Positions 1-64,000 of a stretch of DNA of 64,000 nt are shown here, one piece after another (position 1 is the stretch's first letter; every line of letters begins with the position of its first letter). The position numbers were made by a program, and so were the translations under genes. Source of the stretch: the human T2T-CHM13v2.0 reference genome, Homo sapiens; assembly GCF_009914755.1 (NCBI RefSeq), contig NC_060931.1; one strand, written 5' to 3'. Below the pieces are notes generated by a model. It had not been told where the DNA came from. It worked only from the letters and a program-made list of their open reading frames with translations, and made no database searches.

Positions 1-2494
1 ACCTTTCCTTTCAGTCAGCACTTTGGAAACACTGTTTTTGTAGAAACTGAGAAAGGATATTTGGCAGCACATTGAGGCCCAAGGTGAGAAAAGAAATATC
101 TTCAGATAAAAAGTAGCAAGAAGCTTTCTGAGAAATGGCTTTGTGATGTGCTCATTCCTCTAACAGAGTTAAGCATTTCTTTGGATTCAACAGTTTGATA
201 ACACAGTTTTTGTTCATTCTTTGAAAGGAAGTTTGGTAGCTCTTTGTGGCCAATGGCAAAAAAGGGAATATCCCAGGATTAAAACTAGAAGGAAGCTATC
301 AGAGAAACCGTTTTGTGGTGTTTGCATTCATCTAGTAGAGTTAAAACTTTCTTTTCATTCAGCAGTTTGGAAACACTGTTTTTGTAGAAACTGCTAAAGG
401 ATATTTGGCAGTGCATTATGCTTATGCTGAAAAAGGAAATATCTTCTTCTAAAAAATAGGAAAAACCTTTCTGAAAAACTACTCTGTGATGTGTTCATTC
501 ATCTCACAGATTTAAACCTTTCTTTCGATTCAGCTGTTTGGAAACACTGTTTTTGTCCATTCTGCGAATGGACGTTTGGGAGCTCATTGAGGCCAGTGGT
601 GATAAAATGAATATCCCAGGATAAAAACTGGAAGGAATTTATCAGAGAAAGCAATTTGTGATGTGGGAATTCATCTCACAGAGTTAAACCTTTCTTTTCA
701 TTCAGCAGTTTGGAAACACTGATATCTTAGAATCTGCAAAGAGATATTTGGTAGCACCTTGAGGTCTACGGAGAAAAAGGTAATAACTTCAGATAAAAAC
801 TAGAAGGAAGCATCGATGAGAAACTGTTTTGGTATGTGTGCATTCATCACACAGAGTTAAACCTTTCTTTGGATTCAGCAGTTTCAAAACACTGTTTTTA
901 TCAATTCTGCGAATGGACATTTGGGACCTCATTGAGGCCAATGGTGAAAAAGTGAATATCCCAGGATAAAAACTACAAGAAGTTATGTGAGAAACGGATT
1001 TATGATGTGTGCATTCATCTCACAGAGACAAAACTGTTTTTTTCTTTCAGCAGTTTGGAAACACTCTTATCTTAGAGTCTGCAGAGAGATATTTGGAAGA
1101 GTATGGAGGCCTATGGTGAAAAAGGAAATATCTTCAGATAAAAACGAGAAAGAAGCTTTCTGAGAAACTGCTTTGTGATGTCTTCATTCACCTCACAGAG
1201 TTAAGTGTTTCTTTGGATTCAGAAGTTTGGAAACACTGTTTGTGTCCATTTTGCGAATGGATACTTGGTAGCTCATTGAGGCCAATGATGAAAGAGTGAA
1301 TATCCCTGGATAAAAACTAGAAGGAAGTTATCAGAGAAACCGATTTGTGATGTTTGCATTAATCTCACAGAGTTAAACCTTTCTTTTCATTCAGCAGTTT
1401 GGAAACACTGTTTTCTTAGAATCTGCGAAGAAATATTTGGTAGTGCATTGAGGCTTATGGTGACTAAGAAATATGTTCAGATAAAAACTACAAAGAATCT
1501 TTCTGAGAAACTTCTTTGTGATGTATTCTTTCATCTTACAGGCTTAAACCTTTGTCTGAAGAGAGTTAAAACTTTCTTTGGATTCAGTATTTTGGAAACA
1601 CTGTTTTTCTCCACTCTGTGTATGGACATTTGGGAGCTCATTGAGGCCAATGGCAAAAAAAAAGAATATACCAGGATAAAAACTGGAAAGAAGGTATCAG
1701 AGAAACCATTTTGTGATGTGTGCATTCATCTCACAGTGTTAAATATTTCTTTTCATTCAGGAGTTTGGAAACACTAGTTTCTGAGAATCTGCAAAGAGAT
1801 ATTTGGAAGAGTAATGAGGCCAATGGTGAAAAAGGAAATATCTTCAATTAAAAACTGGAAAGAAGTTTAATGAGAAACTGGTTTGGGATGTGTGTATTCA
1901 TCTCAGAGAGTTAAACTTTTCCTTGGAATGAGCAGTTTGATAACACAGTTTTTGTCCATTCTGTGAATGGACCTTGGGAGCTCATTGACACCAAGGGCAA
2001 ATAAGTGAATATCTCAGGATTAAAACTGGAAGGAAATGACCTGAGAAACTGCTTTGTGAAGTGTGCACTCATCTTGCAGAGATAAACTTTTCGTTTCATT
2101 CAGGAGTTTGGAAACACTGTATTTTAGAAAGTGTGAAAGGATATTTGGCAGAGCGTTGAGGCCCATGGTGAAAAAGGAATTATCTTAAGAAAAAACTAGA
2201 AAGAACATTTCTGAGAAACTGCTTTCTGATGTGTGCATTCATTTCAAGAGTGAAATGTTTCTTTGGATTCAGCATTTTGGAAACACTCTTTTTGTAGAAT
2301 CTGTAAAAGGATATTTGGGAGTTCTTTGAGGTCAATGGTGGAAAAGTGAGTATCCCAGGATAAAAACTAGAAGGAAGGTATTTGAGATAGTGCTTTGTGA
2401 TGTGTGCATTTATCTCACCCAATTAAACCTTTCTTTTCATTCAGCAGTTTGGAACTGCTGGAACTCCAGGATCAAAACTAGATGGAATCTATTT
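1..2494 (+). repeat. Alpha satellite, diverged, dimer-like alternation of A-type monomers
   Basis: ~171-bp periodic motif (TGAGAAACTGCTTTGTGATGTGTGCATTCATCTCACAGAGTTAAAC...TTCAGCAGTTTGGAAACAC). Monomers alternately end ...GGAAATATCTTCAGATAAAAACTAGAAAGAAG and ...GAATATCCCAGGATAAAAACTAGAAGGAAG. Confidence 0.98.
1111..1127 (+). promoter_or_regulatory. pJ-alpha box (representative copy; recurs in about every second monomer)
   Basis: CTATGGTGAAAAAGGAA is the reverse complement of TTCCTTTTYCACCRTAG, the A-type monomer box. No YTTCGTTGGAARCGGGA CENP-B box was noticed in the window. Confidence 0.8.
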
Positions 2495-3133
2495 TTTTTA
2501 TTATACTTTAAGTTTTAGGGTACATGTGCACATTGTGCAGGTTAGTTACATATGTATACATGTGTCATGCTGGTGCGCTGCACCCACTAACTCGTCATCT
2601 AGCATTAGGTATATCTCCCGATGCTATCCCTCCCCCCTCCCCCCACCCCCCCAACAGTCCCCAGAGTGTGATATTTCCCTTCTTGTGTCCATGTGATCTC
2701 ATTGCTTAATTCCCACCTATGAGTGAGAATATGCGGGGTTTGGTTTTTTGTTCTTGTGATAGTTTACTGAGAATGATGATTTCCAATTTCATCCATGTCC
2801 CTACAAAGGACATGAACTCATCATTTTTTATGGCTGCATAGTATTCCATGGTGTATATGTGCCACATTTTCTTAATCCAGTCTATCATTGTTGGACATTT
2901 GGGTTGGTTCCAAGTCTTTGCTATTGTGAATAATGCCGCAATAAACATATGTGTGCATGTGTCTTTATAGCAGCATGATTTATAGTCCTTTGGGTATATA
3001 TCCAGTAATGGGATGGCTGGGTCAAATGGTATTTCCAGTTCTAGATCCCTGAGGAATCGCCACACTGACTTCCAGAATGGTTGAACTAGTTTACAGTCCC
3101 ACCAACAGTGTAAAAGTGTTCCTATTTCTCCAC
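2495..3133 (-). mobile_element. 5'-truncated LINE-1 (L1PA2/L1PA3-like), ~640 bp: ORF2 C-terminus, 3'UTR and short poly(A)
   Basis: ORF 2706-3065 matches the L1 ORF2p C-terminus (...WNQPKCPTMIDWIKKMWHIYTMEYYAAIK...SLIGGN). The 3'UTR has the GAG (not ACA/ACG) diagnostic, so it is not L1HS. Perfect TSD GGAATCTATTT at 2484-2494 and 3134-3144. Confidence 0.95.
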
Positions 3134-3963
3134 GGAATCTATTTGAGCAACTGATATCGATGTGGGCATTCTTCTCGCTGAGTTAAAACCTTCTTTTCAT
3201 TCAACAGTCTGGAAACAGTGCTTTGGCAGAATCTGCTAAGGGATATTTAGGAGGGCATTGAGACCTATGGCAAAAAGTGAAATACCTTCTGATAAAAACT
3301 AGAAAGAAACTTTCCAAGAAACTGCATTGTGATCTGTGCATTCATATCACAGAGTTAAAGCTTTCTGTGGATTCAGCAGTTTGAAACACTATTGTAGAAT
3401 TTGCAAATGGATATTTGGGAGCTTATTGAGTCCAATGGTGAAAAAGGGTATATCCCAGTATAAAAACTTGAAAGAAGCTATCTGAATAACTGCTTTGTGA
3501 TGTGTGCATTCACCTTGTAAAGTTAAAATGTTCTATTCATGCAGCAGTCTGGAAACACTGTCTTGGCAGAATCTGCAAAGGGATATTTTGAGCACATTGA
3601 GGCTTATGGTGAAAAAGGAAATATCTTCAGATAAAAACCATGAAGATGCTTTCTGAGAAACTGCTTTATGATGTGTGCATTCATTTCACAGAGTTAAACC
3701 TTTCTTTGGAATCAGCTATTTGGAAACGCTGTTGATGTAGAATCTTTGAAGGGATATTTCAGAGCTCTTTGAGACCAATTGTGAAAAAGTGAATATTCTA
3801 TGATAAAAATTAGAAGAAAGCTATTTGAGAAACTGCTTTGTGATGTGTGCCTTCATCTTGCAGAGTTAAATCTTTCTTTTCATTCAGCAATTTGGAAACA
3901 GTGTTTTCATAGAATCTGTGAAGGGATATCTGGGAGTGCATGGAGACCTACGGAGAAGAAGGA
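3134..3963 (+). repeat. Alpha satellite
   Basis: Monomer register resumes exactly after the L1 TSD. Confidence 0.97.
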
Positions 3964-4257
3964 GACTGGGTGCCGTGGCTCATGCCTGTAATCCCAGCAC
4001 TTTGGGAGGCTGAGGCAGCAGATCTCAAGGTCAGGAGATCGAGACCATCCTGGCTAACATGGTGAAACCCCGTCTCTACTAAAAATAGAAAAAATTAGCC
4101 AAGCATGGTTGTGGGAACATGCAGTCCCAGCTACACGGGAGGCTGAGGCAGGAGAATGGCATGAACTGGGGAAGTGGAGATTGCACTGAGTCAAGATCAC
4201 CCCCTGTACTCCAGGCTGGGTGACAGAGCAAGACTCCATCTCAAAAAAAAAGAAAAA
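3964..4257 (+). mobile_element. Alu SINE, AluY-like but heavily diverged
   Basis: Dimeric Alu with mid A-rich linker and A tail. Y-type segments GAGATCGAGACCATCCTGGCTAAC and GGAGAATGGC. Imperfect TSD AGAAGAAGGA (3954-3963) / AGAAAAAGGA (4258-4267). Confidence 0.95.
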
Positions 4258-4953
4258 AGAAAAAGGAAATAATCTTCAGATAAACACTAGAAAGAAACTT
4301 TCTGAGAAACTGTTTTGTGATCTGTGCATTCATATCACAGAGTTAAAACTCTCTGTGGATTCAGCAGTGTTCAGACACTGTAGTAGAATATGCAAATGGA
4401 TATTTGGGAGCTCATTGAGGCCAATTGCAAAAAAGGGGATATCCCAGGATAAAAACTAGAAAGAATCTATTGGAGAAACTGGTTTGTGATGTGTGCATTC
4501 ACCTCGCAGACTTAAAATATTCTTTTCTAACAGCAGTCTGGACACACTGTGTTGGCAGAATCTGTGAAGGGATATTTGGGCATGCATAGGGGCTTATGTT
4601 GAAAAAGGAAATTTCCTCAGATAAAAACAAGAAAGAAGCTTTCTGAGAAACTGCTTTGTGATGTGTGCATTCATCTCACAGAGTTAAATATTTCTTTGGA
4701 TTCAGTAATTTGGAAACACTGTTGTTGTAGAATCTGTTAAGGGATATTTCAGAGCTCATTGAAGCCAATGGTGAAAAAGTGAATGTCCCAATATAAAGAC
4801 CAGAATGAAGCCATTTGAGAAACTGTTTTGTGATGTGTGCAATCTTCTCGCATACTTAAACCTTTCTTTTCATTCAGCAGGTTGGATACACTGTTTTCGT
4901 AGAATCTGCAAAGAGCTATCTGGGAGTGCATTCAGACCTATTGTGAAAAACGA
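4258..4953 (+). repeat. Alpha satellite (4 monomers between the two Alus)
   Basis: Four ~171-bp monomers. Confidence 0.97.
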
Positions 4954-5242
4954 GGCCAGGCACAGTGGCTCACACCTGTAATCCCAGCACTTTGGGAGGC
5001 TGAGTGGAAGTATCACAAAGTCAGGAGATCAAGACCATCCTGACTAACTCAGTGAAACCCCATCTGTACTAAAAATAGTAAAAAATAGCCGAGCTTGCTC
5101 ACGGGTGCCTGCAGTCCCAGCTACACAGAAGTCTGAGGCAGGAGAATGCCCTGTACCAGTGAAGTAGAGCTTGCAGTGAGCCGAGATTACCCCACTGCAC
5201 TCCAGCCTGGGTGACAGAGCAAGACTCCATCTCAAAAAAAAA
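4954..5242 (+). mobile_element. Alu SINE, AluY-like, diverged; probable duplicate of the 3964 Alu
   Basis: Full Alu body from GGCCAGGCACAGTGGCTCAC to GACTCCATCTC plus A tail. Y-type GAGCTTGCAGTGAGCCGAG. Same position within the monomer as the first Alu. Confidence 0.95.
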
Positions 5243-8200
5243 GAAGAAAGAAATATCTTCAGATAAACACTAGAAAGAAGCTTTCAGAGAAACTACTTTG
5301 TGATCTTTGCTTTCATGTCACAGAGTTACAACTTTCTGCGGAGTCAGCAATTTGAAAACACTGTTTTTTTCCATTCTGCAAATGAACATTTTGGAGCTCA
5401 TCAGGGTCAATGGCAAAAAAGAGAATATCCAGGATAAAAACTAGAAGGAAGCTATCTGAGAAACCGCTTCATGATGTGTGCATTCATCTCACAAAGTTAA
5501 AACATTTTTTTTTTTTCTGACAGCAGTCAGGAAACACTGTTTTGGCAGAACCCATGAAGGGATGTTTGGGAGCACATTGAGGCCCATGGTGAAAAACAAA
5601 ATATCTTCAGATAAAAACTACAAAGAAGCATTCTGAGAAACAGCTTTGTGACGTGTGCATTCATCTCACAGAGTTTAACCTGTTTTTGGATTCAGCATTT
5701 TGAAAACACAGTTGTTGTAGAATCTGCAAATGGACATTTGGGAGCTATTTGAGGTCAATGGTGAAAAGACGAATATCCCAGGTTAAAAACTAGAAGGAAT
5801 CTATGTGAGAAACTGCTTTGTGATGTGTGAATTAATCTCACATAATTAAACCTTTCTTTGATACAGCACTCTGGAAACACTGTTTTCGTAGAATTTGTGA
5901 AGGGATATCAGGGAATGCATTGAAGCCTGTGGTGAAAAAGGAAATGTCTTCAGATAAAAACTAGAAAGAAATTTCTCAAAAACTCCTTACTGATGTGTGC
6001 ATTCATTTCACAGAGTGACTTTTTTTTTATTCAGCAGTTTGGAATCACTGTTGTTGTAGAATCTGAGAAAGGGTATTTGGGAGCTCTTTGAGGTCAATGG
6101 TGAAAAAACCAATATCCCAATATGAAAACTAGAATGAAGGTATTTGAGAAACTGCTTTGTGATGTGTGCATTCACCTTGCAAAATTAAACCTTTATTTTC
6201 ATTCAGCAGTTTGTGAACAGTGTTTTCCTAGAAGCTGCAAAATGATATATGGGAGTAATTTGAGGCCTATGGTAAAAAACAAAATATCTTCAGAAAAAAA
6301 GTAGAAAGATTTCTGATAAACTGCTTTGTGATAAGTGCATTCACCTCACAGAGTTAAATGATTCTGTGAATTCAGCAGTTTGAAAACACTGTTGTAGAAT
6401 CTGTGAAGGAATATTTGGGAGCTCTTTGGAACCAATGGCCAAAAAGCCAGTATCCAAGAATAAAAACTGGAAGGAAGCCATCTGAGAAACACCTTTGTGA
6501 TGTGTGCATTCACCTCACAGAGTAAAACTTACTTTTCATTCAGCAATCTGGAACCACTGTTCTGGAAGAATCCCTGAAGGGATATTTGGGAGCACAATGA
6601 GGCCTATGGTGAAAAAGGAAACACCTTCAGATAAAAACTAGAAAGAAGCTTTCTGTGAAACTGCTTTGTGATGTGTGCATTGAAATCACAGAGTTAAACA
6701 TTTCTGTGTATTCAGCAGTTTGCAATTGATGTTTCTGTACTTTTTGCAAATGGACATTTGGGAGCTCATTGAAGTCAATGGCAAAAAAAAATCCCAGGAT
6801 AAAAACTAGAAGGAAGCTATTTGAGAAACAGCTTTATGATGTGTTCATTTATCTCACGGGGTTAACCCTTTCTGTGGAATCAGCAGTTTGGAAACACTGT
6901 GTTTGTCCATACTGCAAATGGACAATTGGGATCTCATTGAAGCCAAAGGCAAAAAAGGAAATATCCCAGGATAAAAACTAGAAAGAAGCTATCTGAGAAA
7001 CTGCTTTGTGATGTGTGCATTCAGCTTGCAGAGTTAACACTTTCTTTTCATACAGCTGTCTGGAAACACTGTTTTGGCAGAATCCATGAAGGGATATTTG
7101 GGAGCACATTGAGACCTATGGTGAAAAAGGAAATATCTTCATATAAAAACTAGAAAGAATTTTCTGAGAAACAGCTTTGTGATGTGCGCATTCATCTCAC
7201 AGAGTTAAACCTTTCTTTTGATTCAGCAGTTTGGAAACACTGTTATTGTTGAATCTGTGAAGGGATATTTGAGAGCTCATTTAGACCAATGTTGAAAAAG
7301 TCAATATTCCAGGATAAAAACTAGAAGCAAGCCATCTGAGAAACAGCTTTTTGTTGTATGCATTCACCTCACCAAAGTAAAAGTTACTTTTCTTTCAACA
7401 ATCTGGAAACACAGTTCTGGGAGAATCCCCGAAGGGTTATTTGGAAGCGCATTGAGGCCTATGTTGAAAAAGGAAGTATCTTCAGATAAAAACTATAAAG
7501 AAACTTTCTGAGAAATGGCTTTGTGATATGTGCATCCATCTCAAAGAGTTAAGCCTTTCTTTGGATTCAGCATTTTGGAAATGCTGTTGTTGTAGAATCT
7601 GTGAAGGGATATGCGGGAGTTCATTGAAGCCAATGGCGAAGAAGTGAATATCCAAGGATAAAAACTAGAAGAAAGCTTTTGAGAAACTGGTTTGCGATGT
7701 GTGCATTCATCTCATAGAGTTAAACCTTTCTTTTCATTGAGCACCTTGGAAACACTGTTTTTGTGGAATCTGTGAAGTGATATTTGGGAGTGGTTTGAGG
7801 CCTATGGTGAAAAAGGAAGTACCTTCAGAAAAAAATTAGAAAGAAGCTTTCTGAGAAACTGCTTTGTGAGGCATGCACTCACCTCACAGAGATAAACCAT
7901 TCTGCAGATTCAGCAGTTTGAAAACACTGTTGTTGTAGAATCTGTGAAGGAATATTTGGGAGCCCTTTGAGGCCAATGGCAAAAAAGCCAGCATGCCAGG
8001 ATAAAAACTAGAAGGAAGCTAACTGAGAAACAGCTACATGATGTGTGCATTCACCTCACAGAAGTAAAACTTACTTTTCCTTCAGAAATCTGGAAACACT
8101 GTTCTGGCAGAATCCCTGAAGTGATATTCAGGAGTGCATTGAGGCCTATGGTGAAAAAGGAAATATCTTCCAATAAAAACTAGAAATAAGCCTTCTGAGA

Positions 8201-9958
8201 AACTACTTTGTGATGTGTGCATTCATCGCAAAGAGATAAACGTTTCATTGGTTTCAGCAGTTGGAAAAACACTGTTGTTGTAGAATCTACATAGGGACGT
8301 TTGGGAGCTCATTGAGGCTAATGGCAAAAAAGCGAATATCCCAGGATAAAAACCAGAAGAAAGCTATTTGAGAAAGCATCTTGTGATGGGTGCATTCAAC
8401 TTGCAGAGATAAACATTTCTTTTTATTCAGCAGATTGGAAACACTCTTTTGGCAGAAACCCCAAAGTGAATATCTTGGAGGACATTGAGGCCTATGGTGA
8501 AAAAGGAAATACCTTCAGATGAAGACAAGAAAGAAGCATTCTGAGGAACTGCTTTGTGATGTGTGCATTCATCTCACAGAGTTAAACATTTGTTTTGATT
8601 CAGCAGTTTGGAAAATACTCTTTTTGTGGAATCTACAAAGGAATATTTGATAGCTCATTGATACCATAGGTGAAAAGCGAATATCACAGAAAAAAAAAAC
8701 TAGAAAGAAGCCATCTGAGAAACTGCTTTGTGATGTGTGCAGTCATCTCACAGAGGTAAACCTTTCTTTTCATTTAGCACTTTGGAAACACTGTTTTTGT
8801 GAATCTGCGAAGAGATATTTAGGATCGCATTGAGGCCTATGGTGAAAAAGGAAATATCTTCAGATAAGAAAGAAGCTTTCTGAGAAACTCCTTTTTGATG
8901 TGTGCATTCATCTTACAGTGTTAAACCTCTTTGCATTCAGCAGTTTGGAGATACTGTTTTTGTAGAATCTGCTAAGGGATATTTCATAGCTCAATGAGGC
9001 CATAAGGGAAAAAGTGAATATCCCAGTATACAAACTAGAAGGAAGCTATCTGAGAAACCACTCTGTGATGTGTGCATTCATCTCGTAGAGTTAAACGTTT
9101 CTTTTTCTTCAGCAGTTTGGAAACACGATTTTTATAGAATCTGAGAAGGGATATTTGGGAACGTATTGAGGCCTATGGTGAAAAAGGAAATATCTTCAGA
9201 TAAAAACTAGAAAGAAGCTTTCTGAAAAACAGCTTTGTGTTGTGCACATTCATAACACAGAGGTAAACGATTCTTTGGATTCAGCAGTTTGGAAAGACTG
9301 TTTTTGTCCTTTCTGCAAATGGACATTTCAGAGCTCATTGAGGCCACTGAGAAAAACATATATCCCAGGATAAAAACTAGAAGGAAGCTCTCTGAGAAAC
9401 TGGTTTGTGATTTGTGCATTCTTCTCACAGAGTTAAAGCTATCTTTTCATTCAGCAGTTTGGAAACACGTTTTTGTAGAATTTAATAAGGTATATTGGGA
9501 GCTCATTGAGGCCAACACGGAAAAAGCATATATCCCAGGATAAAAACTAGAAGAAAGTTCCTAGAAACCCATTTGTGATGTGTGCATTCACCGTGCACAG
9601 TTACACCTTTCCTTTCATTCATCAGCTTGGAAACACTGTTTTGTTAGAGTCTGTGAAGAGATATTTGGGAGCACATTGAGTCCTATGGTGAAAAAGGAAA
9701 TATTGTCAGATAAAAACAATAAATAAGCTTTCTGAGAATCTGCTTTGTGACGTGTGAATTCTTCTCACAGAGTTAAACCTTTCTTTATATTTAGCAGTTT
9801 GGAAACACTGTTTTTGTCCACTTTGCTAATGGACATTTGTGAGCTCATTAAGGCCAATGGTGAAAAAGCCAATATTCCAGGATAAAAAACAGAAGGAAGC
9901 TATTGGAGAAACTGCTTTGTGATGTGTGCGTTCATCTTGCAGAGTTAAATATTTCTTT
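5243..9958 (+). repeat. Alpha satellite
   Basis: ~171-bp monomers with dimer-like alternation, ending mid-monomer at AGAGTTAAATATTTCTTT. Confidence 0.98.
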
Positions 9959-9968
9959 ACTTTTTTGA

Positions 9969-10000
9969 TTTATTTATTCGGTTTATTTCATTCATTTATT
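9969..10000 (-). terminator. Cluster of AATAAA polyadenylation signals ending the read-through transcript
   Basis: TTTATT on + at 9969-9974, 9973-9978, 9982-9987 and 9995-10000. The 9982-9987 copy lies ~16 nt before the A tract. Confidence 0.6.
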
Positions 10001-10075
10001 CATTCATATATTCATTTAATCAACAAATGTATATTGAGCACTTACTATGTGCCAGGCTCTCTGTAAGTGTTGGGT
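9985..10075 (-). mobile_element. LINE-2 3'-end fragment
   Basis: TTCATTCATTTATTCATTCA...CAACAAATGTATATTGAGCACTTACTATGTGCCAGGC matches the reverse complement of the L2 3' terminus (ATTCATTCAACAAATATTTATTGAGCACCTACTATGTGCCAGGC). Confidence 0.8.
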
Positions 10076-10904
10076 TGCTGCTGGGTCTCACTTCTACCAC
10101 AAAGTTGGAAAACACAAAAACTCTGGTAGAGAAGTATTCTACCTCAGCCTGTCTCTGTAATAGTAGACATAACAGAAGCTAAATTTAAAAAGAGAACTCT
10201 AGAGATATTCTCTACCTACTATTCTCATGCTCTGAAGCCCAGGAAGAACAAGGGACAACATCTAAAAATTTTCTATGTCCCTGAGAAAAAGGTGTGATAG
10301 TGGCTGATTGTAGGAGATGGCCCCTGGAGTAGCATCATAATAAGGATGAATGGAGAGGCTATTGTAAACAGTATGAATTTAGTTAGCAGAGTACGAAAGG
10401 GGAAGAGGACATTTTAGTGTACTGCAGTAAGTGTCAGTTCCAGTCACCAAAGATGTTAATGGTGACTATATTTTTCAACAGAAGTCAGCATGCATGGATG
10501 CAATAAACCATGGACACATTAACCTCTTCCCTGAAGCCAGAATGACAAGGCTCTACCCCTGTGGAATTTAGATCAAAGGTCTGAGGAGAAGAAAATAAGT
10601 GAAAAGGAAGGACCTTGAAGTCACTAAGTAGAAACGTAGAATTGAGCAAACTTAAATCATAAAGTGAATGATTGCTCTGAAAGTGACAGTGTTTTTTTTT
10701 TATTATACTTTAAGTTCTAGGGTACATGTGCACAATATGCAGGTTTGTTACATATGTATACATGAGTCATGATGGTGTGCTGCACCTATTAACTCGTCAT
10801 TTTCATTAGGCATATCTCCTAATGCTATCCCTCCACCCTCCCCCCACCCCATGACAGGCCTGCATTGTGATGTTCCCCTTCCTGTGCCCAAGTGTTCTCA
10901 TTGT

Positions 10905-14721
<3,817 letters not shown>

Positions 14722-14784
14722 TATGATGTTATCTGATTATTTTGCTCGTTAGTTGATGCAGTTTCTTCTTAGTACTGATGGTCT

Positions 14785-15799
14785 TTACAATTTGCCATGT
14801 TTTTGCAGTGGCTGGTACCGGTTGTTCCTTTCCATGTTTAGTGCTTCCTTCAGGTGCTCTTGTAGGGCAGGCCTGGTAGTGATGAAGTCTCTCAGCATTT
14901 GCTTGTCTGTAAAGGATTTTATTTCTCCTTCACTTATGAAGTTTAGTTTGGCTGGATATGAAATTCTGGTTTGAAAATTCTTTTCTTTAAGAATGTTGAC
15001 TATTGGCCCCCAGTCTCTTCTGGCTTGTAGAGTTTCTGCCAAGAGATCAGCTGTTAGTCTGATGGGCTTCCCTTTGTGGGTAACACAACCTTTCTCTGTG
15101 GCTGACCTTAACACTTTTTCCTTCATTTCAACTTTGAGGAATCTGTCAATTATGTGTCTTGTGGTTGCTCTTCTCGAGGAGTATCTTTGTGGCATTCTCC
15201 TTATTTCCTGAATTTGAATGTTGTCCTGCCTTGCTAGGTTGGGGAAATTCTCCTGGATAATATCCTGCAGAGTGTTTTCCAACTTGGTTCCATTCTCTCT
15301 GTCACTTTCAGGTACACCAATCAGATGTAGATTTGGTTTTTTCACATAGTCCCATATGTCTTCGAGACTTTGTTCATTTCTTTTCACTCTTTTTTTCTCT
15401 AAGGTAATCTTCCTGCTTCATTTCATTCACTTTATCTTCAATCACTGATACCCTTTCTTCCAGTTGATGAAATTGGTTACTGAAGCTTGTGGATTCATCA
15501 AGTAGTTCTCGTGCAGTGGTTTTCAGCTCCATCAGGTCGTTTATGGGCTTCTTTACAAGGGTTATTCTGGATAGCCATTCTTCTAATGTTTTTTCAAGGT
15601 TTTTAGCTTCTTTGCAATGGGTTCGAACTTCCTCCTTTAGCTCAGAGAAGTGTGATCATCTGAAGCCTTCTTCCAACTCACCAAAGTCATTCTCCATCCA
15701 GCTTTGTTCCATTGCTGGCAAGGAGCTGCATTCCTTTGGAGGGGGAGAGGTGCTCTGATTTTTAGAATTTTCAGCTTTTCTGCTCTGTTTTTTCCCCAT
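14785..15799 (-). pseudogene. L1 ORF1 (RNA-binding chaperone), disrupted
   Basis: MGKKQSRKAENSKNQSTSPPPKECSS N-terminus (ATG at 15797-15799) and a 200-aa C-terminal part (..LENTLQDIIQENFPNLARQ..ISYPAKL..). The reading frame is interrupted between them. Confidence 0.95.
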
Positions 15800-16820
15800 C
15801 TTTGTGATTTTGCTACCTTTTGTCTTTGATGATATTGGTGTACAGATGAGGTGTTTGTGTGGGTGTCCTTTCTCTTTGTTAGTTTTCCTTCTATCAGTCG
15901 GGACTGTCAGCTGCAGGTCTGTTGAAGTTAGCTGGAGGTCCACTCCAGACCCTGTTAGCCTGGGTATCAGCAGCAGAGGCTGCAGAAAAGCGAATGTTGC
16001 TGAACAGTAAATGTTGCTGCCTGATTGTTCCTCTGGAGCTTTCATCTCAGAGGGGTACCCGGCTGTGTGAGGTGTCAGACTGCCCCTACTTGGTGGTGCC
16101 TCCTAGTTATGCTACTTGGGGGTCAGGGACCCATTTGAGGAGGCAGTCTGTCCATTCTCATATCTCAAACTCCATGCTGGGAGAACCTCTACTCTCTTCA
16201 AGGCTGCCATACTGGTACATTTAAGTCTGCAGAGGTTTCTGCTGCCTTTTGTTTGGCTATGCCCTGACCCCAGAGGTGGAGTCTACAGAGGCAGGCAGGC
16301 CTCCTTAAGCTGTGGTGGGCTCCACCCAGTTCAAGCTTCCTGGCGACTTTGTTTACCTACTCAAACCTCAGCAATGGCGGGCACCCCTCCCCCAGCCTCA
16401 CTGCTGCCTTGCTGTTTGATCTCAGACTGCTGTGCTAGCAATGAGCGAGGCACCTTCGGCATGGGATCTTCTGAGCCAGGCGCGGGATATAATCTCATGG
16501 TGTGTCATTTGCTAAGACCGTTGGAAAAGCACAGAATTAGTGTGGAAGTGAACTGATTTTCCAGGTGCCCTCCATCACAGATTTGCTTGTCTGGGAAAGG
16601 GTATTCCCTGACCACTTACACTTCCCCAGTGAGGTGATGCCTTGCTCTGCCTTGGGTCATGATCAGTGGGCTGAACCCACTTTCATACCCCACTCTCCAA
16701 CAAGCCCCAGTGAGATGAACAAGGTACCTCAGTTTGAGATGCAGAAATCACTGTCTTCTGTGTCGCTCATGCTCGGAGCTGTAGATTGGAGCTGTTCCTA
16801 TATGGCCATCTTGGAACACC
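15800..16820 (-). promoter_or_regulatory. L1 5'UTR internal promoter with YY1 site (16804-16813)
   Basis: CAAGATGGCC at the element 5' end; GC-rich but CpG-decayed UTR. Confidence 0.85.
16374..16556 (+). pseudogene. ORF0: L1 antisense ORF0, truncated at 60 aa
   Basis: MAGTPPPASLLPCCLISDCCASNERG...SEPGAGYNL...EKHRISVEVN* resembles primate L1 ORF0 (MAGAPPPASLPPCSLISDCCASN...). The ATG is in GCAATGG context; TGA replaces the Arg codon before FSRC. Confidence 0.85.
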
Positions 16821-16832
16821 CTCTGAAAGTGA

Positions 16833-19800
16833 AAACTTTCTTTTCATTCAGCAGTTTGGAAACACTTTTTTTGTAGAATCTGCGAAGGGATATTTGGGAG
16901 TGCATTGATGCCTATGGTTAAAAAGAAAATATCTTCAGTTGAAAACTAGAAAGAAGCTTTCAGAGAAACTGCTTTGAGATGTGTGCATTCACCTCACAGA
17001 GTTAAACGTTTCTTTTGATTCAGCAGTTTGGCCACACTGTTTTTCTCCACATTGCCAATGGACATTTGGGAGCTTATTGAGGCCGATGGTGAAAAAGCAA
17101 ATAGGCCTGGTTAAAAACTAGAAGGAATCTATCTGAGAAATTGCTTTGTGATGTGTGCATTCATCTCACAAAGTTAAACTGCTTTTCATTCAGCACTTTG
17201 GAAACACTGTTTTGGTAGCATCTGCGAAGGGATATTTGGGAGCTCATTGAGGCCTATGGTGAAAAATATCTTCAGATTAAAAATAAGAAAGAAGATTGCC
17301 GAGAAACTGCATTGTGATATGTGCATTAATCTCACAGGGTTAAGCCTTTCTGTGGTTTCAGCAGTTTGGAAACTGTTTTTATCTGTTCTGCAAATGGACA
17401 TTTCAGAGCTCATGGAGGACAATGGAGAAAAAGTGAAAATCCCATGATAAAAACTAGAAGGAAGCTATCTGAGAAACGGCTTTTCAATGTGTGATTTCAT
17501 CTCACAGAGTTAAGCCTTCATTTTCATTCAGCAGTTTGGAAACACTGTTTTGCTAAAATCTGGGAAGTGATATTTGGGAGCTAATTGAGGCCTAAGGTGA
17601 AAAAGGAAATAGCTTCAGATAAAAATTAGAAAGAAGCTTTCTGAGAAACTGCTTTGTGATGTGTGCATTCATCTCACAGATTTACAACTTTCTTTGGATT
17701 AAGAAGTATGGAAACACTGTTTTTGTAGAATCCGCAAAGGGATATTTGGGAGCTCATTGAGGCCAAAGTTGAAAAAGTGACTATCCCAGGAAAACACTAG
17801 AAGGAAGCTATCCGAGAAACCATTTTGTGATGTGTGGTTTCGCCTCACAGAGTTAACCCTGTCTTTGGATTCAGCAGTTTAGAAACATTGTTTCTGTAAT
17901 ATGTGCTGTGGGATAATTGGGAGCTCATTGAAGCCAAAGGTGAAAAAGCGTATATCCCAGGATAAAAACTAGAAGGAAGCTATCTCAGAAACCACTTTCT
18001 GATATGAGTATTCGTCTTGGAGACTTAAAACTTTCTTTACATTCAGCAGTTTGGAAACACGGCTTTTGTAGGATCTGCAAAGGGAGATTTGGGAGCACAT
18101 TGGGTCCTATGGTTAAAAAGGAAATATCATCAGATAAAAACTAGAAGGAAGCTTTCTCAGAAACTGCTTTGTGATTTGTGCATACATCTCACAGAGTTAA
18201 ACCATTCCTTGCATTCAGAAGTTTAGAAACACTGTTTTTTTGAATCTGTAAAGAGATATTTGATAGCTCATTGAGGCCATAGGGGAAAAAGAAATATCCC
18301 AGGATAAAAACTAAAAGGAAGTTATCTGAGAAATTCTTTTGTAATGTGTGCCTTCATCTCACAGAGTTAAACTTTTCTTTCCTTTCAGCAACTGGTAAAC
18401 ACCACTTTGGTAGAATCTACAAGGGATATTTGGGAATGTATTGAAGCCTATGGTGAAAAAAGAAATATCTTCAGATAAAAACTAAAAAGAAGCCTTCTGA
18501 GAAACTGCATTGTGATGTGTGCATTCATCACACAGAGTTAAAATTGCTTTGGAAACGGCAGTTTAGAAACAGTGTTTTTGTCCATTCTGCAAATTGACAT
18601 TTGTTAGCTCATTGACCCAATGACAAAAAAGAGAGTATCCCAGGATAAAAACTAGAAGGAAGCTATCTGAGAAACCACTTTGTGATGTGTGCATTAATCT
18701 CACAGAGTTAAATATTTCTTTTCATTCAGTAGTTTCAAAACACTTTTGGGGTAGAATGTGTGAAGGGATATTAGGGAGGGCATTGAGGCCTGTGGTGAAA
18801 AAGGAAATATCTTGAGATAAAAAACAAAAGAAGCTTTCCAAGAAACAGCTTTGTGATATGTGCACTCATCACACAGGGTTAAATCATTCTTTCCATTCAG
18901 CAGTTTGGAAACACTGTTTTAGGAGAATCTGCACAGGGATATTTTGGAGCTCACTGAGGCCAAAGTCAAGAAGTCAAATATTCAATGATAAAACTTAGAA
19001 GAAAGTTATCTGAGAATCCATTTGTGATGTGTGTATTCATCTCACACAGGTAAACTTTCTGTGCATTCAGAATTTTTGAAACACTTTTTTTTAAGAATCT
19101 GTGAAGAGGTATTTAGTGCAAATTGAGGCCTATGGTGAAAAAGGAAATATCTAAAGACAAAAACTAGAAAGAAGATTTCATAAAAAGTATTTTGTGATGT
19201 CTGCATTCATCTCAAAGAGTTGAACGTTTCTTTGGATTCAGCAGTTTGGAAACACTGTTTTTGTAGTATCTGTAAATTGATATTTGGGAACTCATTGCGG
19301 CCAAAGGCGAAAAAGCTAATATCCAAGGATAAAAATTTCAAGGAAGCTATGTGAGGCACGGCTTTGTGATGTGTGCATTCATCTTGCAGAGTTAAACATT
19401 TCCTTTCATTTAGCAGTTTGGAAACACTGTTTCGGTAGAATCTACAAAGGGATATTTGGGAGCGCATTGAAGACAATTGTGAAAAAGGAAATATCTTCAG
19501 ATAAATATGAGAAAGAAGCTTTCTGAGAAACTGCTTTGTGATATGTGCATTCATCTCACAGAGTTAAACATTTCTTTTGATTCAGAAGTTTTGAAACACT
19601 GTTTTTGTCCATTCTACAAATGGATATTTCTGATCTCACTGAGGCCAGTGGCGAAAAATCATATATACTCGGAGAAAAACTAGAAGGAAGTCATCTGAGA
19701 AACTGCTTTGTGATGTTTGCATTCATCTCACAGAGTTAAACCTTACTTTTCATTCACCGGTTTGGAAACACTGTTTCTTTAGAATCTACAAAGGGATCAT

Positions 19801-22800
19801 TGGCAGTGCATTTAGTCCTAAGGTGAAAAAGGAAATACCTTCAGATAAAAACTAGAAAGAAGCTTTCTGAGAAACTGCTTTGTGATGTGTGCATTCATCT
19901 CACAGAGATAAACCTGTCTTTGGATTCAGCAGATTGGAAACACTCCTTTTATAAAATCTTCGAAGGGGTATTTGATAGCTCATTGAGGCCAAAGGTGAAA
20001 AAGTGAATATCCCAGGATAAAAACCAGAAGGAACCTATCTGAGAAACTAGTATGAGATATGTGCATTCATCTGGCAGAGCTAAATTTTTCTTTTCATTCA
20101 GCAGTTTGGAAACACTGACTTGGTAGACTCTGGGAAGGGAAATTTGGGAGCACCATGAGACCTATAGTGAAAAAGGAAATATCTTCAGATAAAAACTGGA
20201 AAGAATCTTTCTGAGAAAGTACTTCTTGATATGTGCATTCATTTCACACACACACAGAGTTGAACCTTCCTTTGGCTTCAGCCATTTGGAAACATTGTTT
20301 TTGTCCCTTCTGCTAATGGACAGTTGGGAGCTCATTGAGGTCAATGGCAAAAAAGCGAACATCCTAGGATAAAAACTACAAGGAAGATATCTGAGAGACC
20401 AATTTGTGATGTGTGGATTCATCTCACATTCTTAAACCTTTCTAACCATTAGGCAGTTTGGAAACACAAATTTGGTAGAATCTGTAAAGGGATATTGGGA
20501 GCGCATTGGGGCCTACGGTGAAAAAGGAAATATCTTCAGGTAAAACTAGATAGAAGCTTTCTGGGAACTGTTTTGTGATGTGTACATTCATCTCACAGAG
20601 TTAAAACTTTCTCTGGATTGCACAGTTTGGAAACACTGTTGTTGTAGAAACTGCATAGGGATATTTGAGAGTGTATTGAGGCCGATGATGAAAAAGGAAA
20701 TATTCTCAGATAAAAACTAGAAAGAGCTTACTGAGAAACTACTTGGTGATGTGTGCATTCATCTCTCCCTGTTAAACCTTTCTTTTCATTCAGCAATTTG
20801 TAAAACTGTTTTTGTACAATCTGTGACATTATATTTGGGGGTGCATTGAGGCCTATAGTGAAAAGGAAATGTCTGCAGATAAAAACTAGAAAGAAGCTTT
20901 CTGAGAAATTGCTTTGTAATGTGTGCATTCATCTCACATAGTTAAATTCTTTATTTGGAGTCAGCAGTTTGGACCCACTGTTTTTGTCCATGCTGCAAAT
21001 GGACATTTGGGAGCTCAATGTGGCTAATGGCAATAAAGTGAATATCCCAGGATAAAACATAGAAGAAAGGTATCTGAGAAACCGTTTCTTGATGTGTGCA
21101 TTCATCTCTCAGAGTTAAACCTTTCTTTTCATTCAGCAGTGTGGAAACTCTGTTTTCGTAGAATCTGCAAAGAGATATCTGGAAATGCATTGAGGTCAAT
21201 GATGAAAAAGGAAAAATCTTCAGATGAAAACTAGAAAGAAGATTTCTGAGAAACTGCTTTGTGATGTGTGCATTCACCTCACAGAGTTAAATCTTTCTTT
21301 GTTTTCATCAGTTTGGAAACACTGTTTTTGTCAATTTTGCAATTGGACATTTGGGAGATCATTGAGGCCAATGGCAAAAAAGCACATATCCCAGGATAAC
21401 AACTAGAAGAAAGCTAAAGGAGAAATCACTTTGTCATGTGTGCATTCCTCTCACAGAGTTAAACCTTTCTTTTCATTCTGCAGTGTGGAAACCATGTTTT
21501 TGTAGAATCTGTGAAGGGATAACTGAGAGTGCATTGAGGCTTATGGTGACAAAGGAAATACGTTCAGATAAAAACTAGAAAGAAGCTTTCTGAGAAACTG
21601 CTTTGTGATGTGTGCATTCACCTCACCGAGTTAAACCTTTCTTTGGATTCAGCAGTTTGGAAACACTGTTTTGGTAGAATCTAAGATGGGATATTTAGGA
21701 ATGCATTGAGGCTAAAGACAAAAAAGTGAACGTGCCAGGATAAAAACTAGAAGGAAGCTATCTGAGAAACTGCTTTGTGATGTGCACATTCATCTTGCCA
21801 AGGTTAACCTTGCTTTTCGTTCAGCAGTTTCAAAACACTGCTTTGGTAGAATATGCAAAGGGAAGTTTGGGAGCACATTGAGGCCTATGGTGAAAAAGGA
21901 ATTAACATTCAGATAAAAACTACAAAAAAGCTTTCTGGGAAACTTCTTTGTGATGGGTGCATTCATCTGACAGAGTTAAACTTTTCTTTGGATTCAGCAG
22001 TTTGGACACACTATTTTTGTCTATTCTGTGAATGGACATTTGAAATCTCATTGAGGCCAATGGTGAAAAATTGAATATGCCAGTATAAAAATTATAAAGA
22101 CACTATCTGAGAAACTGCTTTGTGATGTGTGCATTCATCTCACACAGTTGAACCTTTCAACCATTAAGCAGATTGGAAACACAATTTTGGTGGAATCTGA
22201 AAAGGGATATTTGGGGGCACAGCAAGGACTATGGTGGAAAAAGAAATATCTTCAGATAAAAAATAGAAAGTAACTTTCTGAGAAACTGCTTTGTGACATT
22301 TGCATTCATCTCACAGAGTTAAACCTTTCCTTGGACTCCATAGTTTGGAAACACTGTTTTGTAGAATCTGCAAAGGTATATTTTGGACGTCATTGAGGCC
22401 AAAGGGAAAAAAGTGAATATCCCAGGATAAAAACTAGAAGGAGGCTATCTGAGTAATCTCTTAGTGATGTGTGCATTCATCTCACAGAGTTAAACTTTCC
22501 CTTTCATTCAGCAGTTTGGAAACACTGTTTTTGTAGAATCTATGAAGGGATATTTAGAAGTGCATTGAAGACTATGGTGAAAAAGGAAATATCTTCAGAT
22601 AAAAATGAGAAAGAAGCTTTCTGAGAAACTACTTTGTGATGTGTGCATTCATCTCACAGAGTTAAACATTTCTTTAGATTCAGAAGTTTGGAAACACTGT
22701 TTTTGTCCATTCTATAAATGGATATTTCCAATCACATTGAGGCCAGTGATGAAAAATAATATATCCCCAGATAAAAACTAGAAGGAAGTCATCTGAGAAA

Positions 22801-25800
22801 CCACTTTGTGATGTTTGCATTCATCTTACAGAGTTGAACCTTACTTTCCATTCAGCATTTTGGAAACACTGATTTTTTAGAACCTGTGAAGGGATCATTG
22901 GCAGTGCATTGAATCCTAAGGTGAAAAAGGAAATATCTTCAGATAAAAACTAGAAAGAAGCTTTCGGAGGATCTGCTTTTGATGTGTGCATTCATCTCAC
23001 AGAGATAAACCTGCCTTTGGATTCAGCAGATTGCAAACACTGTTTTCATAGAATCTGCAAAGGGATACTTGGGAGCTCATTGAGGCCAAAGTGAAATAGC
23101 AAATATCCCAGGATAAAAACTAGAAGGAAGCTGTCTGAGACACCGCTTTGCAATGAGTGCATTCATCTTCCACAGTTAAACTTGTCTTTTCATTCAGCAG
23201 TTTGGAAACACTTTTTTCTGTAGAATATGCAAAGGGATATTTGGGAGTGCATTGAGGCCAATTTTTAAAAGGAATTATCTTCAGATAAATACTAGTAAGA
23301 AGCTTTCTGTGAAACTGATTTGTGATGTGTGCTTTCATTACAGGGAGTTAAATCTTAACTTGGACTCTGCAGTTTCAAAAATCTGTTTTTGTGAATTGTG
23401 CAAGTGGATGTTTTGAAACTCTTTGAGGCAAATCATGAGAAAGCTAATATCCCAGGACAAAAACTATAGGGAAGTTGAGAAACCACTGTGTGATGTGTGC
23501 ATTCATCTCACGGTGGTAAACATGTCTTTTCATTCAGCAGTTTGGAAAAAGTAATCTCTTTGTGATGTGTGCATTCACCTCGTGAACTTCTAACTTTCTT
23601 TTCATTCAGCAGTTTAGAAACACTGTTTTATTAGAATCTGCAAAGGGGTATTTGGGAGTGCAATTAAGTGTATGGTGCGAAAGGAAATATCTTCAGAAAA
23701 AACTAAAAAGAACTTTTCTGAAAAACTGCTTTGTGATGTGTGCATTCTTCTCACAGAGTTAAAACTTTCTGTGGATTCAGCAGTTTGCAAACAGTTTTTT
23801 TTGCATACTGTAAATGGACATTTTGGAGCTCATTGAGACCAATGGCAAAAAAAGGGAATATCCAAGGATAAAAACTAGAAGGAAGCTACCTAAGAAAACT
23901 CTTTGCGTTGCTTTCCTTCATCTCTAAGAGTTAAATTTTTCTTTTCACTCAGCAGTTTGTGAACACTGTTTTGGTAGAATCTGCTAAGGGACATTTTGGA
24001 GGGCATTGAGGCTTATGGTGAAAAAGGAAATATCATCAGATAAGTAGAAAGAAGCTTTATGACAAACTGTTTTGTGATGTGTGCATTCAACTCACAGGGT
24101 TAAACTTTTCTTTGAATCAGCAGCCTGAAAACACAGTCCTTGTGCATTCTGTGAATGGACATTTGGGAGCTCATTGAGGCCGTAGGTGAAAAAGCAAATA
24201 TCCCAGGATAAAAACTAGAAGAAAGGTATCTGAGGAACCGCTTTGTGAAATGTGCATTCATCTCACAGTGTTAAATCTTTCTTTTCATTCAACAGTTTGG
24301 AAACACTATTTTGGTAGGCTCTGCGATGAGATATATGGGAGCACATGGATGCCTAGGGTGAAAAAGGAAGTATCTTCAGATAAAAAGTAGAAAGAAGCTT
24401 TCTGTGAAACTGCTTTGTGATGTGTGCATTCATCTCACAGAGTTAAACCTTTCTTTGGATTAAGCAGGTTGGAAACACAGTTTTTGTAGAATCCACGAAG
24501 GGATATTATATATCTCATTGATGCTATAGGTGAAAAAGGTTATATCCCAGGATCAAAAATAAAAGGAAGCTATCTGTGAAACTGCTTTGGAAGTGTGAAT
24601 TCGCCACACAGAGATAAACCTTTCTTCTCATTCATCAGTTTGAAAACACTGTTTTGGTAGAATCTGCAAAGGGATATTTGAGAGTGCATTGAGGCCTATC
24701 ATGAAAAAGGAAATATTTTCAGATAAAAACTAAAAAGAAGCTTTCTTAGAAACTTCTTTGTGATGTGTACATTCATCTCACAGAGTTATACCATTCTTTT
24801 GATTCAGCATTTTGGAAATATTGTTTTTGTCCATTCTGCAAATAGACATTTGGGAACTCTTTGAGGCCAATGGCGAAAATGCTAATATCCCAGCAAAAAA
24901 ACTGGTAGGAGACTATTGGAGAAACCCCTGTGTGATGTGTCCATTCAAGTCACAGAGTTAACACTTTCCTCTCATTCAGCAGTTTGGAAACATTGTTTTG
25001 GTAGAATCTGTGAAGGGATATTTGGTAGCTTTTTGATGTTTACGAGGAAAAAGAAAATATCTTCAAATAAAACAAGAAAGAAGATTCCACATACACTGCT
25101 TTGTGATGTGTGCATTCATGTTGCAGAGTTAAAACTTTCTTTGTATTCAGTAGTTTGGAAACACTGTTTTTGTAGAATCTGTGAAGGGATATTTGATAGC
25201 TCATTGAGGCCATATGGGAAAAAAGGATTACTCCAGGTTAAAAAATACAAGAAGCTAAATGAGAAACTTCCTTGTGATGTGTGCATTCATCTCACAATGT
25301 TAATCTTTTCTTTGGATTCAACAGTTTGGAAAAGCTGTTTTTGTAGAATTTGCAAAGGGATATTTGGTAGCACATTGAGGCCAAAGGTGATAAAGGGAAT
25401 ATCCCAGGATAAAAACTAGGAGGATGTTATCTGAGAAACCACTTTGTGATGTGTGCATTCATCTCACAGAGTTACACCTTTCTTTTCGTTCAACAGTTTG
25501 GAAACTCTGCTTCTATAGAATGTGCAAATGGATATTTGGGAGCCCATTGAGGCCTATGATGAAAAAGGGGACATCTTCAGATAAAAACTAGAAAGAAGAT
25601 TTCTGAGAAACTGCTTTGTGATGTGTGGATTGATCTAATAGAGTTAAACCTTTGTTTGTATTCAGCAGATTGGAAACACTGTTTTTGTCAATTCTTTGAA
25701 TGGACACTCCAGAGCTCCTAGTGGACAATGGAGAAAAAGTGAATATCCTAGGGAAAAAAAAAACTAGAAGGAAGCTATCTGAAAAACTTCTTTTTGATGT

Positions 25801-28800
25801 GTGCATTCATCTCTCAGAGTTAAAAATTCTTTTCATTCAGCAGTTTGAAAACACTGTTTCTGTAGAATATGAGAGTGGTTATTTGGGAGTGTATTGAGGC
25901 CTATGGTGAAAAGGAAATATCTTCAGGTTAAAAACTAGAAAGAAGATTTCTGAGAACCTGCTTTGTGATGTTTGCTTTAAGCTCATAGAGTTACACCTTT
26001 ATTTGGAATAAGCAGCTTGGAAACACTCTTTTTGTAGAATCAGCAAAGAGATATTTGGGAGCTCACTGTGGCCAAAGGTGAAAAAGCAAATATACCAGGA
26101 TAGAAACTAGATGGATTACATTTGACAAACTGCTTTGTGATGTATGCATTCATTACAGAGAGTTAAAACTTTCTGTGGACTGAGCAGTTTTCAAACACAA
26201 TTTTTGTCCATTCTGTGAATGAACACTTTGGAGCTCACTGAGGCCAAGAGCAATAAAGGGAATATACCAGGATAAAAACTAGAAGGAAGCTATCTGAGAA
26301 AATGCTTTGTGATGCATGCATTCATCTCATAGAGTTAAAACTTTCTACTCATTTAGCATTTTGGGAACACTGTTATGGAAGAATCTGCAAAGGGATATTT
26401 GGGAGCACATGTAGGCCTATGGTGAAAAAGGAAATATCCTCAGATAAAAAATAGTGATAAGCTTTCTGAGAAACTGCTTTGTGATGTGTGCATTCACTTT
26501 ACAGAGTTAAACATTTCTTTGGATTCAGGAGTTTGGAAACACGGCTTTTGTAGAATCTATGAAGGGATATTTGGGAGATCATTGAGGCCAAAGGTGAAAA
26601 AGTGAATATCCCAGGGTAAAAAACAGAAGGAACCTATCTGAGTAACCAGTTTGTGATGTTTGCATTCATCTCGCAAAGTTAAACCTTTTTTTCATTTCAG
26701 CAGTTTGGAAACACTCTTTTTATAGAATCTGTGAAGGGATATTTGGGAGCACTTTGAGGCCTATGGTGAAGAAGAAAATATTTTAAGATAAAAACTAGAA
26801 AGAAGCTTTCTAAGAAACTGCTTTGTGATGTGTGCACTCAACTCACAGAGTTATACCTTTCTTCAGATTCAGTAGTTTGTAAGCACTGTTTTTGTCCATT
26901 CTATGAATGGACATTTGGGAGCTCATTGAGGGCAAAGGCAAAAAATTGAAAATCCCAGTATAAAAACTAGAAGGAACCTGTCTGAGAAAGAGCTTTGTGA
27001 TGTGTGCATTCATCTAGCACAGATAAACATTTCTTTTTTATTCAGTAGTTTGGAGGCCCTGTTTTGGTAGAATCTTTTAAGAGATACTTGGGAGTGCTTT
27101 GATGTCTACGGTGAAAAGGAAATATTTTTCTATGAAAACTAGAAAAAAGCTTTCTTATAAACAGCTTTGTGATGTGTCCATTCTTCTCACAAAGTTAAAT
27201 CTTTCTTTTCATTCAGCAGTGTGGAAACACTGTTTATGTAGAACCTGCAAGGTGATACTTGGGAGTGCTTTGAGGCCTATGGTGAAAAAGGAAATATCTT
27301 CAGATAAAAACTTGAAACAAGCTCTCTGTGAAACTGTTTTGTGATGTGTATTCATCTCAGAGAGTTAAACCTTTCTTTGCGTTCAGCTGTTTGGAAACAC
27401 TGTCTTTGTCAATTCTGCAAATGGACATTTGGGAGTTCATTGAGGTCAATGGTGAACAAGTGAATATTCCAGTATAAAAACTAGAAGGAAGCCATTTGAG
27501 AAACTGCTTTGTGATGTGTGCATTCATCTCGTGGAGTTAAATTTTTTTTCATTCATCAGTTTGGAAACATTATTTTTGTAGAATATGCAAAGGGATATTT
27601 TGGAGCGCATTGAAGCCTATGGTGAAAAAGGAAATATTTTCAGAAAAAAACTAGAAAAAATCTTTCTGAGAAACTACTTTTTGGTGTGTACATTCATCTC
27701 ACAGAGTTAAACATTTTTTTGGATTCAGAAGTTTGGAAACACTGTTTTTGTAGAATCTGCAAAAGGATATTTAGGAGCACATTTAAGCCAAAGATGAAAA
27801 AGTGAATATCTGAAGATAAAAACTAGAAGGAAGCTATCTGAGAAACTGCTTTGTGATGCATGCATTCATCTCACTGATTTAAACTTTCTTGGAATTCAGA
27901 AATTTGGAAACACTGTTTTTGTGGAATCTGTGAAGGACTATTTGGGAGCTCTTTGAGGCCAATCACAAAAGAGAGTATATCCCAGAATAAAAACTAGAAG
28001 GAAGCTATTTGAGAAACCACTTTATGATGTGCACATTCATCTCAGAGAGTTAAACCTGTCTTTTGATTCAGCAGTTGGAAACACTGTTTTGGTAGAAACT
28101 GAGAAAGTATTATAGGGAGTGCATTGAGGCCAATGGTGAAAAAGGAAATACCTTCAGATAAAACTAGAAAGAAGCTTTCTGAGAACCTGCTTTGTGATGT
28201 GTTCATTCACCTCACAGAGTTAAACCTTTCTTTAAAGTCAGCAGTTTGGCAACACTGTTTGTGTAGAATCTGAAAAGGGATATTTGATAGTTTATTGAGG
28301 CCAAAGGCAAAAAAGCGAATATCACAGCATAAATACTAGTAGGAAGCAATCTAAGAAACCTCTTCATGATGTGTGCAATCATTTCACAGAACTAAAAGTT
28401 TCTTTTCAATTCAGCAATTTGGAAACACTGTTTTGGTAGAATCTGTGAGGGGATTTTTAGGAGCCCATGGAGGGCTACAGTGAAAAAGGAAATATCTACA
28501 GATAAAAACTAGAAAGAAAGGCTCTGAGCAACTGCTTTGTGATGTGCACATTCATCTCACAGAGTTAAAACTTTCTTGGATTCAGCAGATTGGAAAAACT
28601 GTTTTTGTACAATCTGTGAAAGCACATTTGATAGCTCATTGAGGCCAAAGTCTTAAATGCAAATATCCCATGATAAAAACTAGAAGGAAGCTATCTGAGA
28701 AACTGCTTTGTGTTGTGTGCACGCATCTCACAGAGTTAAACCTTTCTTTTCATTCAGCAGTTTGCAAATATTGTTTTGGTAGAATCTGTGAAGGGATATT

Positions 28801-31800
28801 TGTGAGTGCATAGAGGCCTCTGGTGAAAAAGGAAATACCTTCAGATAACAGCAAGAAAGAAGCTTTCTGAGAAACTGCTTTGTCATGTGTGCATTCATCT
28901 CACAGAGTTAAACCTTTCTTTGGTTTCAGCAGTTTGGAAACACTGTTTCTGTCCATTCTGCAAATGGACATTTGGGAGCTATTTGAGGCCAATGGTGAAA
29001 AAGTGAATATCCCAGGACAAAAACTAAAAGGAAACTATCTGAGAAACTGTTTTGTAATGTATTCATTCATCTGGCAGTGTTAAACATTTCTTTTCATTCA
29101 GCAGTTTGGAAATACTGTTTTGTTAGAATCTGTGAAGGGATATTTGATAGCTCATTGAGGCCATAGGCGAAAAAGCTTATATCTCAGGATAAAAAATAGA
29201 AGGAAGCTATCTGAGAAACTGCTTTGTGATGTGTGCATTCATCTCACATAGTTAAAGCTTTCTTGTGATTCAGCAGTTTAGAAACACTGTTTTTGTAGAA
29301 TTTGTGAAGGGATATTTGATAGCTCATTGAGGCCACTGGTGAAAACGTTAACATCCCATGATAAAAACTGGAAAGAAACTAATTGAGAAACTACTTAGTG
29401 ATGTATGAATTCATCTCGCAGAGTTAAACCTTTCTTTTCATTCAGTAGTTTGCAAACACCATTTTGGTGGAATCTGTGAAGGGATATTTGGGAGTGCATT
29501 GAGGCCGATGGTGAAAAGGGAAATATCTTCAGATAACAGCAAGAAAGAAGCTTTCTGAGAAACTGCTTTGTGTTGTGTGCCTTCGTCTCACAGAGTTAAA
29601 CCTTTCTTTGGATTCAACAGTGTGGGACACTGTTTTTGCAGAATCTGCAAAGGTATATTTGGGAGCTAATTGAGGTCAAAGAGGAAAAAGCAAATATCCC
29701 AAGATAAAAACTGGAAGAAGGTGTGTAAGAAACCACTTTGTGATGAATGCATTCATTGCAGAGTTAAACATTGCTTTTCATTCAGCAGTTTGGAATCACT
29801 GTTTTTGTAGAATCTGCAAAGGGATATTTGGGAGCGCATTGAGTTCTATGGTTAAAAAGGAAATATATTTGGATAAAAACAAGAAATAAGCTTACAGAGA
29901 AATTGCTTTGTGATGTGTGCATTCATCTCACAGATTTAAACCTTTCTTTGGTTTCAGCAGTTTGGAAACACTGTTTTTGTCCATACTGAGAATGGACATT
30001 TGGGAGCTCTTTGAGGCCAATGGTGAAAAAGTCAATATCCCAGGATAAAAACTAGAAGGAAACTATCTGAGAAACCATTTTCTGATGTATTCATTCATCT
30101 TGCAGTGTTAAATACTTCTTTTCATTCAGCAGTTTAGAAACACTGTTTTGTTGTGTGCATTCGAGTCACCAAATTAAACCTTTCTTTGTATTCAGTAGTT
30201 TGCAAACACAGTTTTTGTAGAATCTGCGAACAGATATTAGACAGCTTATTGAAGCCCTAGGTGAAAGAGTGAATTTCCCAGGAGAAAAACTAGAAGGAAA
30301 CTATCTGAGAAACCATTTTGTGATGTGCATTCATCTCACAGAGTTAAACCTTTCTTTTCATTCAGCAGTGTGGAAACTGTTTTTGTAAAATCTGCATAGG
30401 GATATATGACAGTGCATTGAGGCCTATGGTGAAAATGGAATTCTCTTCAGAGAAAAACTAGAAAGAAGCTTTCTGAGAAACTGTTTTGTGATGTGTTCAT
30501 TCAGCTCACAAATTTGAACCTTACTTTGGAATCAGCAGTTTGGAAATACTGTTTTTGTCCTTTCTGTGAAAGGACATTTGGGAGCTCCTAGAGGCCAATG
30601 GTGAAAAAGCAAATATCTCAAGATAAAAACTAGAAACACATTATCTGAGAAAGCAATTTGCTATGTGTGCATTCATTTCACAGAGTAAAATTTTGCTTTC
30701 ATTCAGCAATTTGGAAACACTGTTTTCTTAGAATCCATTAAGAGATATTTTGTAGCACAATGAGGCCTATGGTGAAAAGGAAATGTCTTCAGATAAAAAC
30801 CCAAAGGAAGCATTCTCAGAAACTACTTTGTGATGTGCACATTCATCTTACAGTGTTAAAACGTTCTTTGGATTCAGCAGTTTAGAAACACTGGTTTTGG
30901 TCATTCTGCAAAAGGAAATTTGGGAGCTCATTGAGTCCAATGGCAAAAAACGTATATCCCAGGGTAAAAACTAGAAGGAAGCTATCTGAGAAAACTCTTT
31001 GTGATGTGTGCATTCATCTCACAGAGTTAAAACTGTTTTCATTCAGCTGTTTGGATACAGTGTTTTTTTTTTTTTAATCTGCGAAGGGATATTTGGGAGT
31101 GCATTGAGGCCTATGGTGAAAAAGGAAATATCTTCAGATAAAAACTAGAATCTTTCTGAGAAACTGCTTTGTGATGTGTGCATTCATCTCACAAAGATAA
31201 ACCTTTCTTTAGATTGAGCAGTTTGGAAATGCTGTTTTGTAGAATCTGCAAAGGGATATTTGGGAGCCATTGAGGCCTATGGTGAAAAAGGAAATATCTT
31301 GAGATAAAAACTAGAAAGAAACTTTCCAAGACCCTTCTTTGTGATGTGTCCATTCATCTCACAGAATTAAACCTTTCTTTGGATTCAGCAGTTTGGGAAC
31401 ACTGTTTTTGTAGAATCTGTGAAGGGATATTTGGGAGCTGATTGAGGCTATAGGAGAAAAAGTGAATATCCCAGGATAAAAACTAGAAGGAAGCTAATTG
31501 AGAAACTACCTTATGATGCATGCTTTCAACCCACAGAGCTAAATCTTTCTTTGAATACTGTATTTTCGAAACACTGTCTTTGTAGAATCTGTGAATGGAT
31601 ATTTTGGAGCTCATAGAGGCCAAATGGGAAAAAGCGAATGTCCCTGGATAAAAATTCAAAGGAATCTGTCTGAGAAGCCACTTTGTGACGTCATCTCAGA
31701 GATATAAGCCTTTATTTTCATTCAGCAATTTGGAAACACTGTTTTGGTAGAATCTGTGAAGGGATATTTGGAAGCACATTGAGGCTTATGTTGAAAAAAG

Positions 31801-33558
31801 AAATATCTTCCGATAAAAATTTGAAAGAAAGTTTCAGAGAAACTGCTTTGAGATGTGGACATTCATCTTACAGAGTAAACATTTGTTTGGATTCAGCAGT
31901 TTGGAACACTGCTTTTATAGAATATGTGAAGAGATATTAGATAGCTAATTGAGGCAATTGGCAAAAAAGTAAATAGCCCAGGACAAAAACTAGAAGGAAG
32001 TTATCTGAGAAACCACTTTGTGATGTGTGCATTCATCTCACAGAGATAAACACTTCTTTTGATTCAGCACATTGGAAACCATGTTTTGGTAGAATCTGTG
32101 AATGAATATTTGGGAGCACACTGAAGCCTATGATGAAAAAGAAAATACCTTCAGAAAGATATGTGAAACCACTAGAAGAAAGATATGTGAGACACCACTT
32201 TGTGATGTGCTCATTCACTTCGCAGAGTCAAACCTTTCTTTTCATTCAGCAATTTGGAAACACTGTTTTGATAGGATCTGTGAAGGGATATTTGGGAGCG
32301 CCTTTAGGCTTATGGAGAAAAAGGAAATACCTTCAGATAAAAACTAGAAAGAAGCTTTCTGAGAAACTGCTTTATGATGTGTGCATTCATCTCACAGAGT
32401 TAAACTTTTCTATCAATTCTGCAGTTTGGAATCACTGTTTTTGTCCATTCTACTCATGTACGTTTTTACCTCATTGAGGCCAAAAGTGAAAAAGCATATA
32501 GCCAAGGATAAAAACCAGAAGACAGCCATCTGATGGACTGCTTTGTGACGTGTGCATTCATCTTACACAGTTAAACCTGTCTTTTCACTCAGCAGTTTGG
32601 AACCTCTGTTTTGGTAGAATCTTTGAAGGGATAATTTCCAGCGCAATGAGGCTTATGGAAAAAAAGGTAATATCTCCAGATAAAAACTAGAAAGAAAGTT
32701 TCTGAGAAACTTCTTTCTGATGTTTGCATTCATCTCAAAGAGTTAAACATTTCCTTGTATTCAGTAGTTTGGAATCACTGTTTTTGTCCATTCTATGAAT
32801 TTACATTTTGGAGCTCATTGAGACCAAAGGTGAAAAATTGATTATCCAAGGATAAAAACTAGAAGAAATCTGTTTGAGAAACTGCTCTGTGATGTGTGCA
32901 TTCATCTCGCACAGATAAACTTTTATTTTCATTCAGCCTTTTGGAAAATCTGTTTGGTAGAATCTGTGAAGGGATAATGGGGAACGCAATGAGGCCTATA
33001 GAAAAATAGGTAATATTTTCAGATAAAAACTAGAAAGAAGCTTTCTCAGGAAATGCCTTATGATATGTATATTCATCTCACAGAGTTAAATATTTTTTTG
33101 GATTCTGCAGCTTGGAAAAAATGTTTTGTAGAATTTGCAAATGGATATCAGATCATTGAGGTGATAGGCAAAAAAGTGAATATCCCAGGATAAAAACTAG
33201 AAGGAAGCTATCTGAAAAACCACCTTGTGATGTGTGCATTCATCTCATGGAGTTAAAACTTCTTTTTCATTCAGCAGTTTGGAAACCCTGTTTTTGTAGA
33301 ATCTGCAAATGGATATTTGGGAACACATTGAGGCCTAAGGTGAAAAAGGTAATATCGTCAGATAAAAACTCAAAAAAAGCTTTCTGAGAAACTGCTATGT
33401 GATGTGTGAATACCTATAAGTGATTTAAAACTTTCTTTGGATTCAGCAGTTTGGAAACACCGTTTTTGTCCATTCTGTGAATGGACATTTGGGAACTCAT
33501 TAAGGCTAATCACGAAAAAATGAATATCCCAGCATAAAAACTAGAAGGAAGCTCTCTG
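16833..33558 (+). repeat. Alpha satellite, diverged dimer-like array
   Basis: ~16.7 kb of uninterrupted monomers in forward orientation. Confidence 0.98.
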
Positions 33559-36500
33559 TATGAAAAGTCGAATTTAATTCTGTAAGATGAATGCATGCAT
33601 CTCAAAGTGGTTTCTCAGATAGCTTCCTTATATTTTCACCTTTGGCCTCCATGATCTTCCAAATATTCCTTTGTAGATTCTTCCAGAACAGTGTTTACAA
33701 ACTAATGAATCCAAAGACAGGATTAACTTTTTGAGATGAATGTACACATCACAAATTTGTTACTCATATAGCTTCTTTCCAGTTTTTATCCTGGGATATT
33801 CACTTTTTTGCCTTTGGCCTCAGTGTGCTCCCAAGTATCCCTTTGCAGATTCTACCAAAACAGTGCTTCCAAACTGCTAAATGAAAAGAATGATTTAACT
33901 TTGTGAGATGAATGCACACATCACAAAGCTTTTTCTCAGATAGTTTCCTTGTAGTTTTTATCCTGGGATACTCTTTTTTTGCCTATGGCCTCAATGAGCT
34001 ACCAAATATCCCTTTGTAGAATCATCTAATACAGTGTTTCCAAACTGCTGAATGAAAGAAAAGTTTAATTCTGTGAGATGAATGCACACATCTCAACGAA
34101 GTTTCTCAGAAAGTTTCTTTCTGTTTTTTATCTGAAGATATTTCCTTTTTCACCATAGGCCTCAATGGGCTCCCAAATATCCCATCACAAATTATACCAA
34201 AACTGTGTTTACAAACTGCTGAATGAAAAAAAAGTTTTTACTCTGTGAGATGTATGCATATATCACAAAGCAGTTTTTCAGGTAACTTTCTTATAGTTTT
34301 TATCCTGGGATATTCACATTTTCCTTATTGGCCTCAATGACCTCCAAAATGTCCATTCACAGAAAGACAAAAACAGTGTTTTCAAATTGCTAAATCCAAA
34401 TAAAAGTTTACCTCTGTGAGACGAGTGCAGACATCATCAACAGTTCCTCAGAAAGCTTCTTTCTAGTTGTTATATGAAGATATTTCCTCTTTCACCATAT
34501 GCTTCAAAGAGTTGCTGAATATCCCATAGTGGATTTTACAAAAACCGTGTTTCCAAACTGCTGAATCCAAAAAAAGGTTTACTGTGAGAGATGAATGCAC
34601 ACATCACAAAGCAGTTTCTCAGAATGCTTCTTTCTAGTTTTTATCTGAAGATATTTATTTTTCACCGTAGGCCTCAATTCGCTCCCAAATATCCCTTCAC
34701 AGATTATACCAAAAGAATGTTTCCAAACGGCTTAATGAAAATAAAGTTTTAACTCTGTGAAATAAATGTGCCCATCACAAACACTTTTTCAGAAAGCTTC
34801 TTTCTAGTTTTTATCTGAAGTTGTTTTGTTTTTCACCATAGGCCACAAAGCTCTCCCAAATATCCCATAGGAGATTCTACAAAAACAGGGTTTCCAAACT
34901 GCTGAATGAAAAGGAAGGTTTAACCCTGTGAGTTGAATGAACACATCAGAAACTGGTTTCTCAGATAAATTCCTTCTAATTTTCATCATGGGATATTCAC
35001 AATTTTGCAACTGACCTCGATGACCTCCAAAATGTCCATTCGTAGAGTGGCAAAAACAGTGCTTCCACAATGCTGAATGCAAAGAAAGGTTTAACTCTGT
35101 GAGATGGATGCTCATATCACAAACCAGTTTTTCAGAGAACTTCTTTCTAGTTTTATCTTAAGATATTATCTTTTTCACTGTAGGCCTCTATGAGCTCCCA
35201 AATATCCCTTTGCATATTCTACAAAATCAGTGTTTAAAACTGCTGAATGAAAAGAAAGGTTTAATGCTGTGAGATGAAAGCACATTTCACAGAGTGGTTT
35301 CTCGGACAGCTTCCTTCTAGTTTTTATGCTTGGATATTCACTTTTTCGTCTATGGACTCAATGAACTATCTAATATCCCTTCACAGATCCTACAAAAGCA
35401 GTGTTCCCAAACTGGTGAATCCTAAGATACATTTAACTCTGTGAGATGAATGCACACATCACAGAGGGGTTTCTCAGAACACTTCTTTCCAGTATTTATC
35501 TGAAAATATTTCTTTTTTCGTCATAGAAAAATGCATCCCCAATATCCCTTTGCAGATTCTACAAAAGCAGATTTTCCAAAATGCTGAATGAAAATAAATT
35601 TTTATATCTGCAAGATGAACGCACACATCACAAAGCAGTTTCTCAGGAAGCATCCTTTGAGTTTTTATTAAGGGATATTCACTTTTCTTCACCACTGGCC
35701 TCGATGAGCTCCCAAATATCCCTTCACAGATTCTATAAAAACAGTGTTACAAAATTACTGAATCCAAAGAATGGCTTACCTCTGTGAGATGAATGCACAC
35801 ATGACAAAGCAGTTTCTCAGAAAACTTTTTTCTAGTTTTCATCTGAAGATATTTCCTTTTTCACCATACTCCTCAATTTACTCCCAAATGTCACCTCACA
35901 GATTCTACCAAAACAGCGTTTCCAAACTGTTGAATGAAAAGAAAAGTTTACCTCTGCCAAATGACTTCACACATCACAAAACATTTTCTCAGATAGCTTG
36001 CTACTTGTTTTTATCCTGGGATATATGCTTTTTTGCCATTGACCTCAATGAGGTCCCGAATGTCCATCAGCAGAATGGACAAAAACAGTGTTTCTGAACT
36101 GCTTAATTCAAAGAAAGGTTTAACTTTTTGAGAAGAAAGCACACATCACAAAGCGGTTTTTCTGATAGCTTCCTTGTAGTTTTTATCCTGGGATATTTGC
36201 AATTTCACAATTGGCCTCAATGATCTCCAAATTCTCCTTTTGCAGAATGGACAGAAACTGTGCTTCCAATCTGCCTAATCCAAAGAAAGGTTTAACTCTG
36301 TGAGAAGAATGCATACAAAACAAAGCAGTTTCTCAGCAAAAATCTTTCTAATTTTTATATGACTATATTTAGTTTTTCACCATGGACCCCAAAGCACCCC
36401 CAAATATCCCTTCACAGATTCCACTGAATCAGTGTTTCCAAATTGCTGAATTAAAAGAAAGTTTAACTCTGTGAATGAATGCACACAACACAAACCAGCT

Positions 36501-39500
36501 TCTCAAATAGCTTCCTTCTAGATTTTATCCTGGGATATTAATTTTTTCACCATTGACCTAAACAAGGTCCCAAATGCCCATTTGCAGAATGGACAAAAAC
36601 AGTGGTTCCAAACTGCTGAATCCAAAGAAAGGTTTAAGTTTGTGAGATGAATGCACACATCACAGATCAGTTTCTAAGAAAGTTTCTTTCTAGTTTTATC
36701 TGAAGATATTTCCTTTTTCATAGAGGCCTCAATGCACTTCCAAATATCTTTTTGCAGATTGTACAAAAACTGTGTTTCCAAGCTGCTTAATGAAAGGAAA
36801 GTTTTAACTCTGTGAGATGAATGCAACACATCACAAGGCGGTTTCTCAGATAGATTCCTTCTAGTTTTTATCCTGGGATATTTGCTTTTTTGCCTGTGGC
36901 TTCAATGAGCTATTTAATATCCCTTGGCAGATTCTACAAAAACAGCGTTTCCAACTGCTGAACCCAAGGAAAAGTTTAACTCTGTGAGACGAATGCACAC
37001 ATCACAAAGCTGTGTCTCTGAAAGATTCTTTCTAGTTTTTAGCAGAAAGTATTTCCTTCTTCAGCATAGGCCTCAATGCGCTCCCAAATATCCCTTCACA
37101 GATACTGCAAAAATAGTGTTTCCAAACAGCTGAATGAAAAGAAAATTGTATGTCAATGAGAAGAATGCACCCTTCATGATGCAGTTTCTCACATAGCTTC
37201 TTTCTAGTTTTTAATTCAGGGCTATTTGCTTTTTTGCCTTTTGCCTCAATTACCTCCCAAATATCCCATCACAGATTCTACAAAAGCAGTGTTTCCAAAT
37301 GGATGAATCCAAAGAAAGTTTTAACTCTCTGAGATGTATGCACACCTCAAAAAGCAGTTTCTCAGAAAGCATTTTTCTAGTTTTCATCTGAAGATATTTC
37401 CTTTTTCACCATAGGACTCAATGCCCTCCCAAATATCCCTTCACAGATTCTAGTAAAACAGTGTTTCCAGTCTGCTAAATGAAAAGAAACGTTTGACTCT
37501 GCAGAATGAATGCACACATCACAAAGCAGCTTCTCTGATAGCTTTCTTCTTGTTTTTATCCTAAGATATTCACTTTTTTCCTCTGGCCTCAATGAGCTAC
37601 AAAATGTCGACCTGCAGAATGGAGAAAAACAGTATTTCCAAACTGCTGAATCCAAAGAAAGTTTTAACTCTGTGAGATGAATGTAGACATCACTAAGCAG
37701 TTTCTCAGAATGCCTCTTGCTAGTTTTTATCTGAAGATATTTCCTTTTTCACCATACGCATCAAAGCGCTCCCAAATATCCCTTCGCAGATTCTACAAAA
37801 AAGTGTTTCCAAACTGCTGAATGAAAAGAAAGGTTTAACTCTGTGAAATGAATGCACACATCAAAGAGTGGTTTCTCAGATAGCTTTCTTAAAGTTTTTA
37901 TCCTGGGATATTCACTTTTTTGCCTATGGCCTCAATGAACTATCAAATATCCCTTTGCAGATTCTACAAAAACAGTGTTCCCCAACAGGTGAATCCTAAG
38001 AAATATTTAACTCTATGAGACGAATGCACACATCACAAAGCAGTTCCTCAGAAAGCTTCCTTTGAATTTTTATCTGAAGATATTTCCTTTTTCACCATAG
38101 GCCTTAAAGCATCCCAAATATCCCTTTGCAGATTCTACAAAAGCTGTTTTTCCAAAATGCTTAATGAAAAGAAAGGTTTATGTCTGCATGGTGAATAAAC
38201 ACATCACTAAGCAGTTTCTCAGATAGCATCCTTCAAGTTTTTATCCAGGAGTTTTTCCTTTTTCAGCATAGGCCTCAATGAGCTCTGAAATATCCCTTCA
38301 CAGATGCTACAAAAACAGTTTTACAAAATTACTGAATCCAAAGAAAGGTTTAACTCTGTGAGATGAATGCAGACATGACAAAACAGTTTCTCAGAAAGCT
38401 TTTATTTTAGTTTTCTTCTGAAGACATTTCATTTTCCACCATACCCTCCATGCACTCCCAAATATCCCCTCATAGATTCTATCAAAACAGTGTTTCCAAA
38501 CTGCTGAATGAAAAGAAAGTTTTAACACTGTGAAATGAATTCACACATCCAAACACTTTCTCAGATAGCTTGCTTCTTGTTTTTATCCTGAGATAAACAC
38601 TTTTTCACCATTGACCTCAATAGGGTCCCAAATATCCATTCACAGAATGGACAAAAGCAATGTTTTCAAACTGCTGAATTCAAAGAAAGGTTTAACTCTG
38701 CGAGATGAATGCACACATCACGAAGCAGGTTCTCAGAAACTTTTCTACTCTATATCTGAAGATATTTCTTTTTTGACCTTAGGCCTCATGTGCTCCCAAA
38801 TATCCCTTCGCAGATTCTATGAAAACAGTGTTTCCAAATTGCTTAATTAAAAGAAAGTTTAACTCTGTGAGATGAATGCCCACATCAAAAAGCAGTTTCT
38901 CAGAAAGCTTCTTTCTAGTTTTCTTCTGAAGATATTTCCTTTTTCACCATAGGTCTCAAAGCACTCCCAAATATCCATTCGCAGATTCTACCAAAACAGT
39001 GTTTCCAAACTGCTGAATGAAAAGAAAGGTTTAAGTCTTCGAGATGAACACACACGTCATAAATCGGTTTCCCAGTTAGCTTCCTTCTAGTTTTTATCCT
39101 GAGACATTCATTTTTTCACCTATGACCTTAACGTGCTATTTTATATCCCTTTGCAGATTATGTAAAAACAGTGTTTCCAACCTTCTGAATCCAAAGAAAG
39201 GTTTAATTCTGTGAAATGAGTGCACACATCACAAAGCAGTTTCTCAGAAAGCTTCCTTCTAGTTTTTCCTCTGAAGATATTTCCTTTGTCAACAAAGGCC
39301 TCACTGCACTCCAAAATACCCCTTCGAGGATTCTACCAAAATAGTTTTCAAACTGCTGAATGAAAAAGAAAGGTTTAACTGTGAGATGAATGAACTCATC
39401 ACAAGCCAGTTTCTCAGAGAATTTCCTTCTAGTTTTCTTTCTGGGATATTCCCTTTTTCCCCGATGGCCTCAATGAGAACCCAACTATCCATCGTCAGCT

Positions 39501-42500
39501 TGCACAAAAACAGTGTTTCCAAACTTCTGAATCCAAATAAAGGTTTAACTCCATTGGATAAATGTGCACATCACAAAGCAGTTTCTAAGAAAGCTTCTTT
39601 CTACTTTTTCTCTGAAGATATTTCCTTTTTCATCACAGTCTTCAATGCGCTCCCAAATATCCCTTCAAAAATTCTACCATAACAGTGTTTCCAAACTTCT
39701 GAATGAAAAGAAAGGTTTAACTCTGTGAGATGAAAGCACACATTACAAAGCAGTTTCTCAGAAAGCTGCTTTCTAGTTTTTATCTGAAGATATTTACTTT
39801 TTCACCATAGGCCTCAGTGTGCTCTGAAATATTCATTCACATATTCTACCCAAACAGTGTTTCCAAACTGCTGAATGAAAATAAAGGTTTAACTCTTCGT
39901 GATGAATGCACACATCACAAAGCCATTTCTCTGATAGCTTCCTTCTAGTTTTTATCCTGGGATTTTGGCTTTTTCACATATAACCTCAGTGATCTACAAC
40001 ATATCCTTTCACAGATTCTACAAAAACAGTATTTCCAACTGCTGAATCCACAAAAAAGTTTAACTCTGTGAGATGAATGCACACATTGCAAAGCACTTTC
40101 TAAGAAAGCCTCTTTCCAGTTTTTATCTGAAGATATTTCCTTTTTCACCAGAGGCCTCAATGGGCTCCTAAATATCCCTTTGCAGATTATAGTAATACAG
40201 TGTTTCCAAACTGCTGAATGAAAAGAAAGGCTTAACTCTGTGAGATGAATGCACACATCACAAAGCAGTTTCTCAGAAAGATTCTTTCTAGTTTTTATCG
40301 GAATATATTTCTTTTTTTCCATAAGCCTCAATGCTCTCCTGTATATAACTTTGCAGATTCTACCAAAACAATGTTTCCAAAGTGCTGAATGAAAAGAAAG
40401 TTTTACCTCTGTGAGACGAAGGCAAACTTCATAAAGTTGTTTCTCATCTAGCTTCCTTCTAGTTTTTATCCTGGGATTTTCTCTTTTCTGCCTATGGCCT
40501 CTATGAGCAATTAAATATCCCTTCCCAAATTCTACAAAAACAGGGTTTCCTAACTGCTGAATGAAGAGAAATGCTTTTCTCTCATTGGTGAATGCACAGA
40601 TCACAAAGTTGTTTCTCAGAAAGCTTTCTTGTAGTTTTTCTCCTGGAATGTTCACTTTTTTGCATTTGGCCTCAATGACCTCCCAAATGTCCCTTTGCAG
40701 ATTCTACCAAAACAGTGTTTCCACACTGCTGAATGAAAAGAAAGTTTTAACTCTGTGAGATGACGGCACACATCACAGAGTGGTTTCTCAGATAGCTTCC
40801 TTTGGGTTTTTATCCTTGGATATTCGCTTTTTCACCTATGGCCTCAAAGAGCTATCTAATATCCCTTCGTAAATTCTAAAAAAGCAGTGTTCCCAAAACG
40901 GTGAATCCTAAGAAACTTTTAACTCTGTGAGAGGAATGCACACATCACAAAGCAGTTTCTCAGAAAGCTTCTTTCGAGTTTTTATTGAAGATATTTCCTT
41001 TTTAACCATAGCCCTCAATGCATCCCAAATATCCCTTTGCAGATTCTACAAAAGTAGTTTTTCCAAAATGCTTAATGAAAAGAAAGGTTTATGTCTGCAT
41101 GATGAATGAACACATCACAAAGCAGTTTCTCAGGTAGCATCCTTCAAGTTTTTATCTGGGGTATTCACTTTTTCACCTTTGGCCTTGATGAGCTCCCAAA
41201 TATCCCTTCGCAGATTCTACAAAAACAGTGTTACAAAATTACTGAAACCAAAGAAAGGTTTAACTCTGTGAGATGAATGCACACATGGCAAAGCAGTTTC
41301 TCAGAAAGCCTTTTTTTAGTTTTCATCTGAAGATATTTCCTTTTTCAACTTACCCTTCAATGTGCTCCCAAATATCCCATTGCATATTCCACCAAAACAG
41401 CGTTTCCAACCTGCTGGATGAAAGGAAAGGTTTGGCACTGCGAAATTAATTCACACATCACAAAGCATTTTCTCAGATGGCTTGCTACTTCTTTTTATCC
41501 TGGTATATATGCTTTTTTGCCTTTGACCTCAATGAGGTCCCAAGGGTCCATTCACAGAATGGACAAAAACAGTGTTTCTAAACTGCTGAATTCAAAGAAA
41601 GGTTTAACTATGTGAGATGAATGCACACATCACAAAGTAGTTTCTCAGAAACCTTCTTTCTAGTTTTTATGTGAAGATATTTGCTTTCTAACCATAGGCC
41701 TCAATGTGCTCCCAAATATCCCTTCCCAGATTCTACGAAAACAGTGTTTCCAAATGGCTGAATGAAAGGAAAGGTTTAACTCGTTGAGATGAATGCATGG
41801 ATCACAAAGAGGTTTCTCAGATATCTTCCTTCTAGTTTTTATCCTGTGATATTCTCTTTTTTGCCTGTGACCTCAATGAGTTGTCTAATATTCCTTCACA
41901 GATTCTACAAAAACAGTGTCTACAAACTGCTGAATCCAAAGAAAGGTGTAATTCTTTGTTATGAATGCATAAATCACAAAGCAGTTTTTCAGAAAGCTTC
42001 TTTCTAGTTTTTATATGAAGATATTTTCTTTTTCACCACAAGCCTCAATGTGCAATGAAATATCCCTTTGCAGATTCCACAAAAACTGTTTCCAAACTAC
42101 TGAAAGAAAAGTAAGGTTTAACTCAGCAGCATGAATGCATAAATCCCAAAGTGGTTTCTCAGATAGCTTTCTTCTAGTATTTATCCTGGGATATTCGCTT
42201 TTTCACTTTTCACCTCGATGACCTCCAAAATGTCCATTTGCAGAATGGACAAAAACAGTGTTTCCAAACTGTTGAATCCAAAGACAGTTTTAACTCTGCA
42301 AGATGAATGCAGACATCACAAAGTGATTTCTCAGGTAGCTTCTTTTCAGCTTTTATCCTGGGGTATTCATTTTTTCACCATTAGCCTCAAGGAGTTCCCA
42401 AATGTCCATTCCCAGAATGGACAAAAACAGTGTTTCCAAACTGCAAACTGCGAACACAAAAAAAGGTTTAACCCTGTGACATGAAAGCACACATCACAAA

Positions 42501-45500
42501 GCCATTTCTCAGATAGCATCTTTGTATTTTTTATCTGAAGATACATCCTTTTCACTATAGGACCTAAGGCAGTCCCAAATATACCTTCACAGATTCTACA
42601 AAAATACTGTTTACAAACTGCTGAATGAAAAGTAATATTTAATTCTGCTAGACAGATGCAAGCAGCACAATTTGGTTTCTCGGATAGGATCCTTCTAGTT
42701 TTTATCCTGGGATATTCACTTTTTTGACTTTGGCCTCAATGAGCACTCAAATACCCCTTACAGATTCTGCAACAACAGTGTTTCCACACCTCTGAATCCA
42801 AGAAAGGTTTAACTCTTTGAGATGAATGGACATTTGGGAAATCGTTTTCTTGGATAACTTCCTTATAGTTTTTATCCTGGGATATTTGCTTTTTCTCCTA
42901 TGGCCACAATGAGCTATCTAATATCCCTTTGCAGATTCTACAAAAACAGTGTTTCCAAACTGCTGTATCCTAAGATAGGTTTTCCTTTTTCTAAATAGGC
43001 CTCATTATGTGCTCCCTTCACAGATTCTGCAAAACTAGTGATTCCAAAAGACTGATTCGAAAGAAAGTTTTAACTCTGTGAGATAAATCCACACATCACA
43101 AACCAGTTTCTCAGAGTTTTTTTGTAGTTTTCCTCTGAAGATACTTTCTCTTTCACCATAGGCCTCAATGCACTCCCAAATATCCCTTCACAGATTTTGC
43201 CAAAACAGAGTTTCCAAACTGCTGAATGGAAACAAAAGCTTAACTGTGCGAGATGAATGCACACATCTCAAAGTTGTTTCCCAGAGAGGTTCATTCTACT
43301 TTTTATCCTCGGATATTTGCTTTTTCTCAGTTGGCCTCAATAAGGTCCCAAATGTCCATTCACAGAATGGACAAAAACAGTGTTTCCAAACTGCTGAAAA
43401 AAAGAAAGGTTTAACTCTGTGAGATGAAGGCACACATCACAAAGCAGTTTCTCAGAAAGTTCTTTCCAGTTTTTTTCTTAAGATATTTCCTTTTTCAACA
43501 TAGGCCTCAATGTGTACCTAAATATCCCCATGCAGGTTCTACCAAAACAGTGTTTCCAAATTGATGAATGAAAAGAAAGGTATAAATCTGTGAGATGAAT
43601 GCACAAATCCCAAAGCCATATCTCAGATAGCTTCCTTCTAGTTTTTATCCTGGGATATTAGCTTTTTCACCATTGGCCTCAATGAGTGCTCAAATGTCCA
43701 TTCACAGAATGGACAAAAACAATGTTTCCAAACTGCTGAATCCAAAGAAAGGTTTAACTCTGTGAGATGAATGCATGCATCGTGAAACTGTTTCTCAGAA
43801 TGCTTCTTTCTAGTTTTTATCTGAAGGTATTTCCTTTTGCACCATAGGCCTCAATGCGCTCCCAAATAACCTGTCGCAGATTCTACCAAAACAGAGTTTC
43901 CAAAGTGTTGAATGAAAACAAATGTTTATCTCTGTGAGGTGAATGCACACATCACAAAACAGTTTCTCATGTAGCTTCCTTCTAGTTTTTATCCTGGAAT
44001 ATTCTTTTTATTGGCTTTGTCCTCAATGAGCTCCCAAATTCTCCTTCACAGATGCTACTAAAATAGTGTTTCCAAACTGATGAATCCAAAGAAAAGTTTA
44101 AGTATGCAAGGTGAGTGAACACATCACATAGCGATTTCTCAGATAGCTTTCTTCTAGTTTTTGTCCTGGGATATTGGCTTTTTCGCCATTGGCCTCAATG
44201 AGCTCCCAAATGCCCACTCGCAGAATGGACAAAAACAGTGTTTCCAAAGTGATGAATCCAAATAAATGTTTAACTCTCTGAGATGAATGGACACATAACA
44301 AAGCAGTTTCTCAGAAAGTTTCTTTCTAGTTTTATTCTGAATATATTTCCGTTTTCACCAAAGACCTCAATATGCTCCCAAATATCCCTTTGCAGATTCT
44401 TCAAAAACAGAGTTTACAACTGGCTGAATGAAGAGAAAGGTTTAACTCTGCAAGACAAATGCATACATCACAAAGTTGTTTCTCAGATAGCTTCTGTCTA
44501 GTTTTTGTCCTGGGACATGCACTTTTTTGCCTTTGGCCTCATTGAGCTCCCAAATACTCCTTCTCAGATTCCAGAAAAATAGAGTTTCCAAACTGCTGAA
44601 TAATAAGAAAGGTTTAAGTCTGTGAGATGAATGCACACATCTAAATTGGTTTCTCAAATAACTTCCTTCTGGTTTTTATAAAGGGATATTCACTTTTTCG
44701 TCATTGGCCTCATTGACTTCCAAAATGTCCATTTGCAGAATGGAGAAAAACAGTGTTTCCAAACTGCTGAATCCAAAGAAAGGTTTAATTCTGTGAGATG
44801 AATGGATGCATCACAAAGCAGTTTCCCAGAAAGCTTCTTTCTAGTTTTTATCTGAAGATATTTCCTTTTTCACCATAGGCCTCAATGCTCTCCCAAATAT
44901 CCTTTCACAAATTCTACCAAAAAAGTGTTTCCTAACTGCTGAATGAAAAGAAAGGTTTAAATCTGCGAGGTGAATGCACACCTCACAAAGCGGTTTCTCC
45001 AATAGCTTCCTTCTAATTTTTATCCTGGGATATTCACTTTTTCACTTTTGGCCTCAATGAGCTCCCCAATATCCGTTCACAGATTCTAAAACAACAGTGT
45101 TTCCAAACTGCTGAATCCAATGAAAGGTTTATCTCTATGAGATGAATGAACACATCACAAAGCAGTTTCTCAGAAAAATTCTTTCTGGTTTATATCTGAA
45201 GATATTTCCTTTTGCATAAGCATCAATGAGTTTCAAAACATCCCTTCACAGATTGTACCAAAAGAGTGTTTCCAACGTGCTGAATGAAAAGAAAGGTTTA
45301 ACTCTGCGAGCTGAATGCCCTCACCACAAAGCGGTTTTGCAGATAGCTTCCTTCTAGTTTTTATAATGCAATATTCACTTTTTTCATCTTTGGTGTCAAT
45401 GAGCTCCCAATTATTCCTTTGCAGATGCTACAAAAACATTGTTTCTAAACTGCTGAATCTAAAGAACGTCTTAATTCAGTGAAATGAATGCACACATCAC

Positions 45501-48500
45501 AAGCAGTTTCTCAGAAGGCATCTTTTTAATTTTTATCTGAAGATATTTCCTTTTTAACCATAGGCCTCAATGCACACCCAAATATCCCTTTGCAGATTCT
45601 ACAAAAACAGTGTTTCCAAACTGCTATAAGATAACAAATGTTTAACTCTGCAAGCTGAATGCACACATCAGAAAGTGGTTTCTCAACTAACTTCCTTCTA
45701 GTTTTTATTCAGTTATATTTGCTTTTTTGCCATTGGCCTCATTGAGCTCCCAAATGTCCATTTGCAGAATGGACAAAAACAATGTTTCCAAACTGCTGAA
45801 TCCAAAGAAAAGTCTAACTCTGTGAGGTGATTTCACAAACCATGAGGCACTTTCTCAGAAAGCTTCTTTCTAGTTTTTATCTGGAGCTATTTCCATTTTC
45901 AACATAGGCCTCACTGCTCTCCATATACATCTTTGCAGATTCTACCAAAACAGTGTTTCCAAACTGCTGAATGGAAAAGAAAGTTTTAACTGAGAGTTGA
46001 ATGCACACATCACAAATGGGTTTCGCAGATAGCTGCCTTCTAGTTTTTATCCTGGAATATTCACTTTTTCACCATTGACCTCAATGAGCTCCCAAATATC
46101 CATTCACAGAATGGACAAAACAATGTTTCCAAACTGCCAAATCCAAAGAAAGTTTTAACTCTGTGAGATGATTGCACAAATCACCAAGTAGTTTCTCAGA
46201 AAGCTTCTGTCTAGTCTAGTTTTTCTCTGAAGTTATTTCTGTTTTCAACACAGGCCTCAATGAGCTCCTGAATATCCCTTTGCAGATTCTACCAAAACAG
46301 TGTTTACAAACTGCTGAATGAAAAGAAAGCTTTAACTCTCTGAGATGAATGCACACATCACAAAATGGTTTCAAAAATAGCTTCCTTCTAGTTATTATCA
46401 AGGGATATTCACTTTTTCACCTTTGTCATCACTTATCTATCTAATATCCCATGGTAGATCCTCTACAAACAGTGTTTCCAAGCAGCTGGTTCCAAAGAAA
46501 GTTTTAACTCTGTGATATGGATGTACACATCACAAAGCAGTTTTTCAGAAAGATTCCTACTAGTTTTCATCTGAAGATATTTTCTTTTTCAAAATATGCC
46601 TCTATGTGATCCCACATATCCCTTCACAGATTCTACCAAAACAGTGTTTCCAAACTGCTGAATGAAAAGAAAAGTTTAAACTTGTGAGGTGAATGCACAC
46701 ATAACAAAGTGGTTTCTCAGATAGCTTCCTTCTAGTTTTTGTCCTGGGATATTCCTTTTTTTGCCATTGGCCTCAATGAGCTCCCAAATGTCCATTCGCA
46801 GAATGGACAAAAACAGTGTTTGCAAACTACTGAATCTAAAGAAAAGTTTAAAACTGTGAGATGACTGACACATCAAAAAGCAGTTTCTGAGAAAGCTTCT
46901 TTCTAGTTTTTATCTGCAGATCTGAAGATATTTCCTTTTTCACCATAGGCCTCAATGTGGTTCCTAATAACCCTATGCAGATTTGTCAAACACAGTTTTT
47001 CCAAACTGCTGAATGAAAAGGAAGTTTTAGTTCTGCAAGATGAATGCACACTACACAAAGTGGTTCCTCAGATAGCTGCCTTTTAGTTTTTATCCTGGTA
47101 TATTTTCCTTTAGCGTCAATGAGCTCCCAAATATCTCTTCACAGTTTCTACAAAACAGTGTTTCCAAACTGCTGAATCCAAAGAAAGGTTTAACTCTGTG
47201 AGATGAATGCACACATTACAAGGCCGTTTCTCAGAAGACTTCTTTAGAGTTTTTATTAGAAAATATTTCCTTTTTCACCCTAGGCTTCAATGTGCTCCCA
47301 AATTTCTCTTCACAGATTCTACCAAAACTGTGTTTACAAACTGCTGAATGAAAAAAATGGTTTAAATCTGCAAGATGAATGCACACATCACAAGGCGGCT
47401 TTACAGATAGCTTCCTTCTAGTTTTTATAATGGAATGTTCTCTTTATCATTTTTGGCCTCAATGAGCTCCCAAATATCCCTTCGCATATTCTACAAAAAC
47501 AGTGTTTCCAAACTGCTGAATGGAAGGAAAGGTATATCTCTGTGAGTTGAATGCACACATCACAAAGCAGTTTCTCAGAAAACTTCCTCCTATTTATTAT
47601 GTGAAGTTATTTCATTTTTCACCATAGAACTCAATGCACTTCCAAATATCTCATCACAGATTCTACAAACACAGTGTTTCCAAACTGCTGAATGAAAAGA
47701 AAGATTTAAATTTGTGAAATGAATGCACATATCACAAAATAGTTTCTCAGTTAGCTTCCTTCTAGTTTTAATCCTGGGATATTTGATTATTTGTCTTTGG
47801 CTTCAATGAGCTCCCTAATATCCCTTCACAGATTCTAAAAAAACAGAGTTTTGAAACTTCTTAATGAAAAGAAAGGTTTAACTCAGTGAGATGGGTGCAC
47901 ACATAACACAGAAGTTACTCAGAAAGATTCTTCCTATTTTTATCTGAAGATATTTCATTTTTCATCGTAAAAGCAGTTTGTCAGATAGCTTCTTTCTAGT
48001 TTTTTTCCTGGAATATGTGCAGTTTCGCCATTGGCCTCAATGATCCCCCAAATGTCCATTCGTAGAATGGATAAAAAGACTGTTTCCAGACTGTTGAAAC
48101 CAAAGAAAGGTTTAACCCTGTGACACGAATGCACACATTACAAAGCAGTTTCTCAGAAGTCTTCTTTCCAGTTACTATCTGAAGATATTTCCTTTTCCAC
48201 CATAGGCCTCAATGCGCTCCCAAATATCCCTTCATGGATTCTACCAAAGCTGTGTTTCCTAGCTGCTGAATTAAAAGAAAGGTTTATCTCTGTGAGTTGA
48301 GTGCACACATCACAAAGCGATTTCTCAGATAAACTCCTTCTAGTTTTTATCCTGGGGTGTTCACTTTTTCTCCATTATCCTCAGTAAGCTCCCAAATATC
48401 CATTCACAGGATGGACAAAACAGTGTTTCCAAACTACTAAATCCAAGGAAAGATTTAACTCTGTGAGATGAATACAAACATCACAAAGCAGTTTCTCAGA

Positions 48501-49423
48501 AGTCTGCTTTCTAGTTTTTATCTGAAGTTATTTCCTTTTTCACTGTAGGCCAAAATGCACTCCCTAATATTCCTTCATAGATTCTACAAAATCAGTGTTT
48601 CCAAACTGCTGAGAAAGGCATGGTTTACTTCTGTGAGATGACTGCACACATCACAAGTGATTTCTTATATAACTTCCTTCTAGTTTTATGCTGGATATTG
48701 GCTTTTTCACCTTTGGCCTCAATGAGTTCCCAAATATCCCTTCACAGATCCTACAAGAACATTGTTACCAATCTGCTGAATCCAAAGAAAGGCTTAACTC
48801 TGTGAGATGAATGGACACATCACAATGCAGTTTCTCAGAAAGTTTCTTTCTAGTTTTTATCTGAAGATATTTCCTTTTTAACCACAGGCCTCAATGCTCT
48901 CCCAAATATGCATTCACAGATTCCACTAAAACAGATGTTTCCAAACTGCTGAATGAAAATAAAATTTTAACTCTGCAAGACTAATACACACATTGCAAAC
49001 CAGTTTATCAGATAGCTTCCTTGAAGTTTTTATCCTTGGGTATTTACTTTTTCACCACTGACCTCATTGAGCTCCCAAATATTTATTTGCTTATCCTACA
49101 AAAACCGTGTTTACAAACTGCTGAATTGAAAGAAGTTTTAAATCTGTGAGATGAATGAACATCACAAAGCAGTTTCTCATAAAGCTTCTTTTAGTGTTAA
49201 TCTGAAGTTACTTTCTCTTTCACCATAGGCCTCAATGCACTTCCAAATATCCCTTTGCAGATACTACAAAAACAGTGCCTCCAAACTGAGAACTGAAAAG
49301 GATGGTTTACCTCTGCAAGATGAATGCACACATCACAAAGCTGTTTCTCAGATAGCTTCCTTCCAGTTTTTATCCTGGTATATTTGCTTTATCGCCTTTG
49401 GCCTCAATGAGCTCCCAAATATC
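33559..49423 (-). repeat. Alpha satellite in inverted orientation (~15.9 kb)
   Basis: Motifs appear as reverse complements (GTTTAACTCTGTGAGATGAATGCACACATCACAAAGCAGTTTCTCAG; TTCCTTTTTCACCATAGGCCTCAATG). Confidence 0.98.
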
Positions 49424-52400
49424 TGTTTTTGTCCATTCTGCGAATGGACATATGGGAGCTCTTTGAGGCCAATGGTGAAAAAGTGAACATTGCAGCATAA
49501 AATCTAGAAAGTATTTTTCAGAGACACTGCTTTGTGATGTGTGCATTGGTCACACAGAGTTAAAGCTTTCTTTGGTTTCAGCAATTTGGAAATACTGTTT
49601 TTGTAGAATCTGCAAAGGGATATTTGGGAGCTCATTGAGGAGAAATGTGATAAAGTGAATATCCCAGTATAAAAACTAGAAGGAAGCTATCTGAGAAACT
49701 GCTTTGTGATGTGTGCATTCATATCACAGAGTTAAACATTGCTCTTCTTTCAGAAGTTTGGAAACAGTATTTTTTGTAGGATCTGAGAAGGGATATTTGA
49801 GAAGGCATTGAGGCATATGGTGAAAAAAGAAATATCTTCAGACAAATCCTAGAAAGAAGCTTTCTGAGCAACTGTTTTTGATGTATGCATTCATCTCACA
49901 GAGTTAAAACTATTTTAGGATTAAGCAGTTTGGAAAAACTGTTTTTGTCCATTCTGCAAATGGACATTTTGGAGCTCATTTAGGCCAATGTCAAAAAAGT
50001 GAATAACCCTGGATAAAAAATAGAAGAAAGCTATCGCAGAAACTGCTTTGTGATGTGTGCATTCTTCTCGAAGAGTTAAAATTTTCTTTTCATTCAAAAG
50101 TTTGGAAACACTGTTTGTGTTTTGGTGTAATCTATGAAGGGAAATTTGGGAGCACATTGAGGCCTAAGGCGAAAAAGGAAATATCTTCAGATAAAAACTA
50201 GATAGAAGTTGTCTAGGAAACTGCTTTGTGATGTATATATTCATCTCAAAGAGTTAAACCTTTCTTTGGATTCAGCAGTTTGGAAACACTGTTTTTGTAG
50301 AGTCTACAAAGGGGTCTTTTGGAGCTCATTGAGTCTAAAGGTGAAAAAGTGAATATCCCAACATCAAAACTAGAAGGAAGCTATCTGAGAAACTGCTTTG
50401 TGATGGGTGCATTCATCTCGCAGAGTTAAAACTTTCTTTGGATTCAGCAATTTGGAAACACTGTTTTTGTAGAGTCTGCAAAGGGGTCTTTTGGAGCTCA
50501 TTGAGTTTAAAGGTGAAAAAGTGAATATCCCAGCATCAAAACTAGAAGGAAGCTATCTGAGAAACTGCTTTGTGATGGGTGCATTCATCTCGCAGAATTA
50601 AAACTTTCTTTTCATTCAGCAATTTGGAAACAAAGTTTTGGTAGAATCTGCAAAGGGATTCTTCCACATGGAAGTGCTTCCATTCTTCCAGATGGAAGTG
50701 CTTTGAGGCCTAAGGTAGAAAGGGAAATATATTCAGATAAAAACTAGAAAGAAGCTTTCTGAGAAACTTTTTTGTGATGTGTGCAATCAAATGAGGGACT
50801 TAAACCTTCCTTTGGATTCAGCAGTTTGGAACCACTGTTTTTTTCCATTCTGTGAATGGACCTTTGGGATCTCATTGTGGTCAATGGTCAAAATGTGAAT
50901 ACCCCAGGTAAACACTAGAAGAAAGCTGTCTGAGAAAGTGCTTTGTGATATGTGATTTCATCTCACAGAGTTAAACCTTTCTTTTCATTCAGGAGTTTGG
51001 AACCACTGTTTTTGACCCTTCCGCGAATGGACATTTGGGTGCTCATTGTGTCCAATGGTGAAAATGCGAATATCCCAGGTAAAAACTAGAAGAAATCTGT
51101 CTGAGAAACTCCTTTGTGTTGTGTGCATTCATCTCACAGAGTTAAACAATTCTTTGCATTAAGCAGTTTGGAAATACTGTTTTTGTAGAAAGGGCGAAGG
51201 GATATTTGGGAGTTCATTGAAGCTGAAGGTGATAAAGCAAATATCCCAGGATAAAAACTAAAAGGAAGCTATCTGAGAAATCGCTTTGTGATGCATGCAT
51301 TCATCTGGCACAGGTAAACCATCCTTTTCAGTCAGCAATTTTGAAACACTCTTTTTGTAGAATCTGTGAAGGGTTATTTGGGAGCAGTCTGTGGCCTATG
51401 GTGAAAAAGGAAATACCTTCAGATAAAAACTAGAAAGAAGCTTTCTGAGAAACTGCTTTGTGATGTGTGCATTCAACTCAACTTGCAGAGCTAAACCTTT
51501 CTTTGGTGTCAGCAGTTTGGAAACACTATTTTTGTAGAATTTGCAAAGGGATATTTTGTAGCTGATTGAAGCCAAAGGCAATAAAGCAAATATCCCATCA
51601 TAAAATCTAGAAGGAAACTATGTAAGAAACCACTTTGTGATGTGTGCATTCATCTCGCCATTTTAAACTTCTCTTTTTATTCAGCGCTTTGGAAACACTG
51701 TTTTTGTCCATTCTGTGAAAGGAAGTTTGGGAGCTTCTTCAGGCCAATGGGGAAAAAGAGAACATCCAAGGATAAAAACCCTAAGGAAGCTAGCTGAGAA
51801 ACAGCTTTGTGATGTGGACATTCATCTTGCAGATTTAAACCTTTGTGTTCATTCAGCAGTTTGGAAACACTGTTCTTGTAGAATCTTTGAAGGGATATTT
51901 TGGAACGCATGGAGGCCTATGGTGAAAAAGAAAATGTCTTCAGGTAAAAACCATAAAAAAGGTTTCTGAGAAACTGCTTTGTGATCGGTGCATTCATCTC
52001 ACAGAGCTAAACCTTTCTTTGGATTCAGCAGTTTGGAAACACCGTTTTTATCCATTCTGCAAATGTACATTTGGGAGCTCATTGAGGCCAAATGCAAAAA
52101 AGCAAATATCCCAGGATCTAAAGTAGAAGGAAGCTATCTGAGAAACTGCTTTGTTATGTGTGCATTCATCTCACAGAGTTAAACCTTTCTTCAGATTCAG
52201 CAGTTTGGAAACACTGTTTTTGTTCATTCTGCAAATGGACATTTGAGAGCTCATTGAGGACAATGGGGAAAAAGCAAATATCCCAGGATAAAAACTAGGA
52301 GAAAAATATCTTAGAAACAACTTTGTGGTGTGTGCATTCATCTCACAGAGGTAAAGCATTCTTCCATTCAGCAGTTTGGAAACACTGTTTTGGTATAATC

Positions 52401-55400
52401 TGTGAAGGGACATTCTGGAGCACATTGAAGCGTATGGTGAAAAATGAATTATCTGCAGACAAAAACTAAAAAGAAGCTCTCTGTGAAACCGATTTGTGAT
52501 GTGTGCATTCATCCCACAGAGTTAAACTATACTTTTCATTCAGCTTTTTGGAAAACCCGTTTTGGTAGAATTTGTGAATGGATATTTCAGAACCCTTTGA
52601 GGCCTATGGTGAAAAAGGAAATATCTTCAGATAAAAACTAGAATGATGTTTTCTGAGAAACTGGTTTGGGATGTATGCATCCATCTCAGAGAGTTAAAAA
52701 TTTCTTTGGATTCAGCAGTTTGGTAACACTGTTTTTGTCCATTCTGCGAATGGACATTTGGGAGCTCATTGAGGCCAATGGCAAAAAAAGCAAATATCCC
52801 AAGACAAAAACTAGAAGGAAGCTATTTGAGAAACCACATTGCGATGTGTGCATTCATCTAACAAAGTTAAAATTTCTTTTGATTCAGCAATTTGGCAACA
52901 CTGTTTTTCTAGAATGTTGAAGGGATATTTGGCAGTGCATTGAGGCCTGAAGTGAAAAAAGAAATACCTTCAGATAAAAACTAGAAAGAAGCTTTCTGAC
53001 AAACTGCTTTGTGATGTGTTCATTCATCTCACAGAGTTAAAACTTTGCTTGGATTCAGCAGTTTGGAAATACTGTTTTTGTCCATTCTGCGAATTGACAC
53101 TTGGGAGTTTATTGAGTCCAATGGCAAAAAAGTGAATACACCTGGATAAAAACTAGAAGAAAGTTTTCTGAGAATCTTATTTGTGATGTTTGCATTCATC
53201 TCACAGAGTTAAACCATTCTTTTCATTCAGCAGTTTGGAAACACTGTTTTCTTAGAATCTGTGAAGATATATGTGGTAGTGCATTGGGGCCTATGGTGAA
53301 TATGAAATATGTTCAGATAAAAACTAGAAAGAATGTTTCTGAGAAAGTTCTTTGTGATGTGTTCTTTCACCTCACAGAGTTAAACCTTTGTTTGAATTCT
53401 GCAGTTTGTAAACACTATTTTTGTCCATTCTGCCTATGGACATTTGGGAGCTCATTGAGGCCAATGGCAAAAAAAAGGAATATACCTGGATAAAAACTGG
53501 AAAGAAGTCCTCAGAGAAACCGATTTGTGATGTGTGCATTCATTTCACAGAGTTATACCTTTCTTTTCATTCAGTAGTTGGGAAACTCTGATATCTTACA
53601 ATCTGAGAAGATGTATTTTCTAGAGCCTTCAGGCCTATGGTGAAAAAAGAAATATCTTCAGATAAAAACTAGAAAGAAGCATTCATGAGAAACTGTTTTG
53701 GGATGTGTGCATTCATCACATAGAGTTAAACATTTCTTTGGATTCTGCAGTTTTGTAACACTGTTTTTATCAATTCTGCAAATGGACATTTGGGAACTCA
53801 TTGAGGCCAATGGCAAAAAAGCAATTATCCCTGGATGAAAACTACAAGGAAGTCATATGAGAAACTGATTTGTGATCTGTGCATTCATCTCACAGAGTTA
53901 AATATTTCTTTTCATTGAGGAGTTTGGAAACAGTTTTTTGAGAATGTACAAAGAGATATTTGGAAACGTATGGAGGCCAATGGTGAAACAGGAAATATCT
54001 TCAATTAAAAACTAGAAAGAAACTTAATCAGAAACTGGTTTGGGGTGTGTACATTCAACTCAGAGAGTTAAACTTTTCTTTGGATTAAGCAGTTTGGCAA
54101 CACTGTTGTTGTCCATTCTGTGAAAGGACGTTGGGAGCTCATTGACTCCAATGGCGAATACTGCAAATATCTCAGGAGTAAACTAAAGCTATCTGAGAAA
54201 TTGCTCGGTATGTGTGCATTCATCTAGCAGAGAAAAACCTTTCTTTTCATTCAGGAGTTCAGAAGTTCTGTTTTCTACAGACTGTGAAAGGATATTTGGC
54301 AGCACATTGAGGCCCATGGTGAAAAAGGAAAAATATTAAGATAAAAACTAGAAAGAGCCTTTCTATGAAACTGCTTTCTGATGTGTGCATTCATCTCACA
54401 GAGTTAAACCTTTCTTTTCATTCAGCAGTTTGGCAACACTGATATCTTAGAATCAGGGAAGAGATATTCAGTAAAGCATTGAGACCTAGGGTGAAAAAGG
54501 ATATATCTTCAGATAAAAACTAGAAAGAAGATTCATGAGAAATTGGTTCGGGTTGTATGCATTCATCTCATTGTTAAACATTTGTTCAGTTTCAGCAGTT
54601 TGGTAACACTGTTTTTTTTCCATTCTTTGAATGGACTTTTGGGAGCTCATTGAGGTCAATGGTGAAAAAGGAAATATCCCAGGATTAAAACTAGAGGGAA
54701 GCTATCTGTAAAATCTCTTTGTCATACATGCATTCTTCTAGCAGAGTTAAACATTTCTATTCCTTCAGCAGTTTAGAAACACTGTTTTTGTAGAAACTGT
54801 GAAAGAATATTTGTCAGTGCATTGATGCCTATGGTGAAAAAGGAAATATCTTCAGATAAAAACTAGAAAGAAGCTTTCTAAGAAACTCCTTTGTGATGTG
54901 TTCATTCATCTCACAGAGTTAAACTTTTCTTTGGGTTCAGCAGCTTGGAAACACTGTTATTTTCCATTCTGTGAATGGATATTTGGGAACTCATTGAGGC
55001 CAATCATGAAAAAGCAAATATCCCAGGATAAAAACTAGAAGGATCTTATCTGAGAAACTGATTCATGATGTGTGCATTCATCTCACAGATTTAAATCTTT
55101 CTTTTCACTCATGAGTTTGGAAACACTCTTTTCTTAGAATCTGTGAGTAGATATTTGGAAGAATATTGAGGCCTATAGTGCAAAAGCAAACATCTTCAAA
55201 TAAAAAACAGAAAGAAGCTTAAAGAGAAAGTGGTTTGGGATGTTTGCATTCAACTCTGAAAGTTAAACCTTTCTTTGGATTCAGCAGTTTGTTGACACTG
55301 TTTTTGTCCATTCTGTGAATGGACATTTGGGAGCTCATTGAGGCCATTGCTGTAAAACCAAATATCCCAGGATAAAAACTAGAAGGAAATTGTCTGAGAA

Positions 55401-58400
55401 ACTGATTCGTGATGTGCGCATTCATTTCACAGAGTTAAACTGTTCTCTTCATTCAGCAGTTTAGAAACACTGTTTTCTTAGAATCTGCAAAGAAATATTT
55501 GGAAGAGTGTGGAGGCCAATGGTGAAAAAGGAAATATCTTCAGTTAAAAACTAAAAAGAATCTTAATGAGAAACTTTTGGGATGTGTGCATTCATCTCAG
55601 AGAGTTAAACCTTTCTTTTCATTTAGCAGTTTGGAGACACTGATTTGCTACAATCTGTGAAGAGATATTTGGTAGTGCATTGAAACCTATGCTGAAAAAG
55701 GAAATGTCTTCATTTAAAAACCAGAAAGAAACTTAATGAGAAACTGGTTTTGGTTGTGTGCATTCACCTCACAGAGTTAAACCTTTCTTTGGATTCAGCA
55801 GTGTAGTAACACTGTTTTTGTCCGTTCTGCGAGTGGACATTTGGGGGCTCATTGAGGCCAATGGCGAAAAAGAGAATATTACAGGAAAAAAAGTAGAAGG
55901 AAGCTATCTGAGAAATCGCTTTGTGATGTATGCATTCATCTAGCAGAGTTAAACCTTTCTTTTCTTTCAGCAGTTTGGAAATATTGTTTTTATAGAAACT
56001 GCAAAAGGATACTTGGTAGTGCTTTGAGGCCTTTGGTGAGTAAGAAATATGTTCAGATAAAAACTAGAAAGAGCAGTTTGGAAACACTCTTTTCTGAGAA
56101 TCTTCAAAGAGATATTTGGAAGAGTATGGGGGCCAATGGTGAAAAAGGAAATATCTTCAATTAAAAACTAGAAAGAAGCTTAATGAGAAACTGGCTTGGG
56201 ATGTGTACATTCATCTAAGAGAGTTAAACTTTTCTTTGGATCGAGCAGTTTCTTAACACTGTTTTTGTCCATTCTGTGAATGGACTTTGGGAGCTCATTG
56301 ACGGCAATGGTGAATAAGCAAATATCTCAGGATTAAAACTAGAAGGAAGTGATCTGAGAAACTGCTTTGTGAAGTGAGCATTCATCTAGCAGAGATAAAC
56401 CTTCCTTTTCATTTAGTAGTTTGGAAACACTGTTTTTTTAGAAACTGCAAAAGGAAATTTGGGAGTGCATTGAGGCCCATGGTGAAAAAGGAACTATCTT
56501 AAGATAAAAACTAGAATGAACCTTTCTGAGAAAATGCTTTCTGATGTTTGCATTCATTTCACAGAATGAAACATTTCTCTGGATTCAGCAGTTTGGAAAC
56601 ACTGTTGTTGTAGAATCTGTGAAAGGATGTTTGGTAGCTCTTTGAGGTCAATGGTGAAAAAGTGAATATCACAATATAAAAACTAGAATGAAGGTATTTG
56701 AGAAACTGCTTTGTGATATGTGCATTCACCTCACAAAATTAAACTTTTCTTTTCATTCAGCAGATTGTAAACACTGTTTTCCTAGAGTCTGCAAAGTGAT
56801 ATATGGGAGTGCTTTGAGGCCTATGGTGAAAAAGGAAATATCTTCAGGTAAAAACTAGAAAGAAGCTTTCTGATAAACTGCTTTGTGATGTGTATATTCA
56901 TCTCACAGAATTCAAACTTTCTGCTTATTGAGTACTTTGCAAACACTGTTTTTGTCCATTCTGTGAATGGACATTTGGGAGCTTTTTGAGGTTAATGGCA
57001 GAAAAGTGAATATCCCAAGATAAAAACTAGAAGGAAGATATTTGAGAAATTGCTTTGTGATGTGTGCATTTATCTCACAGAGTTAAACCTTTCTTTTCAT
57101 TCAGCAGTTTGGAAACATTGTTTTCAAAGTATTTATGAATGGATATCTGGGAGCGCCTTGAAGCCAATGGCGAAAAAGGAAATATCTTCACATAAAAACT
57201 AGAAACAAGCATTCTGAGAAACTGCTTTGTGATGTTTGCATTCATCTCACAGAGATAAACATGTCTGTGGATTCAGCAGTTTGCAAACACTGTTTTTGTC
57301 CATTCTGTGAATGGACGTTTGTGAGCTCATTGAGGCCAATGGTGAAAAAAGGAATATTGAAAGGTAAAAACTAGAAGGAAGCTATTTGAGCAATTGATTT
57401 TGATGTGTGAATTCTCACAGAGCTAAAACCTTCTTTTCATTCAGCAGTCTGGAAACAGTGTTTTGGCAGAATCCACGAAGGGATATTTAGGATTGCATTG
57501 TGATCTATGGTGAAAAATGAAATATCTTCTGATAAAAACTAGAAAGAAACTTTCTGAGAAACTGCATTGTGATCTGTGCATTCTTATCACAGAGTTAAAC
57601 CTTTCTGTGCATTCAGCAGTTTGCAAACACTATTGTAGAATCTGTTAATGGACATTTGGGAGCTCATTGATTCCAATGGTGAAAAAGGGACTATCCCAGG
57701 ATAAAAACTAAAACGAAGCTATCTGAATAACTGCTTTCTGATGTGTGCGTTCACCTCGTAAATTTAAAATGTTCTATTCATACAGCAGTCTGGAAACACT
57801 GTCTTGGCAGAATCTACAAAGGGTTATTTTGAGTGCATTTAGGCCTATGGTAAAAAAGGAAATATCTTCAGATAAAAACATAAAGAGTCTTACTGAGAAA
57901 CTGCTTTATGATGTGTGCATTCATTTCACAGAGTTAAACCTTCCTATGGAATCAGCAATTTGGAAACTGTTGTTGTAGGATCTACAAAGGGATTTTTAGA
58001 AACTCATTGAGATCAATGGCAAAAAAGCAAATATTCCAGGATAAAAACTGGAAGAAAGCTATTTGAGAAAGCTCTTTGTGATGTGTGCATTCATCTCGAA
58101 AAATTAAACCTTTCTTTGGATTCAGCAATTTGGAAACCCTGTTTCTGTAGAGTCTGCGAATGGACATTTTGGAGCTCACTGAAGCCAATGGCAAAAAAGT
58201 GAATATCCCGGGATAAAAACTAGAAAGACGCTTTCTGAGAAACTGCATTTTCATCTGTGCATTCATCTTACAGAGTTAAACCTTTCAGTGTATTCAGCCA
58301 TTTGTAAACACAGTTTTTGCTCATTCTGTGAATGTACATTTAGGAGATCATTGAGGCCAAATGTGAAAAAGCAAATATCCCAGGATGAAAACTAGAAGGA

Positions 58401-61400
58401 AGCTATCTGAGAAACTGTGTGTGATGTGTTCATTCACCTCATAGAGGTAAAACTTTCTCTTCATTCAGCAGTTGGGATACACTGTTTTGGCAGAATTCCT
58501 GAAGGTGTATTGGGGAGAGATAGAGGCCTATGGTGAAAGAGGAAATATCTTTAAATAAAAACTAGAGAGAAGCTTTCTGAAAAACTGCTTTGTGATGTGT
58601 GCATTTCTCTCAAAAAGTTAAACTTTTCCTTGGATTCAGCAGTTTGGAAACACTGTTGTCATAGAATCTGTGAAGGGATACTTGGTAGCTTAATGAGGCC
58701 AAAGTTGTAAAATCGAATATCCCAGGAAAAAAAATTAGAAGAATTCTATCTGAGAAACCACTTTGTGATGTGTGCATTTATCTCTCAGAATTAAAACTTT
58801 CTTTTAAAATTTTCCTGTGGATTCAACAGTTTGCAAACCCTGATTTGTTCATTCTGTGAAAGGAAATTTCTTCAGCTCATTGAAACTAACGGTGATAAAG
58901 TGAATATCCCGGGTGGATTCAACAGTTTGCAAACTCTGTTTTTGTCCATTCTGTGAAAAGAAATTTCTTCAGCTCATTGAAATCAATGGTGATAAAACAA
59001 ATATCCCGGGATAAAAACTAGAAGAAAACTTTCTGAGAAAGTGCTTAATGATATGTGTATTCATCTCACAAAGAAAAAACTTTCTTTTCATTCAGAAGTA
59101 TGGAAACACTCTTTTGCAAGAATCTGTGAAGGGATATTTGGGAGCACATTGAGACCTATGGTGAAAAAGGAAATATCTTCAAATAAACACTAGAAAGAAG
59201 CTTTCTGAGAAACTGCTTTGTCATGTGTGTACTCATCTCACAGAATTAAACATTTCTTTGGATTCAGCAGTTTGGAAACACTGTTGCTGTAGAATGTGCA
59301 AAGGGATATTTTGGATCTTAATGAGGCCAGTGGCATAAAAACGAATATCCGAGGGAAAAAAATCTAGAAGAAAGCTATCTGATAAAACACTTTGTGATGT
59401 GTACATTCATCTCTCAGCATTAAAACTTTCTTTTCATTCAGCAGTTTGGAAACACTGTTTTGTAGAATCTGCCAAGTTACATTTGGGAGTGCATTAAGAC
59501 CTATGGTGAAAAAGGAAATATCTTCAGATGAAAACTAGAAAGAAGCATTCTGAGAAACTGCTTAATGATGAGTGCATTCATCTCACAGAATTAAATATTT
59601 CTGAGGATTCAGCCGTTTGCAAACACTGTGTTTGTCCAATCTGCAAAAGGACATTTGGGAGCTCCTTGAGACCAATAACCAAACAGTAAATATCCAAGGA
59701 TAAAAACGAGAAACAAGCTATCTGAGAAACTGCTTTGTGATGTGTGCATTCACCTCACAGATTTAAAACTTCCTTTTCAATCAGCAGTTTAGAAACTCTG
59801 TTTTTGTAGAATTTGTGAAGAAATATCTGGGACTGCATTGAGACCTATGGTGAAAAAGGAAATGTCTTCAGATAAAAACTAGAAAGAAGCTTTCTGAGAA
59901 ACTGCTTTGTGATGTGTGCTTTCATCTGTAGAATCTGTGAAGTGATATCTGGGAGTGCATTGAGGCCTATGGTGAAAAAGGAAATAGCTTCAAATAAAAA
60001 CTATAAAGAGGCTTTCTGATAAACTGCTTTGTAATGTGTGCATTCACCTTGCAGTGCTAAAACTTTCTTTTCAAATGGCAGTCTAGAAACACTGTTTTGG
60101 AAGAACCCATGAAGGTATATTTGGAAGTGCTTTGAGGCCTATGGTGAAAAAGGAAATATCTTCAGATAAAAACTAGAAAGAAGCTTTTTGAGAAACTGCT
60201 TGTGATGAGTTCATTCAACTCACAGAGTTAAACATTTCTTTGGATTCAGCAGTTTGGAAACACCATTATTGTAGAATCTGCAAAGGGATATTCCGGAGGT
60301 TAATGAGGCCAACAATGACACAGCAAATATCCCAGGAAAAAAACTAGAAGGAAGCAATCTGAGAAATTGCTTTGTGATGTGTGCATTCATCTCACAGAGG
60401 TAAAATTTATTTTCATTCAGCAGTTTCAAAACACTGTTTTCGTAGAATCTGTGAAGGGATATCTTGGAGCACATTGAGGTTTATGGTGAAAAAGTAAATA
60501 TATTCAGATACAAACTAGAAAGAAGCTTTCTACAAATATGTTTGTGACGTGGGCATTCATCTCGCAGAGTTATAACTTTCTGTGCATTCAACACTTTGCA
60601 AACACTGATTTTGTTTATTCTGTGAATGAACATTTGAGAGCTCATTGAAGCCAATGGCAAAAAAGTGAATATGCCAGGACAAAAAGTACAAATAAGCTAT
60701 CTGAGAAACTGCTTTGTGATGTGTGTGCATTCACCTCACATATTTAAAACTTTCTTTTCATACAGCAGTCTGGAAAAACTGTTTTGGCAGAATCTGTGAA
60801 GGGATATTTGGGAGCACATTAAGGCCCATGGTGAAAAAATAAATTTTTTCAGATAAAAAGTAGAAAGAAGCATTCTGAGAAACTTATTTGTGATGTGTTC
60901 ACTCATCTCACAGAGTTAAACCTTTCTTTGGATTTAGCATTTTGGAAACACTGTTGTTGTAGAATCCACAAAGGGATATTTGGGAGTTCATTGAGGCCAA
61001 TGGCGAGAAAGTGAACATCCCAGGATAAAAACCAGAAAGAAGCTCTCTGAGAAACCTCTTTGTGATGCATGCATTCAACTCACAGAGTTAAAAGTTTCTT
61101 TTCATACAACAGTCTGGAAAAAATCTTTTGGCAGGATCCATGAAGGGATATTTGGGAGTGCATTGAGGCCTATGGTGAAAAAGGAAATATCTTCAGATAA
61201 AAACTAGAATGAAGCTTTCCGAGAAACAGCTTTTTGATGTGTGCATTCATCTCACAGAGTTAGAATTTTCTTTGGATTCAGCAGGTTGGAAACACTGTTT
61301 TTATACAATCCGCAAACGGATATTTGGGAACTCATTGAGGCCAGTGGCAAAAAAGCAAAAATCCCAGGTTAAAAACTACAAAGAAACTATCTGAGAAGCC

Positions 61401-64000
61401 TCTTTGTGATGTGTGCATTCACCTCACAGAGTTAAAAGTTTCTTTTCATACAGTAGTCTGGAAACACTGTTTGGCAGAATCTGCAAAGGGATATTTGGGA
61501 GCGCATTCAGGCCAATGGTGTAAAAGGAAATATCTTCAGATAAAAACTAGAAAGGAGCTTTATGAAAAACTCTTTTATGATGTGTGCAGTCACCTCACAG
61601 AGTTAAACCTTTCTGTGGATTCAGCCATTTGCAAACACTATTTTGTCCATTCTGAGAATGGACATTTGGGTGCTCATTGAGCTCAATTGGCCAATTGCAG
61701 AAAAGTGAATATCCCAGGATAAAAATAAGAAGGAAGTTATTTTAAAAACCGATTTCTGACGTGTGCATTCACCCCAGAGACATAAACTTTTCTTTTCATT
61801 CAACAGTCTGAAAACACTATTTTCCAGAAACCACAAAGAGATATTTGGGAGCACATAGGGGCCAATGGTGTAAAAGCAAATATCTTCACATAAAAACTCG
61901 AAAGATTTCTGAGAAAGAGTTTGTGATATGTGCATTCATCTCACAGAGCTAAACCTTTCTTTAGATTCAGCAGTTTGGAAACACTATTGTTGTAGGATCT
62001 GCAAAGGGATATTTGGTAGCTAATTGAGTCCAATGGTGAAAAAGCAAATATCCCAGGATAAAACTAGAGGCAATCTATCTGAGAAATCGTTTGTGACGCG
62101 TGAATTGACTTCACACAGAAAAAAATTTCTTTTCATTCAGCAGTCTGTAAACACTGTTTTGGCAGAATCCGCAAAGATACATGTGGGAGTGCATTGAGAC
62201 CTATGGTGAAAAAGGAAATATCTTCCAATAAAAACTAGAAAGAAACTTGCTGAGAAACTGCTTTGTGATGTGTGCATTCAACTCACAGATTTAAACTTTT
62301 CTGTGGATTCAGCAGTTTGCAAACACTGTTTTTTCCATTCTGCAAATGGACATTTGGGAGCTCATTGAGGCCAGTGACAAAAAAACCAATATCCCAGGAT
62401 AAAAGCTGGTAGAAAGCTATTTGAGAAACTGCATTGTGGTGTGTGCATTCATCTCACAGAGATAAACCTTTCTCTTCATTCAGTAGTCTGGAAACACTGT
62501 TTGCCAGAAGCCACGAAGGAATATTTGGGAGAGCATAGATACCAGTGGTGAGAAAGGAAATATCTTCAGATAAAAATTAGAAAGAAGCTTTCTGAGAAAC
62601 AGCTTTGTGATGTGTGCATTCATCTCACAGAGTTAAACCTTTCTGTGGATTCAACAGTTTGCAAATTCTCTTTTTGCCCTTCTGCAAATAGAAATTTTTG
62701 AGCTTATTGATGCCAATGGCAAAAAAGTGAGTATCCCAGGATAGAAAATAGAAAGAAGCTATTTTAGAAACCGCTTTTTGATGTCTGCATTCTTCTCTCA
62801 GAGTTAAACCTGTCTTTTCTTGCAGCAGTTTGTAAACCCTGTTTTCATAGAATCTATGAAGGGATATCTGCAAGCACATTGAGACCTATGGAGAAAAAAG
62901 AAATATCTTCAGATAAAAACTAGAAAGAAGGTTTCTGAGAAACTCCTTTGTGATGCTTGCATTCATCTCAAGAGTTAAACCTTTCTTTGGATTCAGCAGT
63001 TTGGAAACACAGTTGTTGTAGAATCTGTGAAGGGATATGTGGGAGCTCATTGAGGCAAATGGCAAAGAAGTAAGTATCCCAACATAAAAACTAGAAGGAA
63101 GCTCTTTGAGAAACTGCCTTGTGATATTTGCGTTCATCTCACAGAGTTAAAATTTGTTTTCACAGAATAGTTGGGAAACACTGTTTTCATAGAATCTGCA
63201 AAGTTATATTTGGGAGCGCTTTGAGACCTATGGTGAAAAAGGAAATAACTTCAGAAAAAAAGCTAGAAAGAAACTTTCTGGGAAACTGCATTGTGATGTG
63301 TGCATTCATCTCACACAGTTAAAGCCTTCTGTGGAATCATCAGTCTAGAAACACTGTTTCTCTCCATTCTGCAAATGGACATTTGAGATCTCCTTGAGGC
63401 CAATGGTGGAAAAGGGAATAATCCAGGGTAAAAACTGGAAGGAAGTTATCTATGAAACCGCTTTCAAAGTATGAATTCACCTCTCAGAGATAAACCTTTC
63501 TTTTCATTCAGCATTCTGGAAAAACTGTTTTGGCAGAATCTGCAAAGGGATATTTTGGAGCGCATTGAGGCCTGTGGTGAAAAAGGAAATATCTTCAGAG
63601 AAAAACTAGATAAAAGCTTTCTGAGAAACTGCTTTGTGATGTGTGCAGTCACCTCACAGAGTTAAGCCATTCTTTTGATTAGGCAGTTTGGAAACACTGT
63701 TGTTTTAGAGTCTGCGAAGGGATATTTGGGAGCTTAAAGAGGCCAAAGGCGAAAAAGCGAACACCCCAGGAAAAACGGAAAGGAAACTATCTGAGAATCC
63801 GCTTTGTGATGTGTTCATTCATCTCTCAGAGTTAAACCTTTCTTTTCATCCAGCAGCTTGAAAACACTGTTTTTGTGGTACCTGTGAAGTTATATTTGGG
63901 CGCACATCCAGGCCTATAGGGAAAATGGAAATATCTTCAGATAAAAATGAGAAAGAAGCTTTCTGAGAAGCTGATTTCTAATGTGTGAATTCATCTCACA
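49424..64000 (+). repeat. Alpha satellite, forward orientation to the window end
   Basis: Forward motifs resume at CTGTTTTTGTCCATTCTGCGAATGGAC. Confidence 0.98.

What the first reader, a model, noticed from the sequence alone, without database searches (positions are those of the whole stretch)
9947..16844. Full-length L1 that carried ~730 bp of foreign flank (3' transduction) into alpha satellite
Seen: on the minus strand the order is L1, poly(A), ~730 bp of non-alphoid DNA, AATAAA cluster, short A tract, satellite. The interrupted monomer resumes in register after the L1 with a ~12-bp degenerate duplication (AAATATTTCTTT 9947-9958 vs AAAACTTTCTTT 16832-16843) at a TTTT/CA site. Known: L1 transcripts often read through their weak poly(A) signal, and the L1 endonuclease prefers TTTT/AA-like sites. 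Inference: the whole ~6.9-kb unit arrived in one TPRT event, leaving a unique tag of its source locus in satellite.
Basis: partly seen in the sequence, partly recalled or inferred. Interest (0 to 1): 0.8.

Follow-up and report, generated by a model that had tools for sequence, protein, structure and literature searches.

The report
L1 with chr11 tag in alpha satellite
A dead full-length L1 retrotransposon carried about 730 bases of chromosome 11 DNA into chromosome 7 pericentromeric satellite in one copy-and-paste event, which is an ordinary, well-known kind of event whose donor site can be pinpointed here even though the parent L1 is no longer there.

Summary
On the minus strand there is a broken 6.1-kb full-length L1 (10702-16823), its poly(A) (10692-10701), a 729-nt non-alphoid tag (9963-10691), four AATAAA hexamers, a very short A-rich tail, then alpha satellite that resumes in register.

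The tag occurs in only two other places in the assembly. One is chr11:85,131,396-85,132,124 (90%), the donor. Homology there ends at a good poly(A) site at one end and at a TTTT/AA endonuclease site at the other. No L1 sits at that site now. A much younger Alu occupies the same nick. The 12 nt just outside the L1 5' end on chr7 equal the chr11 sequence before that nick. This fits a lost progenitor L1 at that spot whose transcript started 9-12 nt upstream.

The other copy lies 256 kb away on chr7. It shares about 1.6-1.9 kb of alphoid flank, the tag and the 3' part of the L1. Its L1 5' end comes from another L1 and abuts a chr8-derived duplicon, so it is an L1-L1 recombinant and not an independent sibling.

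Only the register counts.

Verdict: a 3' transduction, and a new example of a known kind.

The parts
7900..9946 (+). Alphoid (monomeric/dimeric alpha satellite) left flank. This is the part that is paralogous to the second chr7 copy P (C7:64.186-64.188 Mb).
   Evidence: TRF array 5243-9958, period 172/343. The collinear P chunk is the best of about 240 hits for 9 of 9 chunks from 8378 to 9616, ranks 1/3/1 for chunks 8036-8378, and ranks 7-226 for chunks starting at 7865 or further left. Non-CpG mismatch to P is 9.5%.
9947..9959 (+). Left copy of the putative 13-nt target-site duplication (AAATATTTCTTTA). The plus-strand nick site reads ...CTTTCTTTT/CA.
   Evidence: P's left copy is AAATCTTTTTTTT. 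The inferred ancestral left copy matches the right copy at 12/13, but identity is not above the alphoid background.
9960..9966 (-). Terminal A-rich tail remnant of the whole insert. 9960-9962 is untemplated, and 9963-9966 also matches chr11.
   Evidence: P keeps a longer remnant: 7 untemplated nt, CTTTTCT on the plus strand.
9963..10691 (-). Transduced tag, 729 nt, derived from chr11:85,131,396-85,132,124. AATAAA hexamers (minus strand) lie at 9969-10000. A short dispersed-repeat piece lies roughly within tag positions 1-117.
   Evidence: Identity is 90.0% to chr11 and 91.7% to P.
10675..10686 (+). CTCTGAAAGTGA, first copy of the 12-mer, inside the tag 5 nt before the L1 poly(A). It is native chr11 sequence just before the TTTT/AA nick.
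10692..10701 (-). Internal poly(A) of the L1 (T10 on the plus strand). Up to 4 of these T's could be the chr11 TTTT.
10702..16823 (-). Full-length L1 body, 6122 nt, inactive.
   Evidence: Pfam Transposase_22 and Tnp_22_dsRBD at 14785-15387, Exo_endo_phos (below cut-off) at 14226-14525, and RVT_1 at 12417-12994 in two frames. The longest ORF is 200 aa. The 5' end matches other full-length L1s to within 0-8 nt.
15378..15470 (.). Change point in divergence between W and P. On the 3' side the non-CpG mismatch is 8.5%, and on the 5' side it is 15.9%. This is the latest possible position of the L1-L1 crossover that made P.
   Evidence: (best point 15403, 2dLL 62.9).
16821..16832 (+). CTCTGAAAGTGA, second copy of the 12-mer, directly outside the L1 5' end. 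Read as a remnant of the progenitor's 5' TSD (a 9-12-nt 5' carry-over).
   Evidence: It is not part of the chr7 TSD: at the same phase the left flank reads GCAGAGTTA in both W and P, a 5/9 match.
16832..16844 (+). Right copy of the putative 13-nt TSD (AAAACTTTCTTTT).
16845..23548 (+). Alphoid right flank, in register with the left flank.
   Evidence: (array 16828-23548).

Best explanation
One target-primed reverse transcription event put a read-through L1 transcript into monomeric alpha satellite on proto-chromosome 7.

The progenitor L1 sat in minus orientation at the TTTT/AAAT site now at chr11:85,132,127/8. It probably had an 18-21-bp TSD. Its transcript began 9-12 nt upstream of the element, inside the 5' TSD copy. 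It ran through the weak L1 poly(A) signal and was cleaved about 730 nt downstream at a chr11 AATAAA site.

L1 endonuclease nicked the alphoid plus strand at CTTTCTTTT/CA. The whole RNA was copied, giving 9-12 nt of carry-over, the full-length L1, A10, the tag and a short A tail, with about 13 nt of target overlap.

The progenitor allele was later lost: it either never fixed or was precisely removed. Much later, a young Alu used the same chr11 nick.

After about one fifth of the elapsed time, a homology-driven event copied about 1.6-1.9 kb of alphoid flank, the tag and the 3' part of the L1 to a site 256 kb distal. Alphoid provided the homology on one side and L1 on the other. There the copy is fused, within the L1, to the 5' end of a different L1 that lay in a chr8-derived duplicon.

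Shown: the anatomy, the donor locus, both donor boundaries, the young age of the Alu, and the mosaic nature of P. Inferred: the existence of the lost progenitor, its TSD length and start site, and the exact recombination pathway for P.
For: 1. The tag has only two other full-length copies in the assembly, C11:85131396-85132124 (90%) and C7:64188439-64189172 (91%).

2. Distal boundary. chr11 homology stops at GAAAA|TTCATCTGCTTTGTGCT. That is 15-19 nt after the middle of three AATAAA hexamers, with a GU-rich element downstream. In the window an A-rich tail and alphoid DNA follow.

3. Proximal boundary. Homology stops at GACAGTG-TTTT. The empty-site sequence is GACAGTGTTTT/AAATAATC, a consensus endonuclease site. 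Only 18 positions in the 10-kb locus (0.18%) are T>=4 runs followed by AA. The site is proven usable, because an Alu with a perfect 11-bp TSD sits in it.

4. The Alu is far younger than the transfer. It has 4 substitutions and 1 indel against the majority of its 29 closest copies, and 21 CpGs against 22. The tag shows about 4.8% per lineage. So the Alu did not mediate the junction.

5. CTCTGAAAGTGA lies directly outside the L1 5' end (16821-16832). It equals the chr11 sequence 9 nt before the nick. None of the other 284 same-phase alphoid sites shares 12 nt with the chr11 pre-nick 44-mer (2 reach 10 nt, 1 reaches 11). Of 20,000 shuffles, 1 reaches 12.

6. L1 start sites a little upstream of the element are common: median -21 in 5' RACE (PMC2768975, passages read).

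7. The alphoid array resumes in register with a 13-nt overlap and correct monomer alternation.

8. In the passages I read, LINE-1 chimeras made by template switching carry the foreign RNA at the L1's 5' end, not its 3' end (PMC13174262).

9. For P: the collinear best-hit test, the change point at 15403, W and P 5' segments each closer to 39 other L1s than to each other, and 9.65 kb of chr8 homology at 91.7% starting at the first base past P's L1.
Against: - No progenitor L1 is present at chr11 in this assembly. Only weak (<=76%), oppositely oriented old L1 pieces lie in the 16 kb examined, about 6.9 kb to one side of the tag and 8.4 kb to the other.
- TSD identity is no better than between unrelated alphoid monomers, so an insertion with a target-site deletion of whole dimers cannot be excluded.
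- The terminal A tail is very short: 3 untemplated nt in W and 7 in P.
- The alphoid nick reads TTTT/CA rather than TTTT/AA.
- One distant alphoid monomer (window 55254) reads CTCTGAAAGTTA, 1 mismatch from the 12-mer, so an alphoid origin for that string is unlikely but possible.
- The L1 body cannot confirm W/P paralogy. 39 other genomic L1s listed in each are mostly as close or closer to W (89-93%, 92-93%) than P is (about 90-92%), and P is in neither list.
- Reuse of the same nick by an L1 and later by an Alu is an unexplained coincidence under every model.
Confidence: 0.8

Rival explanations
1. Template-switch or RNA-ligation chimera. No L1 ever sat at chr11. L1 reverse transcriptase began on a polyadenylated chr11 transcript. 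At the AAAA run it jumped, with the cDNA ending in TTTT, onto the poly(A) tail of an L1 mRNA and copied it to its 5' end.
For: No progenitor L1 is present at chr11. The junction lies in a T4/A4 run that could serve as microhomology. The tag ends at a good poly(A) site, as any cellular RNA 3' end would. Template switching by ORF2p is an accepted mechanism (PMC13174262, passages).
Against: Only 18 of 87 T>=4 runs in the 10-kb locus (4 of 30 locally) are followed by AA, yet the junction is one of them. The 12-nt chr11 string outside the L1 5' end has no explanation under this model. In the passages read, catalogued chimeras have the foreign RNA 5' of the L1, and the L1 is usually truncated in the repeat-RNA classes. 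Here a complete L1 would have been copied after the switch.
Confidence: 0.07
2. Two separate events. A chr11 fragment first reached the alphoid array, either by DNA-level duplication or as a retrocopy. An unrelated full-length L1 then inserted exactly at its edge.
For: Pericentromeric DNA here does collect duplicons: 9.65 kb of chr8 DNA at 91.7% lies 256 kb away. TSD identity cannot prove a single event.
Against: The alphoid register is restored only across the whole L1-plus-tag unit. The L1 poly(A) abuts the tag at the nucleotide that is an endonuclease site in chr11, not on chr7. The tag's other end is a poly(A) site followed by an A tail. The right-hand 12-mer is followed by alphoid DNA, not by the rest of the chr11 sequence, so the L1 did not insert into a longer chr11 fragment.
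Confidence: 0.04
3. The distal copy P is the original insertion, with its 5' end joined to the chr8 duplicon through a TPRT-associated target deletion. The window copy W would then be the derived one, for instance by a second read-through transduction that carried alphoid flank.
For: W/P similarity appears at first sight to end at the L1 5' terminus, as an RNA-mediated copy would.
Against: The true limit of paralogy lies inside the L1, at or 3' of 15403. P's 5' 1.3 kb belongs to a different L1 lineage. No poly-T and no phase jump mark the left limit of paralogy in either copy. P's right flank has no TSD partner: the 20-mer with up to 3 mismatches finds only itself in 96 kb. W keeps alphoid DNA in register on both sides.
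Confidence: 0.06

Closest known systems
L1 3' transduction (read-through of the L1 poly(A) signal). Catalogued genome-wide in T2T-CHM13 by Hoyt et al., bioRxiv 10.1101/2021.07.12.451456 (passages read). The classic papers (Moran 1999, Goodier 2000, Pickeral 2000) are recalled, not read.
   Same: The order is L1, internal poly(A), unique flank, downstream AATAAA, second A tail. The flank maps to one donor locus, and the whole unit sits in one target site.
   Different: The progenitor is absent from the donor locus in this assembly, and a younger Alu occupies the same nick. The target is alpha satellite, so the TSD cannot be verified by identity. Whether this locus is in the Hoyt et al. tables is unknown, because I could not see the supplements.
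Short 5' flank carry-over from L1 transcription starting upstream of the element (Lavie et al. 2004, not held; Rangwala et al. 2009, PMC2768975, passages read).
   Same: 9-12 nt of the donor's upstream flank (here the 5' TSD copy) lie directly outside the L1 5' end, within the reported range of start sites (median -21).
   Different: The inference rests on a single 12-nt identity. The progenitor is not available to confirm its TSD.
L1-L1 non-allelic homologous recombination, also called L1 recombination-associated deletion (Han et al. 2008, recalled; I saw the term only as a search term).
   Same: Copy P has a mosaic L1. Its two ends have unrelated flanks (alphoid plus tag on one side, a chr8 duplicon on the other) and no TSD.
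   Different: The other boundary of the transferred segment lies in alphoid DNA and is in register. So the event used two different repeat families as homology arms. Alternatively it was a duplication followed by a deletion.
LINE-1 chimeric insertions by template switching or RNA ligation (PMC13174262, passages read).
   Same: A bipartite insertion made in one TPRT event.
   Different: In the passages read, those chimeras carry the non-L1 RNA at the L1's 5' end. Here the foreign part is 3' of a complete L1 and starts at an endonuclease site of the donor.

Membership tests
LINE-1 (primate L1PA-type, full length) | ORF1 with RNA-binding domains | tested here: met
   PF02994 at 5.9e-54 and PF17490 at 3.9e-40, window 14785-15387, minus strand.
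LINE-1 (primate L1PA-type, full length) | ORF2 reverse transcriptase | tested here: met
   PF00078 at 4.1e-17 (12620-12994), and a second piece at 4.9e-06 in another frame (12417-12695).
LINE-1 (primate L1PA-type, full length) | ORF2 APE-type endonuclease | tested here: inconclusive
   PF14529 (23.7 bits) and PF03372 (21.1 bits) at 14226-14525, both below the curated cut-offs. The frame is broken.
LINE-1 (primate L1PA-type, full length) | Complete 5' UTR and canonical 3' end with poly(A) | tested here: met
   39 other L1s align to within 0-8 nt of the 5' terminus. The 3' 1.5 kb is 92-93% identical to 39 other copies. T10 lies at 10692-10701.
   No Dfam or Repbase library was available. The divergence (about 4.8% per lineage for the tag; best L1 matches 93%) fits an L1PA5-to-L1PA7-age element only by recalled rates.
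L1 3' transduction | Non-L1 DNA lies between the L1 poly(A) and a second poly(A) signal plus A tail | tested here: met
L1 3' transduction | The transduced DNA is single-copy and maps to a donor whose homology ends at the poly(A) site | tested here: met
L1 3' transduction | The donor flank begins at an L1 integration site (progenitor or its empty site) | tested here: inconclusive
   The boundary is a consensus TTTT/AA site proven usable by an Alu, and a 12-nt remnant of the presumed 5' TSD exists. The progenitor L1 itself is absent from this assembly.
L1 3' transduction | One TSD flanks the whole unit | tested here: inconclusive
   The register and a 13-nt overlap are met. Identity (10/13) is not above the alphoid background.
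L1-L1 recombinant (copy P) | A mosaic element with a change of lineage along its length, and flanks of different origin without a TSD | tested here: met
Template-switch LINE-1 chimera | The foreign RNA is joined at the 5' end of the L1 segment | tested here: not met
   The foreign segment is 3' of the L1. The definition is taken from passages in PMC13174262.

The most novel reading that the evidence does not exclude
The unit is an 'inverse' LINE-1 chimera. ORF2p began on a polyadenylated cellular transcript from chr11 and switched at an A4 run onto the poly(A) tail of an L1 mRNA, then copied all 6.1 kb. That would be a class with the foreign RNA 3' of a full-length L1. It would masquerade as a 3' transduction and would be missing from chimera catalogues built around foreign RNA at the L1's 5' end. 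In this reading the absence of any progenitor L1 at chr11 is real rather than a loss.
Probability: 0.07. Interest if true: 0.55.

Novelty: new member of a known kind. Interest (0 to 1): 0.3.

Why it matters
It is a clean worked example rather than a discovery, with three uses.

- The tag dates and orders events in a pericentromeric region that is otherwise hard to read. The order is transfer from chr11, then the W/P split after about a fifth of the elapsed time, with the chr8 duplicon at a similar level of divergence, and the chr11 Alu much later.
- Junction strings alone can place a progenitor L1 allele that no longer exists. They give its site and orientation, and tentatively its TSD length and transcription start.
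- The edge of the chr7 alphoid domain was remodelled by recombination that used an L1 and alphoid DNA as homology arms.

For scans of satellite DNA there is a practical lesson. TSD identity is meaningless inside alphoid arrays, and only the phase is informative.

Tried and rejected
- Alu-first models (an L1 inserting into the Alu A tail, or a template switch at the Alu A tail). Rejected because the chr11 Alu is very young.
- Alu Pol III read-through as the source of the tag. Rejected on sequence: the first AAAA on the plus strand (TTTT in the sense RNA) lies about 90 nt from the junction.
- Serial (second-generation) transduction as the origin of P. No poly-T or phase jump at the left limit, no TSD partner, and the right limit is inside the L1.
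- Using the L1 body to prove W/P paralogy. This was uninformative, because other L1s are as close or closer.
- Fetching full-length L1s from both 5' hit lists for a bootscan-type analysis. I replaced it with a change-point analysis on data already held.
- Lavie 2004 and Athanikar 2004 are not held.
- L1 subfamily naming and the gene context of the chr11 donor could not be tested. I recall that the donor region lies in a long intron of DLG2, transcribed in the same sense as the tag, but no call checked this.

Full report
**Anatomy**

- Plus-strand alphoid DNA runs to 9959.
- 9960-9962 (CTT) is untemplated.
- 9963-10691 is non-alphoid DNA, the tag.
- 10692-10701 is T10.
- 10702-16823 is an L1 in minus orientation.
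- Alphoid DNA resumes after a 9-12-nt odd string (16821/16824-16832).
- Minus-strand AATAAA hexamers lie at 9969-9974, 9973-9978, 9982-9987 and 9995-10000.

TRF finds alphoid arrays of period 172/343 at 5243-9958 and 16828-23548.

The L1 carries ORF1 RNA-binding domains (14785-15387, E 5.9e-54 and 3.9e-40), a sub-threshold endonuclease match (14226-14525) and RVT_1 split over two frames (12417-12994). Its longest ORF is 200 aa, so it is dead. Its 5' end aligns to within 0-8 nt of the ends of 39 other full-length L1s.

**Is the tag a repeat?**

No. An own-assembly search with 9962-10692 scored 40 matches from 50 candidates. Three are full length: the window itself, C7:64188439-64189172 (91%) and C11:85131396-85132124 (90%). 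The other 37 cover only query positions 1-117, a short dispersed repeat that I recall as MIR-like but did not test.

**The chr11 donor**

blastn and alignments show that chr11 homology spans exactly window 9963 to the T run at 10692.

*Distal end.* The chr11 minus strand reads ...AATAAATGAAGGAAATAAACTGAATTAATAAATGAAAA|TTCATCTGCTTTGTGCT.... There are three AATAAA hexamers. Homology ends 15-19 nt after the middle one, and a GU-rich element follows. This looks like a real polyadenylation site. In the window an A-rich remnant and alphoid DNA follow instead.

*Proximal end.* chr11 reads ...CTCTGAAAGTGACAGTG followed by the poly-T of a minus-strand Alu. The Alu's perfect TSD, GACAGTGTTTT, gives the empty site GACAGTGTTTT/AAATAATC. 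That is a consensus L1 endonuclease site. Only 18 positions in the 10-kb locus (0.18%) are T>=4 runs followed by AA.

No related L1 lies in the 16 kb of chr11 examined. That stretch covers about 6.9 kb on the side beyond the tag's poly(A) end and about 8.4 kb on the side beyond the Alu.

**The Alu is a later arrival**

39 other genomic Alus are 97-98% identical to it. Against the majority of the 29 closest copies it has 4 substitutions and one T indel, and it keeps 21 CpGs where the majority has 22.

A three-way alignment of the tag covers 729 ungapped columns. It gives 26 private changes in the window copy (W), 30 in the second chr7 copy (P), 42 on the chr11 branch plus stem, and 5 three-way differences. 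Under a clock this puts the transfer at about 4.8% per lineage and the W/P split at about 3.85%. With recalled neutral rates that is roughly 25-45 My, and the Alu is well under 10 My old.

Models in which the Alu A tail mediated the junction are therefore rejected. What remains is that an L1 poly(A) on chr7 and an Alu poly(A) on chr11 abut the same nucleotide. This shows that the tag begins at a working endonuclease site, as the 3' flank of an L1 insertion must.

**A remnant of the progenitor's 5' TSD**

The 12 nt directly outside the L1 5' end (CTCTGAAAGTGA, 16821-16832) are identical to the tag/chr11 sequence that ends 9 nt before the nick (10675-10686).
- The 9-mer TGAAAGTGA occurs three times in the window. 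None of those hits lies in alphoid DNA.
- I examined 285 anchor sites (same-phase alphoid sites on both strands, the junction being one of them) against the chr11 pre-nick 44-mer. The longest shared string is 4-8 nt in 281, 10 nt in 2, 11 nt in 1 (a different place in the 44-mer), and 12 nt only at this junction.
- One of 20,000 shuffles reaches 12.
- The string cannot be part of the chr7 TSD. The left flank reads GCAGAGTTA at that phase in both W and P, a 5/9 match.

The simplest reading has three parts. The progenitor at chr11 had an 18-21-bp TSD (TGAAAGTGACAGTGTTTT). Its transcript started 9-12 nt upstream of the L1, inside the 5' TSD copy. Those nucleotides were carried along.

Start sites slightly upstream of L1s are common: the median is -21 in 5' RACE (PMC2768975, passages). 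Lavie 2004 itself is not held.

One caveat applies. A distant alphoid monomer at 55254 reads CTCTGAAAGTTA, so an alphoid origin for the string is unlikely but not impossible.

**The chr7 target**

The right flank restarts 14-19 nt before the left flank stops (nearest in-phase matches). With the 9-nt carry-over removed, the overlap is 13 nt.

The last left monomer and the first right monomer are of alternating types, by my reading.

65.5% of 284 other same-phase 13-mers match at 10/13 or better, and 19.4% at 12/13 or better. Only the register counts. My rough estimate of its chance probability is 14/171, halved for monomer type.

The nick is at CTTTCTTTT/CA.

**The second chr7 copy (P)**

P lies 256,477 bp distal. 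A single collinear alignment joins window 5252-16814 to C7:64183708-64195304. Only part of that is true paralogy.

*Left limit.* The collinear chunk is the best of about 240 alphoid hits for 9 of 9 chunks from 8378 to 9616. It ranks 1/3/1 for chunks 8036-8378, and 7-226 for chunks starting at 7865 or further left. There is no poly-T or phase jump at that limit.

*Non-CpG mismatch.*

| Segment | Mismatch |
|---|---|
| Alphoid flank | 9.5% |
| Tag | 6.9% |
| L1 to 13250 | 7.9% |
| L1 13251-15500 | 9.5% |
| L1 15501-16814 | 15.8% |

*Right limit.* The change point is at 15403, with a 2-lnL interval of 15378-15470, going from 8.5% to 15.9% (2dLL 62.9).
- In the 5' 1.3 kb, W's 39 best genomic hits are 86-88% and P's are 89-91%. 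W against P is about 83%, and the two lists share no locus.
- The change point sits just upstream of the ORF1 RNA-binding domains, a region I recall as differing between L1 subfamilies.
- The L1 body on its 3' side cannot discriminate.
- So the crossover lies anywhere between the L1 3' end and about 15470.

*Beyond P's L1.* From the first base past P's L1 5' end, 9,651 columns align at 91.7% to C8:84633767-84624229. chr8 has no L1 at that point, and the other side of the chr8 breakpoint is absent from the 96 kb examined and from the window. P's right flank has no TSD partner.

P is therefore an L1-L1 recombinant between a W-type copy and another L1 that sat in a chr8-derived duplicon. It arose either by duplication followed by NAHR deletion, or by a single ectopic repair event that used alphoid and L1 as homology arms. 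It is not an independent sibling insertion.

**Comparison with what is known**

This is a standard L1 3' transduction. Hoyt et al. catalogued such events across CHM13: 183 top-confidence L1 3' events, with chr7 the richest target (preprint passages; supplements not seen). Their passages also describe TE insertions in monomeric alpha satellite.

My searches found no description of this particular locus. They were narrow, and the relevant tables were not visible to me.

In the passages read, template-switch chimeras have the opposite polarity (PMC13174262).

**Verdict**

Confidence in a 3' transduction from a now-absent progenitor at chr11:85.132 Mb is 0.8. This is a new member of a known kind, of modest interest.

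Noticed in passing
window 2487-3133: A 0.65-kb L1 3'-end fragment interrupts the alphoid array. It is 96.3% identical, in inverted orientation, to C7:64167487-64168128. That is a younger and separate paralogy between this window and the region 240 kb distal.
   Followed up: no
window 33560-33633 and about 49423: The alphoid array changes strand. The TRF consensus units for 33633-49423 are the reverse complement of those on either side, so about 16 kb of the satellite is inverted relative to its neighbours.
   Followed up: no
L011 7629-7926 (chr11:85,132,128-85,132,425): A very young Alu: 4 substitutions and 1 indel against its 29 closest copies, 21 CpGs where their majority has 22, a pure T18 run and a perfect 11-bp TSD. 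It sits in the same endonuclease nick that bounded the tag tens of millions of years earlier. It may be polymorphic in people, which I did not test.
   Followed up: partly
L014 7814-10000 and L021 (C7:64195314-64204867): At least 9.65 kb of chr8-derived duplicon (91.7% to C8:84624229-84633767, inverted) starts at the distal edge of the alphoid DNA I examined on chr7, directly at an L1 5' end.
   Followed up: partly
window about 9100-9250: The A/B dimer alternation of the left alphoid flank appears to slip by one monomer. Right-flank dimers match better at odd monomer offsets further left than about 9250.
   Followed up: no
L013 about 7660-7668 (tag/L1 junction in copy P): Copy P lacks 8 nt (ACAGTGTT or equivalent) that W and chr11 both have just before the L1 poly(A). 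The deletion lies between GTG repeats and looks like replication slippage.
   Followed up: no
C7:64108053-64109531: Another L1 segment covering ORF1 and the endonuclease region, 90% identical to W, lies between W and P.
   Followed up: no
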